Virus record (IMG/VR): IMGVR_UViG_3300036770_002685
Reading direction: 5' to 3' (one strand)
DNA length: 64,000 bases
DNA from: an uncultured virus (IMG/VR IMGVR_UViG_3300036770_002685)
Taxonomy: Duplodnaviria > Heunggongvirae > Uroviricota > Caudoviricetes
Of this stretch, positions 1 to 64,000 are shown piece by piece. How positions within the stretch are numbered: position 1 is the stretch's first letter; each line of letters starts with the position of its first letter. The notes under the pieces are model-generated. The model was not told where the DNA came from. It ran no database searches and saw only the letters and a list, made by a program, of their open reading frames with translations. A program made the position numbers and the translations under genes.

Positions 1-1
1 C

Positions 2-280
2 GTGGTGGAATACGGGCGGCAGGTGAAGCGAGCGTTCACTTACAAGGGATTGAACCGTTTGATTCAGGGCTCGGCGGCGGATCAGACGAAGGCGGCGATG
101 ATCGCGCTCCACAAAGCGGGCTTTAACCTCCTACTTCAGGTGCATGACGAAGTGGCAATGTCGGTCAAGAGCAAGGACGAGGCCTTGGAAGCGGCGCGCG
201 TCATGGAAGGCGCGGTTAATTTATCGGTCCCCAGCCGAGTGGACGTAGAAATTGGACGTTCTTGGGGCGAAGCAGTATGA
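2..280 (+). CDS. polA: DNA polymerase family A, C-terminal fragment (continues the gene at the window end)
   Basis: NRLIQGSAAD and motif C LLLQVHDEV; ORF is open at the window start. Confidence 0.93.
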   Translation: MVEYGRQVKRAFTYKGLNRLIQGSAADQTKAAMIALHKAGFNLLLQVHDEVAMSVKSKDEALEAARVMEGAVNLSVPSRVDVEIGRSWGEAV

Positions 281-327
281 TTCATGCGGGGGTTTTGTGT
301 TTTTCCCCCCTTTCTCCTATGTTGGTT

Positions 328-358
328 GGGGCCTACCTCGTGTGGGCCCCTTTTTTTT
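328..358 (+). terminator. Rho-independent terminator after the polymerase gene
   Basis: GGGGCCTAC-CTCGT-GTGGGCCCC hairpin followed by T8. Confidence 0.8.
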
Positions 359-370
359 CATAAATTCCGC

Positions 371-398
371 TTGTAAAGTTTCACGGATGTCGTATATT
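371..398 (+). promoter_or_regulatory. Putative sigma70-type promoter for the small-gene cluster
   Basis: TTGTAA-N16-TATATT, then AGGAGA RBS before ATG 422. Confidence 0.5.
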
Positions 399-421
399 AT
401 ACAGCCAAGAAAGGAGAAAGC

Positions 422-781
422 ATGGAATATAAGCCCAAGCGTGTAGGTCGGCCTAACGTTCGCAAGAAGAAATACCGGCGTGGCAGACCTAAAAAACGCA
501 AGTATCCCGGCCCCGGATCAGCGTTGCGCAAGACGCAATACAAAGTCTTGAACTTAACGCTGCTTACGCATCAGATGCTCAAGGAGCTATCGGCGTACTA
601 CAAGGTTTCAATGCGGCACTTCATCCACAAGATTATCGAAGCGGCATTTAATAAAGTACTGATTGAGGTCGAACAAAAGCACAAAGAAGAAACAGAAGCC
701 TACGAACTGTACAAAGCAGAAGCCAGAAGGCGCAGACTGGAGAGAGAAAAAAATGCAATCGAAAACCAACATCAACCTTGA
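422..781 (+). CDS. Basic putative DNA-binding protein
   Basis: Strong RBS; Lys/Arg-rich N-terminus with AT-hook-like RRGRPKK. Confidence 0.6.
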   Translation: MEYKPKRVGRPNVRKKKYRRGRPKKRKYPGPGSALRKTQYKVLNLTLLTHQMLKELSAYYKVSMRHFIHKIIEAAFNKVLIEVEQKHKEETEAYELYKAEARRRRLEREKNAIENQHQP

Positions 782-1016
782 AGTGGACGTCGAGTACGAC
801 ATCCTCGATCCGCTCGACGGCCCCGACATTCCGTTACAGATCGACATCACTGGCGTGTTCGTCAAGATTCCCTCTTCACAGAACAAAGCACGTCGCGTTA
901 ATATCCTTGCGGCACTTTCTGAATCAGAGATAATTGCCGTTGAGGACGACATCCTCACCCCGGAGTTCATCGACAACTACTTTCGCGTCAAGGCATGGAG
1001 GAGTTCACATGAATAA
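753..1016 (+). CDS. Hypothetical protein
   Basis: ATG 753 with a purine-rich RBS; packed against neighbouring genes. Confidence 0.6.
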   Translation: MQSKTNINLEVDVEYDILDPLDGPDIPLQIDITGVFVKIPSSQNKARRVNILAALSESEIIAVEDDILTPEFIDNYFRVKAWRSSHE

Positions 1017-1233
1017 TTCAGTGCATACCGTCGAATACTGGCAACGCCTCTCCGAGCGCTATCGCCGCCAACGTGACATGGCCGTGCGGGAAATTCAGCT
1101 TCTGCAAAAACAACTCTACATTGCCACCGGCTGCGCACAAGACGGTAACGATTACCTGCGCCAGATTCGCGCAACCCAATCACGGCCCACGATCAAACAA
1201 CGCATCAAAAATCTTCTCGGAGCATTGACATGA
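1009..1233 (+). CDS. Hypothetical protein
   Basis: GGAG RBS and ATG 1009; ATGA overlap with the next gene. Confidence 0.6.
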   Translation: MNNSVHTVEYWQRLSERYRRQRDMAVREIQLLQKQLYIATGCAQDGNDYLRQIRATQSRPTIKQRIKNLLGALT

Positions 1234-1454
1234 GACTGACTGAACTACTACGCGACGTAGGACAAAACCTCGAAGACCATAACAACGACACCATCTCGAG
1301 TCTTCTTCTCACCGCTGCCGATGCCCTTGAGAACAACAATATCTACAAGCTAAAGTGGGCAGAACTAGGAGAACAATACGCAACACTGGAGAAAGCGCAT
1401 GAAACCGTACTGGCTGAACTCAAGACCCTCAGGAACGAACAAGATGAACTTTGA
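1230..1454 (+). CDS. Hypothetical coiled-coil protein
   Basis: Translationally coupled ORF. Confidence 0.6.
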   Translation: MRLTELLRDVGQNLEDHNNDTISSLLLTAADALENNNIYKLKWAELGEQYATLEKAHETVLAELKTLRNEQDEL

Positions 1455-1650
1455 AAATTTCTTCGACACCAAGCAAGTCGTGCCATGGGCCAAGCGCATC
1501 TGGTCCTTCTCCTTCTGGCCGCTACTTGCCCTTTTAATCGGCCTCTACATCGGGGCCAGTAATAGCGAATCACGGATCATGAGCGACTGCAAATACGCCA
1601 TGACCTTTCGCGTCGATCACCAAGCCTTCGCCTGCCAAAGGAAAATCTAA
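1444..1650 (+). CDS. Small membrane protein
   Basis: One hydrophobic segment (FWPLLALLIGLYIG); TAATG coupling to the next gene. Confidence 0.6.
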   Translation: MNFENFFDTKQVVPWAKRIWSFSFWPLLALLIGLYIGASNSESRIMSDCKYAMTFRVDHQAFACQRKI

Positions 1651-1892
1651 TGCCACGCGCACATACTGACTCACACCGCCTTCTCGACGCCGTCAAGGTC
1701 TACCTTGACCTCGAAAGAGACATGGAACTGGCCGAAGCACTCAAGGTCCAGCCCTCCTGCATTAGCAAAATACGACGCGGCACCAACAAGATCAGCGCAC
1801 TCGTTCTTCTGCGCATCCACTTGGTGACCGATGTCCCCATACAAGAACTCGTCAAATACTGTCGAAAAGACGAGTTCGATTTCAAAGTCTGA
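1650..1892 (+). CDS. XRE/Cro-like HTH protein
   Basis: DMELAEALKVQPSCISKIRRG helix-turn-helix pattern. Confidence 0.75.
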   Translation: MPRAHTDSHRLLDAVKVYLDLERDMELAEALKVQPSCISKIRRGTNKISALVLLRIHLVTDVPIQELVKYCRKDEFDFKV

Positions 1893-1915
1893 CCCACCCT
1901 AGAAAGGAGAAAGCC

Positions 1916-2089
1916 ATGGAAAACAAAATAGGACAGTTCGCCGCCGATCTGATGCTCATGGAACAACAGATCGAGGTGCTCAATAGCTACCTGCAAACCC
2001 TCGCCGAGCGCGAGCGTCGCATGAAGTCCTTGCAAATCGAAATCGATCTACTGCGCAACACCCTCGACGAACTCCGGAGACACGCATGA
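1916..2089 (+). CDS. Hypothetical coiled-coil protein (57 aa, not in the ORF track)
   Basis: AGGAGA RBS; MENKIGQF...RRHA; ATGA overlap with 2086. Confidence 0.65.
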   Translation: MENKIGQFAADLMLMEQQIEVLNSYLQTLAERERRMKSLQIEIDLLRNTLDELRRHA

Positions 2090-2331
2090 ACGCCAATATC
2101 CTCGTTATGGCTAAAGAATCAGGGATCACGGCTCACGAGCCCGTCAGTGATGAAGCCCTCGCCGACTTTGCTGATCGCGTCTCCGGGCACGCCTTCACAC
2201 GTTGTTGCGACGTATTGATGGAAATGCACGAACGCGACAAAGAAAGACATAACTACTACTACCACGCGGTTGTCGTACTAAAGATGGTGTGGCGAGATAA
2301 ACCGAGCACGGATCATGGATCAGGGGCCTAA
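2086..2331 (+). CDS. Hypothetical protein
   Basis: Coupled ORF in the operon. Confidence 0.6.
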   Translation: MNANILVMAKESGITAHEPVSDEALADFADRVSGHAFTRCCDVLMEMHERDKERHNYYYHAVVVLKMVWRDKPSTDHGSGA

Positions 2332-2485
2332 GTTGCGGTTTTGCACAAGCTGCCAAGCGTCTCGAGATGCCACGACAGGAGAGATGCGTGTCAAACCCAA
2401 GGCACGACGCTGGGTATGCCGCGTGTGCCTAGAGCGTAAGGCAGAGAGTATCTATCGCAACCTGAACAAGGAGAAAAGACCATGA
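2315..2485 (+). CDS. Small zinc-finger protein (56 aa, not in the ORF track)
   Basis: CTSC...CRVC cysteine pairs; ATGA overlap with 2482. Confidence 0.6.
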   Translation: MDQGPKLRFCTSCQASRDATTGEMRVKPKARRWVCRVCLERKAESIYRNLNKEKRP

Positions 2486-2763
2486 ACAAACTTATTTTTT
2501 GCATGTTGTTTTTATGCGGTTCCGCTCATGCAGCAGAGTGGTGGGAAGCGCCAACCAAAGCCGGAGGGAAGATTGTCCTAACGCTTGAGAAGACAGATTG
2601 GTGCGGCAAGAACCTGTTTGTTGCGTACATAGAAACCAGTCAGCAAGACGCTATCTATGGATGCTGGGCGGGCATTAATGAGCGCATTCACATTCGGTTC
2701 AACGATGGCACCAGAAAAATCTACGACAAAGATGGCTGGGAGTACAAAAATGACCAGAGATGA
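2482..2763 (+). CDS. Exported hypothetical protein
   Basis: Signal peptide MNKLIFCMLFLCGSAHA; AGGAG RBS. Confidence 0.7.
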   Translation: MNKLIFCMLFLCGSAHAAEWWEAPTKAGGKIVLTLEKTDWCGKNLFVAYIETSQQDAIYGCWAGINERIHIRFNDGTRKIYDKDGWEYKNDQR

Positions 2764-2959
2764 CATTACCCGTATTGCGGAGCAAACCAAAAAATATGCG
2801 AAGGTTGATCAGATGGGAATAGTGGCCGTCTTGTCAGAAGACGTAGGCGGCATGACTTACGTGGCGCGGTGGGTAAGGACAGATTTGATTCAAGACTTTC
2901 CTGAAGGCGCGACGTGGGCTGAGATGACAGGGGTGCGCCGTGATAAAGGAGAAGAATAG
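2750..2959 (+). CDS. Hypothetical protein
   Basis: GGGAG RBS and ATG 2750; fills the gap in the operon. Confidence 0.5.
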   Translation: MTRDDITRIAEQTKKYAKVDQMGIVAVLSEDVGGMTYVARWVRTDLIQDFPEGATWAEMTGVRRDKGEE

Positions 2960-3244
2960 TTGAGCATTGAACTGACAAAAGATGAAGCAGAGGAACTGCT
3001 CGGCATGTTGAAGATGATGTACACGAATCACCCATTGACCAAAGTGATCAGCGCGCGATTAGCCGGTGAGCCGTTGATCGAGTTTCCAAAGGAAGCGCCC
3101 CCGGTTGAAGGACCACCGCCCACGCGGCAGTGGAAGGCCCTGTCCTCCGCCGAGATCAAGGCCCTATGGAATGCTACAAAAAAGCCATCGGAATTTGCAC
3201 TTCTGCTCGTGGCAAAACTAAAGGAGAAGAACGATGTACGGTGA
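2960..3244 (+). CDS. Hypothetical protein
   Basis: TTG start after AAGGAG; C-terminal WxxLSxxEI...KLKEKN motif shared with 3443..3967. Confidence 0.65.
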   Translation: MSIELTKDEAEELLGMLKMMYTNHPLTKVISARLAGEPLIEFPKEAPPVEGPPPTRQWKALSSAEIKALWNATKKPSEFALLLVAKLKEKNDVR

Positions 3245-3446
3245 ATACTTCTGGACTGAGCTCACCTACGAGCGGCATAGCTACGTCGCGCCGTCCGGTG
3301 AGATTCTGATTCACGTCAACTACGACGGCCCGTCCCGCACCTATCGCGTCGAGGACAAGGAATTCATCAACCTCGAATCGGCCAAGACCTTTGCGATTGC
3401 CGCCTTAAAGCGCACCGGCAAAATACCTGAGGAGGAAGACGAATGA
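3234..3446 (+). CDS. Hypothetical protein
   Basis: AAGGAG RBS; coupled ORF. Confidence 0.65.
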   Translation: MYGEYFWTELTYERHSYVAPSGEILIHVNYDGPSRTYRVEDKEFINLESAKTFAIAALKRTGKIPEEEDE

Positions 3447-3967
3447 GAAAGGCCAAGATCGTTTCCTTGACGGATAACCAACGACTGCTTTGTGCCAAAT
3501 TTGGCTTGACGGATAGCCAACGACTGCTTTGTGCCAAACTTGGCCTGACTGAGGATCAATACCTTCAAGCCTTAATGGAACACGAAGAGAGACAAAAATC
3601 CTTAAAGACAAAGCCGTTTAACGCCTGTGATAAACGCTTTCTTGATTGGTTTTCCAAAGCGTATTCCGAGTTACCTGAAGATGAGGATTTCCTCCTCTCG
3701 AGTGGGCTCATGTATAAAACATGGACCGCCTGTTGGCGTAGGGCCTATGCCGTAGGTTATGCAGAAAGAAAGAAGGCTGAAAATACGCTTCGGCAAAAAA
3801 GGGTTAAAGACCCCTCGCGTTCGCCTCCCTTAAAACGCGAATGGCTGTATCTGACAGACGAGGAAATCCGGGGCTTCTGCGATATGGCAGGTGTTGAACA
3901 TACGTCGCTTTCTTTTTACCGAGTTGTACAAGCCATTGAGACTTGTTTGCGTAGGAAAAACCCATGA
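3443..3967 (+). CDS. Hypothetical protein with a duplicated N-terminal helical motif
   Basis: GGAGG RBS; LTDNQRLLCAKFG/LTDSQRLLCAKLG tandem. Confidence 0.65.
   Translation: MRKAKIVSLTDNQRLLCAKFGLTDSQRLLCAKLGLTEDQYLQALMEHEERQKSLKTKPFNACDKRFLDWFSKAYSELPEDEDFLLSSGLMYKTWTACWRRAYAVGYAERKKAENTLRQKRVKDPSRSPPLKREWLYLTDEEIRGFCDMAGVEHTSLSFYRVVQAIETCLRRKNP
3467..3544 (+). repeat. In-frame tandem duplication, 2 x 39 bp
   Basis: TTGACGGATA(A/G)CCAACGACTGCTTTGTGCCAAA(T/C)TTGGC twice, with 2 mismatches. Confidence 0.95.
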
Positions 3968-4233
3968 GCCTCTACATCAAATACGCCCACTACTGCGACT
4001 TCTGCGGTAGCCTGATCCACAAGGAATCCTTCGTCATCATGCAAGGACCGGGGTCCGAGGCCCCCGAACCACGGCCCAATAACTTCAGAACCGGGACGCA
4101 CAACTGGGACCTGTGCGCAACCTGCGTCAAGCCGCTGCGCGCGACCTTGGACAATTCCATCTCAGTGCTGCGCGAACGCGGGGAATTGAAGACCATTACC
4201 CACCCCACCCAAGTGGAAGGAGACGCGCCATGA
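3964..4233 (+). CDS. Zinc-binding hypothetical protein
   Basis: CDFC...CATC motif. Confidence 0.6.
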   Translation: MSLYIKYAHYCDFCGSLIHKESFVIMQGPGSEAPEPRPNNFRTGTHNWDLCATCVKPLRATLDNSISVLRERGELKTITHPTQVEGDAP

Positions 4234-4364
4234 ACGAGGATCAAGACAAAGAACGGCCCCTGTGGACCGAGGATAACCAACCCGATAACTTCATGGAGGA
4301 CATCATGACCGTCATACTCGTTGCCGCCTTCTCCGGCATGTTGATCGCCGTCCTTCTGACCTGA
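4230..4364 (+). CDS. Small membrane protein
   Basis: AAGGAG RBS; C-terminal transmembrane segment. Confidence 0.5.
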   Translation: MNEDQDKERPLWTEDNQPDNFMEDIMTVILVAAFSGMLIAVLLT

Positions 4365-4366
4365 TC

Positions 4367-4498
4367 ATGGACCACTACGCACTGCTCTTGGTCATCTCCG
4401 GCATCTTAATCGGGGCCGGGGCCGTGATCGCCCTCGTCACCCTCGTCTTTCTCTTCTGGGCAGGATTCGGCCATGATGAGACGATTAACAAAAAGTAA
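4367..4498 (+). CDS. Small membrane protein (43 aa, not in the ORF track)
   Basis: MDHYALLLVISGILIGAGAVIALVTLVFLFWAG hydrophobic helix. Confidence 0.45.
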   Translation: MDHYALLLVISGILIGAGAVIALVTLVFLFWAGFGHDETINKK

Positions 4499-4511
4499 AA
4501 GGGGACAGACC

Positions 4512-4766
4512 ATGCAACGACAACCCCACGCCCTGTTGGACGCGTTAATGCTGATCTACGGCATCCAAACCGATAACTCGCTCGCCGATAAGCTGGCAAT
4601 ATCCACGGGTAGCGTCTCACGGATTAGAAAAGGCACCCAAAGCATCTCCCCGGCCCTAATCCTCGCCATCTACGAACGCGCAGGCCTGTCGATCGACAAT
4701 ATCAAAAATTTAATACAAGAAGACAAGGAACGGCGCGCCCGCCGAGTAAATGACCATGATCAGTAA
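4512..4766 (+). CDS. XRE/Cro-like HTH protein, paralog of 1650..1892
   Basis: HALLDAL...DNSLADKLAISTGSVSRIRKG. Confidence 0.75.
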   Translation: MQRQPHALLDALMLIYGIQTDNSLADKLAISTGSVSRIRKGTQSISPALILAIYERAGLSIDNIKNLIQEDKERRARRVNDHDQ

Positions 4767-4995
4767 AACCGCCCACCTCTTCGCCTATACCTTTGTTGCC
4801 TTATGCTGTTTCACAGCGGGTTATGTTATTGACAAGTCCCACGCCGATGATGACATGGTCACCGAGGCCTACGCCCTCGGTAGACAAACCGGCTACGCCG
4901 AGGCACAAAAGAATGGCGCGTGTATTCGGTGGTGGACAGGGACCTCAGCGGACGATATGCGGGCTGCTAAGCGTTTATTTTGTCGGGGGAGGTAG
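4750..4995 (+). CDS. Hypothetical membrane-anchored protein
   Basis: N-terminal hydrophobic segment. Confidence 0.55.
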   Translation: MTMISKTAHLFAYTFVALCCFTAGYVIDKSHADDDMVTEAYALGRQTGYAEAQKNGACIRWWTGTSADDMRAAKRLFCRGR

Positions 4996-5253
4996 GTGGG
5001 TATGGATAAGGACAAAGAATTGGATACGGCGCTTTCTGAGGCGTTACAGCGGTTGTTGTTTAGAGGACAAGGGTCCACGGTTCAGGTGATGTACGTCACA
5101 CTCGCCGACGGACGACAGCATATTTTCTTGGGCTCCCCACTGGCAGAAGAGGATTACGAACAAATTGTGGACTTCGTACTCGGCGAGACCATCGATCCTG
5201 TTGTGTTTTCGGCAATGGCGGCGGTGTTGGGTGGGCAGATTGTTGCTCATTGA
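4996..5253 (+). CDS. Hypothetical protein
   Basis: GGAGG RBS; GTG start. Confidence 0.55.
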   Translation: MGMDKDKELDTALSEALQRLLFRGQGSTVQVMYVTLADGRQHIFLGSPLAEEDYEQIVDFVLGETIDPVVFSAMAAVLGGQIVAH

Positions 5254-5345
5254 GCATGGTTGTTGTTACATTGATCATGGGTGTTGTTTAAATGAGTATG
5301 GATGTTGTGTAAAAGACCACGGGTATTGTTTAATTGACCACGGAT
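5250..5345 (+). repeat. Degenerate 21-bp tandem repeats (about 4.5 copies), iteron-like
   Basis: TTGAGCATGGTTGTTGTTACA / TTGATCATGGGTGTTGTTTAA / ATGAGTATGGATGTTGTGTAA / AAGACCACGGGTATTGTTTAA / TTGACCACGG. Confidence 0.85.
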
Positions 5346-5626
5346 CAAGGGGCAGAGTTGGCAAAAAGGGAATGAACGGGGCTTTCGGTGGAACTCTATA
5401 GACATTTTCCAGCCACAATTTTTTTTGATTTTTTTTTTCACCAAAAATGACGTAATTGACGTAATACCGTAAGAACGTAGTGTTTATGCGGGTGTCACAT
5501 CACTGTTGTTATAGAGGTAACTGTATAGGTGTAAGCGTATATAGGAAATTTACGGGGTGCGCGCGCGGAAGAAATTTTTTGTTTTTTTTTTTTTTTTGGC
5601 TGGAAAATATATATAGGAGAGGCTTG

Positions 5627-6451
5627 ATGACAAAAAGGAAAGTGGAGACCCGGAAGATGGTCCCGATGCCCAGTTTGCCCGAGGACGTGCTGGAAAGGGT
5701 TGCTAAAACGCCAAGAATGAAAGGGAAGAAGGAAGTCTTGCTCACGCCGAAGGAATGGGCCTTTGTTCAGGAGTACGTCACACGCGACGGGACCATGACG
5801 CGCACGGAGGCGGCTATCCGAGCAGGGTACACGCCTAACGCGGCCCGTGAGGCGATCACGCGGCTCTTGGACCCGGCCCGCAGTCCGCACGTCGTTGCAG
5901 CGGTTAACGAACTCCGGGCTGAATTGGCGGAGAAATATGGGACGAACTTCGAAAGGCACATGCGGGACCTCCAGACGATCCGTGACAAGGCGATCGAGGC
6001 CGGGGCATGGTCTGCTGCTGTACAGGCTGAATATCGCCGTGGACAGGCTCTAGGGACCATCTACGTCGATCGCAAGGAAGTTCGGATTGGCACGATCGAT
6101 TCCATGAGCAAAGAAGAAGTGATGAAAAAGCTGGAAGAGATTAAGAAAATCTATGGCGGACCGCCGCCTTCTGCGATTTTGGAAATGGAATCCCGCGTTG
6201 TCGAAGAAGAAACTATTCCCGTCGAGCCCGAAGTAGAGTTTAATCCGGGGGAACTGTTGGATTTGACGGCGGTAGGGGAGGACCGCGCTTTTGCCCATAT
6301 CAAAAGAACAGCGACTTTTCGCCAGATTAAAGCGGAACTGGACGCAAGTACATCTGACGAGGATAGAGACGAGGGTGAACTTGGGGATTCCGGACCTGAT
6401 GGTGGCGCTCCCGAACTCGCATTTCGTTCTAATCGAGTTGAAGGTAGTTAG
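5627..6451 (+). CDS. terS: Terminase small subunit
   Basis: LTPKEWAFVQEYV...TEAAIRAGY HTH typical of small terminases; AGGAGAGG RBS before ATG 5627. Confidence 0.8.
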   Translation: MTKRKVETRKMVPMPSLPEDVLERVAKTPRMKGKKEVLLTPKEWAFVQEYVTRDGTMTRTEAAIRAGYTPNAAREAITRLLDPARSPHVVAAVNELRAELAEKYGTNFERHMRDLQTIRDKAIEAGAWSAAVQAEYRRGQALGTIYVDRKEVRIGTIDSMSKEEVMKKLEEIKKIYGGPPPSAILEMESRVVEEETIPVEPEVEFNPGELLDLTAVGEDRAFAHIKRTATFRQIKAELDASTSDEDRDEGELGDSGPDGGAPELAFRSNRVEGS

Positions 6452-6713
6452 CGCGGGCCTGAAAATTAATCTGAGTCCGCATCAATACGCGTTTCATATC
6501 AAACACGCGGCGCTCGGGTGCCCGACGTTCGTCGTGGTGGAAGTAAACACCAAAGTGCGGGCCCCGGAGCTTTTACTATTCTCAGGCGCGCAAGTGGCCG
6601 ATGTTGCCAAGCGGGGCATTTTGGCGGATTGTGTCGCTCGGTGGCCGTTAGCGGCGATTGATTGGACAGAATTTCATCAGAAGGTCTTGCAAATGCCGGA
6701 AAGGGTGCTATAG
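6291..6713 (+). CDS. PD-(D/E)XK nuclease (VRR-NUC/Holliday junction resolvase-like)
   Basis: RIE...GIPDL...LIELKV...LSPHQ; GGAGG before the TTG start. Confidence 0.8.
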   Translation: MPISKEQRLFARLKRNWTQVHLTRIETRVNLGIPDLMVALPNSHFVLIELKVVSAGLKINLSPHQYAFHIKHAALGCPTFVVVEVNTKVRAPELLLFSGAQVADVAKRGILADCVARWPLAAIDWTEFHQKVLQMPERVL

Positions 6714-6755
6714 TTTCCGGACGGGCATGTGCCCGGACTATACAGAGAGAGCAAA
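6687..6755 (+). promoter_or_regulatory. Early promoter/leader, copy 1
   Basis: TTGCAA-N16-TATAGT, TTCCGG, CGGGCA/TGCCCG hairpin, TATACAGAGAGA. Confidence 0.7.
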
Positions 6756-6956
6756 ATGGAAAAGACAAAGTTAACCCGTAGCGACGCGGCGATACAGTTA
6801 ATCGCTTTCGCGGACGAAAAAATGGACTTGACTGATCAGGAAGCGGCGGTTGCGTTCGCGTTGGCCGCTTGTTTTTTGGCCGGGGGAAATGCAGAAAATA
6901 TTCTGTCAATTATTCGCTTCGTGTTCGCTACGACGGACGTGATGCGCGAGCCATGA
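6756..6956 (+). CDS. Hypothetical early protein
   Basis: ATG directly after the leader motif. Confidence 0.6.
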   Translation: MEKTKLTRSDAAIQLIAFADEKMDLTDQEAAVAFALAACFLAGGNAENILSIIRFVFATTDVMREP

Positions 6957-7126
6957 TGCGCGAGCGCGAAATCTTACGGGAATGGGCCAAAAGCGAGCGA
7001 TTAAAAAACCTTCAAAAAATGCAACAACGCGAAGCGGAGCGCAATTTACGCGGTTCCGTTTTTCGCGTCGCGCGCATGCTTGTCTTGCACAATTTGATTG
7101 AGTCGCTGTTTGGCCGTAAAAAATAA
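6953..7126 (+). CDS. Hypothetical early protein
   Basis: ATGA coupling. Confidence 0.5.
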   Translation: MMREREILREWAKSERLKNLQKMQQREAERNLRGSVFRVARMLVLHNLIESLFGRKK

Positions 7127-7139
7127 TTTGATTTTTTAC

Positions 7140-7209
7140 TTGACAGGCGGATTTTATCGACTAAAATTCTACTTGCGCGGGATCGACGCGCCTATACAGG
7201 GAGAAAATT
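7140..7209 (+). promoter_or_regulatory. Early promoter/leader, copy 2
   Basis: TTGACA-N16-TAAAAT, GCGCG/CGCGC hairpin, TATACAGGGAGA. Confidence 0.8.
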
Positions 7210-7899
7210 TTGAAAACCGTACACTTGACAATCAAGAGCTCGAATAAAAAAACCGGCCCTATCCCGGTTTCCACTACTAGCGCACTATCTTGCCCTGATT
7301 CTTGCCCGCTTAAGAAAAACGGGTGCTATGCGGACGGCGGGCCGCTTGCGTTGCATTGGCGCGCTGTTACTGAGGGCGAGCGCGGCATGCAGTGGGCCGA
7401 ATTTTGCGACGCTATCGACGCGCTCCCGGCGGGGCAATTGTGGCGGCATAATCAGGCGGGCGATTTACCGGGGTTGAATGAAACAATCAACCCGGACGCG
7501 CTCCGCATGCTAACCCGGGCCAATGCGGGAAAACGTGGATTCACTTATACGCATAAACCGCTCACCCGTGAAAACGCGGCGCTCATTCGCGAAGCGAACA
7601 AAGCCGGATTTACTGTCAATCTATCAGCGAATTCGCTCGCGCATGCGGACGAGCTCGCGGACGCGGACGCGGGCCCTGTGGTAGCGATTTTACCGGCCAA
7701 TGCGGGCGCTAAAAATTTCACTCCGGCGGGCCGTCCCGTCATTACTTGCCCCGCGCAAACCCGGGACGATATATCGTGCGCGGATTGTCAATTGTGCGCG
7801 CGGGCCGATCGTCCGACAATTGTCGGGTTTTTGGCCCATGGTAGCGGCGCGAAGCGGGCCGAAAAAATTAGTTTGAATTTCCAGAAAATGGCCCTATAA
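7210..7899 (+). CDS. Cys-rich Gp88-like protein (possible Fe-S / radical-SAM-like fold)
   Basis: CPDSCPLKKNGCYA, HNQAGDL, YTH and CPAQ...CADCQLC motifs. Confidence 0.6.
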   Translation: MKTVHLTIKSSNKKTGPIPVSTTSALSCPDSCPLKKNGCYADGGPLALHWRAVTEGERGMQWAEFCDAIDALPAGQLWRHNQAGDLPGLNETINPDALRMLTRANAGKRGFTYTHKPLTRENAALIREANKAGFTVNLSANSLAHADELADADAGPVVAILPANAGAKNFTPAGRPVITCPAQTRDDISCADCQLCARADRPTIVGFLAHGSGAKRAEKISLNFQKMAL

Positions 7900-7942
7900 T
7901 TTCCGGGCGGGCATTCCGCCCGCTTTATACAGGGAGAAAAAA
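7873..7942 (+). promoter_or_regulatory. Early promoter/leader, copy 3
   Basis: TTGAAT-N16-TATAAT, TTCCGGGCGGGCA hairpin, TATACAGGGAGA. Confidence 0.8.
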
Positions 7943-8119
7943 ATGCGTGATTCTGAATTAGTCCCGGTAGTAAATCCGGAAAAACTCGGCGCGGAGATTG
8001 CCCACTTTTGCAAGTGGGACGGCCAAGCGATAACAGAAGCTTTTCTCGCGGCGCTCACGGACGCGAATTTTCACGCGTTCGCGGCGAAGGTTTCGGCATT
8101 GTGGGAGGGCGAAAAATGA
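7943..8119 (+). CDS. Hypothetical early protein (58 aa, not in the ORF track)
   Basis: MRDSELVP...WEGEK after the leader; ATGA overlap with 8116. Confidence 0.7.
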   Translation: MRDSELVPVVNPEKLGAEIAHFCKWDGQAITEAFLAALTDANFHAFAAKVSALWEGEK

Positions 8120-8397
8120 AGCTTGACGTTATTTCCGATCCCGGGCACGCATGGGCGAAGGTTTCGATTCGCTTGCTTGACCGCTTAAACCTTTTAGACG
8201 TGATCACGTCCTATAGTTACATTCGCGGCGAATTCGCTTACCTTGAGGAAGATTGCGATTTAAGCGAATTAATGCGGGCCGCGCAAGCGGCGGGCATTCC
8301 GTTAACTTTCCGGGAGCGTGTCGCGCGCGAGCGCCCGTCCCGCGTCCGGAATTATGATCACTACACGCCCGGGCGCGCCCGTGAAAAATTAGTTTGA
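8116..8397 (+). CDS. Hypothetical early protein (DPGHxW...YLEEDCD type)
   Basis: SDPGHAW and AYLEEDCD motifs; GGAGG RBS. Confidence 0.7.
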   Translation: MKLDVISDPGHAWAKVSIRLLDRLNLLDVITSYSYIRGEFAYLEEDCDLSELMRAAQAAGIPLTFRERVARERPSRVRNYDHYTPGRAREKLV

Positions 8398-8476
8398 AAT
8401 TCTGATTTTTTGTCTTATACTTTCCGGGCGGGCATAGTCCCGCTCATTTCAATCGATTCAATACAGGGAGAATCAA
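8394..8476 (+). promoter_or_regulatory. Early promoter/leader, copy 4
   Basis: TTGAAA-N16-TATACT, TTCCGGGCGGGCA..CCCGC, ATACAGGGAGA. Confidence 0.8.
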
Positions 8477-9565
8477 ATGAGTACATTGATGCAAGCTTCG
8501 AAACAATGGTCAACCCGTCCCGCTGAGGAGCGGTTTATTTCGCTCACGGAAATGCACGCCGCGCAAGCGGCCCAACGCGCTATTAGTCGCGCCGCCGTGG
8601 TTAGCTCGCGGGCGTTGCGGGCCGTTCCCACGGATGACAATTCCGGGATTTTGATTGAGGGCCCAAACGGCCACGGGTTTGCCCCGTCGCATTGGGCATT
8701 CGGCCAAGCGGCGGGCCTGATCGGCGCGCCCGCTGGATATCTTCGCTCGCTTCCCGCGCCCGTTGCGGCGGATTGTATTAACTGGGGCATGCAACATGAG
8801 CGGGACGCGCAAGACGTAGGCGTTTTATTGACGAAAAACGGCGAAGCGACAATTCGCGCCATGACGGGCCCGCGTTATGGGCGGGTTTGGAATGATGACG
8901 TTATCGCGGCGTTAATGGACCGCTTCGGGGACGGCGTAACGGGCGATTTTCGCGTCCCGGGCGTGTTCGGCCAAGCGGTACAGGTAGACCGTCAAAACAC
9001 CACGTTATATGCGGGTGACCGTGACATGTTCGTTTTTCTTGCGGATGAGATAAACCGCATTGAACTCCCGGGCCGCCGGGACGGGAAAACGGGCGCGCTC
9101 GCTCGCGGGTTTTTTGTCACGAATTCCGAAGTGGGCGGCGGCGCGCTCCGCGTGAAAACCTTTTTGTTCGATTATGTTTGCGCGAATCGGATTGTTTGGG
9201 GCGCTCATGAGCTCGAGGAAATAAGCTTGCGGCATACGGCGAGCGCTCCCGATCGGTTTATTGAGGAAGTAGCGCCCGCGTTGCTCGCTTATTCGCAAGC
9301 GAGCGAATCGAACACTCTCAGCGTGTTACAGGCCGCGCAGCGCGAGCGAATTCCCGATGTGGGCAAGTTTTTATCTGGCCGTTTCGGGCCGCGTATCGCC
9401 CAGCGAATCGAACACGCCCACGTTATTGATGAGGGCCGCCCGATTGAAACAATTTGGGACGCTGTAACGGGCGCGACCGCCTATGCGCGCTCGATTCAAT
9501 GGACCGCAGACCGCGTTGATTTCGAGACGCAAGCGGGCGATTTATTGGACCTTGTGACCGCCTAA
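8477..9565 (+). CDS. DUF932-like protein
   Basis: QWSTRPAEERF, GPRYGRVWN, GFFVTNSEVG and YVCANR motifs. Confidence 0.7.
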   Translation: MSTLMQASKQWSTRPAEERFISLTEMHAAQAAQRAISRAAVVSSRALRAVPTDDNSGILIEGPNGHGFAPSHWAFGQAAGLIGAPAGYLRSLPAPVAADCINWGMQHERDAQDVGVLLTKNGEATIRAMTGPRYGRVWNDDVIAALMDRFGDGVTGDFRVPGVFGQAVQVDRQNTTLYAGDRDMFVFLADEINRIELPGRRDGKTGALARGFFVTNSEVGGGALRVKTFLFDYVCANRIVWGAHELEEISLRHTASAPDRFIEEVAPALLAYSQASESNTLSVLQAAQRERIPDVGKFLSGRFGPRIAQRIEHAHVIDEGRPIETIWDAVTGATAYARSIQWTADRVDFETQAGDLLDLVTA

Positions 9566-9599
9566 GCTTTCCCTGAGCGGGGCCCGTGAGGGCCGCGCG

Positions 9600-9624
9600 G
9601 GCCCGCTTCGGCGGGCCTTTTTTT
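9600..9624 (+). terminator. Rho-independent terminator ending the early block
   Basis: GGCCCGC-TTCG-GCGGGCC followed by T7. Confidence 0.9.
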
Positions 9625-9719
9625 CGCCCGTATAAACCGGGCCCGGCGCGCGCTGTACATTCTTTTTTCCAAAATAAATCGGGTCTGTCCCTATTTTTCT
9701 CGCTCCGCTCGCTCCCGTT

Positions 9720-9995
9720 AAACCGGGCCCCGTGGGCCTTGGCCCGTTATCCCTGAAACGTACGGGCGCGAACCGCTCCCGGCGGCCCGTGGGCCGCGTC
9801 CCGCGCTCGGCGCTCCCGGTCCCGCGCTCCCGGGCCGTGGGCCGCGTTGCATTGGACCGTGGGCCAGCGCTCACGGCCCGCGTTGATACCCGCTCCCGGC
9901 GGGCCGTGGGCCGTGTACCATGGGCCGCGCATGGCGCTACCGCATGGCGGGCCGCGCCCCGTGGGCCGTGGGCCTTGGGCCGTGGGTGGGGGGTA
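9720..9995. repeat. GC-rich non-coding short-repeat island
   Basis: Many GGGCCGTGGGCCG and CGCTCCCGG units; 7-bp periodic CCGTGGG/CCTTGGG at about 9959-9986. Confidence 0.8.
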
Positions 9996-10138
9996 GAGTC
10001 CCGGCGAGTGTTTATGCGGTATCCGAGCGAAGTGAGTACCCACTCCCCAAAAATGGCCCCCCAGCGGCGCGAGCGAAGGCCTTGGCCCGATTTCACACAA
10101 ACAGTTACCACTTGAAAATGTTTTGTTTTCGTGGAACA

Positions 10139-10489
10139 ATGTTCATCGTGAAACATTGCTCAAAATGTGGTGGAATCAGAGACCGTTTGCCACAGCGGTA
10201 TTGCAAAAAGTGCCATGCTGCGTATATGCGTGAGCATCGGCCAAAGCACAGTGAACTGACCCCGGAAGCGCGCAAACGCGCAAACTGTAGGTCGTATGCC
10301 AACGCGTATCGAAAAAGAGGTACATTGGTACGTGGTCCTTGTTTCAGGTGTGGTTCAGCGGAATCGCAGATGCACCATCCTGATTACGATAAGCCCTTAG
10401 AGGTTGTATGGGTCTGCCGCAGTTGCCACTTGGACATACACGCAGAGGAAAAAGACCCCCCGGTTGTCTTAGAAAAAGAAAGTGCATAA
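10139..10489 (+). CDS. HNH-type endonuclease with zinc fingers
   Basis: CSKC..CKKC; CFRCG...HHPDYDKPLEVVWVCRSCH; directly upstream of TerL. Confidence 0.75.
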   Translation: MFIVKHCSKCGGIRDRLPQRYCKKCHAAYMREHRPKHSELTPEARKRANCRSYANAYRKRGTLVRGPCFRCGSAESQMHHPDYDKPLEVVWVCRSCHLDIHAEEKDPPVVLEKESA

Positions 10490-10513
10490 AAATTTTTGCA
10501 AAATTCAAAACCT

Positions 10514-11980
10514 ATGACCTTATCAAACCAACAAGACGTTGAAGCCGAACGCGTGAAGCTTGAGCTTCGACTCTTGCAGCTTGAAACCCAAGAACGTGCC
10601 ACTTCAAGCTTTCTGGACTTCTGTCGCTACGTCTGGCCCGAGATGATTGTCGGTGAGCACCATAGGCGTATTGCAAAAGCCTTGGACCGTGTTGTGTCAG
10701 GCCAGTGCAAGCGTCTGATGATCGCGATGCCTCCCCGCCATGGCAAAAGCCAGATGGGCAGTTATCTGTTCCCCGCGTACCTGATGGGCAAGAAGCCTGA
10801 TTCGAAGCTCATTGTCGGTTCGCACACGGCGGAGTTAGCGCAGCGTTTTGGCCGGATGATCAGGAATCTTGTTGCGGAGGAGCGGTACAAAGAACTGTTC
10901 CCGGACATGGCGTTGTCGGCGGATTCCAAGGCAGCGGGCCGGTGGGACACGAACCAAGGCGGTGAAGCGTTCTTCATTGGTAAGGGCGGTGCGATGACGG
11001 GCCGTGGCGGTAACGTGGTGATTCTGGACGACATCTTGGACGAACAGGATGCTTTGTCGGACACCGCGATGGAGGGCACGTGGGAGTGGTACACGAGCGG
11101 CCCTCGTCAGCGTTTGCAGCCGGACGGCTCGATTATTATCATTAACACAAGATGGCGGACCGATGATCTGTCGGGCCGGTTATTGAAGCAGCAGGGTCAG
11201 TTGAAGGCGGATCAGTGGGAGGTCTTGGAGTTTCCGGCGATTTTGCCGAGTAACAAGCCTTTGTGGCCGGAGTATTGGAAGCTGGAGGAGTTGGAGAAGG
11301 TCAAGATGTCAATTGGCCTTCGCAAGTGGCAGGCGCAGTGGCAGCAGCAGCCGACTTCGGAAGAGGGGGCGATTTTAAAGCGGGAGTGGTGGCAGCGGTG
11401 GCCGCACAACTCGCCGCCCAAGTGTGAGTATTTGATCCAGAGTTACGACACGGCGTATTCGAAGAAGGAGACGGCGGACTTCTCGGTGATCACGACGTGG
11501 GGTGTTTTTGTCCCGGACGCGGACTCGGGGCCGAACATTATTTTGTTGGATGTTGTGAGAGGTCGGTGGGACTTTCCGGAATTAAAGCGGATTGCCAAGG
11601 AGCAGTACAGCTACTGGAATCCTGACAACGTGCTGATCGAGGCCAAGGCCACGGGCGTGACGTTGCAGCAGGAGTTGAGAAGAGTCGGGATACCTGTGAC
11701 GATGTACAACCCCGGTGGCAGGCGAGCCGGGCAGGATAAGATCAGTCGGGCGCATGCGGTGGCCCCGTTGTTCGAGAGCCGTATGGTCTGGGCCCCGGAG
11801 ACTGAGTGGGCGGAGGAGTTGATCGAGGAGTGTGCGGCGTTCCCTAATGGCGACAACGACGACATGGTCGATTCGACAACACAGGCCATGATGCGATTCC
11901 GTCAGGGCAATTTTGTGACCTTGCAGACGGATGACGTTGAGGAAGAGTCGAGCGATTCGCTTGTGTATGAGTATTATTAG
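10514..11980 (+). CDS. terL: Terminase large subunit
   Basis: Walker A MPPRHGKS, Walker B VILDD, nuclease motifs SYDTA and DDMVDS. Confidence 0.95.
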   Translation: MTLSNQQDVEAERVKLELRLLQLETQERATSSFLDFCRYVWPEMIVGEHHRRIAKALDRVVSGQCKRLMIAMPPRHGKSQMGSYLFPAYLMGKKPDSKLIVGSHTAELAQRFGRMIRNLVAEERYKELFPDMALSADSKAAGRWDTNQGGEAFFIGKGGAMTGRGGNVVILDDILDEQDALSDTAMEGTWEWYTSGPRQRLQPDGSIIIINTRWRTDDLSGRLLKQQGQLKADQWEVLEFPAILPSNKPLWPEYWKLEELEKVKMSIGLRKWQAQWQQQPTSEEGAILKREWWQRWPHNSPPKCEYLIQSYDTAYSKKETADFSVITTWGVFVPDADSGPNIILLDVVRGRWDFPELKRIAKEQYSYWNPDNVLIEAKATGVTLQQELRRVGIPVTMYNPGGRRAGQDKISRAHAVAPLFESRMVWAPETEWAEELIEECAAFPNGDNDDMVDSTTQAMMRFRQGNFVTLQTDDVEEESSDSLVYEYY

Positions 11981-12020
11981 CCCTAGAATCTGTGCAGTTT
12001 AACCTTGTTAAGGGCGTACC

Positions 12021-15000
12021 ATGGACCGTGATCAGTTGAACGCGTTTATTGCGCGGGATGATGAGCCAGACATGTATGAGGGCTATGCCATGGGCGGTCC
12101 GGTGGGTGAGGACATGGTATCGGACATGCAGCCGGAAGTGAGTTATTTTGCAGAAGGTGGTGAGGTGGATCAGCCACCTGAGAAAGGTTTGTTTAGCCAG
12201 CAGCGTCCGGTGATGCCGCAGGGACGAGCCCCGTTGAAGAGGACGGCGGCGGAGATGTTGCAGCGGATGCCGCAGCAGCAATTAGGGACGATGCGTTTTT
12301 CGCCGTTGACGATGCCGGGGATTGTTGGGCGTCAGGTCCCGCGATTCGCGGACGGTGGTGAGGTGGACTCGGAGCAGCGCGGGTTGATGGCGCAACGGAT
12401 GGACATGGGCGCGCCAGCGGAGAATCTGTTTGGTGCGAACTTGGCGATGCCGTCACTGCCGCCTGCTGCGTCGTTTGAGACGAACGTGCCGACATTCACG
12501 CCAACCTATACACCGCCCACGGGCCCGGTGACAACACCCGGTACGGCGGGAGGTTTGAGTCAGTATCCGGGGTTGGGCGATGGCACGGACTTGCAGTATC
12601 AGCAGAGTTTGTATGAGCAGTTGTCGCCAGCGGCGTTAGCTGCGCCTGCGACGACGTTTACTACAGCAACGGGTTACACGCCCACGGCACAGACGGCGAC
12701 AACGCCGACACTTTTGTCGAGAGAGCAGGCGATGTTGCAGCAGCCGACCTTAGTGCGGTATGAGCCGGAGGCGAAGTTCGCGGGGTTGACCACGTACAAG
12801 GGTCCGTTGCAAACGAGTCCTTATACGGGCGGCACGACGGATGAAACGGGAGTCGTGAAGCCCTTACCGTTGACCACGGACCGTTATGCCTTGTTGGGCT
12901 TTAGGCCACCGACGAATGCGGTGGAAGGGGCGGGTCAGTATTGGTTCAATCCGGCGATGGGCTATGTGTATGCGCCTGCGGGGTATGAGCCGGAGGAGGG
13001 GTCGGGTTGGACGCGCGCTGATGAGCAGGGTGCGGCGCAGCCGGGCACCATTGACTGGACGGACACGAACTTCTTTGCCACGGGTAATTATGCATCGCCC
13101 ACGGAGCAGCCACGCGCGCAGGATTTGACGGACGTGTTCCGGTTGATCGCGGGCAGTGATGTGTCGCAAGCGGCAGCGAATCTGTTTAAGAATCCGAGTT
13201 ATGGCTGGGTGCCTGATCCGACGAACCCGGAGGGTGGCACGTTTAACATGACGCCGGAGGCGGTGAACAACATCCGATCGTCGGACCCGTTCAAGTCGGC
13301 AACCTCGCAGACGCTGAGGAGTTTGTATAGCGAGTTGGGGATGACGCCATCGGAGGAGGACGTCAACGCTTTGACGCAGGCGATTTCGTCGGGTCAGACG
13401 GACATCTTCCGTGTCGCCAATACCATCACTTCGCCCTTGCGCATGTCGGGACAGTTGCAATTAACGCCGGATCGCCCGACGTTGACGAGCATTTATGTCA
13501 ACAGTGGTTTGACGATTCCGGGTTTCTTGAACAAAGCACAGATTGACTCGGCGTATCAGCAGGCGTTGGGACGCAAAGCCGATAACGCGGGCTTGCTGTA
13601 CTACGCGTCTAACCCGACTGTGGCAGGGGCGTTTAAGAGCCCGGCGGACTTGGCAGCGGCGCTTGCAACGTCGCGTGAAGCGCAGGTTCAGGCGGCGTAC
13701 CAGCAGGCCTTTGGCCGTCGCGCGGATGCGGCGGGATTGGCGTACTACACGTCGGGTGGGGGCAAGAACGTTGATCTGGCTCCGGCGCTTGCGCAGTCAC
13801 GTGAAGCACAGGTGCGCCAAGCCTATAGCGACGTTTTGGGTCGCGCTGCAGACACAGCAGGTTTGCAGTACTACACCTCGGGCGCGGGGGCAAACGTTCC
13901 CATTGCACAGTTGAGGTCAGAGTTCACGGGCGGTGAGCGACCGCCTGCGGCCCGTGCGATGGGCTCACCCCCTGAGGGCGAGTATGCGGACCCGGTGATG
14001 CAGCTACTGGCGAGGCAGCGTATGCGACAAGGACCGGGGGCCATGGACCAAGGGTCAGCGAGGGACCGCCTAAAAAAGTTCTTGGGGGGTGAAGACCTCA
14101 CCCCCGTGCGTATGGCGGAGGGTGGCGAGGCAACGAAGGACACAGAGGCGACTGCGCGTGAGTTGTATGCCAAGATTGGGAGAACGGGCGACGCGGTTGA
14201 CGAAAAGGGGTTGAGATATTGGCGAAGCCGTATCCAAGGTAATCAGCAGTCGCCGGAGGACTTGCAGAAGGAGTTCATGGCGGCGGCAGACATTGCCGAT
14301 GATCCGTACTTTGAAGTTAATCGACTGTATCAGCGCGTTGGGCAAACGCCGGACACGGAAGGGTTTAACTACTGGGTAGATCGTGCAAAGCGAGAGAAAC
14401 TATCGCAGCAGAAGTTAGGCGAGCAGTTTATTGGTGGCCTGCCTGCGATCACCGCAGCACAACAGCGTCCGGGCTTTGGCTTAGGTGGTCAGTATGGCAC
14501 CTACAATGGTTTGCCGATGCTGTATGCGCCGGAGGTAGATCGGGTGTTGAGTGGGCGGCAGCGGGTTGAGGGCGATGTCGTCAATCTGGATAACGCGATC
14601 GGCTGGGACCCCGCGTCGATATCGGGTGAGATAGCGCGTGGTGCGGCGTCAACGGGCGTGTATCGCACACCGGTGGGCCCGGCGAATCGGCAGCAGTACG
14701 TGGGCGATCTCGCGGGCGTGGCAAGGCAGTATGGGCTAGACCCGGCACAGTACACGACGACTTCGACGAATCAATACGGTATGCAGTCAAGCGTGTTGAA
14801 CGAGGACGCGTTGTACAACGCGTTGGACGAGAAGTTGAAGGATTACTATGCGGTGCAGGGCTATGTCCCGCCCGCAGGCACAGAGAATTCTGCGTTTAAT
14901 CGTCAGGACATTGGGGGTGACCATGCGCGGGTGATGTATCAGCGTGTGGGAGATCGGTTAGTGCCGATCGAGGAGTCGTTGCAGTATTCGAACATGCAAC

Positions 15001-17549
15001 GTGCGCCGAAGTATAGTTGGACGGACTATCTTGCGCCTGCTGCGATTCTTGCAGCGCCGTTTGCGCTGCCGTATCTTGCGCCGTATTTTACGGCTGCTGG
15101 TGTGGCAAAGGGCGCGGCCATCGGTGCGGGCAAGAACCTAATTCAGGGCAAAGACCCACTCAAAGGTGGCGTGGAAGGTGCGCTAACGAGCTTCATACCG
15201 TCGCCGTTTGCTAAGGGTGGGTTGGTCAAACGCGCCGCAGGCTCCCCCGAGTACGGCGAGATCGCCATCGGCGAAGGCGGGATCACGAAGGACACCATGA
15301 GGGGCTTGAAGTCCAAGAAGGGTGTGGACACGTTCATGACGGATTCGGCGCGGATGCTGCGCAATGTCATGGGTGAGGGTGTATCGAATTTGGAGTCCGC
15401 AGTACGCGGTTCAGTAGCCGCGATCCCCGGATCAGTGGGGGACATCGAGTCGATCTTCCGCGAGAGCGACAAGACGAGGAAGTTCGCGACGACGGAAGAG
15501 GTCTTGCGGGATTACATGCCCAAGCGCATGACTACGCCGACGAAGGAAGGTAAGGGCTTTGAAGAGGTAGGCACTTACCTGCCGTTGCCTGTTCCAGCGG
15601 GCACGATCAGTAAGACGGCTAAAGGTGTGAAGACTGGCGCGCGCCGTGCCTTTGAAGAACTGGGTCCGGTAGCAGCAGGGATGGTTGAAAAGACCGCAGC
15701 AAGGACAGGCGCAGGCCCGATGTATGCGGTCAAGCCCAAGGGTGGGACGTTCTATCCCCCTGAGATGGGTTCTGGTTTGGATACCTACATAGACAGACTG
15801 GTCAAAGGACTATCCCAATCGGAGACTTTGGCAGGTCGGGATGCTAAATCCGTAGCGGACTTTATTCGAACCAAAGGACGTAAGTATTTTACTTCGACAT
15901 TTGGTACGGCGGACGATCCCTTGCGTCTAGCCGTGTCTGAAGGCCGTATGCCGCTGTACGGTTCGGATGACGAACGCTTTAGGGACTACTTGTTGGACGC
16001 TGCGCGCGCGGGCAACCCAAAGGCAGTTAAAGACCTTGAACGTGTTTATGATGAGGCCACACAGCTAGGAGTACAGCTTTATTCTCCAGCGGGCGCGACA
16101 GAGCCCACATACACTTTGGCAAATCGCATAAATGCAGCGCAACGTGCAAAATTGCTTGAGCAAGGGGTGCCAGAGGATTTAATAAACCCAAACTATCCAG
16201 CAGTGAACACTGCCCAGCAGATGGCTGAAACCACTTATGCGGAGGCTAGAAACAAGCTGGGGAAATTATTGAAGGGGATGGAGGAGCTCCCTCCGGAAGC
16301 AAGAGAAGCTTACATGCGCGGGACAGGCAAGGATTTTCAACCCCTGTTATACGCGGCCACCAAGGAAGAGCCTATCTACGACGTCACGCATACGCCGAGC
16401 ATGGACTTTTTAAACCCGCGTAATCTATCAGAAGCAATTGCATCGATTCCTGTAAGTGACCTTGAGCGCATGACGTTCCCTGAGGCAGTGGTCAAGGGAT
16501 CGCAAAACATGCGTATCAAGCGGGATCGTGGGTTGGTCTTGGAAAAGGCAAGGGACGGTAAAACGGTTCCCAAAGAAATTTATTTTGATGGAACCAAGCC
16601 CGTCTATGAGATAGACAAAAATCAGCAGTGGGTGCGTGTCCTGTCGCCTGACGCGGTGGAGTTAGAGGGAGCAGCGATGCGACATTCAATTGGTGGTTAC
16701 AAGACCAGTGATAGCTACAACTTAGGCGGCAGGGATGCGTTTAACTCGGGTCTTGCACGGGTCTTCTCGTTGCGTAACCAGAAGGGTATTCCACAGGTAA
16801 CGGTGGAAGCGAAGTTTACGGACAAAGACGGTTTGTTTATTAAAGAGATTCGATCTAAGTTTAATAGCGAGCCAACGCAAGAAGAGAAAAACGCCGTGTT
16901 CCAGTTGTTTGACACACTGGGCCCAGAAAAGATAGGCTCGACTAAGTACGTAACCAACCGTTCAGGGAATAGCCTGAAAGAAGAAGACCAAGTGACGGTT
17001 AACTGGGGCGACTTGTACAACCAGTACAAGAGCTACAAAGAAGGCACTCAGGGCTTTGCAGGTGGCGGCATCGTTCGAAAGGCAGCACAGGCCTTGACAA
17101 AGATGGGCGCGAAAGAGTCGCAGGTCGCTGGTAAAAAGTTGACTACGCTACAGGACATGCACACTTCGTTAGGCGACAGCGTCCGTGCTCGTGCTGCACA
17201 GATGAAGCAACAAATGGACGAGATGGAGTTTAAGTACAAGCCGGGTCAACGCGTCTTTACTGAGGATTCTGCAAAGAAGAATAAACCGCCTTACCTGATC
17301 AAGTCCAAGCGTCTGTACGGTGACATGATTGTGCGTGATCCTAAGACCTTGAAAGCCATTCGTGATCCGGAAACAGGTAAAGCGCAAAGAACGCCGTATG
17401 AGCCGGGTTACTTAATTCGTGAAGAAAACGGACCGGATGACTGGGCGGAGTATGTTCTGCCTGAGTCCGCGATCAAAGGTTCGGTAGACGAGTTTGCCAA
17501 GGGCGGCAGAGTGGACAAAAAAGCTCCCGGTAAGCGTAAATATATTTAA
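12021..17549 (+). CDS. Giant multidomain (polyvalent-type) protein with DUF4214-like repeats and a PcfJ-like domain
   Basis: 1842 aa; repeats of AYQxxxGRxADxAGLxYY; EGAAMRHSIGGY...VFSLR...PQVTVE; recurring FAxGG. Confidence 0.7.
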   Translation: MDRDQLNAFIARDDEPDMYEGYAMGGPVGEDMVSDMQPEVSYFAEGGEVDQPPEKGLFSQQRPVMPQGRAPLKRTAAEMLQRMPQQQLGTMRFSPLTMPGIVGRQVPRFADGGEVDSEQRGLMAQRMDMGAPAENLFGANLAMPSLPPAASFETNVPTFTPTYTPPTGPVTTPGTAGGLSQYPGLGDGTDLQYQQSLYEQLSPAALAAPATTFTTATGYTPTAQTATTPTLLSREQAMLQQPTLVRYEPEAKFAGLTTYKGPLQTSPYTGGTTDETGVVKPLPLTTDRYALLGFRPPTNAVEGAGQYWFNPAMGYVYAPAGYEPEEGSGWTRADEQGAAQPGTIDWTDTNFFATGNYASPTEQPRAQDLTDVFRLIAGSDVSQAAANLFKNPSYGWVPDPTNPEGGTFNMTPEAVNNIRSSDPFKSATSQTLRSLYSELGMTPSEEDVNALTQAISSGQTDIFRVANTITSPLRMSGQLQLTPDRPTLTSIYVNSGLTIPGFLNKAQIDSAYQQALGRKADNAGLLYYASNPTVAGAFKSPADLAAALATSREAQVQAAYQQAFGRRADAAGLAYYTSGGGKNVDLAPALAQSREAQVRQAYSDVLGRAADTAGLQYYTSGAGANVPIAQLRSEFTGGERPPAARAMGSPPEGEYADPVMQLLARQRMRQGPGAMDQGSARDRLKKFLGGEDLTPVRMAEGGEATKDTEATARELYAKIGRTGDAVDEKGLRYWRSRIQGNQQSPEDLQKEFMAAADIADDPYFEVNRLYQRVGQTPDTEGFNYWVDRAKREKLSQQKLGEQFIGGLPAITAAQQRPGFGLGGQYGTYNGLPMLYAPEVDRVLSGRQRVEGDVVNLDNAIGWDPASISGEIARGAASTGVYRTPVGPANRQQYVGDLAGVARQYGLDPAQYTTTSTNQYGMQSSVLNEDALYNALDEKLKDYYAVQGYVPPAGTENSAFNRQDIGGDHARVMYQRVGDRLVPIEESLQYSNMQRAPKYSWTDYLAPAAILAAPFALPYLAPYFTAAGVAKGAAIGAGKNLIQGKDPLKGGVEGALTSFIPSPFAKGGLVKRAAGSPEYGEIAIGEGGITKDTMRGLKSKKGVDTFMTDSARMLRNVMGEGVSNLESAVRGSVAAIPGSVGDIESIFRESDKTRKFATTEEVLRDYMPKRMTTPTKEGKGFEEVGTYLPLPVPAGTISKTAKGVKTGARRAFEELGPVAAGMVEKTAARTGAGPMYAVKPKGGTFYPPEMGSGLDTYIDRLVKGLSQSETLAGRDAKSVADFIRTKGRKYFTSTFGTADDPLRLAVSEGRMPLYGSDDERFRDYLLDAARAGNPKAVKDLERVYDEATQLGVQLYSPAGATEPTYTLANRINAAQRAKLLEQGVPEDLINPNYPAVNTAQQMAETTYAEARNKLGKLLKGMEELPPEAREAYMRGTGKDFQPLLYAATKEEPIYDVTHTPSMDFLNPRNLSEAIASIPVSDLERMTFPEAVVKGSQNMRIKRDRGLVLEKARDGKTVPKEIYFDGTKPVYEIDKNQQWVRVLSPDAVELEGAAMRHSIGGYKTSDSYNLGGRDAFNSGLARVFSLRNQKGIPQVTVEAKFTDKDGLFIKEIRSKFNSEPTQEEKNAVFQLFDTLGPEKIGSTKYVTNRSGNSLKEEDQVTVNWGDLYNQYKSYKEGTQGFAGGGIVRKAAQALTKMGAKESQVAGKKLTTLQDMHTSLGDSVRARAAQMKQQMDEMEFKYKPGQRVFTEDSAKKNKPPYLIKSKRLYGDMIVRDPKTLKAIRDPETGKAQRTPYEPGYLIREENGPDDWAEYVLPESAIKGSVDEFAKGGRVDKKAPGKRKYI

Positions 17550-17558
17550 GGAACAGTC

Positions 17559-19925
17559 ATGCCAATAGATAAGCTCGGGGAAAACGAAAAGCCCTTGTCC
17601 GTGGACATTGAAGCGGCAGGCATGCCTGAGATAGAGATCATCCTTGAAGAGGATGGTGGCGCTACGATTGAGATGGGCGAAGAGGAGTCCCGCGAAGTGG
17701 ACTTCTACAGCAACCTTGCTGAGGTGATTCCTGAGGAAGAGTTGTCTGTGATGGCGAAGGACTTGCAGGCCTTGTTCGAGGCCGACAAGTCTTCGCGCTC
17801 GGATTGGGAGACGATGTACTCCAAGGGCTTGGATTTACTGGGCTTGAAGCTTGAAGAGCGGACCAAGCCCTTCCGTGGCGCGGCAGGATCAGTGCATCCG
17901 ATGTTGACTGAGGCGATTGTGCAGTTCCAAGCACAGGCGATGAAGGAGTTGATGCCGTCGAGCGGCCCTGTTCGGACGCAAATTGTGGGTAAGGAGACCT
18001 TGGACAAGGCGCAGCAGGCCGCGCGTGTGCAAGATTTCATGAATTATCAGATCACAACGGTGATGGATGAGTACACACCGGAGTTTGATCAGGCACTTTT
18101 CTACCTTGGCTATGGTGGATCGGTGTTCAAGAAGGTGTATTACGACCGTCAGATCGGTCGGATGGTGTCAAAGCTGGTCTTGGCTGACGAGTTGTACATC
18201 CCGTACTACGGCTCAAGCGTCATGAGCCAGTGCACACGCATTACACACCGTGTTGCGATGCCTGCAAACGAGTTCAGAAAGCGTGTGATCGCGGGTGAAT
18301 ACCTCGATTTGAACGTTTCGCCGGACGCTTTTGACCCGACATCGAGCGATATTACGCAGGCGGTGGACAAACAGACGGGTTTGACGCCGTCGGAAGAGGC
18401 TGAAGAGGTCTTTTTGCTGGAAATGCACGTCGATTACGACGTTCCGGGCTTCGAGGACTTGGACGAAGACGGCGAACCGACGGGAATTAAGCTGCCATTT
18501 TTGGTGACGATCGACGAAGTGACCGGTCGCGTGATCGGTGTGCGTCGGAATTGGGAAGAAAACGACGAATACAAGAAGCGCATACCGACTTTTGTGCATT
18601 ACGTGCTGGTCGAGGGCTTGGGCGCGTACGGTTTAGGCTTTGTTCATCTGATTGGCGGCTTGTCGAAGAGCGCGACGATGGCGTTGCGACAGCTTTTGGA
18701 CGCGGGGACGCTCTCGAATTTGCCTGCGGGCTTCAAAGCCAAGGGCGCGAGGATCGCGGATCAGGATAATCCGATTCAGCCGGGCGAGTGGCGTGACATT
18801 GATGCGGGTGGCGCGGAGTTGACGTCGTCGTTATTGCCGCTGCCGTATAAGGAGCCGAGTCAGACGCTGTTTGCGTTGTTAGGTTTTGTGGTCGAAGCGG
18901 GCAAACGGCTGGCATCGATCGCCGATATGCAGGTAGGCGAAGGCAATCAGATGGCAGCGGTGGGCACGACCATCGCGTTGCTGGAGAAGGGATCGACGAT
19001 TATGTCGGCGATCCACAAGCGACTGCATTATTCGCAGAAGGTGGAGTTCCAGTTACTGGCAAAGGGCTTTGCGAAGTACCTGCCGGACGAATATCCGTAT
19101 GAGGTTCCCGGCGCATCGCGCAAGATCAAGAAAAAGGACTTCAATGAACTGGTTGCGGTTCTTCCTGTTGCGGACCCGAACATCTTTTCGGTCGCGCAGC
19201 GGATCACTTTGGCGCAAACGCAGCTTCAGTTGGCGCAGAGCGCCCCGATGATGCACAACATGTACGAGGCATACTACCGTGTGTACTCGGCCATGAACGT
19301 GAGAGACATTGACGGTATCTTGAGGCCGCAGAATACGCAGATGCCGAAGGACCCGGCGCAGGAAAACGCCGATGTGCTGGACCAGATGGAGCTAAAAGCC
19401 TTCTCTGGGCAGCAGCACGACGCGCATATCTTGTCGCATTTGATCATGGGGCTGTCTCCGATGTTGCAGGCGAACCCGCAGGCCGCGATGACCTTGCAAA
19501 AGCATATTTTGGATCATGTGCGCAGGAAGGCGGAGGAGATCGTCGAGGCGCAGTTGTTCTCTGAGTACGGCGCGGACCCTGACAAGATGGTGTCCCCGAT
19601 TCAGAAGGAGGGCATGATTGCGTTGGAAGTGGCAAAAGGCATGATGGAGTTGCGCCAGATTCAATCGCAGTTGATGGGTGAGGGACCTGATCCTGTGGTG
19701 CAGTTGAAAGAAGCCGAGATTCAGCAGCGCGCGCAGACGGATCAGGCGAGATTGCAGTTGGATGCGCAAAAACTGCAGGTAGAGCAGCAAAAGGCAGCGG
19801 AAGTGCAGCGCGCGAACATGGCACGGGTGGCGTCGCAGGAGAATATTGCGATGTTACGTGCGGATGTTGCGCGGGAGCGTTTGAACCAGATCAACCAACA
19901 GCAAGGAGCACGAAATGCCTCTTAA
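17559..19925 (+). CDS. Portal protein
   Basis: 788 aa in the head module; VHPMLTEA, GSVFKKVYYD and LLDAGTLSNLPAGFK; Gln-rich helical C-terminus. Confidence 0.88.
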   Translation: MPIDKLGENEKPLSVDIEAAGMPEIEIILEEDGGATIEMGEEESREVDFYSNLAEVIPEEELSVMAKDLQALFEADKSSRSDWETMYSKGLDLLGLKLEERTKPFRGAAGSVHPMLTEAIVQFQAQAMKELMPSSGPVRTQIVGKETLDKAQQAARVQDFMNYQITTVMDEYTPEFDQALFYLGYGGSVFKKVYYDRQIGRMVSKLVLADELYIPYYGSSVMSQCTRITHRVAMPANEFRKRVIAGEYLDLNVSPDAFDPTSSDITQAVDKQTGLTPSEEAEEVFLLEMHVDYDVPGFEDLDEDGEPTGIKLPFLVTIDEVTGRVIGVRRNWEENDEYKKRIPTFVHYVLVEGLGAYGLGFVHLIGGLSKSATMALRQLLDAGTLSNLPAGFKAKGARIADQDNPIQPGEWRDIDAGGAELTSSLLPLPYKEPSQTLFALLGFVVEAGKRLASIADMQVGEGNQMAAVGTTIALLEKGSTIMSAIHKRLHYSQKVEFQLLAKGFAKYLPDEYPYEVPGASRKIKKKDFNELVAVLPVADPNIFSVAQRITLAQTQLQLAQSAPMMHNMYEAYYRVYSAMNVRDIDGILRPQNTQMPKDPAQENADVLDQMELKAFSGQQHDAHILSHLIMGLSPMLQANPQAAMTLQKHILDHVRRKAEEIVEAQLFSEYGADPDKMVSPIQKEGMIALEVAKGMMELRQIQSQLMGEGPDPVVQLKEAEIQQRAQTDQARLQLDAQKLQVEQQKAAEVQRANMARVASQENIAMLRADVARERLNQINQQQGARNAS

Positions 19926-20175
19926 AAAAGGATCGAGTCAGAAGACAATTTCTGGCAATATTGGCGAGATGGTAACGAAATTCAAGAAAACTGGGTCGAT
20001 TGGCACCAGTAAGCCTAAGGGTAAGAAGGCGGCGGTCAAACAGGCGGTTGCGATTGCTTTGACGACGGCGGGTAAGTCGAAAAAGATGGCAAAAGGCGGG
20101 GCGATGAAGGGTGTTCAGGGTCCTGCGATGGTTGTGAAGAAGAAAGACGGCAATAACCCCGTCAAGATTTACTGA
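19915..20175 (+). CDS. Small basic protein
   Basis: MPLKKGSSQKTISGNI...KQAVAIAL; Lys-rich; contains MAKGG. Confidence 0.75.
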   Translation: MPLKKGSSQKTISGNIGEMVTKFKKTGSIGTSKPKGKKAAVKQAVAIALTTAGKSKKMAKGGAMKGVQGPAMVVKKKDGNNPVKIY

Positions 20176-20229
20176 TTTTCAAGCTTTCCAGACGGTAGCT
20201 GAAACCGTCTGCTCTCATGGAGATTGACC

Positions 20230-20418
20230 ATGCTGGAATTTGCGGAAGCAGTTCTGAAAGACCTTAGAACGTTGAGGTCGGACACTGAGGCCATGGTGTT
20301 AAATGGTTCAGTAGCCAACATGGAACGATATCGTTTCCTGATGGGCCGTCTGGAGGGGTTGAATTTGCTGGAAGAGGCGATCAAAGAGCGTCTCAAGAAG
20401 CATAACGATGACTTTTAA
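20230..20418 (+). CDS. Hypothetical protein
   Basis: GGAG RBS; preceded by the hairpin CAGACGGT/ACCGTCTG. Confidence 0.65.
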   Translation: MLEFAEAVLKDLRTLRSDTEAMVLNGSVANMERYRFLMGRLEGLNLLEEAIKERLKKHNDDF

Positions 20419-20436
20419 CCAGAGAAGGAGGCTTGG

Positions 20437-20907
20437 ATGGAAGCGGTAGAAGAAAAGTTGACAGCGCTTGAGCGGAAATGGCTAGAGGAGGCCCAAAACA
20501 AGGGGCCGACCATTGATGACGTGTTCAACGACGAGGGCAAGCTGCAAGAGGACAAGCTTGACGGTTCGGTTCGTGATCATCTGCCGCATCCTACGGGGTG
20601 GCGGCTATCCATTCTCCCGTATCGCGGCGCTCGTGTGTCCAAGGGCGGCATTGCCTTAGCGGACGAGACGCAGAAGAAGACCCAGCTGGGCACAACCTGT
20701 GGGTATGTGCTGGAAGCAGGTCCTTTGGCCTACTGCGATCAGGAAAAGTTCCCAACAGGACCGTGGTGTCAGCCCGGTGACTGGATCATTTTTGGCCGGT
20801 ATGCGGGTTCGCGCATCCCGATCGACGGTGGGGAAATCCGTTTCATCAATGACGATGAAGTCTTAGGGATTGTGAGTGATCCTGAAGATATTTTGCATCT
20901 GACCTAA
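20437..20907 (+). CDS. groES: Co-chaperonin GroES
   Basis: PTGWRLSI...SKGGIAL...GDWIIFGRYAG...INDDEVLGIV. Confidence 0.9.
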   Translation: MEAVEEKLTALERKWLEEAQNKGPTIDDVFNDEGKLQEDKLDGSVRDHLPHPTGWRLSILPYRGARVSKGGIALADETQKKTQLGTTCGYVLEAGPLAYCDQEKFPTGPWCQPGDWIIFGRYAGSRIPIDGGEIRFINDDEVLGIVSDPEDILHLT

Positions 20908-20917
20908 GGAGAGAGCG

Positions 20918-21883
20918 ATGTCAACTGAACAACTTGAGTTCAACATCGGCGAAGGCGAAGAGCCTGCGGTGGTGGAGATGAATGAAGACGGCACCGATGC
21001 GAAGCTGTTGGACGCGCCGGAGCCGCCAGAGGTAGAGATTGAGCAACCTGCGCCGGAACCCGTACAAGAGCAGCGTCAGCAGGCGAAGGACCTCGACGAG
21101 TACAGCAGCAACGTCCGTAAGCGTATCGAAAAGCTAACTGCACGACTACGGGAGACTGAGCGTCGTGAGCAGGCGGCTATTGAATACGCTCGCGGGGTAC
21201 AGGGCCGGATGACCCAATTGGAGCAGCAGTTCCGCCAGACGGATACGGAGCGGCTTCAGGAGGCAAACGGTCGGATTACGACGCAGATTGCCGCGTTGAA
21301 GCAAGTTATCCGTCAAGCGCGTGAAGAGGGCGACTTTGACACTGAGTCGGAGGCGCAGGAGCGGCTAACCGCCATTATGTTGGACCAGCGCCAGATTCAG
21401 GAGATGGCGGCGCAGCGCAAGCAGCAACAGGAGATGGCCGCTTGGCAAGCCCAGCAGCAACAGGTGGTACAACAGCAGCCACCGGTGCAGCAGGCCCAGA
21501 AGGAGCCCGATCCAAAGGCGGAAGAGTGGGCCGAGCGTAACCCTTGGTTTGGTTCAGATGTTCCCATGACCCATGCGGTGTGGGGGCTCCATCGTCAGTT
21601 GGTGGTTGATGAAAGATTTGACCCCCAAAGCGATGAGTATTATGATGAACTGGACAGGCGTATACGCGAAGCGTTTCCTCACAAGTTCCAAGGTGGAAAC
21701 AGGGCTGCTGCGCCACAGCAGAATACTCAGAGAGCACGGGCCGCGCACTCCGTCGCTCCTGCAACCCGTTCGTCGGGGGTTAACAATGCGCGCCGTTCCG
21801 TCAAACTGACCCCAAGTCAGGTAGCGATGGCAAAGAAATTGGGTGTTCCGCTTGAGGAATACGCCAAATATGTAAAGGAGTAA
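20918..21883 (+). CDS. Probable capsid scaffolding protein
   Basis: Acidic N-terminus, long coiled coil, WAERNPWF, C-terminal LTPSQVAMAKKLGVPLEEY; upstream of the capsid genes. Confidence 0.7.
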   Translation: MSTEQLEFNIGEGEEPAVVEMNEDGTDAKLLDAPEPPEVEIEQPAPEPVQEQRQQAKDLDEYSSNVRKRIEKLTARLRETERREQAAIEYARGVQGRMTQLEQQFRQTDTERLQEANGRITTQIAALKQVIRQAREEGDFDTESEAQERLTAIMLDQRQIQEMAAQRKQQQEMAAWQAQQQQVVQQQPPVQQAQKEPDPKAEEWAERNPWFGSDVPMTHAVWGLHRQLVVDERFDPQSDEYYDELDRRIREAFPHKFQGGNRAAAPQQNTQRARAAHSVAPATRSSGVNNARRSVKLTPSQVAMAKKLGVPLEEYAKYVKE

Positions 21884-21887
21884 TACC

Positions 21888-22370
21888 ATGGACAAACTTG
21901 ACGTGCCTTCTTTAAATCGCAAGTCGCGTGAGGCTGATAGCCGCTCTGCAACTGCGCGCCGTAAACCGTGGGCCCCTCCTTCTAAATTGGATGCGCCTGC
22001 TGCGCCTCCGGGTTACAAGCATCGTTGGATCAGAGCAGAGGCAAACGGGTACGATGATCGTATCAACGTGGCTTCCCGCCTGCGCGAAGGGTATGAATTG
22101 GTTCGCTCCGATGAATATCCGGACTTTCTCGGTACTCCAATGGAAGGTTCTCGCCATGCTGGTGTTCTTGGCGTGGGTGGACTCTTGCTTGCTCGTATTC
22201 CTGAAGAGACGGTGGCAGAACGCAATGCGTATTACACCTCGCGCACCCGTGACCAATTGCAGGCTGTTGATAACGACTTGATGAAGGCGAATGCTCACGA
22301 CAGCATGCGCATCAACAAGCCGTCACGTCAGTCACGAACGGTCTTTGGTAGCCCGAAGGCTGATGAGTAA
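21888..22370 (+). CDS. Head-module hypothetical protein
   Basis: PPGYKHRWIR...REGYELV...VGGLLLARIPEE. Confidence 0.75.
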   Translation: MDKLDVPSLNRKSREADSRSATARRKPWAPPSKLDAPAAPPGYKHRWIRAEANGYDDRINVASRLREGYELVRSDEYPDFLGTPMEGSRHAGVLGVGGLLLARIPEETVAERNAYYTSRTRDQLQAVDNDLMKANAHDSMRINKPSRQSRTVFGSPKADE

Positions 22371-22391
22371 ACTTTTTTAAGGAATAGACAA

Positions 22392-22976
22392 ATGGCAAAC
22401 GTAGATAAAGCCTATGGTCTGCGTCCTCTTGGTAACCTGTCCGCAACTGGTGGTCAAAAGCAGTATGGCTACAACATTGCAGACAACCAATCTGGCGCGA
22501 TCTATCAAGGCGACCTAGTCACTCTGGCTAGTGGCTATATTGTTAAATTTGACGCTGCATCGCACACCGCTGCGGTAGGTGTTTTCAATGGTTGCTACTA
22601 CGTCGATCCGACGACTGGCAAACCAACTTGGAAAAACTACTATCCGGGTTCCGTCAACATTACTACCGGCACGATTCAAGCCGATGTAGTTGACGATCCT
22701 AGCCAGCTGTTTGTGATTCAGGCGGACGAAGACATTGTTCAGGCTGACATTGGCCTGAATGCCGGTATTGCTTACACCGCTGGTAGCTCTATTACCGGTC
22801 TGTCGGCAACCGAACTGGATTCGTCATCCGTTGCAAACACTTCAACTGGTGTTCTGAAGATTGTCGGCAAATACGACACTCCGGGCAACGCTCTGGGCGA
22901 GAACTACACCCAAGTCGTTGTGAAGATCAACGCGCATCTGTATGGCAGCGCGGGTGTTGCCAACACCGCACCCTAA
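22392..22976 (+). CDS. Probable capsid decoration/minor capsid protein
   Basis: Beta-rich; IYQGDLV and VGVFNGC; directly before the major capsid gene. Confidence 0.6.
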   Translation: MANVDKAYGLRPLGNLSATGGQKQYGYNIADNQSGAIYQGDLVTLASGYIVKFDAASHTAAVGVFNGCYYVDPTTGKPTWKNYYPGSVNITTGTIQADVVDDPSQLFVIQADEDIVQADIGLNAGIAYTAGSSITGLSATELDSSSVANTSTGVLKIVGKYDTPGNALGENYTQVVVKINAHLYGSAGVANTAP

Positions 22977-22989
22977 TAGGAGCTAAATC

Positions 22990-23898
22990 ATGGCGATTAC
23001 ACGCGCACAACTTGTAAAAGAACTTGAGCCGGGTCTAAACGCCCTGTTCGGTCTTGAGTACAAGAACTACGAACAAGAGCACACACAAATCTACGACATT
23101 GAGTCGTCAGATCGTGCATTTGAAGAGGAAGTCATGCTGTCCGGCTTCGGTGAGGCTCCGGTCAAAACCGAAGGCGCTGGCTTGGCTTACGACACCGCGC
23201 AGGAAGTCTTTACTGCTCGCTACACCCACGAGACGATCGCTCTGGCGTTCTCTCTGACGGAAGAAGCGGTTGAAGATAACCTGTACGACCGTCTGGCTCG
23301 TCGTTACACAATGGCTCTGGCTCGTTCCATGGCTACCACCAAGCAGATCAAGGCTGCTTCTGTCCTGAACGGTGCTTTCACCACCTCTATCGGTGGCGAC
23401 GGCGTCGCGCTTTGCTCGACAGATCACCCGATCATTGGCGGTCCTAACCAGAAAAACGAACTGGCAACTCCTGCTGACCTTTCCGAGACTTCTCTGGAAC
23501 AGGCCATCATCGATATCCAGTCGCTGGTTGATGAACGCAACCTGAAGATCGCGATTCAGGGTCTGAAGCTGATCATCCCGAAAGAGCTTCAGTTCACCGC
23601 AGATCGCATCATGAAGTCCACCCTGCGTGTTGGCACTGCCGACAACGATATCAATGCCATCAAGAACATGGGCATGATTCCGCAGGGCTACACTGTCAAC
23701 CACTACCTGACCGATCCGGACGCTTGGTTCATCAAGACCGACGCCCCGAACGGCATGAAGATGTTTGAACGTGTAACCATGAAGACCGCCTTTGAAGGTG
23801 ATTTCGAGACTGGCAACATGCGCTACAAGGCGCGTGAGCGTTACAGCTTCGGCTTCTCTGACTGGCGCGGTATCTTCGGCTCGCCCGGCGCGGCCTAA
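22990..23898 (+). CDS. Major capsid protein (Mu gpT-like, HK97 fold)
   Basis: LEPGLNALFG, SDRAFEEE, YLTDPDAWF and YKARERYSFG motifs; followed by a terminator. Confidence 0.9.
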   Translation: MAITRAQLVKELEPGLNALFGLEYKNYEQEHTQIYDIESSDRAFEEEVMLSGFGEAPVKTEGAGLAYDTAQEVFTARYTHETIALAFSLTEEAVEDNLYDRLARRYTMALARSMATTKQIKAASVLNGAFTTSIGGDGVALCSTDHPIIGGPNQKNELATPADLSETSLEQAIIDIQSLVDERNLKIAIQGLKLIIPKELQFTADRIMKSTLRVGTADNDINAIKNMGMIPQGYTVNHYLTDPDAWFIKTDAPNGMKMFERVTMKTAFEGDFETGNMRYKARERYSFGFSDWRGIFGSPGAA

Positions 23899-23900
23899 GA

Positions 23901-23933
23901 GAAAAAGGGGAGCTTCGGCTCCCCTTTTCTTTT
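23901..23933 (+). terminator. Terminator after the capsid gene (possibly bidirectional)
   Basis: AAAAA-GGGGAGC-TTCG-GCTCCCC-TTTTCTTTT. Confidence 0.9.
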
Positions 23934-23959
23934 ACAGCCAGTCGTGTATATTGGCATTA

Positions 23960-24040
23960 TTCCGGGGTTATCCGGCATATCTGACAGTCCCGGCTGACGA
24001 CATGCAGACAGATATGCCACAAATCTCGCATGTGAGGATA
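23960..24040 (+). ncRNA. Structured RNA downstream of the capsid gene, candidate Mu-gpT-DE-like motif
   Basis: 10-bp stem 23974-83/24009-18 plus two possible pseudoknot pairings; family suggested by location only. Confidence 0.55.
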
Positions 24041-24045
24041 TCAAA

Positions 24046-24621
24046 ATGGCAAGAACTACGTTCTCGGGCCCAGTTGCATCTGACAACGGTTTTATTTCGG
24101 GCTCCGCTACTTCCCCTGTTACAGTCACCACCGCTGGTAATGTGTCGAGCTCGTACGTTACAAGTTCGGCAACGACTGGTGACACCCGTCTAAACTACAG
24201 CCGTCTGGACATCACTTCGACCGGTTCGGGCGAAACACTCCGTGCATTCACGCGTGTGACTGCTGCAAATGCAGCAACTGGCGGTACTGTCAACGGTGCG
24301 CATATTTCTTTGTCCATCAATGGTAGCGGCACGGTTTCAGGCGCAGGCAATGCCCTTCGCGTCACTCTGGGCGGTACTTCGACCAACCCCGGTGGCACCA
24401 TTGCTGCTCTGCAATTGGATTCTGATTTTGCTACTGGCGGCACTTGGACCAACGCTTCGTATCTCCGGATGACCAACAGCGGCAGTGGCACTATCGACAC
24501 TTTCGCTGTATTCCCTGATGCTATGGTTGCAGGGGAATCCGCAGCGGCTGTTTCGCATGTGATTCCTATTAAAGATGCTTCGGGTAATACCTATTATCTG
24601 ATGGTATCGAGCGCTGCTTAA
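24046..24621 (+). CDS. Probable virion structural protein (Ser/Thr/Gly-rich)
   Basis: MARTTFSGPV N-terminus; beta-rich composition. Confidence 0.65.
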   Translation: MARTTFSGPVASDNGFISGSATSPVTVTTAGNVSSSYVTSSATTGDTRLNYSRLDITSTGSGETLRAFTRVTAANAATGGTVNGAHISLSINGSGTVSGAGNALRVTLGGTSTNPGGTIAALQLDSDFATGGTWTNASYLRMTNSGSGTIDTFAVFPDAMVAGESAAAVSHVIPIKDASGNTYYLMVSSAA

Positions 24622-24791
24622 TGGATATCACTAAAGAGTATCTGCTGGCGGAAATTGCGAACATGGAGAAGCAACGGAATCACGCGCATGACGTGGCCGT
24701 TGCAGCGCAAGCTGCAATTGATGTGTTGAACTCCTTGATCGCACGGCTGGATTTACCAGAGTCAGAGAATACGGAAGGACTACAGCAATGA
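24621..24791 (+). CDS. Hypothetical protein (56 aa, not in the ORF track)
   Basis: MDITKEYLLAE...; overlaps both neighbours (TAATG, ATGA). Confidence 0.6.
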   Translation: MDITKEYLLAEIANMEKQRNHAHDVAVAAQAAIDVLNSLIARLDLPESENTEGLQQ

Positions 24792-25093
24792 GTTTTGCAA
24801 GTGATATTTCGGCGGTAACGAAGACCACTTCTGACGATGCTATTGGTGGCAGGACGCGTGTACAGGGTGTGTATTACACATGCAGTGGCACGGCATCGTC
24901 CTTTGCGCTGAAGAATGGCAGCACAAGCGGCGGCACGGCGTTGATTACGATCAATACCCCCGCAGCAGCGGGAGCGGTTGATTTGATCTTCCCGGACGAT
25001 GGCATTCTTTTTACCGATGGTGTCTACATTGATTTTGCAGATGCTGAAGTAAAAAGCGTTACTTTGCTTTTTGTAGGCGGAGCAGCGGCCTGA
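24788..25093 (+). CDS. Probable virion protein
   Basis: Structural operon; PDDGILFTDGVYI. Confidence 0.65.
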   Translation: MSFASDISAVTKTTSDDAIGGRTRVQGVYYTCSGTASSFALKNGSTSGGTALITINTPAAAGAVDLIFPDDGILFTDGVYIDFADAEVKSVTLLFVGGAAA

Positions 25094-25095
25094 TT

Positions 25096-25389
25096 ATGGC
25101 GACTAAGAAGTCCAAAGGGATGGGGATTGCCACCTCGGTGAAGTCAGGCAACTTTCGGCCTACTAAGGCCGGAGCGGGCATGACTAAGCAAGGCGTTGCA
25201 GCGTATCGCCGCGCTAATCCGGGTAGCAAACTTCAGACTGCTGTGACTGAAAGTAATCCGTCAGGTGCGCGCGCGAAGCGCCGTAAATCGTTTTGTGCGC
25301 GTTCTGCTGGGCAGATGAAAATGTATCCAGAGGCAGCTAAAGACCCAAATAGCCGAATACGTCAAGCGCGTCGTCGGTGGAAATGTTGA
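25096..25389 (+). CDS. Small basic protein
   Basis: RRKSFCARSAGQMK...KDPNSRIRQARRRWKC. Confidence 0.75.
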   Translation: MATKKSKGMGIATSVKSGNFRPTKAGAGMTKQGVAAYRRANPGSKLQTAVTESNPSGARAKRRKSFCARSAGQMKMYPEAAKDPNSRIRQARRRWKC

Positions 25390-25399
25390 GGAGTTTGCG

Positions 25400-25636
25400 G
25401 TGCAATTGGCGGAAATATGGAGCGCGGGACTTACTATTTTGATTGGCATCTTGGGGTATATGATGCACGAGAAGTTTAGTGAGCTTGCAAGAGTTACGAT
25501 TCTTTTGAATCGCACACGCGAAGAGATCGCTCGTGACTCGGTGACTAAAGCCGAGGTCGAGAAGATCACTGAGCATATTGACCAGCGATTCAATCGTATC
25601 GAAGAAAAGATCGATCGATTAATCGAGCGTAGATAG
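25400..25636 (+). CDS. Small membrane/coiled-coil protein
   Basis: N-terminal TM, C-terminal coiled coil. Confidence 0.65.
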   Translation: MQLAEIWSAGLTILIGILGYMMHEKFSELARVTILLNRTREEIARDSVTKAEVEKITEHIDQRFNRIEEKIDRLIERR

Positions 25637-25669
25637 GTCAGTAATCAAACCCAAAAGAGAGGCGAAGAC

Positions 25670-25867
25670 ATGAAAAAGTCTGTACCGAAGGGGATGCACA
25701 AAATGCCTGATGGTTCTTTGATGAAGAACTCGGATATGGCAGGTCGCGCGATGAAGAAAAAAGGCGCGGATGCAAAAGGTCGTGCGATGAAGAGCGGCAA
25801 AACGGGCTATGGCGGTGTCATCGCCATGGGTATGAAAAAGGGCGGTAAAGCTAAGAAAGGAATGTGA
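25670..25867 (+). CDS. Lys/Met/Gly-rich small protein
   Basis: HKMPDG and MKKGG motifs. Confidence 0.65.
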   Translation: MKKSVPKGMHKMPDGSLMKNSDMAGRAMKKKGADAKGRAMKSGKTGYGGVIAMGMKKGGKAKKGM

Positions 25868-25869
25868 TC

Positions 25870-26082
25870 ATGGCTGGACGTGGAATGGGTGCTGCTACTA
25901 AAGGTGGCGGCTGCGTGGAGAGCGGTCCTCGCAACAAGATGATGTCAAAAACCAGCAACAAAACTGGCCCTGTGATGATGAAAAACGGCGGTGCCGTTAA
26001 TCAGCACAAGAAGATGGCAATGGGCAAGAAGATGATGGGTGGCGGCATGGTCAAGGGCTATAAAAAAGGCGGTATGTGCTAA
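25870..26082 (+). CDS. Lys/Met/Gly-rich small protein
   Basis: MKNGGAV, MMGGGMV, YKKGG. Confidence 0.65.
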   Translation: MAGRGMGAATKGGGCVESGPRNKMMSKTSNKTGPVMMKNGGAVNQHKKMAMGKKMMGGGMVKGYKKGGMC

Positions 26083-26748
26083 ATGACTACCTCAGGTACA
26101 ACAGTATTCGACCTCCAAATCGAAGAATTGATTGAGGAAGCGTTTGAGCGGTTGGGCATGCAAATGACCAACGGCAAACAGCTTTCTACTGCTCGTCGTT
26201 CTTTAAATTTGATGTTTTTGGATTGGGCGAATCGTGGGTTGAACCTGTGGACCATTGATTTAGCTACGTACAATCTGGTGCAAGGAGATACCGAAATCTC
26301 CTTGCCTACAGATACGGTAAACGTTCTGTCTGCCGTTATACGTTTAACAGGACAAAGTCCTGCTACAGATATCATCATTGAACGCATCAGCCGGGCCGAG
26401 TACTTGAACGTCCCGGACAAGACGACGCAAGCGCAGCCTGCGCAGTATTACGTTCAGCGTACAAACGTCCCCAAGGTGTTTTTGTATCCCACACCAAACC
26501 AGCCTTACCAGCTGCGGTATTACCGCATTCGCAGGATTCAGGATGCGGGGGCGTACACGAACACTTCCGACGTTAACTTCCGGTTCTTGCCTTGTTTGGC
26601 AGCGGGGTTGGCGTACTACTTGTCGTTGAAATATGCGCCGGAGCGCACGGTGATGATGAAACAGTTGTACGAAGAAGAGTTTGCTCGTGCGGCTGCAGAG
26701 GATAGGGATATAGCAAGTGCTTACTTCGTTCCGGAGCTAGGGGCGTAG
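26083..26748 (+). CDS. Probable head-tail adaptor protein
   Basis: ARRSLNLMFLDWANRGLNLW, FLYPTP, GLAYYL; neck position. Confidence 0.65.
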   Translation: MTTSGTTVFDLQIEELIEEAFERLGMQMTNGKQLSTARRSLNLMFLDWANRGLNLWTIDLATYNLVQGDTEISLPTDTVNVLSAVIRLTGQSPATDIIIERISRAEYLNVPDKTTQAQPAQYYVQRTNVPKVFLYPTPNQPYQLRYYRIRRIQDAGAYTNTSDVNFRFLPCLAAGLAYYLSLKYAPERTVMMKQLYEEEFARAAAEDRDIASAYFVPELGA

Positions 26749-26749
26749 T

Positions 26750-27109
26750 GTGGCGTTTGCAACAGGAAAATTTTCGTTTGGATTATGCGACTACTGTGGT
26801 CAGCGTTATCCATACAACGTATTAAAGAAGAACTGGCGTGGGTTTAAGGTTTGCCCGGATGATTATGAGCCGAAGGAGCCGCAGTTAGACCCTTTGCGTT
26901 ACAAGGGTGACGCGATAGCACTGCAGGAGCCGAGGCCCGATCGGATTGAACCTACGACGGTGTTTGTTGGAATGCCTGCTGATTCAGCGTTTCAGAGCAG
27001 GGGCAGTGTGTTTGCGGCGCAGAATATCACGGACATGCGACCGTACCCATTGCAGGCCCCTCCTGTTGGATATGGAGCGGTGGGGAATGTGACGATTGTG
27101 ATTACTTAG
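26750..27109 (+). CDS. Zinc-finger structural-region protein
   Basis: CDYCGQRY...VCP..EPKEPQ. Confidence 0.65.
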   Translation: MAFATGKFSFGLCDYCGQRYPYNVLKKNWRGFKVCPDDYEPKEPQLDPLRYKGDAIALQEPRPDRIEPTTVFVGMPADSAFQSRGSVFAAQNITDMRPYPLQAPPVGYGAVGNVTIVIT

Positions 27110-27111
27110 CC

Positions 27112-27771
27112 ATGACTTACGACGAACTGGTTACTAACATACGAAATTACACGGAGGTCGGAAGCAACGTCTTCACGAACTCGGTGATTAATACGTTTAT
27201 CACCATGGCTGAGAACCGCATTCTTAGGGACATTGACTTGGATGTCTTTAAGAAAGAGGTTACTGGATCGATGACGTCGGGTAATAAGTTTTTGACTGCG
27301 CCTACTGATCTGTTGACGCACCGTTACATGATGATAACGAACGCGAGTGGTGAGCAGATTTTTCTAGGCTTCCGCGACACTTCGTTTATGAAGGAATACT
27401 GGGCGGATGGCTCGGATACGGGGACGCCCAAGTATTACTCGGTGTGGGATCAGAACACTTTCTATGTCGCACCTACGCCCAATGCGAGCTTTACGGTTGA
27501 GCTTGGATACATCTACCGTCCCGCGCAGTTGTCATCAACCAATACGGAAACTTGGGTGAGCATTAATGCGCCTGAGGCGCTTTTGTATGCGTGTTTGATA
27601 CAGGCGTACAGCTACACGAAGGGGCCTCCTGACATGTTGGCCTATTTCGACAACAGCTACAAGCAAGCATTGCAGGGTCTGGGCATTGAGCAGCAGGGTC
27701 GCCGTCGTCGTGACGAGTACAGAGACGGTATGGTTCGTTTGAGGGTTAAATCGGAGTCACCGGGACCATGA
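27112..27771 (+). CDS. Probable neck/adaptor protein
   Basis: FITMAENRI, GTPKYY, APTP, LLYACL. Confidence 0.65.
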   Translation: MTYDELVTNIRNYTEVGSNVFTNSVINTFITMAENRILRDIDLDVFKKEVTGSMTSGNKFLTAPTDLLTHRYMMITNASGEQIFLGFRDTSFMKEYWADGSDTGTPKYYSVWDQNTFYVAPTPNASFTVELGYIYRPAQLSSTNTETWVSINAPEALLYACLIQAYSYTKGPPDMLAYFDNSYKQALQGLGIEQQGRRRRDEYRDGMVRLRVKSESPGP

Positions 27772-28055
27772 TGAGTGCAGGCGGAGGCGTTTTACTCGGC
27801 GAAATAAAGGCGGTTTCTGTTTCCGGGCGGGGGTTTACCCCGGAGGAAGTAGCGGAAATGGCTTTGGAGAAGATTGTTTATATCGGAGAGGGTTCGCATC
27901 CGGTCATACGTGATCAGGCGGAGGCTTTCCGTACTCAGATTCGTGCGGTACTTGTACGATACATGCGTCAAGCGGTAACTTCGCATAACACAACCCTTGC
28001 AAATCGTTTACGCGAGGCGGGGCATCCCGAATTGGTAAAACTCTTGGAGAACTGA
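27768..28055 (+). CDS. Hypothetical protein
   Basis: GRGFTPEEVAE...IRDQAEAFR; coupled ORF. Confidence 0.65.
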   Translation: MMSAGGGVLLGEIKAVSVSGRGFTPEEVAEMALEKIVYIGEGSHPVIRDQAEAFRTQIRAVLVRYMRQAVTSHNTTLANRLREAGHPELVKLLEN

Positions 28056-28056
28056 C

Positions 28057-28518
28057 ATGGCAGGATTTACAACAGCAATGCCAACGTCTTTCAAGGTAGA
28101 AATCTTGAAGGCTGTGCATAACTTTACGGCGTCTACGGGCAATACTTTTAAGATCGCTTTAGGCAAGGCTACCGCGTCGGTCACAGGCACTTATGGTGCG
28201 GCGACGACCAGCTACACCGATTTGACGGGTAATTCGGATGAGCTTGCCAACGGCAATGGCTACACGACCGGGGGTAACACGCTAACGTCTGTTACGCCTG
28301 TGGCGGATGGCACCACAGCGGTCTGTGATTTTGACAACACGACTTGGTCGGCTGCGACGTTCACAACTTCTGGCGCGATCATTTATAACGACACGGCTAC
28401 CGGCGATCCAGCATGTGCGGTGTTGGATTTTGGTGGCGATCAGCAGGTAAGTTCAGGGGACTTTCAGATTCAATTCCCCGCAGCGGCTGCGGCAACGGCA
28501 ATTATTCGGATTGCTTAA
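28057..28518 (+). CDS. Probable tail/virion structural protein
   Basis: NGYTTGG...GAIIYNDT...VLDFGGD...FQIQFP. Confidence 0.65.
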   Translation: MAGFTTAMPTSFKVEILKAVHNFTASTGNTFKIALGKATASVTGTYGAATTSYTDLTGNSDELANGNGYTTGGNTLTSVTPVADGTTAVCDFDNTTWSAATFTTSGAIIYNDTATGDPACAVLDFGGDQQVSSGDFQIQFPAAAAATAIIRIA

Positions 28519-28530
28519 TAGGAAGACGAT

Positions 28531-29262
28531 GTGGCTGACTATGTCGGATGGGGTTCGGGCCCGTGGAGCCGTGGCTCTTGGGGCCTTGATCTTGATGAGC
28601 TAGCGGTAACCGGTGTCTCTGGCACCGGTGCTGTAGGCACAGTCAGCTTTGCTATATCGATTGTACCGACGGGTGTTGATGGAACGGGTTTAATCGGTGG
28701 TTTCGTTGTACAGGTTGACGACGTCGTTGTCCCGAACGGTGTTGAAGCAACAGGTGCGGTAGGTACGGTTGGTATTTACACGTTCCAGTCGTATACGGTT
28801 TCTGGTGTTGAAGGAACTGGAGCGGTAGGGGATACTGTACCCAATGTGCTCTTTACGGTTAGTGGTATCAGTGGTACGGGTGCGGTTGAGCCGGTCGCAC
28901 TGCAGATTGACAGTAATGTCACGATAACTGGGGTAGCGGGAGACAGTTTTGTTGGTGTTGTTACGCTGCAGTTTGACGCTAATGTTAGTGTTACTGGCGT
29001 AAGTGGCATAGGTGCGATTGGCACGGTAACCACAGAGACTGACGATGCGGTTCTAGTTACGGGCGTATCGGGAATAGGACAGCTTGGCGTTGTCTCGATT
29101 GAGATTGATGATAGCAAGTTAGTTACAGGCGTTCAGGGCACGGGCGCGGTAGGGACGGTTCTAATACGCGGTTGGACGGTTGTAGATGATTCTCAAACCA
29201 TAAATTGGGTTGCGGTCAATGATGCGCAGAGCATTACTTGGGTAGAAGTGGACGCGGCTTAA
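28531..29262 (+). CDS. Repetitive virion fibre-associated protein
   Basis: Many VTGVSGxGAVGxV-type repeats; GWGSGPWSRGSWG N-terminus. Confidence 0.7.
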   Translation: MADYVGWGSGPWSRGSWGLDLDELAVTGVSGTGAVGTVSFAISIVPTGVDGTGLIGGFVVQVDDVVVPNGVEATGAVGTVGIYTFQSYTVSGVEGTGAVGDTVPNVLFTVSGISGTGAVEPVALQIDSNVTITGVAGDSFVGVVTLQFDANVSVTGVSGIGAIGTVTTETDDAVLVTGVSGIGQLGVVSIEIDDSKLVTGVQGTGAVGTVLIRGWTVVDDSQTINWVAVNDAQSITWVEVDAA

Positions 29263-29274
29263 TAGGGGTAAAAA

Positions 29275-30621
29275 ATGGCAAGTACATATAGTGATTTAAA
29301 GTTTGAACTGATTGCCACAGGAGAGCAGTCAGGCACTTGGGGCACTACGACCAATACCAACTTAGGCACTGCGATAGAACAGGCGATCACTGGTAGTGTT
29401 GATATTACGTTTGCGAGTGCTGATGTCACGTTAACGCTTACTGATACTAATGCTGCACAGAACGCTCGTGCTTTGCGTTTAAATCTGACGGGTACTTCGG
29501 GCGGCGCAAGAAATCTGATCGTACCGGCGATTGAGAAGCAGTACATCGTCAGCAATGGATTGGCAGACGCTGTCACTGTTAAAAACTCTACGGGCACCGG
29601 TATCGCGGTCCCTGCGGGCAAGACAATGGTGGTGTTCAATGACGCAACCAACGTGGTTGATGTGACGACCTATGCGTCTTCTCTGACACTGGGCACTGCG
29701 TTGCCGATCACTTCTGGTGGTACAGGAACAACTTCGACGACGTTTGTAAATCTTGCTTCGAACGTAACAGGCACGTTGCCGGTAGTAAACGGTGGCACCG
29801 GGCAAACCACATACACCGACGGGCAGCTTTTAATTGGTAACAGCACGGGTAACACCCTAGCTAAGTCCACGTTGACCGCAGGCTCTGGTGTAACAATCAC
29901 TAATGGTTCAGGGTCGATTACGATTTCTGCGACAGGATCGGGTGGTGATGCTGTCTTAGCAAACAATAACGCCTTTACTGGTGCGAATACGTTCTACAAC
30001 AATACCGGTCAAACTATTGGAACAGGCACATCGACGCAAGACGGATTGATTCTGGCAGGTCGAGCTGGTGGTAGTTCTTCGTATCGCGTGACATTACAGC
30101 CCACTACTTTAACTGCAAGTAGAACGCTAACCCTGCCAAACGTCACAGATACCATAGCGACAATTGGGTCGCCTCAAACATTCACAGCGTTACAAACTTT
30201 CTCGGGCGCATCCAGTACCCTGTCGTCAAAGTTTCTAAACGCACTTGAAGCTATTACGGTATCTGCTACTGGGGCGACTGGAACGATTAACTATGATGTC
30301 ACTACCCAATCAATCATTTACTATACGACTGATGCTGCCGCAAACTGGACGGTAAACTTTAGAGCAAGTAGCGGCACATCATTAGATTCTGCGATGTCAA
30401 CTGGTGAAAGCATCACATTGGCTTTTCTGGTGACGCAGGGGGCTACGCCGTATTACAACAATGCGGTTCAAATTGATGGCAACGCAGTTACCCCTAAATG
30501 GCAAGGTGGGACAGCCCCAACAAGTGGTAATGCTTCAAGCATAGATGCCTACGTTTACTCTATCGTAAAGACGGGCGCTGCCACGTTTACTGTATTTGCT
30601 TCTCAAACTAAGTTTGCGTAA
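29275..30621 (+). CDS. Tail fibre protein
   Basis: GEQSGTWGTTTNTN N-terminus; LPxxxGGTG repeats; C-terminal KWQGGTAPT...IDAYVY. Confidence 0.75.
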   Translation: MASTYSDLKFELIATGEQSGTWGTTTNTNLGTAIEQAITGSVDITFASADVTLTLTDTNAAQNARALRLNLTGTSGGARNLIVPAIEKQYIVSNGLADAVTVKNSTGTGIAVPAGKTMVVFNDATNVVDVTTYASSLTLGTALPITSGGTGTTSTTFVNLASNVTGTLPVVNGGTGQTTYTDGQLLIGNSTGNTLAKSTLTAGSGVTITNGSGSITISATGSGGDAVLANNNAFTGANTFYNNTGQTIGTGTSTQDGLILAGRAGGSSSYRVTLQPTTLTASRTLTLPNVTDTIATIGSPQTFTALQTFSGASSTLSSKFLNALEAITVSATGATGTINYDVTTQSIIYYTTDAAANWTVNFRASSGTSLDSAMSTGESITLAFLVTQGATPYYNNAVQIDGNAVTPKWQGGTAPTSGNASSIDAYVYSIVKTGAATFTVFASQTKFA

Positions 30622-30630
30622 GAGGAAATA

Positions 30631-33600
30631 ATGCCTATTGTCTCGCGTTTGGCTGCAATGACCTCGCGTGCGTGGGGTCAGTTTAAGGTTACCGCTGCGT
30701 CGTTAGCTGGTAATTATTTATATGTGTGGGGACAAAATAGCTCGGCTGGGAATTTAGGTATTGGTTTGATTTCGGGAAGCGCAGTTGCTCGTAGCTCACC
30801 TGTGGCGGTTGCTATAAACAAAACTTTTGTTGAGGTCGGAGCTAATAGTCATGTCGTAGCGGTTGATTCTTCTGGGCAGCTATGGGCATGGGGGCCAAAT
30901 AGCGTAGGTCAACTTGGGGATGGAACTACTACTGCAAAATCCTCTCCAGTTCAAATTGGAACGCTTACTGATTGGGATCAAATAGAGGTTGCTACACAAT
31001 CAGTTTTGGCAATTAAAACAGATAACAGTTTGTGGGCGTGGGGCGCAAACGGTAGCGGTAGATTAGGAGATGGAACCAGTATTAACAAATCCTCTCCAGT
31101 TCAGATTGGGACGCTTACTGATTGGAGTATTGTTGGGATGGCGTTGGGTAATGCGGCGGCTGTCAAAACAGATGGTACTTTATGGGTTTGGGGAGCAGCA
31201 TCAAGTGGCGCTCTTGGAAATGGAACAACTACTCCAAATGTATCATCTCCCATTCAAGTAGGAACACTAGCAACATGGAGCACAGCCTCTGCGGGGAATA
31301 GTTTTGCTCATGCTATTTCAAATACGGGGAATTTGTGGGGCTGGGGAATAAACACTAGTGGGCAACTCGGGGACGGTACAGCCACGAACAAATCCTCTCC
31401 AGTGCAGATTGGGGCGCTATCGGATTGGAGCGTCATTTCTGCTGGTTCTCTGTCTTGGTTGGCTATAAAAACAGATGGGACGCTTTGGTCTTGTGGATCA
31501 AATATTTATGGGCAGATTGGTGACGGCACAACAACAAACAGATCGTCGCCAGTGCAAATTGGCACTTTGAATACTTGGGTTGAAATTGACATCAATGCAG
31601 AATCTTGTTCTGCCAGAAGGTCAGATGGAACAGTTTGGGTTTGGGGGAGAAATGGGTCTGGTCAACTCGGTTTAAGTGATAGCGCAAACCGTAGTAGTCC
31701 TACTCAACTTGGGACTCGGTCTGATTATACAAAAATTTCAGTGGGAACAGCTTCTTCACTATTTGTAACAAGTGATAATTACAACTGGTCAGCATTTGTT
31801 AATACGGCTAGTGGGCAAATTGGCGCTTCTAGTAACAATACTCCTCTGCCCGTAGCAACACTAACAACAAAGTATGCCGATGTTCAGCGTACTGACAATC
31901 AAATGACCGCTGTTTCTACAGACGGTAAGTTATGGACTTGGGGATTGAATAATGCAGGTCAACTGGGTAATGGCACAACAAATAATGAGTCTTTGCCAAC
32001 TCAAGTTGGAACGCTAACGACTTGGGCGTCAACTACAAAGTTTGGTCAGTCTACACCCGGAGCAATTAAATCAGACGGTACGTTGTGGACATGGGGCTAC
32101 AACAATCAAGGAAACTTAGGCAATAGCACTTGGGGAACGGCAGACCAATATTTATACTTCCCAACCCCTTTTACAGACAGGCAATACTCCGATTTTAGTT
32201 ATGGCACTGCTGCCTACTTCATTTCGAATGGCGCTTTGTATGCGTGTGGCAACAATAACTATTACGAAGTTGGTGATGGCACAACCGTATGGAGAAGCTC
32301 ACCCGTTCAAATAGGCACTCAGACTGATTGGTCAAAGGTGTCTGCGGGTAGTCAATTTGGGCTTGCGATAAAAACGGATGGGACTTTGTGGTCATGGGGT
32401 ATTGAGGCTGGTTTGGTTCAAGGCCCAGAGGTTACAAACCTTGCAAACACTGTATCGTTCTCCTCTCCAGTTTTAATCCCTATTACTTTTGGAAGTTTGC
32501 CAGAAGGAGTTTCATACTTCAATGCGCTTGCCCTTTCCATAAACAACTACATGTTTGCTTGGGGTAGAAATTCAGAATACGAATGTGGTGACGGAACTCT
32601 TACAAAAGTCACTGCCCCAAAAATGATTGGTACATTAACATGGTCACAAACGTCTAGTGGAAACTACCATTCTCTCGCAATTGGGTCAGACAACACGTTA
32701 TGGGCTTGGGGATATAACAATTCCGGTCAACTAGGACTTAACGACACAGACTCAAGATCATTCCCTGTACAAGTTGGAACGCTTTCAGATTACTCAAAAA
32801 TAGCTGGCGGAAGAACGACAAGTTATTTTATTAGAAGTGGTCAGCTTTGGGCTACTGGAGCAAATAATCTTGGACAATTAGGAGATGGGACTACCACTAA
32901 TAGATCATCCCCCGTTCAAATTGGAACATTAAATAATTGGAGTCAAGTTTTTGCTACTGAAGACTGGACTACTTTTGCTATAAAAACCGATGGTACGTTA
33001 TGGGCTTGGGGTAGCAATAATTACGGGCAGATTGGAGATAACACTTCAACTAATAGATCATCTCCAGTTCAAATTGGAACCCTTACAACGTGGGCTACCG
33101 TTTCTAACGGTGGATATAGTGCGCTTGCAGTCAAAAATGATGGAACATTGTGGGCTTGGGGGTATAACGGTAGTGGTCAGCTAGGTGATGGCACTATAAC
33201 GAGTAAATCTTCACCTGTTCAAATTGGCACTCTGACAAATTGGTCAAGGGCGTACTTGGGAACAAGTCACGCGGTTGCAGTAAAAACAGATGGAACCATT
33301 TGGTCTTGGGGAGGTGGTAGTTATGGACAATTAGGAACTGGAAGCACAGTAGCACGGTCTTCGCCAGTTCAAATTGGAACGCTCACCAATTGGACGCAGG
33401 CTGTCGCATCTAACCTTAGAAGTTTTTTCCTAAATACTTCTGGTGAAGTATGGGGTTGTGGGGATAATGTTGTTAGTACCGCTGGTGGCCCATATCCCGG
33501 TCTTGGCCTTTCAGGTGGATTTTTTGCTCCTGTTCCACTTCAAGTTGGCACGGATAATACTTGGGCAGACATTTCGGCAGGTCAGCGGCACTCATTGCTT

Positions 33601-35025
33601 CGTAAAAACGATAAATCGCTATGGTCGGCTGGCGGAAATCAGTACGGGCAACTAGGACAGGGAGATACTGTAAGTAATTATCGTCTGCGTCAGGTTGGCA
33701 CATTAACTAACTGGGACAAACTTGCGGCATCGGGCGGCGCATCCGGCTCTGATGGTTCTTCTTTTGCTATTAAAGACGACAATACTTTGTGGTCTTGGGG
33801 GATGAATACTAATGGTGTTTTAGGTTTAGGAGATACGACAGATAGAAGTAGCCCAGTCCAAATTGGAACGCTATCAAATTGGTCTAAGATAAAACTAGCA
33901 AGTGATGCTGCCGGTGCGATTAATGCCATCAAAACAGATGGTACTTTGTGGGCTTGGGGAAGAAATTCAGATGGTCAATTAGGGCTTAATGACACGACCT
34001 CTAGGTCATCCCCTGTTCAAGTTGGGACGCTTACTGATTGGGCTTATGCTTTTGGTGCATACCAAAACTCTTATTTTGTAAAAACAGACAACACTTTATG
34101 GGCAGTAGGTAAATATTACCAACTTGGCGATGGCACCACCGTAGATAAATCCTCCCCTGTTCAAATAGGCACGGGATATTCGGGTTTACTTGGAGGGTCG
34201 GCATCTGGTGATACTTCTTTTCAAAACATAGGTGTTGGTGTTGCACAGAAAACGGATAACACGATTGCCTCGTGGGGTTATGGCTATGCGGGGCCGAGTA
34301 ATAACTACAGTACACCTCCTGCGTATATTTATTCAACATCAATTTCATCTCCAGTGCAAATTGGCACGCTAACCAATTGGGTATCGGGTAATCTCAAAGA
34401 TGACGGTACTTTATGGACATGGGGTTTAAACCAAGATGGGCAGTTAGGTTTAGGAGATACTTTTACAAGGCTTTCTCCTACTCAAGTCGGCACGCTAACT
34501 GACTGGAGGTATATAGAGGCTTCCTACAATGCCAATGATGGATTTATGGGTGCGTTGCGTACAAACAATACCCTATGGATGTGGGGTAATGGAGTGGGAG
34601 GCCGACTTGGAAATGGTTCAACGGCTGCACAATCTGTTCCTGTTCAGGTTGGTACGTTAACGAATTGGAGCAATATTGCGCTTGGTAACTCACATACGGT
34701 TGCGGTTAAAACTGACGGTACATTATGGGCATGGGGGCTTGGCTCTTCTGGGCAAATTGGAAACGGAAGTACAGCATCTAGGTCTAGCCCAGTGCAAATT
34801 GGAACACTAACTAGCTGGGTAGATGTTTGGGCTACATCCACTACATCCTATGCCATAAAAAATGACGGAACTATTTGGGCATGGGGTCTTGGCACCAGTG
34901 GGCAACTTGGGGATGGCACAAATTCCAGTAAATCCTCTCCAGTGCAGACGGGAACTTTAACTACGTGGGCGGGTGGTATCAAAGGGCCGGGTAACTCATT
35001 TACTGGAGCATTCTCTACCGTATGA
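30631..35025 (+). CDS. RCC1-repeat beta-propeller protein, probable receptor-binding/tail appendage
   Basis: More than 20 repeats of LWxWGxNxxGQLGxG...SSPVQIGTLxxW; follows the tail fibre gene. Confidence 0.9.
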   Translation: MPIVSRLAAMTSRAWGQFKVTAASLAGNYLYVWGQNSSAGNLGIGLISGSAVARSSPVAVAINKTFVEVGANSHVVAVDSSGQLWAWGPNSVGQLGDGTTTAKSSPVQIGTLTDWDQIEVATQSVLAIKTDNSLWAWGANGSGRLGDGTSINKSSPVQIGTLTDWSIVGMALGNAAAVKTDGTLWVWGAASSGALGNGTTTPNVSSPIQVGTLATWSTASAGNSFAHAISNTGNLWGWGINTSGQLGDGTATNKSSPVQIGALSDWSVISAGSLSWLAIKTDGTLWSCGSNIYGQIGDGTTTNRSSPVQIGTLNTWVEIDINAESCSARRSDGTVWVWGRNGSGQLGLSDSANRSSPTQLGTRSDYTKISVGTASSLFVTSDNYNWSAFVNTASGQIGASSNNTPLPVATLTTKYADVQRTDNQMTAVSTDGKLWTWGLNNAGQLGNGTTNNESLPTQVGTLTTWASTTKFGQSTPGAIKSDGTLWTWGYNNQGNLGNSTWGTADQYLYFPTPFTDRQYSDFSYGTAAYFISNGALYACGNNNYYEVGDGTTVWRSSPVQIGTQTDWSKVSAGSQFGLAIKTDGTLWSWGIEAGLVQGPEVTNLANTVSFSSPVLIPITFGSLPEGVSYFNALALSINNYMFAWGRNSEYECGDGTLTKVTAPKMIGTLTWSQTSSGNYHSLAIGSDNTLWAWGYNNSGQLGLNDTDSRSFPVQVGTLSDYSKIAGGRTTSYFIRSGQLWATGANNLGQLGDGTTTNRSSPVQIGTLNNWSQVFATEDWTTFAIKTDGTLWAWGSNNYGQIGDNTSTNRSSPVQIGTLTTWATVSNGGYSALAVKNDGTLWAWGYNGSGQLGDGTITSKSSPVQIGTLTNWSRAYLGTSHAVAVKTDGTIWSWGGGSYGQLGTGSTVARSSPVQIGTLTNWTQAVASNLRSFFLNTSGEVWGCGDNVVSTAGGPYPGLGLSGGFFAPVPLQVGTDNTWADISAGQRHSLLRKNDKSLWSAGGNQYGQLGQGDTVSNYRLRQVGTLTNWDKLAASGGASGSDGSSFAIKDDNTLWSWGMNTNGVLGLGDTTDRSSPVQIGTLSNWSKIKLASDAAGAINAIKTDGTLWAWGRNSDGQLGLNDTTSRSSPVQVGTLTDWAYAFGAYQNSYFVKTDNTLWAVGKYYQLGDGTTVDKSSPVQIGTGYSGLLGGSASGDTSFQNIGVGVAQKTDNTIASWGYGYAGPSNNYSTPPAYIYSTSISSPVQIGTLTNWVSGNLKDDGTLWTWGLNQDGQLGLGDTFTRLSPTQVGTLTDWRYIEASYNANDGFMGALRTNNTLWMWGNGVGGRLGNGSTAAQSVPVQVGTLTNWSNIALGNSHTVAVKTDGTLWAWGLGSSGQIGNGSTASRSSPVQIGTLTSWVDVWATSTTSYAIKNDGTIWAWGLGTSGQLGDGTNSSKSSPVQTGTLTTWAGGIKGPGNSFTGAFSTV

Positions 35026-36035
35026 CAACAGAAACCACCGATCTTGCTTTAGAGGCAGCAATTCAAGGCCATCCAGACATAGCCGAAAACCTGTTGCGGG
35101 AGAAGCTGAAAGAGCACCCCAACGACCCTCGCATCATATTCAACCTTGGTTGGCATGACATGCGGCACGGTAAGCTGCGGCAAGGTTTCAACGGCATGAA
35201 TGCCGGGCGGTTCATCAATGTGTTTGGGTCACCTGCGCTGTCAGGGAAAATATGGGCAGGCGAGGATTTGCAGGGTAAGACCTTATTGTTCAGGTCTGAG
35301 GGCGGTCATGGCGACGAAATCATGAACGTCAGATTTGCTAGAGATTTTGAAGAGCTTGGCGCAAGAACGATTGTTTCCTGCCATCCAAGTTTGATGGGGT
35401 TCTTTTCTGACAATGGATTTACTACCGTATCCACGGCAGCGGCTGAACAAAACCTAGTCTATTACGATTACTGGGTGCCCGGTATGTCTGCTGGATACGC
35501 CATTGGATACGAATACGAAGACATGCAAGGCAAGCCCTATTTGACGGCACCCAAGCGCGATATGTATGAGCGTCCGGGCACGTTAAAAGTGGGCATCAAG
35601 TGGTCTGGCAATCCTCAGTTTGAGCACGAGCAGCACCGCAGGTTCGACCCTGAGATGTTAATCAATTTGCACACTATTCCGGGTGCAACCTTTTATGCGC
35701 TACAGCGGGATCACGACACAAAAGAGTTCCTCCCCTTTGGCGACTTAAAAGATCAGCTTGTAGACTGGAGGGCAACCGCCAGCATCTTATCTAGCTTGGA
35801 TTTGGTAATTACGTCTTGTACGTCGGTAGCTCACTGTGCAGCGGCGTTGGGGGTTGAGACTTGGGTAATCGTGCCTGCGCTCCCATATTACTGCTGGGCA
35901 TTGCCCGGCGATACATCACCTTGGTATGATTCAGTCCGCTTATTTAGGCAGAAGACCTATGGTGATTGGGAGCCTCCATTGCTTGCGGTAAGGCAGGCAT
36001 TAGAGGAAAGGTTGCAACTAAAACAAGCCGCATAA
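35022..36035 (+). CDS. TPR + GT-B glycosyltransferase (GT9/FlmG-like)
   Basis: TPR-like N-terminus; EGGHGDEI, VGIKWSGN, LDLVITSCTSVAHCAAALG, PWYDSVRLFRQ. Confidence 0.8.
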   Translation: MTTETTDLALEAAIQGHPDIAENLLREKLKEHPNDPRIIFNLGWHDMRHGKLRQGFNGMNAGRFINVFGSPALSGKIWAGEDLQGKTLLFRSEGGHGDEIMNVRFARDFEELGARTIVSCHPSLMGFFSDNGFTTVSTAAAEQNLVYYDYWVPGMSAGYAIGYEYEDMQGKPYLTAPKRDMYERPGTLKVGIKWSGNPQFEHEQHRRFDPEMLINLHTIPGATFYALQRDHDTKEFLPFGDLKDQLVDWRATASILSSLDLVITSCTSVAHCAAALGVETWVIVPALPYYCWALPGDTSPWYDSVRLFRQKTYGDWEPPLLAVRQALEERLQLKQAA

Positions 36036-36044
36036 GGAGCTGTT

Positions 36045-36440
36045 ATGAGAAATTCTTGGTGCAAAGTTGAAAATGGGGCTGTGGTTGATGGCCCTCGTGC
36101 GTGGAATAACAACACCCCGCCTGACAATACTTGGTTGCCTCACTTTTTAGAGGACACTGACAACACGGCATACGATCTGTTTGTTGGGTCTCATCATGAG
36201 GTTCGAGGGGATCAGGTGGTAGAGGTAAAAGACTATCGCCCTAAAACCCAAGACGAGATCAATGAAGAGTTGTCGCAAATTAAACGCATGGCTTCAGAGG
36301 CGATAGCTCTGTCAGACACAAAGATCGCTGAAGGTAACAACGTAGACGCTTGGGCTGAGTACAAGCAGGCTTGGTCTGCATACACTGACGTTACCACTTT
36401 GGACAATTCACGAGTATGGCCTACTGAACCTATGGAGTGA
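36045..36440 (+). CDS. Possible tail-fibre assembly protein
   Basis: C-terminal WAEYKQAW...WPTEP resembles fibre chaperones. Confidence 0.5.
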   Translation: MRNSWCKVENGAVVDGPRAWNNNTPPDNTWLPHFLEDTDNTAYDLFVGSHHEVRGDQVVEVKDYRPKTQDEINEELSQIKRMASEAIALSDTKIAEGNNVDAWAEYKQAWSAYTDVTTLDNSRVWPTEPME

Positions 36441-37798
36441 CAATGCACCTTCTTGTCGTGCTGCAAACACATTCAAAAGGAGATAGCCAGCACTATCTCA
36501 AAATGCACGAGATGAAGCGGTATTGTGGTGAAGATAAGCCGGAGGTGACACGACGATGTGTTGCCTCTCTTATCGACACGATGAACCACGCAAAGTCTAC
36601 GGTGCCAAACTTAGAAATAGAACTACAAGTATTTGACGATCATTCTGATGAAGAGTCAGTTGGCTACCTAAAAGCCAATTTGGAGAGAGCAAATTTCCCC
36701 GTACAGCTTGAGCATTTAGAAACATACGGCATCATGCCGTCTATTCTGCGTTGCTATGAGCATGGAAGAGATCACGGTAAAGAGTGGGTATATTTTGCCC
36801 AAGACGATTACCTTTACGACGAAACAGCTATCCATAAGATGCTGAAAGCATCGGTGGAGTTTAGCAATAACATGGGTCGTCCTGTCTCCATCTACCCCTT
36901 CAACGATCCTTATAAATACATGCCAGAGAATGTGGTCGTTCGTAGCCACATCGTTAGATCGTCTGACCGGCATTGGCGCACTCAAATCATGACGGCCTCG
37001 TGCTTCATGACTCATCTATCTGTCATCAAAACTGAGTGGCATTTGTTTGAGAAGATGGGTAAGTCGGAAGTGTCTGGCGTGATGGAAGATGAGTCTATCA
37101 ACCAGTTGTTCAGAAGCAGGGGGTACTACCTATTCGTTCCCATGCCTTCTTTGGCTTTGCACATGCAATACAGCACGGAGTACGATCCGTTCATTGACTG
37201 GCGTGCGTGGTGGGATAAGTACAACAAATCAGACAAGGCAAATATCAATAAAGCCCTAGATTCTGTTTTGAATATTGGGTCTGGGATGTCTTCTGTTCAA
37301 GACGTTCCATACGCTGATGACTTAAAGCACCTGCATGAGTACCGGCTCGACTTGGATAAGCAGTCTAACCCAGACATTGTTGCAGACATTACAGACCTTC
37401 GGTCAATTGAAGATGCTTCTGTAAATGCTATCTACGCCTCTCACTGCATAGAGCACGTTGACTATCATCTGGTAAAGACTTGCATCAAAGATATGCTGAG
37501 GATTACTAAGCCCGGCGGCAAGATTAGGATCATTGTCCCCAACTTAAAAATGCTGGCGGCAAAGATTGCTGATGGTGATCTGCTAGATACTTTGTACATG
37601 AGCGGTGAAGGCCCGATCAGTGCGTTGGATATTCTATATGGGCATCGAGCATCAGTGGCTGATGGCAAGGAAATGATGCGGCACAAGACAGGGTTTACCG
37701 CCAAGTCTATGGGCAGTCTCCTGCAAGAGCTTGGGCTTACGGACTATGTATTAGATGAGCCGGGGTTAGACCTTGTGGTGACAATAAATAAGCCATGA
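36437..37798 (+). CDS. GT-A (GT2-like) glycosyltransferase fused to a class I SAM methyltransferase
   Basis: FDDHS and YFAQDDY; then VLNIGSG, YASHCIEH, KPGGKIRIIVPN. Confidence 0.75.
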   Translation: MTMHLLVVLQTHSKGDSQHYLKMHEMKRYCGEDKPEVTRRCVASLIDTMNHAKSTVPNLEIELQVFDDHSDEESVGYLKANLERANFPVQLEHLETYGIMPSILRCYEHGRDHGKEWVYFAQDDYLYDETAIHKMLKASVEFSNNMGRPVSIYPFNDPYKYMPENVVVRSHIVRSSDRHWRTQIMTASCFMTHLSVIKTEWHLFEKMGKSEVSGVMEDESINQLFRSRGYYLFVPMPSLALHMQYSTEYDPFIDWRAWWDKYNKSDKANINKALDSVLNIGSGMSSVQDVPYADDLKHLHEYRLDLDKQSNPDIVADITDLRSIEDASVNAIYASHCIEHVDYHLVKTCIKDMLRITKPGGKIRIIVPNLKMLAAKIADGDLLDTLYMSGEGPISALDILYGHRASVADGKEMMRHKTGFTAKSMGSLLQELGLTDYVLDEPGLDLVVTINKP

Positions 37799-38184
37799 CC
37801 ATCGTGTTCACAAACGGATGTTTTGACATCTTGCATCGTGGGCATGTGGAGTATTTAAAAGCATCAAGACAGCTTGGGGATAGGCTAATTGTCGGGGTGA
37901 ATTCCGACAGTTCGGTACGGCGGCTAAAGGGTAAAGAAAGACCGTTTAACACGGTTGATGACCGAGTCGCCGTGCTGAAGGCACTGCGTTTTGTAGACCA
38001 AGTTGAGGTTTTTGAAGAAGACACGCCACTGCGCCTAATAGAGCAAATTAAGCCAGACATCATTACAAAGGGAGGGGACTACGAAGAGAGAGACGTAGTC
38101 GGATATGGGATTTCTAAAGTTGTAATAGTCCCATTTTTAAGCGGATACTCAACAACAGGAATTTTGCAAAATGGAAAAAGCTAA
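37795..38184 (+). CDS. hldC: Heptose-1-phosphate nucleotidyltransferase (HldE domain II)
   Basis: FTNGCFDILHRGH, GVNSDSSVRRLKG, KGGDY, GYSTT. Confidence 0.9.
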   Translation: MTIVFTNGCFDILHRGHVEYLKASRQLGDRLIVGVNSDSSVRRLKGKERPFNTVDDRVAVLKALRFVDQVEVFEEDTPLRLIEQIKPDIITKGGDYEERDVVGYGISKVVIVPFLSGYSTTGILQNGKS

Positions 38185-38533
38185 AAAAGAAATAGTGCAA
38201 AAAGGCTGGGGGCATGAAGAGATATGGGCTAGTACCTACGGGTACGCCGCAAAGATTTTGCACTTTAAAGAAGGCGCAAAGTTCTCAATGCACATGCACA
38301 AGGTTAAAGATGAGACTTGGTATGTGTTAAATGGCACGTTTCGATTAGTTGTTATTGATACCAAAAACGCCAAGCATGAAGAAATCATCCTAAACGCTGG
38401 AGACGTCTGGCGAAATCATCCTATGGTGCCACACCAATTGTTTTGCTTAGAAGAGGGCAAGATTATTGAGGCATCTACAGCGGATTCGGTTGAGGATAAC
38501 TACAGGGTCTTGCCGGGGGATAGCCAGCTATGA
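38171..38533 (+). CDS. Cupin, sugar-isomerase-like
   Basis: KGWGHE, SMHMHKVKDETWYV, PHQL metal-binding motif. Confidence 0.75.
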   Translation: MEKAKKEIVQKGWGHEEIWASTYGYAAKILHFKEGAKFSMHMHKVKDETWYVLNGTFRLVVIDTKNAKHEEIILNAGDVWRNHPMVPHQLFCLEEGKIIEASTADSVEDNYRVLPGDSQL

Positions 38534-39267
38534 AAGCGTTGGTGATTGGCGATGGGTGTATTGATGAGTACCGCTATGGCTCAATCAACAGGGTAAACCC
38601 AGAGGCTCCAGTTCCGCTATTGAACTTTACGCACTCCGAGTCTCGGTTGGGCATGGCCTATAACGTCGCTGCTAACTTGGCGGCGTTTGACGTAAAGGTT
38701 GAAACAAATATCCCATCTGAACAATTATCTAAAAAGATTAGATACGTAGATGGTAAGTCTGGTCGGATGCTGATGCGAGTGGATGAGGATGTAAAACCAC
38801 AATCGCTCAGGCATAACGACTACTCAGCCTACGACTTTATTGTTATTTCTGACTACGACAAGGGCTTTTTGTCTTACGAAGACATTCACCAGATACGACA
38901 AAAATTTGATGGCTTAATCTACCTCGACACCAAGAAAAAGTCTCTCTCAAAGTTCAAAGACATTTACATAAAGATTAACAGCGTTGAGTTTCTATCGTTG
39001 GAGTCTAGCCCAGATTTTGAGAACTTGATTGTCACGAATGGGCAGCATGGCTGTTTGCACATGGGTTTGCGGTATGCCGCATCAAAGTCGGATGTCATTG
39101 ATGTCTGCGGCGCTGGAGATACATTTTTGGCGGCATTTGCTTATACCCATTTCAAGACGAGAGACATGAAGCAGGCTTTAGAGATGGCAAATAAATGCGC
39201 TGGGATAGCTTGTTGTCATTTAGGCGTTTACGCTTTGACTAAAGAGGATGTTGAGTGCGTATTCTGA
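38530..39267 (+). CDS. hldA: Heptose-7-phosphate kinase (HldE domain I, PfkB family)
   Basis: RVNPEAPVP, NVAANL, ISDYDKG, DVCGAGDTF. Confidence 0.88.
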   Translation: MKALVIGDGCIDEYRYGSINRVNPEAPVPLLNFTHSESRLGMAYNVAANLAAFDVKVETNIPSEQLSKKIRYVDGKSGRMLMRVDEDVKPQSLRHNDYSAYDFIVISDYDKGFLSYEDIHQIRQKFDGLIYLDTKKKSLSKFKDIYIKINSVEFLSLESSPDFENLIVTNGQHGCLHMGLRYAASKSDVIDVCGAGDTFLAAFAYTHFKTRDMKQALEMANKCAGIACCHLGVYALTKEDVECVF

Positions 39268-40034
39268 TAACAGGCCACAAAGGATTCATTGGTCAAAACA
39301 TGGTCAAGGCTTTGGAAGACCATGACTTGTCTTTGTGTGAGCGCGACGATGGGTACAGCTTAGAGGGTGTGGACAGGGTTATCCACTTAGGCGCTATATC
39401 TGACACTACGTGCGATGACTGGGAGGCATTGAGTTACTACAACTGCGAGTTTTCTAAGGTTCTTATTGACCGCTGCCAAACCTTTGGAATTCCTTTGCAG
39501 ATTGCGAGTTCGGCTTCTGTGTATGGGATTGATAACACAACTTTCCGAGAAGGCGATGTCTGCAAACCAGCGAACTTGTATGCCAAATCCAAGCTGTTGA
39601 TTGAGGAGTACGTTAGAGGGTTAGATGTAAAGGCACCAGTTCAATTGTTTAGGTACTTTAATGTTTATGGGCCTCATGAAGACCATAAGGGGAATCAAGC
39701 GTCGCCTTTCCATAAATTTGAGCAGCAGGCTAAATCTGGTGTGATTACTGTATTTGAAAACAGCGGAAGTTACCGGCGAGACTTTATCCATGTGGAAGAG
39801 ATCATTCGCCTACACAAGCGGTTTTTTGAAATCAATGAGTCTGGGGTATGGAACTTTGGCACGGGTAAGACACTTAGCTTTTTGGAAATAGCTGAGACGT
39901 TTGCCAACAAATACAGCGCCGTTATTAAAGAAATACCGATGCCTCAAAACTTAGCAAATAAGTATCAAAAATACACGAAAGCTGCTTTGTCTAAATTGGA
40001 AAAAACTTTTGATAATGAAGCACTTACATTATGA
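39255..40034 (+). CDS. hldD: ADP-L-glycero-D-manno-heptose 6-epimerase
   Basis: TGHKGFIG, HLGAISDT, YAKSK, RYFNVYGPHEDHKG, RDFIHV. Confidence 0.87.
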   Translation: MRILITGHKGFIGQNMVKALEDHDLSLCERDDGYSLEGVDRVIHLGAISDTTCDDWEALSYYNCEFSKVLIDRCQTFGIPLQIASSASVYGIDNTTFREGDVCKPANLYAKSKLLIEEYVRGLDVKAPVQLFRYFNVYGPHEDHKGNQASPFHKFEQQAKSGVITVFENSGSYRRDFIHVEEIIRLHKRFFEINESGVWNFGTGKTLSFLEIAETFANKYSAVIKEIPMPQNLANKYQKYTKAALSKLEKTFDNEALTL

Positions 40035-40072
40035 TATTGACGTAAAAGGTCTTTAACGCATAGACATGTACT

Positions 40073-40759
40073 GTGGACCCATTAACGCTTTTAGCCGCTG
40101 CCAATGCTGCTGTCGCGGCTGTAAAGAAAGGATGCCAGCTTTACAAAGAGATCAAGGGCGCAGCGGGTGACGTCAAAGACGTGCTGGATGACCTAAAAGA
40201 GCAGTACAACAAGATTGTTGATCCGACGCCGGTGCAGAAGCAGCAGTACCACGCCGAAGTGCAGCGGGTGCAGGAGATAGCGAAGTCCGATCCCAACGAT
40301 GTTTACACCCAAATTGGAGATCAGTTAGGTGTATTGATGGATAGCTATGATGCGTTGAGTAAGGCGTTACTGGCAGAACAGATGGAAGGCAGCAAGGTAT
40401 ACAAAGGTGACGAGAGTATTGGTAGACGGGCACTGCGGCGCATTATCATAACGACGAGACTAGATGCGATGTTGGCTGAGATACGCGAAACCATGGTGTA
40501 TAGGGCTCCGCCGGAATTGGGCTCACTTTGGAGCAAGTTCGAAGACATGTGGCAGACCATCGTCAAAGAACAAGATGCAGCACATGCCGAGGAACTTAGA
40601 CTGATACAAATCGCAAGATGGCGACGCAGAAAAAGAATAGCGGAAATCAGGGCAAAACTAACGTGGATTTCAGCCGTGGTTTTCGTAGTAGCGTGGGCAG
40701 TGGGGCTGATGTGGCTGACAACAAAAAGCGCGATGATGAAAACGTCCCTTGGTCATTGA
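40073..40759 (+). CDS. Helical membrane-anchored hypothetical protein
   Basis: MDPLTLLAAA N-terminus; C-terminal TM. Confidence 0.7.
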   Translation: MDPLTLLAAANAAVAAVKKGCQLYKEIKGAAGDVKDVLDDLKEQYNKIVDPTPVQKQQYHAEVQRVQEIAKSDPNDVYTQIGDQLGVLMDSYDALSKALLAEQMEGSKVYKGDESIGRRALRRIIITTRLDAMLAEIRETMVYRAPPELGSLWSKFEDMWQTIVKEQDAAHAEELRLIQIARWRRRKRIAEIRAKLTWISAVVFVVAWAVGLMWLTTKSAMMKTSLGH

Positions 40760-40923
40760 TTGTGGTGGTGATGGCTGTCTTATTAATGTTCTTCATCATC
40801 ATGCCTGTCTTGGCGTTTATGTATTACGACATGTACCACGCGACGCAGGCAGCGGTGCACGAGATCAGAAAGATGAAGGAACTCCGCAAGGAAATACAGA
40901 TTGAAAGGATGTATGGGAAATGA
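40618..40923 (+). CDS. Small membrane protein (start uncertain)
   Basis: Long hydrophobic helix; ATGA coupling to the endolysin. Confidence 0.5.
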   Translation: MATQKKNSGNQGKTNVDFSRGFRSSVGSGADVADNKKRDDENVPWSLIVVVMAVLLMFFIIMPVLAFMYYDMYHATQAAVHEIRKMKELRKEIQIERMYGK

Positions 40924-41573
40924 TTACCCTTGCGCAGTTTAAGAAGTTTGCCCCCAACAGCAAGTACCAACAGCAGTGGTATGACACGTTGTTTGGTCCA
41001 CAGACCGAGCTACGTGGCAAATCACTTTTGCAAGAGTACGAGATCAATACCCCAAAGCGTATTGCTGCGTTTTTGGCGCAATGTGCGCATGAGTCCGGCG
41101 GGTTCGTCTTTGTCACGGAGAACCTAAACTACAGCGCCTCTGGCCTGATGCGCGTCTTCCCGAAGTATTTCCCTGATATGGCAACCGCCAAGCAATACGA
41201 GCGCAATCCGCAGAAGATTGCGAGCCGTGTTTATGCCAATCGCATGGGCAACGACAACGAGAACAGCCTAGAGGGCTGGAAATTTCGCGGACGCGGGATT
41301 TTGCAGCTGACCGGCAAGGACAACTATTTTTGGTTTGCAGCTTCACTTGAGATCACGCCCGAACAAGCGGCAGAGTACCTTGAGACGTTTGAAGGTGCAG
41401 CGCAATCGGCTTGTTGGTTCTGGGAGACGAACAAACTAAATGCGCTGGCTGACGCGGGGGACATCCGGGCGATGACCAAGCGCATCAACGGCGGGTTCAT
41501 TGGATTAGCAGATAGGGAGCATCACTATGAGATGGCGCTTAATATGTTTGGTTCTGATACTCGGATGGCTTAA
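40920..41573 (+). CDS. Endolysin, glycoside hydrolase family 19
   Basis: FLAQCAHESGGF, ENLNYS, FRGRGILQLTGKDNY, TKRINGG. Confidence 0.92.
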   Translation: MITLAQFKKFAPNSKYQQQWYDTLFGPQTELRGKSLLQEYEINTPKRIAAFLAQCAHESGGFVFVTENLNYSASGLMRVFPKYFPDMATAKQYERNPQKIASRVYANRMGNDNENSLEGWKFRGRGILQLTGKDNYFWFAASLEITPEQAAEYLETFEGAAQSACWFWETNKLNALADAGDIRAMTKRINGGFIGLADREHHYEMALNMFGSDTRMA

Positions 41574-41769
41574 CGGATGTGACCGGTTTAGGTATCCTTG
41601 TCAAGACCCCGATAATTGGGAAAAGAAAGAATGCAAACGGCCCTACTGTAGTAGCACTGGAACTTGTCCGGATCAGTTAACAAAGCCAGAGGAAATTAAG
41701 GATGAATCCCCTAAAATTGATCAGTCAGTTTCTTGCCCTCAGTCAGGAACAGCACGATGCGGTAATTAA
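41527..41769 (+). CDS. Cys-rich lipoprotein
   Basis: Signal peptide with lipobox LNGC; GGGAG RBS. Confidence 0.6.
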   Translation: MRWRLICLVLILGWLNGCDRFRYPCQDPDNWEKKECKRPYCSSTGTCPDQLTKPEEIKDESPKIDQSVSCPQSGTARCGN

Positions 41770-42175
41770 GTTTTGCATTGCGGTCACGTTCTGCTGCACC
41801 GTCATCATTATGGTCGGGGTATCACTTTATAGTGTCGTTTTTGTAACACAGCCGATGACGGGGATGGCCCCTGCGGACAAACAGTTCTTCCTGATTTTGT
41901 CCGATATGTCCAAATACATACTTGGTAGTTTGGCAACACTGTTGGCGGTCAAGGGCAAGGATGCACTGCCACAGTTTATCCCGCCTAACCTCTCTACTAA
42001 AGAGGAGCGTGAGGACAAGCCAACGCCGCCACCACCCAAGGCACCCGCAGCGCCACAAGCGCCCATAGCCCGCATGGAACCAACGATTGACCCAATTAGT
42101 TCTGCCCCGCCAGTAGCTACAGGTTACGGCGGTAAGCCTGCGCCTGTTCAACCCCCTCATCCGGAGATCACATGA
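41702..42175 (+). CDS. Holin-like membrane protein with a Pro-rich tail
   Basis: Two hydrophobic segments; lysis cassette position. Confidence 0.5.
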   Translation: MNPLKLISQFLALSQEQHDAVIKFCIAVTFCCTVIIMVGVSLYSVVFVTQPMTGMAPADKQFFLILSDMSKYILGSLATLLAVKGKDALPQFIPPNLSTKEEREDKPTPPPPKAPAAPQAPIARMEPTIDPISSAPPVATGYGGKPAPVQPPHPEIT

Positions 42176-42360
42176 AACTACTTGGCCTAAGAATGCTTGT
42201 TACTGTTTTAGCAAGCGCAGCGCTTGTTTTTCAAATTCATGCTGCTGAAACGAAGAAGGTGTGTCACGCTGAGAAGGACAAAACTGGCAAAGAGAAGCAG
42301 GTTTGCCGGGAGGTCAAGGTTCATAAGAAACTGGACGGGACCAAGGTGCCGCCAAAATGA
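42172..42360 (+). CDS. Small exported basic protein
   Basis: Signal peptide, two Cys; coupled on both sides. Confidence 0.6.
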   Translation: MKLLGLRMLVTVLASAALVFQIHAAETKKVCHAEKDKTGKEKQVCREVKVHKKLDGTKVPPK

Positions 42361-42815
42361 ATCCGTGGCTGATACTCGCCTTCGTCTTAGCTGTTGGCGC
42401 AGCGGCTGGGGGCGGGTATTATAAAGGCAATTCTGCCGGTAAAGCCGAGGTCCAGCAAGAGTGGGACAAGGAGAAAACCGAGCAGTACGCGGCCTATGCC
42501 AAGGGGCAGGAGGAAGCACGTCAGCGCGAACAGGCATTGCAAGCCAGTGCGGACAAGTTGCGGAGGGAAAAGGATGCTGAGGTCAGGAATATTAATGCTC
42601 GCGCTACCGCTCTTGCTAACAGCTTGCGCGAGCGTCAGACCCGCCCCGCCGATGCAGATTCCGTGTCCAGTGCCGCCAGTGCTGGATCAGGTGCCTGTAC
42701 CGGAAAGAACCTTTACCGAGAGGATGGGGAGTTTCTTGTCAGGATCGCTAGAGAAGCCGACGAACTCCGAGCCGCCCTCCAGCAGTGCTACAAACAATAC
42801 CAAGCAATAAGGTGA
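42357..42815 (+). CDS. rz: Inner-membrane spanin (Rz-like)
   Basis: N-terminal TM, coiled coil, EADEL..AL.QC C-terminus. Confidence 0.8.
   Translation: MNPWLILAFVLAVGAAAGGGYYKGNSAGKAEVQQEWDKEKTEQYAAYAKGQEEARQREQALQASADKLRREKDAEVRNINARATALANSLRERQTRPADADSVSSAASAGSGACTGKNLYREDGEFLVRIAREADELRAALQQCYKQYQAIR
42574..42810 (+). CDS. rz1: Outer-membrane spanin (Rz1-like), embedded in rz in the +1 frame
   Basis: GGAGG RBS; MLRSGILMLALPLLLTAC lipobox; Pro-rich. Confidence 0.8.
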   Translation: MLRSGILMLALPLLLTACASVRPAPPMQIPCPVPPVLDQVPVPERTFTERMGSFLSGSLEKPTNSEPPSSSATNNTKQ

Positions 42816-42818
42816 GAA

Positions 42819-44681
42819 ATGGCCTACTTCAGACTAGCGCTAAAGCCGGGTATCGATAAACAAAATACTGAATACGGCGCAGAGGGCGGATGGATCGATG
42901 GCGATTACATCCGCTTTCGCTATGGGCTACCGGAAAAACTGGGGGGCTGGACGCCTTTTTCTGAGAACCAAGCTTACCTAGTCGGTTTATCCAGTGAGGT
43001 TTTCACATGGAATGATTTAGCGGGGTCTCCGCATGTCATGGTTGGAACGACCCGTAAGCTGTATTCGTTCTATGGTGGGAACTGGTCAGATGTCACGCCG
43101 ATTCGTGCGACAACTTCCGCAGGAGATGTCACGTTTGCGGCTACCGCAGGCAGCGACATCGTCACCGTTACAGATGCTTCCCATGGCGCGATCACGGGGG
43201 ACTTTGTCACTTTCAGTGGCGCAGTTTCGTTAGGCGGTAACGTCACCGCGACCTATCTAAACGCAGAGTTTGAGATACAACAGGTTCTCAGTGCTAATAC
43301 CTACACGATTCAAGTAGGTGTGACGGCCTCTGCCGGGGATTCGGGTGACGGAGGCGCTTCGGTTGTAGGAGCCTATCAAATTAACATTGGCATCGACGTC
43401 AGCTATTTTGATTTTGGCTGGGGCACAGGTACGTGGGGGGCTTCTACATGGGGAACACCACGTCCTGCTTCGTCTGCACTAAGCTTAATCTCGCGCGTCT
43501 GGCAGTTTGATAATTTCGGGGAGGACGTTATCTGCCAACTGGTAGATGGCGGCATTTACCTCTTCGACACTTCTGCTCCCACTTCTCGCGCAACCGCTAT
43601 TTCTGGCGCGCCTACCAAGAGTAAATACGCGTTGGTGTCTACGCCGGATAGGCACTTAGTATGCTTTGGCACGGAGAGCACCATTGGATCGCCTGCCACG
43701 CAGGACCCGATGTTTGTGCGGTTTTCTAACCAAGAGGACATCAACACGTTTACGGAGAGCGCGACGAACACGGCGGGCGGTCAACGGTTGACGGATGGTA
43801 GCTCGATCATCACGGCGGTTCGTTCACGCGGTCAGATTCTTATCTTTACTGATACCTCTTTACACGGTATGCAGTACGTTGGGCCTCCTTATACGTTTGG
43901 CTTTCAACAGCTAGGAGCCAACTGCGGATGTGCCGCGCCTCACGCAGCAGCGGACGTCAATGGCGTGGCGTTTTGGATGGGAACAGAAGCGTTTTACGTC
44001 TTCGACGGTACGGTTAAAAAGCTCCCCTGCACAGTACAAGACTACGTGTTCAAGGACGTTAATTTTGTACAAAGAGAGAAGTTCCACGTCGGCGTTAACT
44101 CGCAGTTTAATGAAGTAACGTGGTGGTACTGCTCGGCAGATTCGGACTACATCAACCGCTTTGTCACCTTCAATTATCTTGAGAATGTCTGGTCCGTGGG
44201 CACGATGCCTCGCACGGCATGGGTGGATATTGGCACTTATCAAAAGCCGATTGCCACAACCTACCTGCCCACGAGCACTGCTGCGACGATCTCTACCATC
44301 TATGGTTTGACCGCAGGACGCGCACGTGTTTACTTCCAAGAAGACGGCGTGAACGGCGATGGCGACCCGATCACGTCGTACATCAAGTCGGGTTACTTTG
44401 ACATTGGCGACGGCGACAATATGATGTACATGCGCCGCTTCATCCCTGACTTTAAGAATCAGGTGGGCGATTTAACGGTGCATTTATTGTTGCGCGCCTA
44501 TCCGCAGTCAACGGCGGTTCCTAGCTCCTTGGACCCCTATGTAATCGCGCCGAACACGGAAAAGGTAGACACGCGCGCGCGTGGGCGGCAGATTAGTCTG
44601 CGGATTGAGAGTGACGAGGTGGATGACAACTGGCGGTACGGCACGTTACGTGTTGACATACAGCCGGATGGATTGAGATGA
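42819..44681 (+). CDS. Tail nozzle/DNA stabilisation protein (podovirus tail)
   Basis: 620 aa, beta-rich; DRHLVCFG, VRFSNQED, RARGRQ; precedes the internal proteins. Confidence 0.7.
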   Translation: MAYFRLALKPGIDKQNTEYGAEGGWIDGDYIRFRYGLPEKLGGWTPFSENQAYLVGLSSEVFTWNDLAGSPHVMVGTTRKLYSFYGGNWSDVTPIRATTSAGDVTFAATAGSDIVTVTDASHGAITGDFVTFSGAVSLGGNVTATYLNAEFEIQQVLSANTYTIQVGVTASAGDSGDGGASVVGAYQINIGIDVSYFDFGWGTGTWGASTWGTPRPASSALSLISRVWQFDNFGEDVICQLVDGGIYLFDTSAPTSRATAISGAPTKSKYALVSTPDRHLVCFGTESTIGSPATQDPMFVRFSNQEDINTFTESATNTAGGQRLTDGSSIITAVRSRGQILIFTDTSLHGMQYVGPPYTFGFQQLGANCGCAAPHAAADVNGVAFWMGTEAFYVFDGTVKKLPCTVQDYVFKDVNFVQREKFHVGVNSQFNEVTWWYCSADSDYINRFVTFNYLENVWSVGTMPRTAWVDIGTYQKPIATTYLPTSTAATISTIYGLTAGRARVYFQEDGVNGDGDPITSYIKSGYFDIGDGDNMMYMRRFIPDFKNQVGDLTVHLLLRAYPQSTAVPSSLDPYVIAPNTEKVDTRARGRQISLRIESDEVDDNWRYGTLRVDIQPDGLR

Positions 44682-45391
44682 GTAAGATCAATAACGTTCG
44701 TCTGCCTAACGCTGCGACACTGGCCTACAGCCCGGAGCAGTTTAACCAGCTTGTTCGCTCGCTGGAACAGATTGTTTTGCAGTTAAATTCTACGTATACA
44801 TCTACGTCGGATGAAAATATCGCCTCTGCACAAAGTTGGTTTGGCGGAACAGGTGGTGCGGGCGGCGGATTTGCAGGCGGGATTCGTGGCTTTCAGCTAT
44901 CCAATGGCATTTTGCTGCCATATGCCATGCTTATCTCAGAGAGTGATCAGTCAAATGCGGGTATTACCAGTGAAAATCTGATCAGCTACGACAGCCCTGC
45001 CGTATCTAACGGTATCCGAGTGGTGGATAACACGAAGATTTATGTGCCGTGTGCAGGGCAATACTTAGTGACTTTTACGCTTCAGGCCACTAATCGAGGC
45101 AACACGGCAGCGGAATTCGAAGTATGGGCCAAGGACACCGGAACAAATTTCCCCTCAAGTAACACTCGGTTTGATGTGCCCGTACGAAAAAGTGCTGAGG
45201 TCTGGGCGCACATTGTCCCTGCCGTAACAGGCATCTTCACTGTAACTGATCCCATCAACAACTATCTTGAATTGGCGTGGTGGTCCGATAGCCTTGATGT
45301 GTATTTAGAACATTATGCAGCGGGAACGAGTCCGACGCGACCAGCGATTCCTTCGGTAATTTTGACGATTAATTTCGTATCGGCAGGCTGA
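44678..45391 (+). CDS. Probable tail structural protein
   Basis: N-terminal helix, Gly linker, beta-sandwich-like C-terminus. Confidence 0.6.
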   Translation: MSKINNVRLPNAATLAYSPEQFNQLVRSLEQIVLQLNSTYTSTSDENIASAQSWFGGTGGAGGGFAGGIRGFQLSNGILLPYAMLISESDQSNAGITSENLISYDSPAVSNGIRVVDNTKIYVPCAGQYLVTFTLQATNRGNTAAEFEVWAKDTGTNFPSSNTRFDVPVRKSAEVWAHIVPAVTGIFTVTDPINNYLELAWWSDSLDVYLEHYAAGTSPTRPAIPSVILTINFVSAG

Positions 45392-45392
45392 G

Positions 45393-45725
45393 ATGGCAAA
45401 CAAGTACTTTAGGAAGTATTCGATCCCGAGTGCAACGACGGAAACGACGCTGTATACGGTGCCGGATGCCAATACGGCGGTCGTGTCGTCCTTACGAATT
45501 ACTAATGGCAATGCAAGCAATGCCACGGTTACCGTCTCTGTGTATGCACTGGGCGAAGCAACGGAATACTTTGTTTTAAAGGGCTACAGCCTGCCGACAA
45601 ATGCCACGATGGACGTTTTCTCAGGGGTGCCGCTCGTATTGGAAGCCACAGATGTGCTCAAAATTGAATCGTCCGTAGCGACAGTTCATTTCTATTTGAG
45701 CTATCTTGAGATGGACAGAAACTAA
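45393..45725 (+). CDS. Probable virion protein
   Basis: TTLYTVP...LVLEATDVLKI. Confidence 0.65.
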   Translation: MANKYFRKYSIPSATTETTLYTVPDANTAVVSSLRITNGNASNATVTVSVYALGEATEYFVLKGYSLPTNATMDVFSGVPLVLEATDVLKIESSVATVHFYLSYLEMDRN

Positions 45726-45744
45726 TGAATTACCACATAATTAC

Positions 45745-45811
45745 TGGCAATTTCGCGTCCTTTCCCGGCGCGCGACCCCGCCTGAGGGTCTATTGCCAAT
45801 CTGGAAAGGAC
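45745..45811 (+). ncRNA. Candidate cis-regulatory RNA that sequesters an RBS
   Basis: TGGCAAT/ATTGCCA outer stem, two inner hairpins; GTCCTTTCC complementary to GGAAAGGAC. Confidence 0.55.
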
Positions 45812-45815
45812 TATC

Positions 45816-47858
45816 ATGGCTGAAGCGATGCAGGGAGGCGTTATGAGCCTGCCGCCGGAGATGGGCGGTATGGCGCAACCCCCTCAGAGTTACCTCACTC
45901 CTGAAGACGAAGCAACGCTAACGCAACTGCGTAATTCCGTCTCGCCCCAAGAGTTCAATCAAGAGATGTTCAACGCTGCGGAGCAGATGGACCCGCAGGC
46001 GATTGCACAACTGCGCAGCATGCTACAGGGCATGCGCTTGCCGCAGGAATTGATCGACTTGATGAAGGAGATGGTGAGTTCACTTTTGCAGGAACCTGCC
46101 AAGTATGCGGAAAATCGTCAGCAGTTGATCGCAGAGGGGGTGCCAGAAGACCTCTTGCCGCCAGAGTTTGACCCTAATTACCTGATGGCGCTGGACATGG
46201 CGCTGGATCAGGTATCAGAGCCTGTTATCCAAGGATTTGCAGCCGGTGGTTTTGTCCAAAATCCGATCTCTGCCGGGATTGCCAGCTTGGGCCGCAACGG
46301 CGACACGATGCTGGCGCACATCACGCCGCGCGAGGCGAGGATGCTTCAGCGCGCAGGTGGCGCAGGCACGATCAACCCGGTTACTGGATTGCCTGAGTTC
46401 TTTCTTGGCGGTCTTGCCAAAGCAATTGGCGGGGCATTTAGGTCAGTCGGCAAAGCGGTTTCAGGCGTTCTCACAGGCATCGGTAAAGCAGTTAAGAGCT
46501 TTGCCAGCAGTACTGTCGGTCGGATGGTGACATCGGTCGCGCTGGGCTTCTTCTTAGGCCCCGCAGCGGCGGGTCTACTAGGTGTTACGTCTGCCGCAGG
46601 CGTTGCGGCAATTAGCGGCTTTATTGGTGGTGCAGGCTCGACCTTACTTGCCGGTGGCAGCATTAAAGACGCCTTGAAGACGGGTGCGATTGGCGGTCTG
46701 ACCGCTGGTGCGTTTTCCGGTGTTAGCGGCGGCGCAGGGGCCTTCAAAGCGGGCACTTACACAGGTCCTACGACCATCTCGGAGTCTTGGAAAGGCTTCA
46801 CTGAGAAGTTGGGGACTAGACCGGCGGCGGACGCGGCAAAAGCGGTTGCTGGCGGGGTGGACGAAGCGGCAGCAGCCGCACCTCCTCCGCCTGCCATTGA
46901 ATCGGCTGTACAGAGCTTGGATGAACTGAAGCTTGACGCAATCAGTGGTAGGACTGCAGCGGTTCCTCAGCCGTCAATTCAAGTAACTTCACCAACGGGA
47001 CAAGCGGTTGCTGGTCCTGCCGTGGGGCCGTCTAAGTTTGACGTGATTTCACGCGGTTCGCCTCCGGCTGTTTCGCCTGCGCCTCCTGCACCTGCACCCG
47101 CACCAACTAATTACCTGATGAATCCGCCACTGGGGGCGGTCAAGCCTGATCCGCTCGTACAAAAGTTGACTGCCAATCTTCCGGCAGATACGGCTTCGAC
47201 CTCCGGCGGCGTGATGGACCTCTTGAAGCAGGGTGAGATACGGCAAGCGGCAACGAAGGCAGGCGAAGGTATTAAAGGGCTTTATGATGAGTATTTATCG
47301 CCCAGCAACATAGAAAAAGCAGGTGCGGAAAAGGCGATGACCGAGGCCACGAAAGCGGTCAACGCACTGCCTGCAGGCACTTCTGAAGCGGTCAAAGGCG
47401 CAGTCTTTAACAAGGTTTATGAATCGAATCTACCCGGCATGTTGGCGACCTACGGTCCGCTGGCAGCAGCCGGTATCGGCGCAACCTATTTGGCAGGGGG
47501 CTTTGATGTCAAACCCCCGCCAAAGCCCGAGATTCCAGTCAGCGGCACTGAACTGTACAAGCGCAATCCATACCTTTTGACACCGCAAATTCGCACGATC
47601 TCGGCCTCCACCGGCCAGCCTTATCGCATGGCGGCAGGGGGTATTGCGAGCTTGGCGCAGGGTTCAACGAAATACCCACGCAAGACCGGACCGATCGACG
47701 GCCCCGGCACAGGCACGTCGGATTCCATCCCGGCGATGCTCTCTGACGGCGAATTCGTGTTCACCGCCAAAGCAGTCCGGGGCATGGGCAAAGGCTCACG
47801 GCGCAAGGGCGCAAAACGGATGTATGCCTTAATGAAGGCACTGGAAAAGAGGGCCTAA
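45816..47858 (+). CDS. Probable internal virion/ejection protein
   Basis: Gly/Ala-rich hydrophobic segment; FAAGG, GRNGDTMLAH, GPGTGTSDSIPAMLSDGEFV. Confidence 0.7.
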   Translation: MAEAMQGGVMSLPPEMGGMAQPPQSYLTPEDEATLTQLRNSVSPQEFNQEMFNAAEQMDPQAIAQLRSMLQGMRLPQELIDLMKEMVSSLLQEPAKYAENRQQLIAEGVPEDLLPPEFDPNYLMALDMALDQVSEPVIQGFAAGGFVQNPISAGIASLGRNGDTMLAHITPREARMLQRAGGAGTINPVTGLPEFFLGGLAKAIGGAFRSVGKAVSGVLTGIGKAVKSFASSTVGRMVTSVALGFFLGPAAAGLLGVTSAAGVAAISGFIGGAGSTLLAGGSIKDALKTGAIGGLTAGAFSGVSGGAGAFKAGTYTGPTTISESWKGFTEKLGTRPAADAAKAVAGGVDEAAAAAPPPPAIESAVQSLDELKLDAISGRTAAVPQPSIQVTSPTGQAVAGPAVGPSKFDVISRGSPPAVSPAPPAPAPAPTNYLMNPPLGAVKPDPLVQKLTANLPADTASTSGGVMDLLKQGEIRQAATKAGEGIKGLYDEYLSPSNIEKAGAEKAMTEATKAVNALPAGTSEAVKGAVFNKVYESNLPGMLATYGPLAAAGIGATYLAGGFDVKPPPKPEIPVSGTELYKRNPYLLTPQIRTISASTGQPYRMAAGGIASLAQGSTKYPRKTGPIDGPGTGTSDSIPAMLSDGEFVFTAKAVRGMGKGSRRKGAKRMYALMKALEKRA

Positions 47859-47861
47859 AAC

Positions 47862-49094
47862 ATGGCAACTGAATATAGCGTACAGACAATCCAAGAAGCG
47901 CCGGAGATTGAGAAGGCGCGATTAGCGCTGGTCAAAACCGGTGAAGAACTCGTCGCAAAACCCTTCACCATCCCCGGCTACGAAGTTGCCGGGCTTGGGG
48001 CAGGCCAGATTCAAGCTGCACGGCTCGCGGAACAGGGCGTAGGGGCTTACGCGCCTTACCTGACCGAGGCCAGCAAAGGGCTGACGGCAGGGCAAACCTT
48101 GACGCAAGAAGCGGCGCGCGGCATCGGTGCCTTGAATGTCCAACCGCAGATGCAAGCCGCCTACGGTGCCTATCAAGCAGGCGCTGGCGTGGCAGGCGAC
48201 ATCGGCAGATTGGCTGAGACAGCCGGTCAGGGCCTACCTACAGCAGCGTATGGTGCGGCGATGATTCCGGGCGCGACAACCGCGTACCAACCCGGACAGG
48301 CCACCGCGTACATGAATCCGTACCAGCAGCAGGTCACAGCCAACGCGCTACAAGAGATGCAACGCCAAGCCGACATTGCCATGCAAGGTCAGGCGGCACA
48401 GGCTGTTCGTGCGGGCGCGTTTGGCGGTACTCGCGAGGGTGTGCAACGCGCAGAGACGGCCCGTAATCTGATGGACGTGATGGGCCAGCGCATCTTGCAA
48501 GACTATTCGCAGAATTATCTGCAAGCGCAGCAGGCCGCACAGCAGGCGTTTGAAGCGCAACAGCAGCGCCAACTTGCAGGCGGTCAGGCGTTGGGTCAGA
48601 TGAGCCTTCTGCCCTCCCAAATCGCCTCACAACAGGCCAATATCTTGGGTGGTCAGGCCAACATTTACGGTCAGCTTGCCCAAGGCATCGGTCAACTGGG
48701 CCTACAGCAGGGCCAGTTTGGCTTGCAACAGGGCGCGGCATTGGGCGCAGCCGGTCAGCAGTTGGGTGCGATGGCAGGACAGCAGGCACAACTGGGTGCG
48801 CTGGGCCAGCAACTCAGCCAAGCAGACATCGCACTGCTCTCGCAGGTGGGCGCACAGGAGCAGGCATTGCAGCAGGCTCGACTCGATGCGCTACGCGCAA
48901 CAAAGTTGCAGGAGGCGATGATGCCGTACCAGCAGTTGGCCTTCCAATCCGACATTTTGTCGAAGACCCCGAGCGGTCAAACCTCGATTACTGCCGCGTC
49001 GGCACCTACGCCAAGCCCATTGATGTCTGCATTGGGCACCGGCGTTGCTGCCCTTTCCAGCGTCGCAGGGACTAAGAAAGCAGGCTTGTTTTAG
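47862..49094 (+). CDS. Probable DNA ejection/pilot protein
   Basis: Gln/Ala/Gly-rich; YMNPYQQQV, GAFGGTR. Confidence 0.7.
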   Translation: MATEYSVQTIQEAPEIEKARLALVKTGEELVAKPFTIPGYEVAGLGAGQIQAARLAEQGVGAYAPYLTEASKGLTAGQTLTQEAARGIGALNVQPQMQAAYGAYQAGAGVAGDIGRLAETAGQGLPTAAYGAAMIPGATTAYQPGQATAYMNPYQQQVTANALQEMQRQADIAMQGQAAQAVRAGAFGGTREGVQRAETARNLMDVMGQRILQDYSQNYLQAQQAAQQAFEAQQQRQLAGGQALGQMSLLPSQIASQQANILGGQANIYGQLAQGIGQLGLQQGQFGLQQGAALGAAGQQLGAMAGQQAQLGALGQQLSQADIALLSQVGAQEQALQQARLDALRATKLQEAMMPYQQLAFQSDILSKTPSGQTSITAASAPTPSPLMSALGTGVAALSSVAGTKKAGLF

Positions 49095-49099
49095 GAGCG

Positions 49100-51073
49100 A
49101 TGATGAAATCTAAAGTACTTGACAGGCCGATGTTCAAGAAGAAGGGGGCTCCTGTCCCGCCTGAGGAGGCCGACAACGTCGGCATCATGCAGGGCTTCAT
49201 GGACGCCATCAACGGCATGGAAGAGGATGACTACGAGGAAGAGGGCGATAGCGATATGGCAAAAATGCTGGATCGCCGTCCAGACTCGCCAGAAATCCTG
49301 ATGAACAATCTGCGGGGCGACATGCGCTCGGTAGACGCACGGGTCGAGGAACTGGCTGACTTAGTCGGCTACCGTGCCGCTGCCGAGACGCCAACCGAAG
49401 TCTTGGCACTGCTGCAGCCGGTGCTGGCACAGCAATCCCAGATGGCGGCACCCCCTCCGGGAGGCATGATGCCTGCCCCACCGATGCCGATGCCCGGCGC
49501 GCCGATGGCTGCACCTGCGGGCGGGGTTGCCGATTTAGCGGCCATGGCTCAAGGACCACAGACCACGCCACCAATGCCTGCCCCGGGACCGATGCCACCG
49601 GGCGGCGTTGCATCGTTGCCTGCTGCGGCTGAACAACAAGCGCCCATTGCAATGAAAGAGGGCGGGATTGTTCAACATTTTCAAGGAGGGTCCGGTGAGG
49701 AGGGCGTGACCCCCGTTGATCTAAGTGGGCAGCAAGCCTACTACCCTCCTGAGATCGTGGCAAAAGCGCAAGAAGATGTGATGAATCTGATGAGCGCGCA
49801 GCCTACGCCAACGCCGTCCATCGAAAGTGCGATGGCAGCGCGTCTGCCTACGTATGAGCGTCTTTTAGGCGTGGACAAGAACACTGTGCAATCGCAGATG
49901 TTGTTTGACATTGCACAAGGGGCGTTAAACGTTGCTGCCGGTGTTGACGCGGAAGGGCGCCCCATTAGAGGTGCAGTATCTCCTGTCGGGCGTATCGCGG
50001 CAGGTATGCGAAACGTGCCTGCCATGATTGGCGCACGTGCGGGTGAGCTTGCAAAAGCACAGCGTGAGATCAAGGCGCTTGCCCTACAAGCCGGTGAGAA
50101 GGACGTTGCATTGATCCGCGAGTACAACTTCAGGTTGATCGACTCGCAGCGCAAGCTGTCGGCAGACATCATCAAAGCAACTGCCAAGGGACAAGGTTTT
50201 GGCACTGGGGTAAAAGGCGCTGCGTGGAATTTTGTCACGCGGTTCGCGCCTGACTTTGCTGCGGGTAAGTTGACGCCAGAGAACGACCGTCGATTCTTGA
50301 GTTCGTATTCGATCATCTCGGAACCCACGTATTTCACTGATCCGTTTACCGGGAATGTTCAATCGCGTGTTCCGCCTATCCCCGACTTCGTAACGAATTC
50401 GATTCGAGCACGGAAGGATATTCCTGTTCCAACCACTGGCAAGAAGGCTCCTGCGCCAGAGGGAGGCACTGCAGCGCCCGTGGAACCCGGAGTACCCGGA
50501 GCGCCCGTAAGCGAAGCGCCTTCTGATGTAACGCCCGCCGTTAAACCCACTGCTGCGAAAACGCTGTGGCAATTAACGCCTGTGCTGACCGGACCTGTTG
50601 CTACGGTTAAGGACGTTATTTCAAGCGTTCCCGGACTGGGTGGCGTAGGCAAGGACGTAACGCAGGCACGTGCTCAATACATGGGCGAATTCCGTGAGCT
50701 TGTAAAGAGCTTGCAAAACAGCCCCGTTTTTGCACAACGAGAGCGTGAGGCGATTGAGACCGAATTAAACATTGAGCCTCGGTTCTTCGACGACCCAGAG
50801 AAGCTGCGTAATAAACTGATCGGTATTGACAAATACCTGACAGCACGTCTAACAGATGCGCGACTAAACGCAACAAACGAAAATCTGCCTGTCGAACAGC
50901 GAAAAGCGCATGCACAGATTGTGACCACGCTTAAAAACTTCTTACCAAAGCTGGGTATTCCGCAGAAGATTTATACGATCAAGGCGTTGCAGGACTTCAC
51001 GAGGAAAAATCCTCCGGGCACTCCCTTCTTGTGGAATGGTAGCGAAGTTCGCGTGACAAAAGGAGCGGAATAA
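49100..51073 (+). CDS. Probable internal virion protein
   Basis: VLDRPMF N-terminus; MKEGGIV; position in the ejection module. Confidence 0.65.
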   Translation: MMKSKVLDRPMFKKKGAPVPPEEADNVGIMQGFMDAINGMEEDDYEEEGDSDMAKMLDRRPDSPEILMNNLRGDMRSVDARVEELADLVGYRAAAETPTEVLALLQPVLAQQSQMAAPPPGGMMPAPPMPMPGAPMAAPAGGVADLAAMAQGPQTTPPMPAPGPMPPGGVASLPAAAEQQAPIAMKEGGIVQHFQGGSGEEGVTPVDLSGQQAYYPPEIVAKAQEDVMNLMSAQPTPTPSIESAMAARLPTYERLLGVDKNTVQSQMLFDIAQGALNVAAGVDAEGRPIRGAVSPVGRIAAGMRNVPAMIGARAGELAKAQREIKALALQAGEKDVALIREYNFRLIDSQRKLSADIIKATAKGQGFGTGVKGAAWNFVTRFAPDFAAGKLTPENDRRFLSSYSIISEPTYFTDPFTGNVQSRVPPIPDFVTNSIRARKDIPVPTTGKKAPAPEGGTAAPVEPGVPGAPVSEAPSDVTPAVKPTAAKTLWQLTPVLTGPVATVKDVISSVPGLGGVGKDVTQARAQYMGEFRELVKSLQNSPVFAQREREAIETELNIEPRFFDDPEKLRNKLIGIDKYLTARLTDARLNATNENLPVEQRKAHAQIVTTLKNFLPKLGIPQKIYTIKALQDFTRKNPPGTPFLWNGSEVRVTKGAE

Positions 51074-54000
51074 TGGCCGAAGATACCTTGAAACAGCAGT
51101 TAGAAGCACTGTCTTCTCCTGCTGGAGGGGGTCGAGCGTCTGAGTTGTTGACAGGCAAACCGCCTCCGGGTGTTGCCGTGCCAAGCACTGGCGCGGCAGA
51201 GGGTGCGATTAATCCGGTCACTGGGATGCCCGAGACAGTCGAGGCATTGTCTGAAGCAGGGGAGCCCACGGTCGGCGAGAAAGCCACCGAAGTGGGCTAC
51301 GGTCTATTAGAGGGCGTGTCGCGCACCGCGCCTTCTGTCACAGGCGGCATGGTTGGCTTTCGTGCAGGCACCGGATTAGCGCCTTTGATGGGGCCATACG
51401 CCCCTCTAGGTATCGCCGGTGCCACGGTGGCTGGCGTAGGCATAGGCGCGCTTATAGGTAATGAGTTTGACATTCGCTATCCCGGCGTAGCGCGTCAAGA
51501 CCTTGTGCCGTACCGCGAAGGCGGTAAGACGTGGGGCGATACGATTGCGTTAGCACCCATCGCGTTCAATATTCCTGTCACGCAGGCACAACGCGTTTCT
51601 GAGGCTATCCGCATACTGGAGCCCACAGCAGCAAAGTTCGGCATGGAAGGCGCAGCACGTGCTTCGCGTTTCCTGACAGATGTGACAGCGGCCATGGGCA
51701 GAACTGCTCAGGCTTACCCAAAATCTTTCCTTGCAGCAGAGGCGATCTCTGGCGCAGGTGCTGGGGTTGGTGGCGGTATGGCTGAAGCCTATGCGCCGGG
51801 GGAACCCGGCACACGTTTGGCCTCTGAGATTGTCGGCGGTGTGCTCGCCCCTTCTCGGCTGTTCATCCACATGGGTTCTGCCAAGGACCTGATGGGCAAC
51901 ATCGCGGCATCCTTTTCAAAAGACGCACGGCAGAGCCGAGCAGCCAACAAGCTACGCTCGATCCTCGAAGACGCAGGCGAGGACGTTGACAAGGTCATCC
52001 GCTCGCTTGAGGCGAACGTCCCAAGAGGTGCACAGCCAACGGCTGGGCAAAAGACGGGTGTTCGTGCGCTCAGTATCTTGGAAAATACCCTAGCGCGAGA
52101 GAACGCCAAGTATGGCGGAGAGATCGCGGACCAAGGACTAAAGACGCTACAGGCTTACACGCTGTTGGCAAAGAACCTAGAACAGGTCGGGAGCCCACAA
52201 GCACTTCGTGCTGCTGCACAGTTACGTGAAGAAGCCTTCAACGCCATGCTGGAAAACCGGCAGAGCGTTGCGCTCTTAAACGCTGCACAGAAGATTCAAC
52301 GCATTAGCAAAGACACGCCCGAGGCCCGTCAACAGATTGGCGAGATTGTGCGTCAAGCGACGCAGGATGCCTTGTCCGATGCACGGGGTCATGAGCGCAC
52401 GTTGTGGACACGTGCCGTGGCGGACTTGTCACGGCCCACGACTCAGACAGTGACTGAGCGTGTTCAGGTCGGCAAGATGGTGGATGAAGCGGGTAGACCG
52501 CTCATGCGTACCCGCGAGGTAACGCGAGTAACGTTGCCCTCAGTTGTTCCCACCAATACCGTTCGCGACTTCCTGAACGAAACGCTGACTATTGCAGATT
52601 CTGTCTATAAAGGCACCGTGCCTCCCCTCGTCAAAAAAGTGATGGGGCAGATGGGAGTGACAGAGGCGGATGTCGCTCGCTACAAATTAGGCAGGCAGAC
52701 GGAAGAGTTTGCCAATACAGGGATTGTCCCCGATCGCTTTTTGCCAAAAGGGCGCGATGTCCAACTGGGCGAACTGGTCAATATGCGCTCCAACCTTCTA
52801 GACCTTGCGCGTGATGCTGCGGTCAAAGGAGAAAACGCTGACGCGCGGTTCTTCGGCAACATTGCGAACAGCATGATGAAGGACTTGGATCAGGTCAAAT
52901 CTCCTGCGTTGGACGAAGCGCGCAGCTTTTCAAGAACGCTGAATGACTACTTCACTCGCAGCTTTGCCGGGGAGATGCTCAGTAAAAAAGGCACGGGTGC
53001 CCTTGCTTATCCACCAGAAGTGCTTGTCCAGCGGGCTTTCGGCGCGAACAACGACTTGGCTGCGATGCGGATGGCCGACATCGAAGACGCAGTAGGCATG
53101 CTTCGCAAAGAGTACACCGATGCCGTCGCACGATTTGGCAGAGATAGCGCAGAAGCGCTGTCCTTGAAGCCCTTAGCCGATCTGTCCAGTTCTCGTGTGG
53201 TATCGATTCGAGACGCACAGCAGCGTATTCTGCGTCTGGCTGCAGCAGAGACGATTGACCCGAATACGGGCCGCGTAAGCGCTACTCGCCTAAGCCGTTT
53301 CATTGAAAAGCGCAGACCGCTGCTGGACAGATTGCAGATCACGGATGATCTATCCGATGCGGTTAAAGCAGAAAACGCGTTTAAGGCAACGGCAAGTGCT
53401 AACAGCGTATTGGACAAGAGCCTGAGAAATCAGACAGCCTTTGCGCAAGTGCTAAAGCGTGAGTCGCCGTCCATGGCGATCGCGGATGCCTTGAACAGTA
53501 AGTTCCCTGTTCGCAGTCTCTCAAACATCGTCAAGCTGGCAAAAGCGGGTGGGCCGGATGCCGCAGCGGGGCTGAAGTCGAGTCTCTACGATTATGCGTT
53601 TACCAAGGCCGGAGGCGACAGGGGCTTTAACGCGCAGGCGTTCAAGGATGCGTTTTTCAGTCCCATTGCCCAAGGACAACCTTCGATTTACAACATCCTG
53701 CGCTCGCAGGGTGTGATGACCCTCTCGGAAGGCAAGAACCTCAGGCGCATCATCGATCCGATGATACGTGTCGAGCAATCGCTGGGCGATCGTCAGCTTA
53801 TGGAAGGCGTCATGCAGGGCGCAGACGCAGCAACCGAACTGGCATTGCGTGTGGTCGGCTCGCGCATTGGTACTAGTGTGTCAGGTAGTGGACCCGGATC
53901 GCTGATTGCGGCTTCAGCAGGCTCGAAGTATATGCGCCAAATCTTCGATAAGTCTCCGATGCTGTTGGTGCGAGGGATCATCGAAGAGGCCACGAAAGAC

Positions 54001-54333
54001 CCACAGATGATGGCGCTGCTCCTACGTCGCGGTCAGTCAGAAGGTGAGAAGTTGATGCTCGCGCGTCAGATGCATGCCTATCTGACCGCCGCAGGCTTGA
54101 ACTACGAACGGTTTACTGAACCCGGCCCAGAGCCCACGGTCCAAGCGCCACAGCCTGTGCGTAGTTTTGCACCACGTCGCCAACCCGCAACCGCCTCCAC
54201 ACGGGGGGTTCCGGGGTTAAATATTGGTGGCGGAGGTCCTCCTCAGTTAGGTGGTGGCGCGCCTGCGGCGGGCGGTGGATCAAGTCGCGAGATGTTGCAA
54301 CGTCTTTTCCCGTTTGACGCAACGCTACGATAG
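51073..54333 (+). CDS. Large internal virion/ejection protein
   Basis: 1086 aa, helical and Ala-rich; last large structural gene. Confidence 0.65.
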   Translation: MAEDTLKQQLEALSSPAGGGRASELLTGKPPPGVAVPSTGAAEGAINPVTGMPETVEALSEAGEPTVGEKATEVGYGLLEGVSRTAPSVTGGMVGFRAGTGLAPLMGPYAPLGIAGATVAGVGIGALIGNEFDIRYPGVARQDLVPYREGGKTWGDTIALAPIAFNIPVTQAQRVSEAIRILEPTAAKFGMEGAARASRFLTDVTAAMGRTAQAYPKSFLAAEAISGAGAGVGGGMAEAYAPGEPGTRLASEIVGGVLAPSRLFIHMGSAKDLMGNIAASFSKDARQSRAANKLRSILEDAGEDVDKVIRSLEANVPRGAQPTAGQKTGVRALSILENTLARENAKYGGEIADQGLKTLQAYTLLAKNLEQVGSPQALRAAAQLREEAFNAMLENRQSVALLNAAQKIQRISKDTPEARQQIGEIVRQATQDALSDARGHERTLWTRAVADLSRPTTQTVTERVQVGKMVDEAGRPLMRTREVTRVTLPSVVPTNTVRDFLNETLTIADSVYKGTVPPLVKKVMGQMGVTEADVARYKLGRQTEEFANTGIVPDRFLPKGRDVQLGELVNMRSNLLDLARDAAVKGENADARFFGNIANSMMKDLDQVKSPALDEARSFSRTLNDYFTRSFAGEMLSKKGTGALAYPPEVLVQRAFGANNDLAAMRMADIEDAVGMLRKEYTDAVARFGRDSAEALSLKPLADLSSSRVVSIRDAQQRILRLAAAETIDPNTGRVSATRLSRFIEKRRPLLDRLQITDDLSDAVKAENAFKATASANSVLDKSLRNQTAFAQVLKRESPSMAIADALNSKFPVRSLSNIVKLAKAGGPDAAAGLKSSLYDYAFTKAGGDRGFNAQAFKDAFFSPIAQGQPSIYNILRSQGVMTLSEGKNLRRIIDPMIRVEQSLGDRQLMEGVMQGADAATELALRVVGSRIGTSVSGSGPGSLIAASAGSKYMRQIFDKSPMLLVRGIIEEATKDPQMMALLLRRGQSEGEKLMLARQMHAYLTAAGLNYERFTEPGPEPTVQAPQPVRSFAPRRQPATASTRGVPGLNIGGGGPPQLGGGAPAAGGGSSREMLQRLFPFDATLR

Positions 54334-54341
54334 GAGTGCTC

Positions 54342-54530
54342 ATGGCAACCAAACCGACGAAGTCGAAGGTGAATCAGGCGGGCAACTACACAAAGCCCTC
54401 TTTGCGTAAGCGCCTGTTCGAACAAATCAAAGGATCAAACGTGCAGGGCACTGCAGCGGGCCAATGGTCCGCGCGCAAGGCCCAGCTTCTGGCAAAGAAA
54501 TATAAGGAAGCGGGTGGGAGCTATAAATGA
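54342..54530 (+). CDS. Small basic protein (DUF5872-like N-terminal half)
   Basis: NYTKPSLR...GQWSARKAQLLAKKYKEAGGSY. Confidence 0.7.
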   Translation: MATKPTKSKVNQAGNYTKPSLRKRLFEQIKGSNVQGTAAGQWSARKAQLLAKKYKEAGGSYK

Positions 54531-54760
54531 AAAAGCCACAGCTAAGTCTGAAGGCTTGGGGTAAACAACGTTGGAAAACCAAGAGCGGCAAACCCTCGTC
54601 GATTACCGGCGAGCGTTATCTGCCGGAGAAGGCGATCAAAGCATTGACTCCCGCAGAGTACGCAGCTACAACGAAGGCAAAGCGAGCAGGCAAGAAAGCT
54701 GGCAAGCAATTCGTCGCGCAGCCAAAACGCATTGCCGCCAAGACCGCCCGGTTTAGGTAA
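54527..54760 (+). CDS. Small basic protein (DUF5872-like C-terminal half)
   Basis: SLKAWGKQRWKTK...ERYLP...GKQFV. Confidence 0.7.
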   Translation: MKKPQLSLKAWGKQRWKTKSGKPSSITGERYLPEKAIKALTPAEYAATTKAKRAGKKAGKQFVAQPKRIAAKTARFR

Positions 54761-55439
54761 GCGTCGCCAAGAACTTTTCTAGCCGCGCCATCCACTCTTC
54801 TTTCTGACGCTCGAAGTCACGGCCCGTGGTCGTGAATTCCTGCGTCGATCCATCCTGTACTGCGACTAACACCACGCCGAAGTTGATGTTCGTGCCGTGC
54901 AGGATGTCGTGCGCCATCGCGTAGGCCGACAACTGATGGAAGTAGTCCGTGATCCATTCATATCGCTTGGGCTTCAAGCTCTGTTTGAAGTCCACGATGG
55001 CTGGTTTCCCACGGAACACGCCCACCAAGTCAGTCGTCCCCGCGTACTTGCCGGGGTAGTACAGCGGCACCTCGGAGCCCCATACCTCGTCCAGCGCGTC
55101 GAAGTGATCATGGATCAAGCGATAGCCCATCTTATAGCCCCGCACCTGCAACCAATCCTCCGCCGGGGGCAGCGCACTTCCCTCTAGGAATCTTTCAATG
55201 GCGAAATGCATAGCGGTCCCGACATGAGCGGCTTCTGTCTTGATTCGCTCCGCTTCTGCCGCCCCTACTCGCGCCACCCACGCGTCCAGCGTCGCTTTGT
55301 TTTTCGTCTTGTCAAGAATGGCGGTCACGCTGTGCACCGGCACGTCATCGCCCCGGCGATAAGTGCGTCCTTGCGGCGAATCGATACGTTCTAGCCGCTC
55401 GTAGGTGTACAGATTCTTGACGGGTATCAAATTAGCCAT
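54753..55439 (-). CDS. PD-(D/E)XK exonuclease
   Basis: SVTAIL, GTAMH, YAGTTDL, IVDFK, QLSAYA. Confidence 0.85.
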   Translation of the reverse strand: MANLIPVKNLYTYERLERIDSPQGRTYRRGDDVPVHSVTAILDKTKNKATLDAWVARVGAAEAERIKTEAAHVGTAMHFAIERFLEGSALPPAEDWLQVRGYKMGYRLIHDHFDALDEVWGSEVPLYYPGKYAGTTDLVGVFRGKPAIVDFKQSLKPKRYEWITDYFHQLSAYAMAHDILHGTNINFGVVLVAVQDGSTQEFTTTGRDFERQKEEWMARLEKFLATLT

Positions 55440-56878
55440 GCTTTGAGCTCCTCTCCCATGACTTGGGTGGCAATATTAATCTTGTCGCGCAGGGATTTAA
55501 CGATCTTCTCGTCCACCGTGCCGGGGCAGATCAGGTCGATGTAGGTCACGTTCTTGGTCTGGCCGATCCGGTGCGCCCGGTCTTCTGACTGGAGCCGCTT
55601 CTCAAGGTCAAAGGAATTGCTGTAGTACACCACCAGATTTGCCGCCGTTAAGGTCAGGCCGTAGCCGCCGGTGGTCGGGTTGCCGATGAAGAACCGCAGT
55701 GGGCTGTTCGGGTCTTGGAATTCGTTGACGATCTCCTGCCGCTTGTCGGTCTCCGTCTCCCCGTAGTACGCCGCCGCCGAGTTCATCCCGTAGACCGAGG
55801 ACAGGGCCAGCTTGATCGCCTCAATGTCATGCCGATAGTTGGCCCAGATGATCATCTTGCCGTCGGACTCCTCGACAATACTCAAGAGCTCCTTGATCCG
55901 GTTGTTTGGCAACTCCAACACGTCCCCGTTATCCAGCTTCACGTGCCCGCAGACGATCTGATGCAGTCGCATAATCTGCGTCAAGGCGTTCACCGTGGAC
56001 ACATCCCCCTCTTTGAACATCGCCAACGCCATCAGCCGCATCTCTTTGTACGCCTTGGCCTGCTCTTCAGTTAAGTCCACCTCGCGCTTGGTGTACAGCT
56101 TGTCCGGTAGGTCCAAGCACTCTTCCTTCGTCACGCGAAAGCTAAAGCGGTCAAGCTTCTCCCGTAGCTCCTCCAAATGCCGAAAGCCCAGAATCTGCTT
56201 GAAGCTATGCGTTGCCAGATGCCGCTCCTGCATCACCGCATAGCGCGCCTGAAACGTGTAGAAACTGTCATGCCCCAAGCATCGCGGATCAAGGAACACG
56301 CACTGCTGGAATAGGTCCAACGGATTCTTCGTCACCGGAGAGCCGGTCATGATGCGCTTGAACTTGGCCTGCTTGCCAATCTTCGTCGCATTCTTTGCCC
56401 GTGCCGCCGTATGCGTTTTGATCGTGGTCGATTCATCGATCGCCATGAACGCCTCATGTGCAAGTAAGTACCTACTTGCGAATCTGACCCCTTTCTCAGT
56501 GGAAAGGGCCTCAACGTTCATGATCAAAATCTTGAAGTCTTCGGTGATCTCGAACAAGTTTTCTAGGGCTTGGCTTTCTGCTTTCTTGGGGGAGGCACTC
56601 CATAACACCGTTCGGTAAACCACATGATCCGGCATGTGTTTGGGTATCTCAGTGTCCATCCAGTTCCGATAAACCCCCTTCGGTGCGATGATCAACGCGG
56701 CATTAATCTGCCCTTGGTCATACAACATTGCCATGTTGTTGATCAACATGAAAGACTTGCCCGTGCCCATCTCGGAAAAGAGAGCGGCCACTCGCTTCTC
56801 CCAAAAGCGTGTCAAATACGCCTCTTGATGCAAGAAGGGCTTGTTCTTATAAGGATACCGCTGCAAAAATTCGTCCAT
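55427..56878 (-). CDS. SNF2-family helicase
   Basis: EMGTGKS, IDES, MTGSP, GGYGLTL, QSEDRAHRIGQ; AGGAGA RBS before ATG 56878. Confidence 0.92.
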   Translation of the reverse strand: MDEFLQRYPYKNKPFLHQEAYLTRFWEKRVAALFSEMGTGKSFMLINNMAMLYDQGQINAALIIAPKGVYRNWMDTEIPKHMPDHVVYRTVLWSASPKKAESQALENLFEITEDFKILIMNVEALSTEKGVRFASRYLLAHEAFMAIDESTTIKTHTAARAKNATKIGKQAKFKRIMTGSPVTKNPLDLFQQCVFLDPRCLGHDSFYTFQARYAVMQERHLATHSFKQILGFRHLEELREKLDRFSFRVTKEECLDLPDKLYTKREVDLTEEQAKAYKEMRLMALAMFKEGDVSTVNALTQIMRLHQIVCGHVKLDNGDVLELPNNRIKELLSIVEESDGKMIIWANYRHDIEAIKLALSSVYGMNSAAAYYGETETDKRQEIVNEFQDPNSPLRFFIGNPTTGGYGLTLTAANLVVYYSNSFDLEKRLQSEDRAHRIGQTKNVTYIDLICPGTVDEKIVKSLRDKINIATQVMGEELKAWLI

Positions 56879-56902
56879 CAAAATTCTCCTTTCTAAAGGG
56901 AC

Positions 56903-56932
56903 TTGCAAATTCCCGAAAGCCAAGTATATACT
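56903..56932 (+). promoter_or_regulatory. Putative promoter in the divergent intergenic region
   Basis: TTGCAA followed by overlapping TATATA/TATACT; between two divergent AGGAGA RBSs. Confidence 0.5.
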
Positions 56933-56962
56933 CAAACCTCGAACACAGAAAGGAGAAATGAA

Positions 56963-57316
56963 GTGCCAACAGTTTATGCTGTTTCCGAAACCGCACAGCA
57001 CAACATATCGTCTGCGCTTGACTTCGGAGAAATCGTTACGATCTTGCCTCCGAACGCACAGGTTGCTTTCTCTGTTGCGCCTACGGTACGCAGGGCGCAT
57101 CGGGTGCTTGAAACCTTTTCGGATGACGATTATCTTTTATTCATTGGCGATCCCACCGCCATGTCTATCGTCGCAGTCGTTGCAGCACAACGCAACAACG
57201 GACGCTTTAAATGCTTGAAGTGGGACAAGCGGGAGAGGCGATACATACCGATCCAAATTGATTTTAATAATGCATTCAAGAAAGGAGAAATAAATGAGTT
57301 TGACGAACATCTTTGA
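56963..57316 (+). CDS. Hypothetical protein
   Basis: GTG start after AGGAGA; DDYLLFIGDP, LKWD. Confidence 0.7.
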   Translation: MPTVYAVSETAQHNISSALDFGEIVTILPPNAQVAFSVAPTVRRAHRVLETFSDDDYLLFIGDPTAMSIVAVVAAQRNNGRFKCLKWDKRERRYIPIQIDFNNAFKKGEINEFDEHL

Positions 57317-57845
57317 ACAGGACGCAGCTGCACTGCAAGTCGCAGACAATGATCTGCAAGGTCTTGCACAAATGGCGCGTCGTGCTAAATCTCTTGAGAA
57401 AGAGATCGAGGATTACGAGACAGAACTCAAGCAGCGCAAAGAGCAGCATCGCAAGCTGACTGAGGAAGCCATCCCAGAGGCGCTAACATCGTTGGGCCTT
57501 CGTAGCTTCAAGATGGAAGACGGTTCATCGATCGAGGTCAAGGCGTTCTACAGTGCGTCAATCACTGAAGCGCGTCGTGCAGAAGCATTCCAATGGCTGC
57601 GCGAGAACGGCTACGACGACATTATCAAGAACACTGTGTCGGTGCGTTTCGGACGCAACGAATCAGGGTTGGCAGACAAAGCAATCGATATGCTGCGCAA
57701 CGCAGGTTTCCCTGTGGAGCAAGCAGAAAAGGTTGAGCCCATGACTCTTAAAGCATGGGTCAAGGAACAGGTGGAGAAGGGTCGCGAGTTTCCATCTGAG
57801 TTGTTCGGCGCTTACATAGGCCAACGCGCGACAATCAAATCTTAA
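57294..57845 (+). CDS. Replication-module hypothetical protein
   Basis: Coiled coil, then AFQWLRENG..DIIKN and VEPMTLKAW. Confidence 0.75.
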   Translation: MSLTNIFEQDAAALQVADNDLQGLAQMARRAKSLEKEIEDYETELKQRKEQHRKLTEEAIPEALTSLGLRSFKMEDGSSIEVKAFYSASITEARRAEAFQWLRENGYDDIIKNTVSVRFGRNESGLADKAIDMLRNAGFPVEQAEKVEPMTLKAWVKEQVEKGREFPSELFGAYIGQRATIKS

Positions 57846-57872
57846 TGACTAACGAAATAAGGAGCATTAATA

Positions 57873-58643
57873 ATGGGTAAAGCAGAAGTCGCAGAAGTCA
57901 AGACCACCGCTATCACAGTCTTAACGAACCGTTTTGAAGAGGATGCGCAGTCCGGTTTCGCTGGCATGAATCAGGATGACTTTGCTCTTCCGTTTCTCCG
58001 GCTACTGACTAACACTTCGCCAGAGGTTGGTTCTGTAGACGGCGCAATGCCGGGTATGATCTATAACAGCGTTACAGGGGAACTCTTTGATGGCAAGAAG
58101 GGTATTCTGGTTGTCCCCTGTGCCTATGTACGTCAGTACATTGAGTGGGCACCGCGTGGCAGCGGCTCTGGCGCACCTATAGCGTATTACCCCAGTACTA
58201 GCGACATCCTCTCCAAAACGCATCGCGTCCCCGGAGAGAACAAAGACTATCTCGATAACGGCAACTACATCGAGAACACCGCCAATCACTATGTCATGGT
58301 GATCGACGCAGCGGGCGTCCCCCATCCTGCACTGATCGTCATGAAGTCCACGCAACTGAAGAAGTCGCGCAAGTGGAACACGATGATGCAGAGCGTGAAG
58401 CTGATGGGCAGAAACGGTCTTTATACACCCCCGATGTACTCTCAGACTTATCGTCTGTCCACTGTCAAGGAAAGCAATGACAAGGGCCAATGGTTTGGCT
58501 GGGAAGTAGAACACAACAGCAGCATTGAAGACGAGAACTTGTATCTCACTGCGAAGGCCTTCGCTGATTCGATCAACGCAGGTGATGTAAAGGTTACTCA
58601 TAGCGACGACCAAGCTGCTCCAGCAGGCGCTGCTCCTTTCTAA
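57873..58643 (+). CDS. Possible ssDNA-binding protein
   Basis: MKSTQLKKSRKWN, NDKGQWFGW; C-terminus ends in PF; replication context. Confidence 0.55.
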   Translation: MGKAEVAEVKTTAITVLTNRFEEDAQSGFAGMNQDDFALPFLRLLTNTSPEVGSVDGAMPGMIYNSVTGELFDGKKGILVVPCAYVRQYIEWAPRGSGSGAPIAYYPSTSDILSKTHRVPGENKDYLDNGNYIENTANHYVMVIDAAGVPHPALIVMKSTQLKKSRKWNTMMQSVKLMGRNGLYTPPMYSQTYRLSTVKESNDKGQWFGWEVEHNSSIEDENLYLTAKAFADSINAGDVKVTHSDDQAAPAGAAPF

Positions 58644-58649
58644 TTACTT

Positions 58650-58685
58650 GAGCCCGAACCCGTAGGTAGTAGGGCTCTTTTTTTC
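58650..58685 (+). terminator. Possible terminator
   Basis: GAGCCC...GGGCTC stem followed by a T-run. Confidence 0.55.
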
Positions 58686-58701
58686 TCTTTAGAAAGCAGA
58701 A

Positions 58702-60231
58702 ATGACTGATATCGCCAAATTCAAGTCAATATTTGAGGGGTCAAATATTGCCTATGGAACCTACAAAATAGAGCGAGAGGCAGGGAATGGCAAACAACAA
58801 GGTAAGGCCGTCGTTGTACGAAACCCGCCCACCGATGACCTTTGGGAACGCCATCTACGTGGGCACGAGCCTTCTCTTGGCATTATTCCTATTCGTCCTG
58901 ACAATACTTGTATATGGGGTTGCATTGATATTGATCAGTACCCACTGGACCATAAAGGTCTGGTGGAAAAAATTCGTCGGTTAAAGCTTCCGCTGGTTGT
59001 CTGCCGCAGCAAGTCGGGCGGCGCGCATGTGTTCCTGTTTACAAAAGAACCCATCAGTGCTGCAGAGATGCAGCGTTACCTCAATACGTGTGCAAGCATA
59101 CTGGGAGAAAGTGGTCGTGAGATTTTTCCGAAACAAACTGAAGTCCTTGTTGAGCGCGGTGACACGGGTAACTTCCTTAACCTTCCGTATTTCGGGGGCG
59201 ATGAAACCCTGCGTTACGCGATCAATGATGCTGGCGAGGCTGCCAGTCTTAGTGAGTTCTTCGGGCTTTACGAACAGCATGTACAGTCAGTGCCGCTCGT
59301 TCATCCGGAAGAGGAAAAGAAAAATGCGGACGCGCCCATCAAAGACGGGCCGCCGTGTTTGCAAACGTTATGCAATCAAGGATTTCCGGAAGGCACTCGC
59401 AACAACGGCCTATTTAACATCGCGATCTACCTCAAGAAGTCCATCCCGAATAACTGGGAAGACAAGCTGATGGAGTACAACCAAAAGTTCATGGGCCCAC
59501 CGCTCCCCTTAAATGAACTCTTGGTGATCACAAAGCAAATCCAAAAGAAGGACTATAAGTACAAGTGCAAGGACGCACCCTTAAACTCCTTCTGCAATTC
59601 GGGCCTATGCCGCACCCGCCGACATGGCATCGGTGCTGACGGCCCTGACTCCCCTAAGGTGTCAAGCCTGACCAAGTACAACTCTGAGCCGCCGTTGTGG
59701 TTCTTGGATGTCAACGGCAGGCGTATTGAACTAGACACTGATCAGTTGTTCAATCAAGCCGCGTTCCAAAAGGCTTGCGTTGAACGTTTAAACGTCCTAC
59801 CTCCGACACTACGCCGTCAGGATTGGGAAGGTTTCTTGAACGGCCTTCTCCGCGAGATGGTCGAGCTCGAACAAATCCAAGATGCACCTGAAGACACCAG
59901 TCAATCGGGCCGCTTCCAAGAGTTATTGGAAGAGTTCACCACGCACCTGCAACAAGCGATGGATCGCGAAGAGATTCTGATGGGCCGTCCTTGGACGGAC
60001 GAAGAGGAGTCTCGCGTTTACTTTCGCATGAAGGACCTCGAATCACACTTAAAGCGCAGCGCGTTTAACGGCATGACCGCTCCACGCATGGCACAAAAGA
60101 TTCGTGACCTCGGGGGCGAGCCAATTAGTTTGTTCTTGAAAGGCAGAGCAGTAAGAGCGTGGCGCGTACCACGGTTCACGCGTCAAGAGACACCGTTTGA
60201 AACACCACAACAGAAAGGAGCGCCGTTCTGA
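58702..60231 (+). CDS. Primase (AEP/prim-pol type) with a PriCT-like domain
   Basis: WGCIDID, RSKSGGAH, GNFLNLPY, GPPC, EGTRNNGLF. Confidence 0.85.
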   Translation: MTDIAKFKSIFEGSNIAYGTYKIEREAGNGKQQGKAVVVRNPPTDDLWERHLRGHEPSLGIIPIRPDNTCIWGCIDIDQYPLDHKGLVEKIRRLKLPLVVCRSKSGGAHVFLFTKEPISAAEMQRYLNTCASILGESGREIFPKQTEVLVERGDTGNFLNLPYFGGDETLRYAINDAGEAASLSEFFGLYEQHVQSVPLVHPEEEKKNADAPIKDGPPCLQTLCNQGFPEGTRNNGLFNIAIYLKKSIPNNWEDKLMEYNQKFMGPPLPLNELLVITKQIQKKDYKYKCKDAPLNSFCNSGLCRTRRHGIGADGPDSPKVSSLTKYNSEPPLWFLDVNGRRIELDTDQLFNQAAFQKACVERLNVLPPTLRRQDWEGFLNGLLREMVELEQIQDAPEDTSQSGRFQELLEEFTTHLQQAMDREEILMGRPWTDEEESRVYFRMKDLESHLKRSAFNGMTAPRMAQKIRDLGGEPISLFLKGRAVRAWRVPRFTRQETPFETPQQKGAPF

Positions 60232-60476
60232 TGGATATCCTCGAACTGCAAAAATTTAAAGCGGCTGAACTAGGCATCTGCACTACATGGCATGGCGATC
60301 AACTGGTTGAACGTTTGATCTACGACGGCCTGCACATGGTCATGATCCTAATGGACGAAGACAGCATGGGAGACCTCGAAGCGGCTGAATACATCGAACG
60401 CGAGTTCGTATTCAAGTACGCAGGCGACACCCAGCCCATCATCCTCTGGAAAAACTCCGACGATGAAGATTCATAA
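60231..60476 (+). CDS. Hypothetical protein
   Basis: EAAEYIE...YAGDTQPI; coupled ORF. Confidence 0.6.
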   Translation: MDILELQKFKAAELGICTTWHGDQLVERLIYDGLHMVMILMDEDSMGDLEAAEYIEREFVFKYAGDTQPIILWKNSDDEDS

Positions 60477-62787
60477 AATCTTCGGCCCTCCCGGCTCTGG
60501 CAAGACCACGTATCTTCTAAACTTGGTCGAACAAGAACTAGAGTCCGGGGTGCCCTCTCGCTCGATTGGCTACTTCGCGTTCACACGCAAAGCGGCCAAC
60601 GAAGCGCGGGACCGTGCGATCGCCAAATTCAACGAGCTCAACGCAGAGACGGACTTCCCGTGGTTCCGAACGCTGCATAGCCTCGCCTATCGTTGCCTGC
60701 GCGTATCGAACAACGAGATCATGAAGCCAGAGCATTACCGCGAGTTTGCGCGGCAAGCAGGACTGGACATGAGTGTGAGCACTGGAGACGAAGAGTTTGT
60801 CGTTCAGACGGATAACCCAATACTTAACGAAATCAACCTCGCCCGCATCCGTGGCGTTGATTTAAAAACGCATTACAACAATTCTCGAATTCCGATTGAG
60901 TGGTTTCACTTCGAATATGTCGAACGTGCGTACCGACACTACAAGTATTCGAACAACCTAATGGACTTCACCGATCTTCTTGAGCAGATCGTGCAAGAGC
61001 CGGACTACCTGCCAAAGCTGGAAACGGTGATCATCGATGAAGCGCAGGACCTTTCTAGGCTACAATGGCAAATGGTGTATGCCCTAGCTGAAAGGAGCAA
61101 TAACGTGTACATAGCAGGAGACGACGATCAGTGCCAGCCGGGGCATACAAAAATACTAACAACGGATGGGGAGGTTTTGTTAAAAAACTTAGACCCTGCT
61201 ATTCACCGGCTGATTTGCTATGACCGCAATGGTTCTCATGTTACGGGGTATAAAAACGGTTATTCGTTTAAAAAGGCTCGTCGCACGTATACCGGGAAAA
61301 TTTATACGGTGACCACGGCCTCAGGGCATATATCAAGCTACACAGACAATCACCACTGCATCGTTCGCTGGAAACCCCTTAAAGAGGTTATACACCTGCG
61401 CGTAGTTTATTTGATGCAGAAAGGAAACAACTTCCGCATTGGGCAATGTCAACTTTTTAGGGCGGATGGGTGTGTGCATGCGTGGGTAAGAGCCCACGGG
61501 GAACGCGCAGACAAGCTGTGGGTTTTGCGCGTGACTGAATCCATAGAGGAAAGTACTTATTACGAAACGCTTTGGTCTTATCTTTTTGGCATACCTCAGA
61601 CTGTTTTCAAAGCAGGTGCTTCTTCCGTCCTCTCCCAGAAAGCCACAGACAAACTATTCAGCGAAATCCCCACTTACCCGGCGGCTATGCAACTCTTTGA
61701 AGCACTCGATGTGTCTTTCGAATATCCACTTTATGAAAGAAGTCTGATCAGTGCTAAACGCGGAGGATCACAAATATTTGAAGCGCATGCTGCATCCTTG
61801 ATTCCATCAGCAATGCGTATTGGTGTGATAGCTGGTAAAAAAATTCAATGGGAAAACTTCTCCCTAGCTGCCAAAATAAAAACATGTGAGGTTTATTCTC
61901 TTGACGTAGAAAAGCACCATAATTACTTTGCAGATGGCGTTTTGACGCATAACTGTGTGTTTACTTGGGCAGGAGCGGACGTTAAAGCATTCCTCTCTTT
62001 AGAGGGTAATGTTAAGGTCTTACAACAATCCTACCGTGTCCCTGCAAAGATTCACGCGTTAGCAAACAAAGTGGTCAACCGCATCCGCTCGCGGCAAGAG
62101 AAGGAGTGGCACCCTCGCACCGAAGAGGGCCGCATCTTCTATTACGAAGCCTTTGAACACGTCAACGTCACACAAGGTGATTGGTTACTCCTTGCCTCCA
62201 CCAACTACATGCTAAACGACTTGCATGAGTGGTTAAAGTCACAGGGATTGATGTTCGAGCGCCACGGACAACGGAGCATCTCCGAGAACATCCTGACCGC
62301 CGTACTCGGCTGGGAAGCGCTGCGTAAGGGCAAAGCCATGCCCATGCCCGTGGTCAAAACGATCTACCGGTTCTTAGGGGCTGAGTTCGTCAAACGCGGG
62401 TTCAAGACCCTGCGCGACATCGATCCCAACCGCGAATACACCTTGACGCAGTTGCAGGAATCATTTGGTCTTTTGACCAACGATATCTGGCACAAGGTGC
62501 TGACCAAAATATCGGATGCCCAGCGCCAGTACATCATCTCGATCCTGCGACGTGGGGCGAAGCTAAACGACAGAGCGCCGATCAAGCTCTCTACGATCCA
62601 CGGCGCGAAAGGCGGGGAGGCGGATCACGTCTTACTGCTCACGGACCTCTCGCCCAAGTTCGCCAACGAATACGCCCATAACGCCGATGACGTGAACCGC
62701 TTGCTGTATGTGGGGCTGACCCGCGCCAAAGAGACGCTGCACATCATCCGGCCCAAGTCCATTGATAGGGGATTTAGAATTGAATAA
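60463..62787 (+). CDS. uvrD: UvrD/Rep-like SF1 helicase containing an intein
   Basis: GPPGSGKT, AFTRKAA, IIDEAQD, GDDDQ, STIHGAKGGE, YVGLTRAK. Confidence 0.93.
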   Translation: MKIHKIFGPPGSGKTTYLLNLVEQELESGVPSRSIGYFAFTRKAANEARDRAIAKFNELNAETDFPWFRTLHSLAYRCLRVSNNEIMKPEHYREFARQAGLDMSVSTGDEEFVVQTDNPILNEINLARIRGVDLKTHYNNSRIPIEWFHFEYVERAYRHYKYSNNLMDFTDLLEQIVQEPDYLPKLETVIIDEAQDLSRLQWQMVYALAERSNNVYIAGDDDQCQPGHTKILTTDGEVLLKNLDPAIHRLICYDRNGSHVTGYKNGYSFKKARRTYTGKIYTVTTASGHISSYTDNHHCIVRWKPLKEVIHLRVVYLMQKGNNFRIGQCQLFRADGCVHAWVRAHGERADKLWVLRVTESIEESTYYETLWSYLFGIPQTVFKAGASSVLSQKATDKLFSEIPTYPAAMQLFEALDVSFEYPLYERSLISAKRGGSQIFEAHAASLIPSAMRIGVIAGKKIQWENFSLAAKIKTCEVYSLDVEKHHNYFADGVLTHNCVFTWAGADVKAFLSLEGNVKVLQQSYRVPAKIHALANKVVNRIRSRQEKEWHPRTEEGRIFYYEAFEHVNVTQGDWLLLASTNYMLNDLHEWLKSQGLMFERHGQRSISENILTAVLGWEALRKGKAMPMPVVKTIYRFLGAEFVKRGFKTLRDIDPNREYTLTQLQESFGLLTNDIWHKVLTKISDAQRQYIISILRRGAKLNDRAPIKLSTIHGAKGGEADHVLLLTDLSPKFANEYAHNADDVNRLLYVGLTRAKETLHIIRPKSIDRGFRIE
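61132..61953 (+). mobile_element. Intein (274 aa) in helicase motif III
   Basis: Starts CQPGHTKILTTDG; TDNH block B; VYSLDVEKHHNYFADGVLTHN end; +1 Cys; removal restores GDDDQ-CVFTWAGAD. Confidence 0.93.
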
Positions 62788-62791
62788 AACC

Positions 62792-64000
62792 ATGCCGCTG
62801 TTTCCCGTGAAGACCGAATGGGTGCCCCCGGCTCATTTTCCTGACCTAACGGATGCGAAGGAGATTGCAATTGATTTGGAAACATGTGATCCGAACATGG
62901 AGAGTATGGGTCCCGGCTGGCCTCGTCGGGACGGTTATATCGTGGGGTATGCCGTCGCCGTGGATGGTTGGTCTGGTTATTTTCCTGTGGCTCATGGTGG
63001 GGGTGGCAATCTCGACAAAACCATTGTCGAACGATGGATCAGAAAAGTCCTCGCCACGCCCGCAGACAAAATCATGCACAACGCCGCCTACGATGCCGGG
63101 TGGCTGGCTGCCAGTGGATTCACGGTCAATGGCCGACTTATCGATACGATGCTCGCCGCCCCGCTTCTCGACGAAAACCGTTTCTCGTACAGCCTCAATG
63201 CGCTTGGCTTCGACTACCTCAAAGAAGTCAAATCGGAACAAGGTCTCAAAGACGCGGCTGGGGACTTTGGCGTACATGCTAAGAAAGAACTCTGGAAGCT
63301 CCCCGCCATGTTCGTCGGAGAGTACGCCGAGCAAGACGCTGCGCTTACTCTAAAGCTCTGGCAAACCTTCAAGCCCCTCCTAATCCGGGAAGAAGTCCAG
63401 CATATCTTCGACATCGAAACGGAGCTTCTGCCCATCCTGATTCACCTGACGCTACGCGGGATTCGCTTTGATCGGGACAAGGCAGAGCAGGTGATCGCAG
63501 AGTACCGAGACCGCGAAACCCAACTGATCAAGGACATCCGCAAGACCTGCAACAGTCCCGTGGACATCTGGGCCGCTGCGTCGATTGCCAAGGGCTTTGA
63601 CCACCTTGGTGTGGCATATCCGAAGACCGCCAACGGCCTGCCGTCCTTTACGAAAAGCTTCCTCGACAGCTGCGAACATCCGGTTGCCAAGATGATCGTG
63701 GAGGCCCGAGAACTGAACAAGACCCACGGCACCTTCCTCCAGCCCTATTTAAGCTTCTCCAAGCACGACGGGCGCATCCATCCGCATGTGAACCAACTCC
63801 GCTCCGACGAAGGCGGCACGGTCACAGGACGCCTGTCGATGGCAAACCCGAACTTGCAGCAGGTCCCGGCTCGGCATGAGGTGATCGGCCCGTTGGTGCG
63901 CTCACTCTTTCTGCCTGAAGAAGGCGAGATGTGGGCTTCTTGTGACTTCAGTTCTCAAGAACCACGGCTCTTGGTCCACTATGCAAGCCTCTTGGACCTG
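62792..64000 (+). CDS. polA: DNA polymerase family A, N-terminal part (3'-5' exonuclease to motif A), truncated by the window end; not in the ORF track
   Basis: Manual translation: IDLET, HNAAYD, YAEQDA, TGRLSMANPNLQQVP, CDFSSQEPR. Confidence 0.93.
   Translation, partial: MPLFPVKTEWVPPAHFPDLTDAKEIAIDLETCDPNMESMGPGWPRRDGYIVGYAVAVDGWSGYFPVAHGGGGNLDKTIVERWIRKVLATPADKIMHNAAYDAGWLAASGFTVNGRLIDTMLAAPLLDENRFSYSLNALGFDYLKEVKSEQGLKDAAGDFGVHAKKELWKLPAMFVGEYAEQDAALTLKLWQTFKPLLIREEVQHIFDIETELLPILIHLTLRGIRFDRDKAEQVIAEYRDRETQLIKDIRKTCNSPVDIWAAASIAKGFDHLGVAYPKTANGLPSFTKSFLDSCEHPVAKMIVEARELNKTHGTFLQPYLSFSKHDGRIHPHVNQLRSDEGGTVTGRLSMANPNLQQVPARHEVIGPLVRSLFLPEEGEMWASCDFSSQEPRLLVHYASLLDL

Follow-up and report, generated by a model that had tools for sequence, protein, structure and literature searches.

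A putative cargo locus and its repeated peptide

The region between the terminase and portal genes of an uncultured podophage raises the question of what a short peptide, repeated along one very large predicted protein, does there. The window (the whole 64,000-nucleotide stretch analysed, IMG/VR record IMGVR_UViG_3300036770_002685) contains a podophage genome resembling those of HTVC023P and DSL-LC04. Its major capsid protein (gene at 22990) is 86% identical to that of phage DSL-LC04 and 69% to that of Pelagibacter phage HTVC023P. The gene order is terL (10496), the 1842-aa ORF, portal (17559), GroES, a probable scaffold, capsid (22990), adaptors, and tail and ejection genes. DSL-LC04 has an 825-aa gene, annotated as PcfJ-like, at the position of the 1842-aa ORF, with three motifs in residues 1-60. 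The features of the locus are as follows.

10496..11980, + strand: terL, terminase large subunit (PHROGs)
12021..17549, + strand: predicted polyvalent cargo polyprotein, 1842 aa, between terL and portal
12084..12098, + strand: YAMGG, aa 22, in an acidic leader
12147..12161, + strand: FAEGG, aa 43
12345..12359, + strand: FADGG, aa 109
13953..13982, + strand: variant RAMGSPPEGE, aa 645
14112..14126, + strand: MAEGG, aa 698
15207..15260, + strand: tandem FAKGG (aa 1063) and RAAGSPEYGE (aa 1071, nt 15231), 8 aa apart
17055..17069, + strand: FAGGG, aa 1679
17493..17549, + strand: FAKGG, aa 1825, with a basic 17-aa tail
17559..19925, + strand: portal, without the motif (PHROGs)

All seven [FMY]AxGG motifs claimed in the initial annotation lie in frame in ORF 12021-17549 at these positions, as do both RAxGS copies of its variant pair. 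Shuffling the protein 20,000 times gave a mean of 0.21 such motifs and a maximum of 4, against the seven present, and a six-frame scan of the window places 7 of 18 strict matches inside this one ORF. The variant class, with 37 sites among relatives, has the consensus [RK]AxGSPxxGE. All four codons are in use at the Ala, Gly, Gly and Val positions; such free synonymous choice identifies a protein motif and rules out an origin as a DNA repeat. The look-alike YNLGG (aa 1566) was rejected, as it lies within a conserved module and marks no border.

Modules and their borders

The best 80 of 597 loci related through terL were kept for comparison, and 56 of the 80 reach the portal gene; in these 56 the terL-portal gap ranges from 1.1 to 7.6 kb. 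Cassette proteins of at least 300 aa number 73, or 63 after dereplication at 90% with the window included, and 60 of the 63 have a relaxed motif match. Cutting them at the motifs yields 181 modules of at least 70 aa in 91 clusters, 63 of which are singletons, and the order of the modules changes. The interval between terL and portal had been described as a variable cassette, and this comparison across relatives bears the description out. As in polyvalent proteins, one chain carries several exchangeable domains that vary among relatives, and its gene lies among the virion genes of a terminase-portal phage. Some standalone cassette ORFs are free of the motif (L053, L051, L058).

At 45% identity or more, 122 of 271 internal BLASTP alignment ends lie no further than 20 aa from a motif, and at 60% or more 85 of 161 do, compared with 12% for random positions. 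Masking the motifs left the enrichment unchanged (128/288 and 87/167). The proposed placement of motifs at module borders thus stands in part: at the level of sequence, ends are concentrated near motifs (45-53% versus 12%), and about half of them lie elsewhere. Homology, rather than structure, suggests that the motifs lie outside folded domains. Since all joints share one site, exchange, reordering or loss of modules would be possible there.

Pfam matches in the 62 relatives comprise SLT (12), DUF6973 (10), ART-PolyVal (4, one below cut-off), DUF4214 (4), PcfJ (3, two below cut-off) and DUF7178 (2). The SLT lysozymes, found in 12 of the 62, are of the periplasmic type, and some longer homologues pair SLT and ART in one chain. 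In the 1842-aa protein DUF4214 is the sole Pfam domain match; zincin MPTase, MuF and LPD domains gave none. The main segments between its motifs are:

12348..13955, + strand: predicted fragment aa 110-645, 56.5 kDa, strain-variable
14115..15209, + strand: predicted fragment aa 699-1063, 39.6 kDa
15234..17057, + strand: module M0, aa 1072-1679, 66.8 kDa
17058..17495, + strand: module M6, aa 1680-1825, 16.3 kDa

Fragment 110-645 consists of a P/T-rich stretch followed by three DUF4214-like helical repeats (aa 512-620), and none of the 63 cassette proteins matches fragment 699-1063 over its full length. M0 is the commonest cassette module; in two relatives its C-terminal part is weakly PcfJ-like, below cut-off, and it has no match in PDB, PHROGs or Atlas. 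M6 stands near the N-terminus in L004, in mid-protein in L010 and at the C-terminus in L001 and L002, bounded by motifs every time. Motifs cluster in the acidic leader and also occur as tandem sites, and in 24 of 60 proteins the last site is 12-18 aa from the end. This layout resembles that of protease-matured head proteins. A separate multi-gene, cargo-like cassette lies behind the portal gene of CRP-901 (L090, 35635-44347); it encodes a LysM protein, a nuclease and DUF2213, has neither the motif nor the GEFV domain described below, and constitutes a natural negative control.

A mapped cut at the same motif in T5

The tape-measure protein pb2 of phage T5 is cut after R1127, as determined by mass spectrometry (Linares et al. 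2023, PMC10038345). In the T5 record pb2 has 1219 aa, the cut falls in NSFVPR|AEGGMM and the C-terminal fragment is 92 aa long. The motif pattern occurs at only two places in the protein, positions 138 and 1127, and of its 54 Arg residues, seven of them in the last 250 aa, the one in RAEGG is the one cut. The match at aa 138, RALGG, is near the N-terminus (L660, 9122-12781). The passages of PMC10038345 on pb2 do not generalise the cut site.

The site belongs to a wider family. A search with a VGExGPELF-core pattern that did not include the motif found 120 loci and 107 segments, 87 of them non-redundant. The motif lies upstream in 82 of these 87 loci, 72 of them at offset -14, against a shuffled mean of 25, and its first residue is R in 36, F in 17 and K in 16. 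An HMM of the core segments matches T5 pb2 at 1122-1165 (7.8e-5). The exchange of R, K and F at the first residue in this family matches the FAxGG and RAxGS classes of the window, and X|A-x-G-G with R, K or F at X is present in the 1842-aa protein. The suggested link to tape-measure proteins is supported: they carry motif and core together, and pb2 is cut at the motif.

Like the window protein as read here, pb2 is an ejected protein, and VPR|AEGG shows the same motif and the same first-residue class as RAxGS/FAxGG. It is unlike it in being a siphophage tail protein with one mapped cut and a core adjoining in cis, whereas the window protein has nine core-less sites and is the product of a head-module gene of a podophage.

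The crAss001 cargo protein gp45

A second point of reference is gp45 of crAss001 (cargo protein C1; Pfam crAss_CARG1), a proven virion cargo; cryo-EM resolved two stretches of it, residues 214-245 within the tail and residues 425-552 located at the portal (Bayfield et al. 2023, PMC10172136). The authors modelled it as one uncut chain, and their account of gp45 reports no cleavage. Its motif sites are at 17, 206, 260, 329, 424, 559 and 825; the pattern matches nine times, with two matches in a Gly-rich membrane region probably due to chance, and homologues share the site layout (24 of 80 loci listed). Both resolved pieces lie between two motifs, and residue 425 is the Ala of N-A-F-G-G in the T5 register, so that T5 and crAss001 agree on X|A-x-G-G. 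The idea that the chain is cut after Gly-Gly, in the manner of ubiquitin-like processing, finds no support in either system: the T5 cut precedes Ala, and the gp45 model runs from 425 through the Gly-Gly at 427-428.

The crAss001 gel spectra (source data of PMC6235969, supplement file 8) were re-analysed against 24 crAss001 proteins. Peak lists were matched for bands 3 (part), 4-9 and 11-13 after exclusion of weak and trypsin peaks, and bands 1, 2 and 10 were read by eye. The bands correspond to gp50/gp47, gp49/gp44, portal, gp26/gp22, gp22/gp25, gp25, gp23, capsid, gp36 and gp29, and the high-mass identifications are portal, gp47, gp49 and gp50. Across 10 bands gp45 (90.8 kDa, 12 copies) never rose clearly above chance (at most 5 matches versus 3.2 expected, or 4 versus 1.8), and of six diagnostic masses five are absent and one coincides with a weak peak 0.11 off. 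No full-length gp45 is seen in the published gel spectra, which is soft evidence, being one of absence: gp46 escaped identification as well, band 10 was poor, and the excised bands included none near 19 or 29 kDa.

Both the 1842-aa protein and gp45 carry the motif at the N-terminus, in tandem, internally and close to the C-terminus, and both have pieces bounded by motifs. A membrane segment and a portal-bound core of its own set gp45 apart, and no sequence homology between the two was found. The crAss_CARG1 HMM (PF25725) detected nothing in G001, G003 or G005.

A predicted maturation site

These parallels make it probable that X|A-x-G-G is a maturation cut site before Ala that splits the chain into separate cargo. 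Of the roles first proposed for the motif, that of cleavage site is the likelier one, backed by the mapped cut of T5 pb2. The 1842-aa product would then be a polyvalent phage cargo protein synthesised as a polyprotein, with [FYMLRK]-A-x-G-[GS]-x-V as a virion-maturation site cleaved between its first residue and Ala. The chain would enter the prohead as one piece and then be cleaved to yield four cargo pieces (about 57, 40, 67 and 16 kDa), short peptides and an expendable acidic leader; the cargo pieces would be ejected into the host. The predicted pieces are 1-22, 23-43, 44-109, 110-645 (56.5 kDa), 646-698, 699-1063 (39.6 kDa), 1064-1071, 1072-1679 (66.8 kDa), 1680-1825 (16.3 kDa) and 1826-1842. 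We infer that the protein is packaged, cut and ejected in the window's phage, and that, once present in the virion, its modules act as effectors.

Motif-bearing genes elsewhere and a candidate enzyme

A motif PSSM trained on the relatives was applied to the 88 called genes of the window and matched seven: the cassette, 19915, 25670, 25864, 45816, 49100 and the UvrD gene at 60463, whose HGAKGGEA was judged a look-alike inside a domain. Outside the cassette the motif is thus carried by two ejection-region proteins and three small basic head-module proteins:

19915..20175, + strand: 86-aa basic protein, MAKGG
25670..26082, + strand: two small Lys/Met/Gly-rich proteins, 65 and 72 aa; MKKGG, MKNGG, YKKGG
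45816..47858, + strand: 680-aa ejection-region protein, two motif-led small domains; candidate reader or protease
49100..51073, + strand: 657-aa ejection-region protein, MKEGG at aa 185

The PSSM marks the same gene set in close relatives. In the 49100 protein an acidic, proline-rich leader precedes MKEGG, and the site is kept in relatives. YKKGGMC lies four residues from the C-terminus of a small basic protein, where a cut alone would make little sense. The motif is absent from the capsid, scaffold and portal proteins of the window and from the ejection-region proteins 47862 and 51073.

Because the sites of the 1842-aa protein have no core, cutting them needs an enzyme acting in trans. No prohead protease was recognised with Pfam (42 window proteins) or PHROGs (28). 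A conserved, Pfam-negative 160-aa gene between scaffold and capsid (21888-22370, phrog_36003) might conceivably encode the missing protease. The best candidate, by position and co-occurrence, is the acidic core of 45816. This protein has a first domain of FAAGG followed by 'GDTMLAHITP.E' (aa 141-197) and a second of MAAGG followed by 'SDSIPAMLSDGEFV' (aa 605-680), the latter also found in tape-measure proteins. Asp, His and Glu are conserved in the first domain (46191-46430, 'GDTMLAHITP.E...GLPEF'), which recurs within a 1441-aa cargo protein of G035 (L657:7863-12188) and directly after a GEFV core in L398.

In the PDB, the C-terminal domain of 45816 has matches in the tape-measure proteins of JBD30 and Douge, and it is found in 489 phage records and 10,574 cluster representatives at E<=0.001. 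Large tape-measure proteins have three to six copies in the order motif-core-helix-motif, with K or R variants at the first residue and S or T at the fifth. Among 92 non-redundant core copies the motif is upstream in 84, a count inflated by one search pattern that contained Gly-Gly, and downstream in 69. The GEFV domain is present in 7/7 window-like, 17/18 RW-like and 0/12 CRP-901-like records (28/44 overall). In 24 genomes at least two strong motifs accompany the domain in 14 of 15 positives and none or one is found in 9 of 9 negatives, a co-occurrence that spans two or three lineages and was scored with a PSSM trained on the window's clade. In Caulobacter phage RW the domain is present but no site reaches a score of 12, and HTVC010P has neither motif nor core.

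The core has no convincing Pfam family; in the Atlas the nearest Pfam cluster is crAss_CARG1 at 0.81, a lead only. AlphaFold2 gave no fold for it (pLDDT 61 from 33 rows for the C-terminal domain of 45816, 69 from 90 rows for a tape-measure copy), and Foldseek and VIA searches with the latter model, in which the core is unfolded, gave no match. In hhalign comparisons the window/lambda GEFV, T5 VGExGPE and crAss EEGEV cores are unlinked beyond the motif (probabilities below 9%; 4.9% for the 45816 and gp45 domains). Searches of the 1842-aa protein for a core behind its sites returned only motif-length matches, and the A1 HMM matches 45816 alone in the window; the core directly behind the cut in pb2 thus has no counterpart in the cassette protein, and that of 45816 is a different one. 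It is a tentative proposal that the small acidic 'D..A.LS.GEFV' core of 45816 is the enzyme and acts in trans on the core-less cassette sites.

Lambda gpH has the same arrangement, FATGG(733)-HRGEFV-YATGG(778), with a GEFV profile match of 7.4e-5 per genome. Its C-terminal region is cut off to give gpH*, with reported masses of ~78 and ~14 kDa, and cut site and catalyst were called unknown in 2025 (PMC12617516). The motif and GEFV core lie in the region that is removed. The reported masses fit the motif only roughly: a cut after F733 would give 79.8 and 12.5 kDa, a poorer fit than the Gly-rich stretch 706-720. Papers on TM4, Douge and DT57C and a crAss review contain no mapped site at the motif, and according to the DT57C paper the short C-terminal fragments that were resolved do not share a conserved motif.

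Cleavage, docking, hinge or host processing

The main rival, though an unlikely one, is that the motif is an uncut docking strand, binding the 45816 core, portal or scaffold and thereby loading or ordering cargo, with repeats adding avidity. The fixed spacing of motif and core in tape-measure proteins suggests such a structural strand, and the tandem copies, the sites adjoining the C-terminus of tiny basic proteins, the failure of Pfam and PHROGs to reveal a protease gene and the presence of the GEFV domain in motif-rich genomes would all suit it. Against it, the T5 site is cut, and the co-occurrence has the narrow lineage base and the RW exception noted above. Proven or likely cargo also does without the motif (gp46, gp49 and gp50 of crAss001, where gp47 has one weak match, and 47862 and 51073 of the window), which equally weakens the earlier notion of a general loading tag. 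Docking followed by cutting is compatible with the cleavage reading.

Less probable still is a mechanical role, in which the motif provides a flexible hinge, or a point of unfolding, for transit through portal and tail; recombination at homologous joints would maintain it, and the T5 cut would fall there only because the Arg is exposed. Gly-Gly does lie within low-complexity linkers and breakpoints do cluster at motifs, and the JBD30 authors, who found no peptidase motif in the corresponding region, proposed an Arg-C site plus a 'hook' (PMC11445458). Flexibility, however, has no need of a conserved aromatic/Arg, Ala and Val pattern; the fully synonymous codons leave only short DNA identity between sites; and the choice of RAEGG among the many Arg residues of pb2 speaks against an arbitrary exposed one. 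Cutting after ejection by a host protease, which would free modules in periplasm and cytoplasm, is the least probable reading. Post-injection processing has been proposed for some polyvalent proteins (Iyer et al., PMC5512222), a title cited in PMC10038345 reports host involvement in T5 tail-protein cleavage, and no phage protease was recognised; yet assembled particles already contain T5 pb2 and lambda gpH in cut form, and the occurrence of the motif in phages of Proteobacteria, Bacteroidota and Actinomycetota argues against one host enzyme. Maturation cutting before Ala is thus the preferred reading.

Relation to known systems

Polyvalent cargo and protease maturation are both known kinds. 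In T4 (gp21 protease, capsid-targeting sequence) and in SPN3US/phiKZ, head cargo is matured by a prohead protease at sites that end in Glu and also occur in capsid and scaffold. These systems resemble the window in their short repeated sites, the removal of leader and tail peptides and the ejection of cargo. In the window, by contrast, the site is missing from capsid, scaffold and portal, and the Pfam and PHROGs scans revealed no protease of this kind. The cassette resembles the polyvalent proteins of Iyer et al. (2017, PMC5512222) in being a large mosaic in the head-gene context of a terminase-portal phage, in the ART-PolyVal and SLT modules of the window's relatives and in the processing proposed. 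It departs from them in having no MPTase, MuF or LPD match, and the repeated junction peptide is not among the features described in the sections of that paper on such proteins. A literature search, with subscription journals mostly outside it, turned up no account of this motif, nor any mention that it coincides with the T5 cut.

A broader and rather speculative possibility is that X|A-x-G-G is one maturation code across ejected proteins of siphophages (T5, lambda, JBD30, Douge), crAss-like phages and HTVC023P-type podophages. The cutter might be an as yet undescribed miniature acidic protease, namely the 50-residue core behind the motif; tape-measure proteins would contain it in cis, polyvalent cargo would be cut in trans by the copy in 45816, and each motif-flanked module might be a separately delivered effector. 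If maturation cutting is correct, an unexplained repeat becomes a concrete, positioned prediction. The lambda gpH cleavage site would be predicted at the motif, and crAss001 gp45 would consist of separate pieces rather than one chain threaded 420 A through the portal. The reshuffling of injected modules in very common aquatic podophages would be explained, and the domain borders of many unannotated cargo proteins could be read from sequence.

Other genes of the window

Several further genes were noted. Ahead of terL, a GC-rich (60%) stretch contains a DUF932-like gene (8477-9565), and an HNH-like gene comes next at 9920. The phage-encoded GroES (20437-20907) in the interval between portal and scaffold is kept across the clade, and crAss001 has one too (gp15). 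The tail region encodes a 1464-aa RCC1-repeat protein (30631-35025), probably a receptor-binding or decoration protein, and the late region (36437-40034) carries methyltransferase, PfkB kinase and NAD-dependent epimerase genes that suggest sugar-modification functions.

Follow-up and report, generated by a model that had tools for sequence, protein, structure and literature searches.

Here we report an eight-gene cassette, lying directly downstream of a tail fibre gene in an uncultured tailed phage, whose conserved core is the pair of an RCC1 propeller protein and a TPR-containing GT-B glycosyltransferase (GT), and not heptose synthesis; the hld genes are one of several interchangeable additions to this core. 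The window, as the term is used here, is the whole analysed stretch of 64,000 nt; the carrier phage is water-borne. From these genes we infer an acceptor and a donor, and tentatively put forward, as a little short of an even chance, that the cassette O-glycosylates the RCC1 appendage of the virion with heptose. Taken singly, a virion protein is probably the acceptor, whatever the sugar, and, given such an acceptor, the donor is rather more probably heptose than not. All eight ORFs are intact, lie on the plus strand of the window and have the coordinates and order reported previously:

29275..30621, + strand, tail fibre gene (context; phrog_31660 tail fiber, phrog_5906 C-terminal domain)
30631..35025, + strand, RCC1-repeat protein of 1464 aa (PF00415/PF25390)
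35022..36035, + strand, TPR + GT-B glycosyltransferase (GT) with GT9/TibC-like fold (alignment, structure model, fold searches)
36045..36440, + strand, tail-fibre assembly chaperone-like protein (PF16778 weak; stronger in relatives)
36437..37798, + strand, GT2-like domain fused to SAM methyltransferase (PF08241; PF00535 in relatives)
37795..38184, + strand, HldC-like heptose-1-phosphate nucleotidyltransferase (TIGR02199, E 3e-51)
38171..38533, + strand, cupin, proposed sedoheptulose-7-phosphate isomerase (PF07883; conserved residues; co-occurrence)
38530..39267, + strand, HldA-like heptose-7-phosphate kinase, PfkB (TIGR02198, E 5e-35; phrog_8133)
39255..40034, + strand, HldD-like NDP-heptose 6-epimerase (TIGR02197, E 3e-58)

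The fibre gene is separated from the run by 9 bases, and six of the seven internal junctions overlap, the seventh having a 9-base gap, which bears out the tightly packed arrangement described in the earlier note. The same note called the run more AT-rich than the core genome; this holds for the cassette as a whole (45.8% GC against 53.8% in the remainder of the window) and less so for the GT gene by itself (50.5%). Its gene assignments were recovered as well. The RCC1 protein is Ser/Thr-rich (21 PF00415 stretches, 23.7% Ser+Thr), though the fibre protein is more so (29.0%) and is an alternative acceptor. The fibre-chaperone-like call rests on Phage_tail_APC (PF16778), below cut-off in the protein's own sequence (E 0.0045) and above it in the relatives from L025 (E 1e-13) and BUCT-ZZ01 (E 2e-5). 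In the GT2-methyltransferase fusion, a candidate for chain extension and methylation, PF08241 is matched directly and the GT2 domain is detected only in relatives. The hldC, cupin, hldA and hldD calls agree with the best families found, the hld scores lying under the curated cut-offs (HldC 173 against 181.5, HldA 121 against 345, HldD 198 against 275).

The predicted TPR + GT-B architecture was confirmed in a structure model of GT (pLDDT 93), in which residues 3-65 form four helices matching TPRs, that is, two TPR-like helical pairs, and the enzyme has a GT-B fold. Pfam gave only a weak TPR match, and a sequence search against the PDB TPR matches only. With Foldseek the best match was TibC (E 2e-5), and the fold search (VIA) returned WaaF (Z 16.3, rmsd 3.2, 236 aligned), GT9 (16.2), TibC (Z 15.7, rmsd 3.0, 241 aligned) and WaaC (14.8), the best other glycosyltransferase reaching 9.9; neither T4 beta-glucosyltransferase nor FlmG is among the fold matches listed. 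D98, in the motif E-G-G-x-G-D, and H271 are invariant in 65 GT sequences. D98 sits right after strand 87-91, where GT9 enzymes have their catalytic Asp, behind the first strand of the N-lobe, and is a candidate catalytic base, which we take to be the equivalent of WaaC Asp13. In a profile search GT itself did not match PF01075; of its neighbours in the Atlas, 9 of 10 rows are clusters in which 13-69% of the members carry that family. GT and an FlmG-like protein of 596 aa are homologous (E 1.6e-15); the latter is presumably FlmG, judged by its length and its acetyltransferase-resembling neighbour gene. Caulobacter TPR-GTs without characterised function score far better (E 1e-32 to 1e-51). In a midpoint-rooted tree with limited outgroups, a branch with SH-aLRT 100 separates 20 phage GT rows from the FlmG-like (n=4) and other Caulobacter (n=6) sequences. 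GT is a distant homologue of FlmG with a fold like that of the heptosyltransferases WaaF, TibC and WaaC, and a member of none of these families.

Among the closest known systems, the dodecameric BAHT enzymes (TibC/AAH), which transfer heptose to protein Ser, share with GT the catalytic fold, a gene position next to that of an adhesin built of repeats in which Ser recurs at regular intervals, and an ADP-heptose supply. The phage GT has TPR helices where TibC has an N-terminal beta-barrel (residues 1-97; PMC4358343), is about 12% identical, and lacks the four-Cys iron finger (its Cys are at 120, 266, 272 and 291, only C266 being conserved at 90%); the system here is also phage-encoded, with a beta-propeller as partner. 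FlmG, the Caulobacter flagellin O-glycosyltransferase, has the same TPR + GT-B architecture and an E-x-G-x-G-D motif, but it belongs to a separate clade, has a 313-residue domain against about two TPRs in GT, and puts pseudaminic acid on flagellin, binding its protein substrate via the TPRs (PMC7591256). Among characterised proteins FlmG is nearest to the GT family in sequence, and as its sugar is pseudaminic acid, the donor cannot be read from the fold. WaaC and WaaF, the GT9 LPS heptosyltransferases and best structural matches, act on Kdo-lipid A and are 13-14% identical to the phage GT, which differs in its added TPRs and tail-module context. We know of no heptose, sulfate or RCC1 link in mycobacteriophage virion glycosylation. 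There too phage-encoded glycosyltransferases reportedly decorate virion proteins, the targets being the capsid and tail tube of Actinobacteria phages (Freeman 2023, as described in PMC12619734).

RCC1 is present in 67 of 74 GT loci (within two genes in 61) and GT in 57 of 70 RCC1 loci, 12 of the 13 misses lying at a contig end, so that the expected co-occurrence of the two in tail modules was found. The pair spans podovirus-like and T4-like phage contexts and three GenBank viruses. Accessory genes at related loci nearly all encode glycan-building or glycan-decorating enzymes, among them sulfotransferase, APS kinase, GT25 and methylases, and in most relatives a sulfotransferase is fused to GT, a feature absent from the earlier note. 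The accessory genes of the post-fibre site are highly variable, and homing endonucleases are present there. Neither the RCC1-GT pair nor a role for the cupin was found described in the open literature.

The RCC1 protein comprises about four seven-bladed propellers and 19 Ser-Ser-Pro motifs, and we infer that it is a tail appendage and the glycan acceptor. Ser-Ser precedes the blade proline in 1480 of 1615 blades of GT-linked RCC1 proteins, a set of closely related, redundant sequences; in the 12 unlinked RCC1 proteins used as controls none of 54 blades has it. Thr is rare at the two Ser positions (8 and 15 cases), yet common at adjacent ones, and the second Ser is encoded by both codon families (1061 TCN, 513 AGY). 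The target residue of TibC is Ser, not Thr (PMC4358343). Judged from this conservation, the Ser-Ser(-Pro) of linked blades is a candidate acceptor site; it may also reflect ancestry or structure, because Thr or Ser is common before proline in unlinked RCC1 as well (Thr 23/54), the linked set is redundant, and the S-SRM01 protein carries Ser-Thr-Pro instead.

The linkage of GT to hld is looser: hld genes recur at the post-fibre position in many lineages, but they are optional, being found in 5 of 70 RCC1 loci and 12 of 74 GT loci (of the others, 33 clearly lack them and 29 could not be decided). Two complete relatives (G089 and G102) lack hldC, and the cultured cyanophages BUCT-ZZ01 and S-SRM01, both isolated on Synechococcus, carry RCC1 and GT without hldA/hldC. 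To our knowledge, Synechococcus LPS is without heptose. On the GT tree hld changes 11 times (36 with, 40 without), hld-bearing L139 is sister of hld-free BUCT-ZZ01, and GTs 82-88% identical occur both with and without hld. P-SSM2 and S-SM2 have hld and no member of the TPR-GT family. None of 38 hld-bearing records of large phages contained the family either, but these are all fragments, not one of them 90% complete, and carry no weight here. TPR-GT is the sole recognisable glycosyltransferase between itself and the hld genes in 20 of 34 hld-bearing cassettes. The complete genome G019 has no other Pfam glycosyltransferase, although others may go unseen since Pfam cannot see TPR-GT, and G026 has two GT2 genes. 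Because complete phages occur with GT and without hld, and with hld and without GT, heptose is a likely rather than a proven donor in this phage.

HldA, HldC and HldD had been said to make ADP-heptose, but they cannot do so by themselves: the pathway further requires GmhA and GmhB, and neither was found in the window. GmhA (SIS) was likewise found in 0 of 48 related records, six of them at least 90% complete, and a HAD or GmhB-like gene occurs in 16 of 80 cupin loci. The HldD assignment (E 3e-58 for TIGR02197, 5e-20 for GalE) is accompanied by a Lys after the NVYG..E motif, which we take to be E. coli Lys178, in 66 of 79 HldD-like proteins. The HldC-like protein has the (F/L)XXGXSTT motif (PMC11461863), in which Tyr takes the place of Arg at position 5. 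Phage heptose kinases and the cupin occur together one-to-one, in 35 of 35 records and in no case with GmhA, which the cupin probably replaces in the first heptose step; this isomerase role was overlooked earlier. H41, H43, K46, E48, H88, K11, K28 and R112 are invariant in 40 sequences. They include a His-x-His-x2-Lys-x-Glu ... His site as in cupin ketol-isomerases (PF01050, E 4e-7), presumably the metal site of type II PMI and D-lyxose isomerase. Fold matches were CapF (Z 15.3), archaeal PMI (14.2) and lyxose isomerase (13.6), with unrelated cupins tying at 13.5-14.1. The S-SRM01 SIS gene, considered as GmhA where the cupin is absent, was ruled out by its matches to arabinose-5-phosphate isomerases, and in P-SSM2 and S-SM2 the cupin's neighbour labelled 'phosphoheptose isomerase', a seeming refutation, is a 103-114 aa HAD phosphatase. 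Three of five genome bins with cupin contigs contain GmhA, on other contigs; several of the cupin contigs look viral, and the bins tell little either way. The cyanomyovirus 'LPS' clusters (P-SSM2, S-SM2, S-CAM1, S-SSM7; PHROGs 7878, 7851, 8133) have the same hldC, cupin, hldA and epimerase, that of P-SSM2 between fibre-like genes.

We propose a late-operon system that would glycosylate the phage's own tail appendage. TPR-GT would recognise the RCC1 propeller protein in the host cytoplasm during assembly and put the first sugar on serines of the Ser-Ser-Pro linker, repeated per blade; the GT2-methyltransferase would then extend and cap the glycan, where relatives may instead attach sulfate, galactofuranose, or sugars transferred by GT25 or GT32. 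The first sugar here would most likely be heptose: the cupin would isomerise sedoheptulose-7-phosphate, HldA would phosphorylate the product, a host phosphatase would perform the GmhB step, HldC would make ADP-heptose and HldD would epimerise it. Phages without hld may rely on a host-supplied donor or on a different one. The glycan coat may adjust how the phage adsorbs or adheres, or protect the appendage. The earlier idea of heptose on the phage's own tail appendage gains from the fold, the RCC1 linkage and the recurrent hld position, and loses from the optional hld genes and the pseudaminic acid of FlmG. Possible, if on the doubtful side, is a broader version, an undescribed O-glycosylation widespread in aquatic phages: a phage TPR-GT clade would heptosylate Ser-Ser-Pro linkers in every RCC1 blade, exchangeable accessory functions (sulfotransferase with APS kinase, GT25/GT32/GT2, methylases, Galf) would diversify the coat like O-antigen, and the donor pathway would start with the cupin as a non-homologous GmhA replacement in ADP- and GDP-heptose clusters.

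GT might instead place a different first sugar on the virion (RCC1 or fibre), the hld product being a later, GT2-added residue or serving elsewhere. We consider this somewhat unlikely: the optional, scattered hld genes, the cyanophages with RCC1 and GT alone and the FlmG precedent speak for it, but many hld cassettes have no other recognisable glycosyltransferase, the solved structures closest in fold belong to enzymes that use ADP-heptose or to GT9, and host-made ADP-heptose could explain why hld is optional. Remodelling of host LPS core or surface, for superinfection exclusion or grazer avoidance, with RCC1 merely a co-inherited receptor-binding protein, seems distinctly improbable. In the fold search WaaF and WaaC do as well as TibC, some hld clusters of large phages lie elsewhere than near tail genes, and LPS modification is the hypothesis published for the P-SSM2 'LPS genes' (PMC1079782). 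However, the cassette is embedded by overlaps among tail genes with no excess of promoter-like sites (11 against 19 by chance), contains no membrane protein or flippase that we could find and no strongly hydrophobic segment in any protein (maximum 19-residue hydropathy 1.58), and the near-obligate RCC1 link and the TPRs would be left unexplained. No integrase was found among the scanned ORFs of the window, which has a weak repressor-like HTH at 4473.

It is similarly improbable that the post-fibre site is a variable island of mixed cargo, with sugar genes of unrelated roles and GT linked to RCC1 otherwise, for example as a folding or assembly partner; variable accessories, homing endonucleases and lower GC fit this, but the catalytic-type D98 and H271 are invariant and the accessories are nearly all glycan enzymes. 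Heptose on phage DNA, as anti-restriction hypermodification, is very improbable. A phage GT-B adding heptose to 5hmC is known, but such enzymes are similar to T4 beta-GT and are encoded next to a 5mC dioxygenase and a C5-methylase (bioRxiv 2023.12.21.572611); neither gene was matched among window ORFs of at least about 90 aa, and this cassette sits in a tail module and carries TPRs.

Why viruses make NDP-heptose has been called unsolved by authors working on heptose (PMC11573728), and the sugar clusters of cyanophages have, from 2005 onwards, been interpreted as modifying host LPS (PMC1079782). The cassette offers a concrete candidate acceptor, site and enzyme, and two cultured cyanophages carry the core pair. 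The cupin, if rightly assigned, would give the first heptose step another enzyme, unrelated to GmhA, and database labels would be corrected. If the glycosylation reading of the cassette is right, virion glycosylation would reach abundant aquatic phages of Gram-negative hosts, and sulfated or methylated coats could have a bearing on host range, on adhesion and on grazing.

Nearly all of the 64.5-kb contig of a tailed phage is covered by the window, where family scans matched terminases, portal, capsid, adaptor, a GH19 lysin and a DNA ejection protein, with no match to an integrase or a DNA polymerase. A short-tailed podovirus is probable, because relatives carry the SU10 adaptor and LPD38/39 domains. 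After the fibre gene (29275..30621) follow eight intact, mostly overlapping ORFs with a GC content of 45.8%, versus 53.8% in the rest of the window. The features referred to are:

30631..40034, plus strand, the cassette
30631..35025, plus strand, RCC1, a 1464-aa propeller protein
35022..36035, plus strand, the GT, a TPR and GT-B glycosyltransferase
38171-38533, plus strand, the cupin (phrog_7851), labelled 'cysteine dioxygenase' in PHROG and 'nucleotidyltransferase' in GenBank, both fitting the context poorly
12021-17549, a 1842-aa gene between terminase and portal, sole match DUF4214
20437-20907, a GroES-like co-chaperonin within the head module
60463-62787, a UvrD-like helicase whose residues 275-497 resemble an intein (PF14890, below cut-off)

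The gene families named in the earlier note were borne out by family profile searches, with three qualifications. HldC, HldA and HldD had their best matches in the expected families, but all three were below curated cut-offs; the supposed GT2-methyltransferase fusion was recovered as a methyltransferase, its GT2 part being detected only in relatives. Both gmhA and gmhB, for the usual isomerase and phosphatase of the heptose route, were absent from the window.

The co-occurrence of GT and RCC1, proposed earlier as a check, was found in both directions. RCC1 was present in 67 of 74 IMG/VR loci with the GT (not dereplicated), at most two genes away in 61; contig ends truncate six of the other seven, leaving L066 as one genuine exception. 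Among 70 RCC1 loci, drawn from the best 80 of 234 matches, 57 held the GT; of those without it, 12 reach a contig end and L243 stands as the clear-cut exception. Both genes are found together in the lineage of the window, beside neck genes in T4-like phages, in the cultured cyanophages BUCT-ZZ01 and S-SRM01, and in AG-345-E08. A small gene follows it in most GT loci (chaperone-like in 42/74, similar in 18/74), and recurring accessories in the 74 are GT25 (42), APS kinase (23), Methyltransf_24 (21) and, more rarely, UDP-galactopyranose mutase (10) and GT32 (9). A sulfotransferase motif opens 39 of 45 long GT versions; this fusion with an APS-kinase-like gene nearby (loci L027, L040, L103, L127 and many others), absent from the window, suggests a sulfated product. 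GIY-YIG or NUMOD3 homing-endonuclease-like genes are inserted directly behind the GT gene at L090, L092, L098, L107, L111, L121 and L127. A literature search returned no account of the RCC1-GT pair, and the module is real, widespread and apparently undescribed.

A structure model of the GT, built from 65 sequences (pLDDT 93), combines a GT-B core with two TPR-like pairs. The top Foldseek match was TibC (E 2e-5), with WaaF next, and a wide fold search gave a tie of WaaF (Z 16.3, rmsd 3.2, 236 aligned), a Veillonella GT9 (16.2) and TibC (15.7), followed by WaaC (14.8), a plant NDH subunit (13.1) and other GTs at 9.9 or below. The structural check suggested earlier against FlmG, TibC and WaaC/WaaF returned GT9-type/TibC fold matches. 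The GT profile matches 39,198 representatives, so the GT belongs to the large TPR-GT superfamily of bacteria. Searched with this profile, 16 genomes from the genus of a Caulobacter bin gave strong matches to uncharacterised TPR-GTs and a weak one to a 596-aa protein that we take to be FlmG; the phage GTs, 20 of the 30 rows in a tree, cluster apart from both. TibC has a barrel and an iron finger (PMC4358343), whereas the phage GT lacks both. Given the fold ties, the separate tree group and this difference, the GT lies outside all three characterised families and probably acts as a GT9-fold transferase to which a head for binding protein is joined. FlmG, whose TPRs bind flagellin and which transfers pseudaminic acid (PMC7591256), is a precedent for a protein acceptor and also a warning that fold leaves the donor unfixed.

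A candidate acceptor site, judged from sequence, is the Ser-Ser ahead of the blade proline in GT-linked RCC1, found in 1480 of 1615 scored blades of 260 linked proteins (a redundant and related set), in 0/54 blades of 12 unlinked bacterial and phage controls hand-picked among 67 matches listed, and in 0/6 of L243. In linked RCC1, Thr is scarce at the two Ser sites (8, 15) but dominates positions -6, -5 and +7. Codons of both families, TCN (1061) and AGY (513), encode the second Ser. The window's RCC1 holds 19 Ser-Ser-Pro motifs, its fibre and capsid none. Counting against Ser-Ser as the acceptor signal, besides the redundancy and relatedness of the linked set, the controls prefer Thr at -1 (23/54), and S-SRM01 RCC1 has Ser-Thr-Pro instead.

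The donor route is informed by the cupin, which quite probably replaces GmhA. An hld gene accompanies it in 78 of 80 loci (the best 80 of 374), and gmhA was found in 0/48 related records. The 35 cupin records of GenBank phages (many duplicates, about 19 viruses) correspond one for one to the 31 records with HldA and the four aquatic ones with the GDP-heptose counterpart HddA, and none overlaps the 13 GmhA records. A true GmhA accompanies HddA in Caulobacter phage Cr30 and in three gut contigs, all of which lack the cupin; in Bellamy, the cupin lies between HddA and HddC. The ADP- and GDP-heptose routes have in common only the isomerase and phosphatase steps, and the reaction of cupin phosphomannose isomerases has its seven-carbon analogue in the conversion of sedoheptulose-7-P to heptose-7-P. 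Neither the metal site of the cupin nor three of its basic residues vary, a minority of Atlas cluster members are named mannose-6-P or lyxose isomerase, and structural matches to the fold are non-discriminating. A separate HAD gene is often present in cupin loci. In P-SSM2 and S-SM2, 103-114 aa HAD phosphatases (TIGR01689 best match) are labelled 'phosphoheptose isomerase' (L172:8676-9020; L173:5050-5361 and 6691-7020) and are candidates for the GmhB step. A literature search gave no account of the cupin's role.

The expected linkage of hld to the fibre and GT module held in part: it recurs at the same slot in 38 of the 80 cupin loci, always in the post-fibre cassette of a window-type tail module (26 with GT or RCC1 in view, 12 cut short), but extends to only 12 of 74 GT loci, with 33 lacking it and 29 undecidable, and to 5 of the 70 RCC1 loci from the best 80 of 234 matches. 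On the GT tree, hld presence switches at least 11 times (36 rows with, 40 without, 43 undecidable left uncounted), and GTs 82-88% identical differ in it. Of the 34 records whose cassette lacks hld, one carries a HAD-cupin-hldA-hldC cluster at another site and two carry an unrelated fusion of a transferase with a cupin; hldC is missing altogether from two complete genomes. A nucleotidyltransferase-cupin fusion of T4-like phages (L292:1132-1908, L293:1138-1923) lies between nuclease and sigma-like genes, a context unlike the hld cluster. BUCT-ZZ01 and S-SRM01, with RCC1 and GT, are missing hldA and hldC; P-SSM2 and S-SM2 have hld and lack this GT family. In favour of a link, this GT is the sole recognisable one in 20 of 34 hld cassettes. 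A Pfam scan (105 of 110 ORFs submitted) matched GT families in 0/56 ORFs of at least 130 aa in complete genome G019, Pfam also missing this GT, and found two GT2 genes in G026. In three large-phage loci (L122, L142, L151), hld adjoins a gene whose representative matches PF01075 (GT9), beside a sugar C-methyltransferase, with GT17 and a dehydratase in addition at L122 and L151. A carbamoyltransferase repeatedly adjoins the hld cluster in T4-like phages (L172, L136, L144, L147, L155), and L176, L177, L179 and L180, filed inside bacterial genome bins, carry phage tail/neck genes and hld clusters and are probably mis-binned viruses.

Host LPS modification was proposed for P-SSM2 in PMC1079782, and heptose on phage DNA is shown in the Pyle preprint, via a different, dioxygenase-linked GT. 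Tang 2024, as relayed by two commentaries, counts isomerase, kinase and nucleotidyltransferase as viral heptose enzymes, with no phosphatase, and leaves the role open. Mycobacteriophage virion glycans are reported second-hand in PMC12619734 and PMC12801897. Read most simply, hld would serve the cassette as an optional booster of the donor supply, but some GT clades may use another donor; every mechanistic step beyond gene content, fold and linkage is inferred. Glycosylation of the virion is the best reading of the module and a reasonably likely one, and heptose as the first sugar in this phage is, overall, a tentative proposal with somewhat under an even chance.

What the first reader, a model, noticed from the sequence alone, without database searches (positions are those of the whole stretch)
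45745..45815. Multi-stem leader whose loop can pair with the RBS of the first ejection gene
Seen: outer stem TGGCAAT (45745-51)/ATTGCCA (45792-98) enclosing hairpins TCGCG/CGCGA and GACCC/GGGTC, which compete for two bases. GTCCTTTCC (45757-65) is the exact 9-nt reverse complement of GGAAAGGAC (45803-11), which holds the Shine-Dalgarno just upstream of ATG 45816. Inference: a translational switch, riboswitch-like or protein-bound, that limits low-copy or toxic ejection proteins. I do not recognise it as a named family.
Basis: partly seen in the sequence, partly recalled or inferred. Interest (0 to 1): 0.7.

Follow-up and report, generated by a model that had tools for sequence, protein, structure and literature searches.

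The report
Phage leader RNA masks ribosome site
A widespread group of uncultured freshwater phages puts its own promoter and a small conserved folded RNA in front of the genes that probably build the DNA-injection channel, and one loop of that RNA matches the ribosome-binding site, so it probably holds production of these proteins down; no one has yet tested it.

Summary
The sequence features are real, and the element is conserved: 128 of 136 distinct loci anchored on the upstream protein carry it, one copy per genome, no Rfam match. Covariation gives a three-way junction P1/P2/P3. The P2 loop complements GGAAAG(G) in 141 of 141 leaders that have it; its only substitutions are C-to-U wobbles. 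It drifts about 25-fold faster in the one clade that lost GGAAAG. No clade swaps loop and SD together, so the pairing is supported but not proven. Best reading: a default-OFF translational leader (loop-SD pseudoknot) limiting the first putative ejection protein. The releasing factor is unknown and a metabolite riboswitch is unlikely. This scan noted similar designs, but not this family, on other DNA. It may be among the Fremin 2023 candidates, whose alignments I could not read.

The parts
45712..45717 (+). -35 hexamer TGGACA (family consensus RTGGACA/RTAGACA)
   Evidence: found 17-18 nt before the -10 box in 79 of 81 representatives; GTGGACA about 90% or more conserved in the 23 loci where it lies outside the upstream ORF
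45736..45741 (+). -10 hexamer CATAAT (SATAAT); start site predicted near 45748-45749 (inferred, not mapped)
   Evidence: A at +8 in 62 of 81 and pyrimidine at +7 in 63 of 81; note ATAAT was the anchor used to parse leaders; spacing rule recalled
45745..45751 (+). P1 5' arm (family consensus GCCA); overlaps the predicted start site
   Evidence: 75.5% paired, double changes at 4 of 4 pairs; own vs swapped duplex -5.86 vs -4.79 kcal/mol, 0 of 300 swaps as good
45754..45772 (+). P2 hairpin CGCGUC/GGCGCG with loop CUUUCCC (45760-66)
   Evidence: 98% paired; G-C to A-U in 5 and C-G to U-A in 6 of 85 rows, all one clade; U-G/U-A alternation; G.U 55 vs A.C 1 favours + strand RNA
45757..45765 (+). anti-SD segment; core UUUCC 45761-65 lies in the P2 loop; identical to the 16S rRNA gene tail TCCTTTC
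   Evidence: 16S tails of 3 proteobacterial genomes continue CCTCCTTTC
45773..45773 (+). single conserved C linking P2 and P3
   Evidence: at least 90% conserved column in alignment A2
45774..45790 (+). P3 hairpin GACCC/GGGUC, variable loop
   Evidence: double changes at 5 of 5 pairs (16, 20, 9, 3, 2 rows of 85); RNAalifold finds it unaided
45792..45798 (+). P1 3' arm (family consensus UGGC), inside a P3-to-GGAAAG linker of fixed length with an A-rich 3' part
   Evidence: linker 13 nt in 51 of 73, 11-15 nt in all 73; composition
45803..45811 (+). GGAAAGGAC: partner of the P2 loop, holds the Shine-Dalgarno AAGGA
   Evidence: GGAAAG ends 7-8 nt before the start in 132 of 141
45393..45725 (+). 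upstream 110-aa ORF (phrog_1276, unknown function); its last codons hold the -35 box in 56 of 79 loci
45816..47858 (+). 680-aa controlled gene, putative first internal/ejection protein; acidic helical N-domain (about aa 28-135) co-occurs with a leader
   Evidence: no fold match in PDB, only an unnamed viral protein in BFVD
47862..54333 (+). three tightly packed downstream ORFs (410, 657, 1086 aa) of the same putative operon
   Evidence: 410-aa ORF hits phrog_4287 'DNA ejection protein' at E 1e-5; the fourth gene at this position in DSL-LC04 is annotated 'DNA transfer protein'

Best explanation
A cis-acting translational OFF/damping leader at the head of the putative ejection-protein operon of Dishuiviridae-like freshwater podophages. 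Shown by comparison: a host sigma70-type promoter, then an RNA three-way junction (P1, P2, P3) whose P2 loop is complementary to the SD region 30 nt downstream. Inferred: P2 and P3 fold first during transcription; the SD then docks on the loop as an H-type pseudoknot (stem 1 = P2, loop 1 = C45760, stem 2 = UUUCC/GGAAA, loop 2 = the variable base 45766). It can extend to 7-9 bp over the whole SD by opening the top of P2. The loop copies the 16S tail, so it competes with the 30S subunit and keeps synthesis of a low-copy virion protein low, even though a host promoter can fire at any stage of infection. More weakly inferred: a protein that reads the invariant CGCG/CGCG stem and C linker shifts the balance (autogenous feedback by an operon product or release by a late assembly protein).
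For: Conserved position and single copy. Whole structure 90.4% paired, 85 cells with double changes vs 24 in shuffles, 0 of 500, and better than all slid controls (alignment fitted to P1-P3; the unfitted alignment gives 87.3%, 54 vs 22). Loop complementary in 141 of 141 leaders with GGAAAG; the 7 substituted loops are C-to-U opposite G; loop base 7 is free and deleted once. Loop changes: 10 in 2.8 tree units in the clade that lost GGAAAG vs 4 in about 24.9 units elsewhere. Scans for loop variants returned only that clade (50 hits) or nothing. P3-to-GGAAAG distance fixed. Nested folding pairs loop and SD in 55-64 of 73 homologs. Lineages without the pairing often have a local hairpin over the SD (uncontrolled).
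Against: No clade swaps loop and SD together: 2 double-change cells in the 9-bp helix, not above shuffles (70 of 500); none found by three targeted scans. The SD side can be conserved by ribosome pairing alone. Loss of the pairing is one evolutionary event (17 rows, one clade), and those phages keep P2 and P3. Computed cost of opening the RBS is only modestly raised (7.8 vs 6.5 kcal/mol shuffled, mean z 0.66, 23 of 35; control genes 5.0 vs 5.5). ViennaRNA cannot score the pseudoknot and gives P2 a probability above 0.5 in only 3-7 of 73. The co-occurring N-domain is acidic (net -14), a poor direct RNA binder. Pseudoknot geometry is argued from recalled rules.
Confidence: 0.56

Rival explanations
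1. Two-transcript timing switch, as for T4 gene e: RNA from the internal promoter lacks the P1 5' arm, while read-through RNA from the late operon has it, and presence of P1 decides whether the SD is free.
For: P1 pairs use +3..+8 after the -10 box; with a 5' end at +7, P1 survives in only 6 of 73; in the window the opening cost rises from 8.3 to 9.6 kcal/mol in the short form. T4 precedent in PMC3014915.
Against: Across 71 homologs short minus long is 0.14 kcal/mol (20 up, 20 down by more than 1). The anti-SD loop is present in both forms, unlike T4 e. Pairs upstream of +6 are not above swapped controls (44 of 300). Start site not mapped.
Confidence: 0.12
2. The fold is a translation aid or protein landing site in the ON state: P1-P3 keep the GC-rich leader away from the RBS, and loop-SD pairing is transient or protects the 5' end.
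For: With the RBS forced open, P2 forms in 57-63 of 71; P2 and P3 persist in the clade without the pairing; the linker before GGAAAG is A-rich.
Against: Does not explain why the loop is fixed only while GGAAAG is present.
Confidence: 0.11
3. Metabolite- or ion-sensing riboswitch with an SD-sequestering pseudoknot.
For: Junction plus pseudoknot with many invariant bases; H-type pseudoknots form ligand pockets in preQ1, SAM-II/V and guanidine-III riboswitches (PMC6698751).
Confidence: 0.07
4. The 5' RNA also acts in trans, presenting a 16S-tail mimic to other phage or host mRNAs with AAAGGA-type SDs.
For: Loop equals the 16S tail; several window genes have AAAGGA-type RBS; earlier scan notes propose this for other phage RNAs (unchecked).
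Against: No terminator found near the leader; a cis partner at fixed distance is always present, and loop conservation depends on it.
Confidence: 0.06
5. A DNA-level element: promoter plus palindromic operator (CGCG-N11-CGCG) for a repressor such as the CI-like HTH at 4473-4766; complementarity to the SD is incidental.
For: The invariant core lies just downstream of the predicted start; CGCG and CATG are both palindromes; an HTH protein is encoded.
Against: G.U 55 vs A.C 1 in P2; P3 covaries with variable loop length; single copy per genome; spacing between P2 arms shortens in one clade.
Confidence: 0.06

Closest known systems
T4 RBS-sequestering leaders of genes e, soc, 49 and I-TevI (PMC3014915, passages read)
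   Same: Phage late or potentially harmful gene; SD held in an RNA helix; a promoter lies over the 5' part of the structure.
   Different: Simple hairpins removed by starting at a T4 late promoter; here a three-way junction with loop-to-SD pairing, a host sigma70-type promoter, and the anti-SD strand stays in the short transcript.
T4/T2 gene 32 autoregulatory pseudoknot (PMC3014915)
   Same: Phage mRNA leader pseudoknot controlling translation initiation.
   Different: Lies 67 nt upstream and nucleates gp32 binding over an unstructured RBS; does not pair with the SD; controls an SSB gene.
SD-sequestering pseudoknot riboswitches (preQ1, SAM-II/V, guanidine-III) and glutamine-II (PMC6698751, passages)
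   Same: Loop-to-downstream pseudoknot near the RBS in a short 5' UTR.
   Different: No Rfam match; no metabolic gene context; glutamine-II has its 5' end inside the pseudoknot and no third helix, a different topology.
Candidate phage cis-RNAs: GP20-a/b (RF02991, RF03003) and the 8,495 IMG/VR candidates of Fremin et al. 2023 (PMC10690425)
   Same: Computationally found conserved structures directly upstream of phage structural genes, function untested.
   Different: GP20-a/b do not match. Whether this motif is one of the 8,495 could not be checked: alignment and diagram files were unreadable.
Three-way-junction leaders with loop-to-RBS pairing before phage nucleases
   Same: Same design as described in the notes.
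   Different: Other phages and genes; no sequence look-alike by the scan's index.

Membership tests
Any Rfam 15 family | Covariance-model score at gathering threshold | tested here: not met
   0 hits in the window; at E up to 10 only a chance mir-512 hit, 17.7 vs 94 bits
T4 e/soc/49/I-TevI-type RBS-sequestering leader | SD paired in an intramolecular helix | tested here: met
   predicted p=0.98-0.99 in the window, above 0.5 in 55-64 of 73 homologs; conservation; computational only
T4 e/soc/49/I-TevI-type RBS-sequestering leader | Internal promoter removes the anti-SD strand, freeing the RBS | tested here: not met
   predicted start about 45748-49 lies upstream of the anti-SD segment 45757-65; no mean isoform effect
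T4 e/soc/49/I-TevI-type RBS-sequestering leader | Measured repression of translation | not testable with these tools
   needs reporter or toeprint
H-type pseudoknot | Hairpin loop complementary to a downstream strand, conserved | tested here: met
   96.8% paired over 5 pairs in 85 rows; 141 of 141
H-type pseudoknot | Covariation of the second stem | tested here: inconclusive
   only wobble changes; 1 double-change cell, in the clade that lost the pairing; SD constraint limits change
H-type pseudoknot | Both stems formed at once | not testable with these tools
   nested folding cannot score it; needs probing or structure
Metabolite riboswitch | Upstream of genes for ligand metabolism or transport, across hosts | tested here: not met
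   116 of 119 viral hits before one virion gene; 2 of 120 genome hits are full motifs, both among phage genes
Metabolite riboswitch | Ligand binding | not testable with these tools
   needs in-line probing
Glutamine-II riboswitch | 5' end inside the pseudoknot helix, P1 stem-loop, linking strand, P2 | tested here: not met
   topology in PMC6698751 differs from P1/P2/P3 junction with 3' pairing
Autogenous translational operator (gene 32/43 type) | Product of the operon binds the leader | tested here: inconclusive
   N-domain present with a leader in 130 of 130 loci, absent in 6 of 6 leaderless loci, but these are distant relatives; domain is acidic and has no RNA-binding fold match
P22-type ejection-protein operon | Genes after the gp10-like tail hub with ejection-protein homology | tested here: inconclusive
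   second ORF phrog_4287 at E 1e-5, upstream virion structural protein; DSL-LC04 and Venkman annotations; first ORF has no Pfam, NCBIfam or PDB sequence match

The most novel reading that the evidence does not exclude
A true two-state phage riboregulator that times and meters assembly of the DNA-injection machinery: a 16S-tail-mimic pseudoknot locks the RBS on RNA from a host promoter, and an assembly component (free ejection protein via its leader-linked N-domain complex, or scaffold) binds the invariant junction to flip it, coupling ejection-protein synthesis to procapsid supply; or the flip is triggered by a small molecule, which would be a phage-specific riboswitch on a virion gene.
Probability: 0.2. 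Interest if true: 0.8.

Novelty: new variant of a known kind. Interest (0 to 1): 0.55.

Why it matters
Ejection proteins are made in small, fixed numbers (about 12, 12 and 30 per P22 virion, PMC8402733), and my literature searches found no RNA element described for controlling them. This is a compact (about 70 nt), well-aligned motif in abundant freshwater phages that encode no RNA polymerase or sigma factor detectable here, so it suggests how such phages hold back a late structural operon under a host promoter. It comes with natural controls: one clade that lost the pairing, one with a different leader, and leaderless relatives. It can be tested in E. coli reporters without a cultured phage.

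Tried and rejected
Competing hairpins sharing two bases: rejected. Compensatory loop/SD variants: three scans found none. Host-chromosome copies: 118 of 120 genome hits lacked the full motif. Two-isoform effect: no mean effect. Antisense promoter over the conserved G-I-M codons: no conserved -35. Two small basic ORFs (54336-54530, 54527-54760) as universal regulators: found in only 3 of 5 genomes that all carry the leader. N-domain fold: no PDB match, one unnamed BFVD match at E 1e-3; Atlas hits below 0.9. RNA data: no RNA holder listed. More distant named phages (CRP-9, CRP-901, HTVC115P, 023Pt_psg01): no model hit in the fetched regions; Venkman's homologous gene overlaps the upstream gene, leaving no room for a leader. 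Counts had column offsets and are superseded. In the tree three rows (L039, L040, L048) were mislabelled by a wrong start codon; one search corrects this. Papers: no hit describing this motif in searches.

Full report
Observation. The 9-nt complement between 45757-65 and 45803-11 is unlikely by chance: 57 of 20,000 shuffles of the leader reach 9 nt, and 25 other window genes reach at most 8. The minimum-energy fold of the 71 nt pairs these two segments. Rfam 15 has no match at gathering or E up to 10, apart from a chance miRNA hit.

Setting. The window looks like a lytic podophage: DNA polymerase A, primase, helicases, terminase, portal, capsid, tail and lysis genes; no RNA polymerase, sigma factor or integrase among the 55 ORFs scanned and 44. 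The leader fills the 90-nt gap between a 110-aa ORF and a 680-aa ORF that opens four tightly packed genes. The second of these hits 'DNA ejection protein' (E 1e-5). The one named relative, DSL-LC04 (OR003939), has the same order ending in a 'DNA transfer protein' and carries the leader. Its paper (PMC10611076, passages read) describes a metagenome-assembled phage with a predicted Pseudomonadota host and proposes the family 'Dishuiviridae'. 'Ejection gene' is therefore an inference; the 680-aa protein has no Pfam, NCBIfam or PDB sequence match.

Conservation. I collected loci two ways: by the upstream protein, blind to the leader, and by the motif. Of 136 distinct protein-anchored loci with a readable downstream gene, 128 carry the motif, 2 a different leader and 6 none. 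A covariance model finds one copy in each of 5 of 5 related virus records.

TGGACA-18-CATAAT lies at 45712-41. A -35 box is found 17-18 nt before the -10 box in 79 of 81 representatives. In 23 loci it lies outside the upstream ORF and is still about 90% or more conserved while the spacer varies, which argues for a real promoter. Leaders were parsed with ATAAT as anchor, so its invariance in that set is partly built in. By the usual spacing (recalled) the start is near 45748-49; not mapped.

Structure. On the model-fitted alignment of 85 leaders: P1 75.5% paired with double changes at 4 of 4 pairs; P2 (CGCGUC/GRCGCG) 98% with double changes at 3 of 6, nearly all from one clade; P3 86.6% with double changes at 5 of 5; overall 85 double-change cells vs 24 in shuffles, 0 of 500, and better than all slid controls. 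The unfitted alignment of 79 gives the same picture (54 vs 22), and RNAalifold finds P3 unaided but not P1 or P2. G.U outnumbers A.C 55 to 1 in P2, pointing to RNA on the + strand; in P3 the count is uninformative (10 vs 9). P1 is the weakest helix: own arms pair better than swapped arms (-5.86 vs -4.79, 0 of 300; relatedness not controlled), but it would mostly vanish if the RNA starts at +7.

Loop-SD pairing. Among 158 distinct leaders, 141 have GGAAAG and all 141 have a complementary loop: 134 CUUUCC, 6 CUUUUC and 1 CUUUCU, so every substitution is C to U opposite G. The seventh loop base is C, A, U or absent. The 17 without GGAAAG all have altered or shortened loops. On a tree of 117 downstream N-domains the loss is a single clade, so this is one event, not 17. 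Inside it the loop changes 10 times in 2.8 units of tree length, outside 4 times in about 24.9. Scans built to find loop variants returned only that clade (50 hits), nothing, or no sense-strand leader with another P2 stem (69 hits). There is no true covariation. That is expected, because the loop equals the 16S gene tail TCCTTTC seen in 3 proteobacterial genomes, so the SD side cannot change freely; it also means the SD side's conservation is not evidence by itself. The P3-to-GGAAAG linker is 13 nt in 51 of 73 and 11-15 nt in all. The outer pairs of the 9-bp helix hold in most but not all rows (71 of 85 and 67 of 78).

How it most likely works. Shown: promoter-like boxes, three helices, a loop tied to the SD. 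Inferred: P2 and P3 fold before the SD is made, and the SD then docks on the loop. A 6-bp stem 1, one-base loop 1, 5-bp stem 2 and a dispensable one-base loop 2 fit ordinary H-type geometry (recalled rules). Opening the top of P2 extends the pairing over the whole SD. Either form competes with the 30S subunit. Nested folding favours the long anti-SD helix in 55-64 of 73 homologs and P2 in only 3-7; P2 returns in 57-63 of 71 when the RBS is forced open. So both states are within reach, but the program cannot score the pseudoknot. The computed cost of opening the RBS is raised only modestly (7.8 vs 6.5 shuffled, 23 of 35; controls 5.0 vs 5.5, 8 of 25). The purpose is most plausibly to cap a low-copy virion protein transcribed from a host promoter; P22 packs about 12, 12 and 30 copies of its ejection proteins (PMC8402733, passages). 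What lifts the block is open. CGCG/CGCG is invariant in 152 main-type leaders while P3 varies freely, which suggests a protein or tertiary contact. An N-terminal helical domain is present in 130 of 130 loci with a leader and 0 of 6 without, but the latter are distant relatives, the domain is acidic (net -14) and has no known fold. A two-transcript switch through P1 is attractive but had no mean effect (0.14 kcal/mol).

Comparison with what is known. It works like the T4 RBS-sequestering leaders of e, soc, 49 and I-TevI (PMC3014915, passages), but fails their defining feature that the internal promoter removes the anti-SD strand. It differs from the gene 32 pseudoknot and from glutamine-II (PMC6698751, passages). 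Paper searches (listings only) showed no description of this motif. Weinberg 2017 (PMC5737381): passages read, supplement unreadable. Fremin 2023 (PMC10690425): first fifth of the text and passages read, four supplementary files searched without a hit, alignment files unreadable; since it mined the same database, the motif may be one of its unnamed candidates. Earlier notes of this scan describe the same design before phage nucleases in other genomes (unchecked); none matches this sequence.

Verdict. A real, conserved, uncatalogued phage leader RNA with its own promoter; most likely a translational brake on the first putative ejection protein. New variant of a known kind; function untested; interest 0.55.

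Noticed in passing
L020:3345-3444 and L065:3345-3441: Same gene pair and N-domain, but a different leader: another CGCG-based stem and a local CGAAC/GUUCG hairpin over the SD. Only these 2 contigs matched a scan of viral contigs.
   Followed up: partly
L069:2545-2617, L363, L390, L396, L426, L429: Sub-clade with P2 changed to CAUGC/GCAUG and a shorter drifting loop; a local hairpin covers the SD instead (CCUAA/UUAGG, and CCUUU/AAAGG in L390), and P2 arms are complementary to the start-codon region.
   Followed up: partly
L039:2660-2700 type loci (23 of 79): An insertion of about 18 nt moved the -35 box out of the upstream ORF, and the box was kept in non-coding DNA.
   Followed up: yes
L221:2501-2560 and L261:2501-2560: Two Desulfobacterales MAGs have a CGCGUC hairpin whose loop complements the SD region of a small membrane-protein gene (TRAP-transporter-like, label recalled), with G.U-preserving differences; not a significant hit of model R1.
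   Followed up: partly
window 45816-47858 and 49100-51073: Repeated short motifs G-I/V-M and (M/F)AxGG-I/V-ASL in the putative ejection proteins; possibly capsid-targeting or cleavage signals.
   Followed up: no
window 54336-54760: Two very basic small ORFs (64 aa, K+R 14; 77 aa, K+R 22) that travel as a pair to different places in 3 of 5 related genomes.
   Followed up: partly
window 7899-7945 and 8420-8476: Repeated leader TTTCCGGGCGGGCAT...CCCGC hairpin followed by ATACAGGGAGAA before ORFs 8008 and 8477; ATACAGGGAGAA also precedes 7210, behind a strong TTGACA/TAAAAT promoter at 7140.
   Followed up: no
window 23898-24045: After the capsid gene's terminator, a structured intergenic region with inverted repeats (GGCATATCTG...CAGATATGCC) before ORF 24046.
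   Followed up: no
window 12021-17549: 1842-aa ORF between terminase and portal with no PHROGs or NCBIfam match.
   Followed up: no
window 5401-5479: Repeats of TGACGTAAT/TACCGTAA and long T and A runs before the small terminase gene.
   Followed up: no
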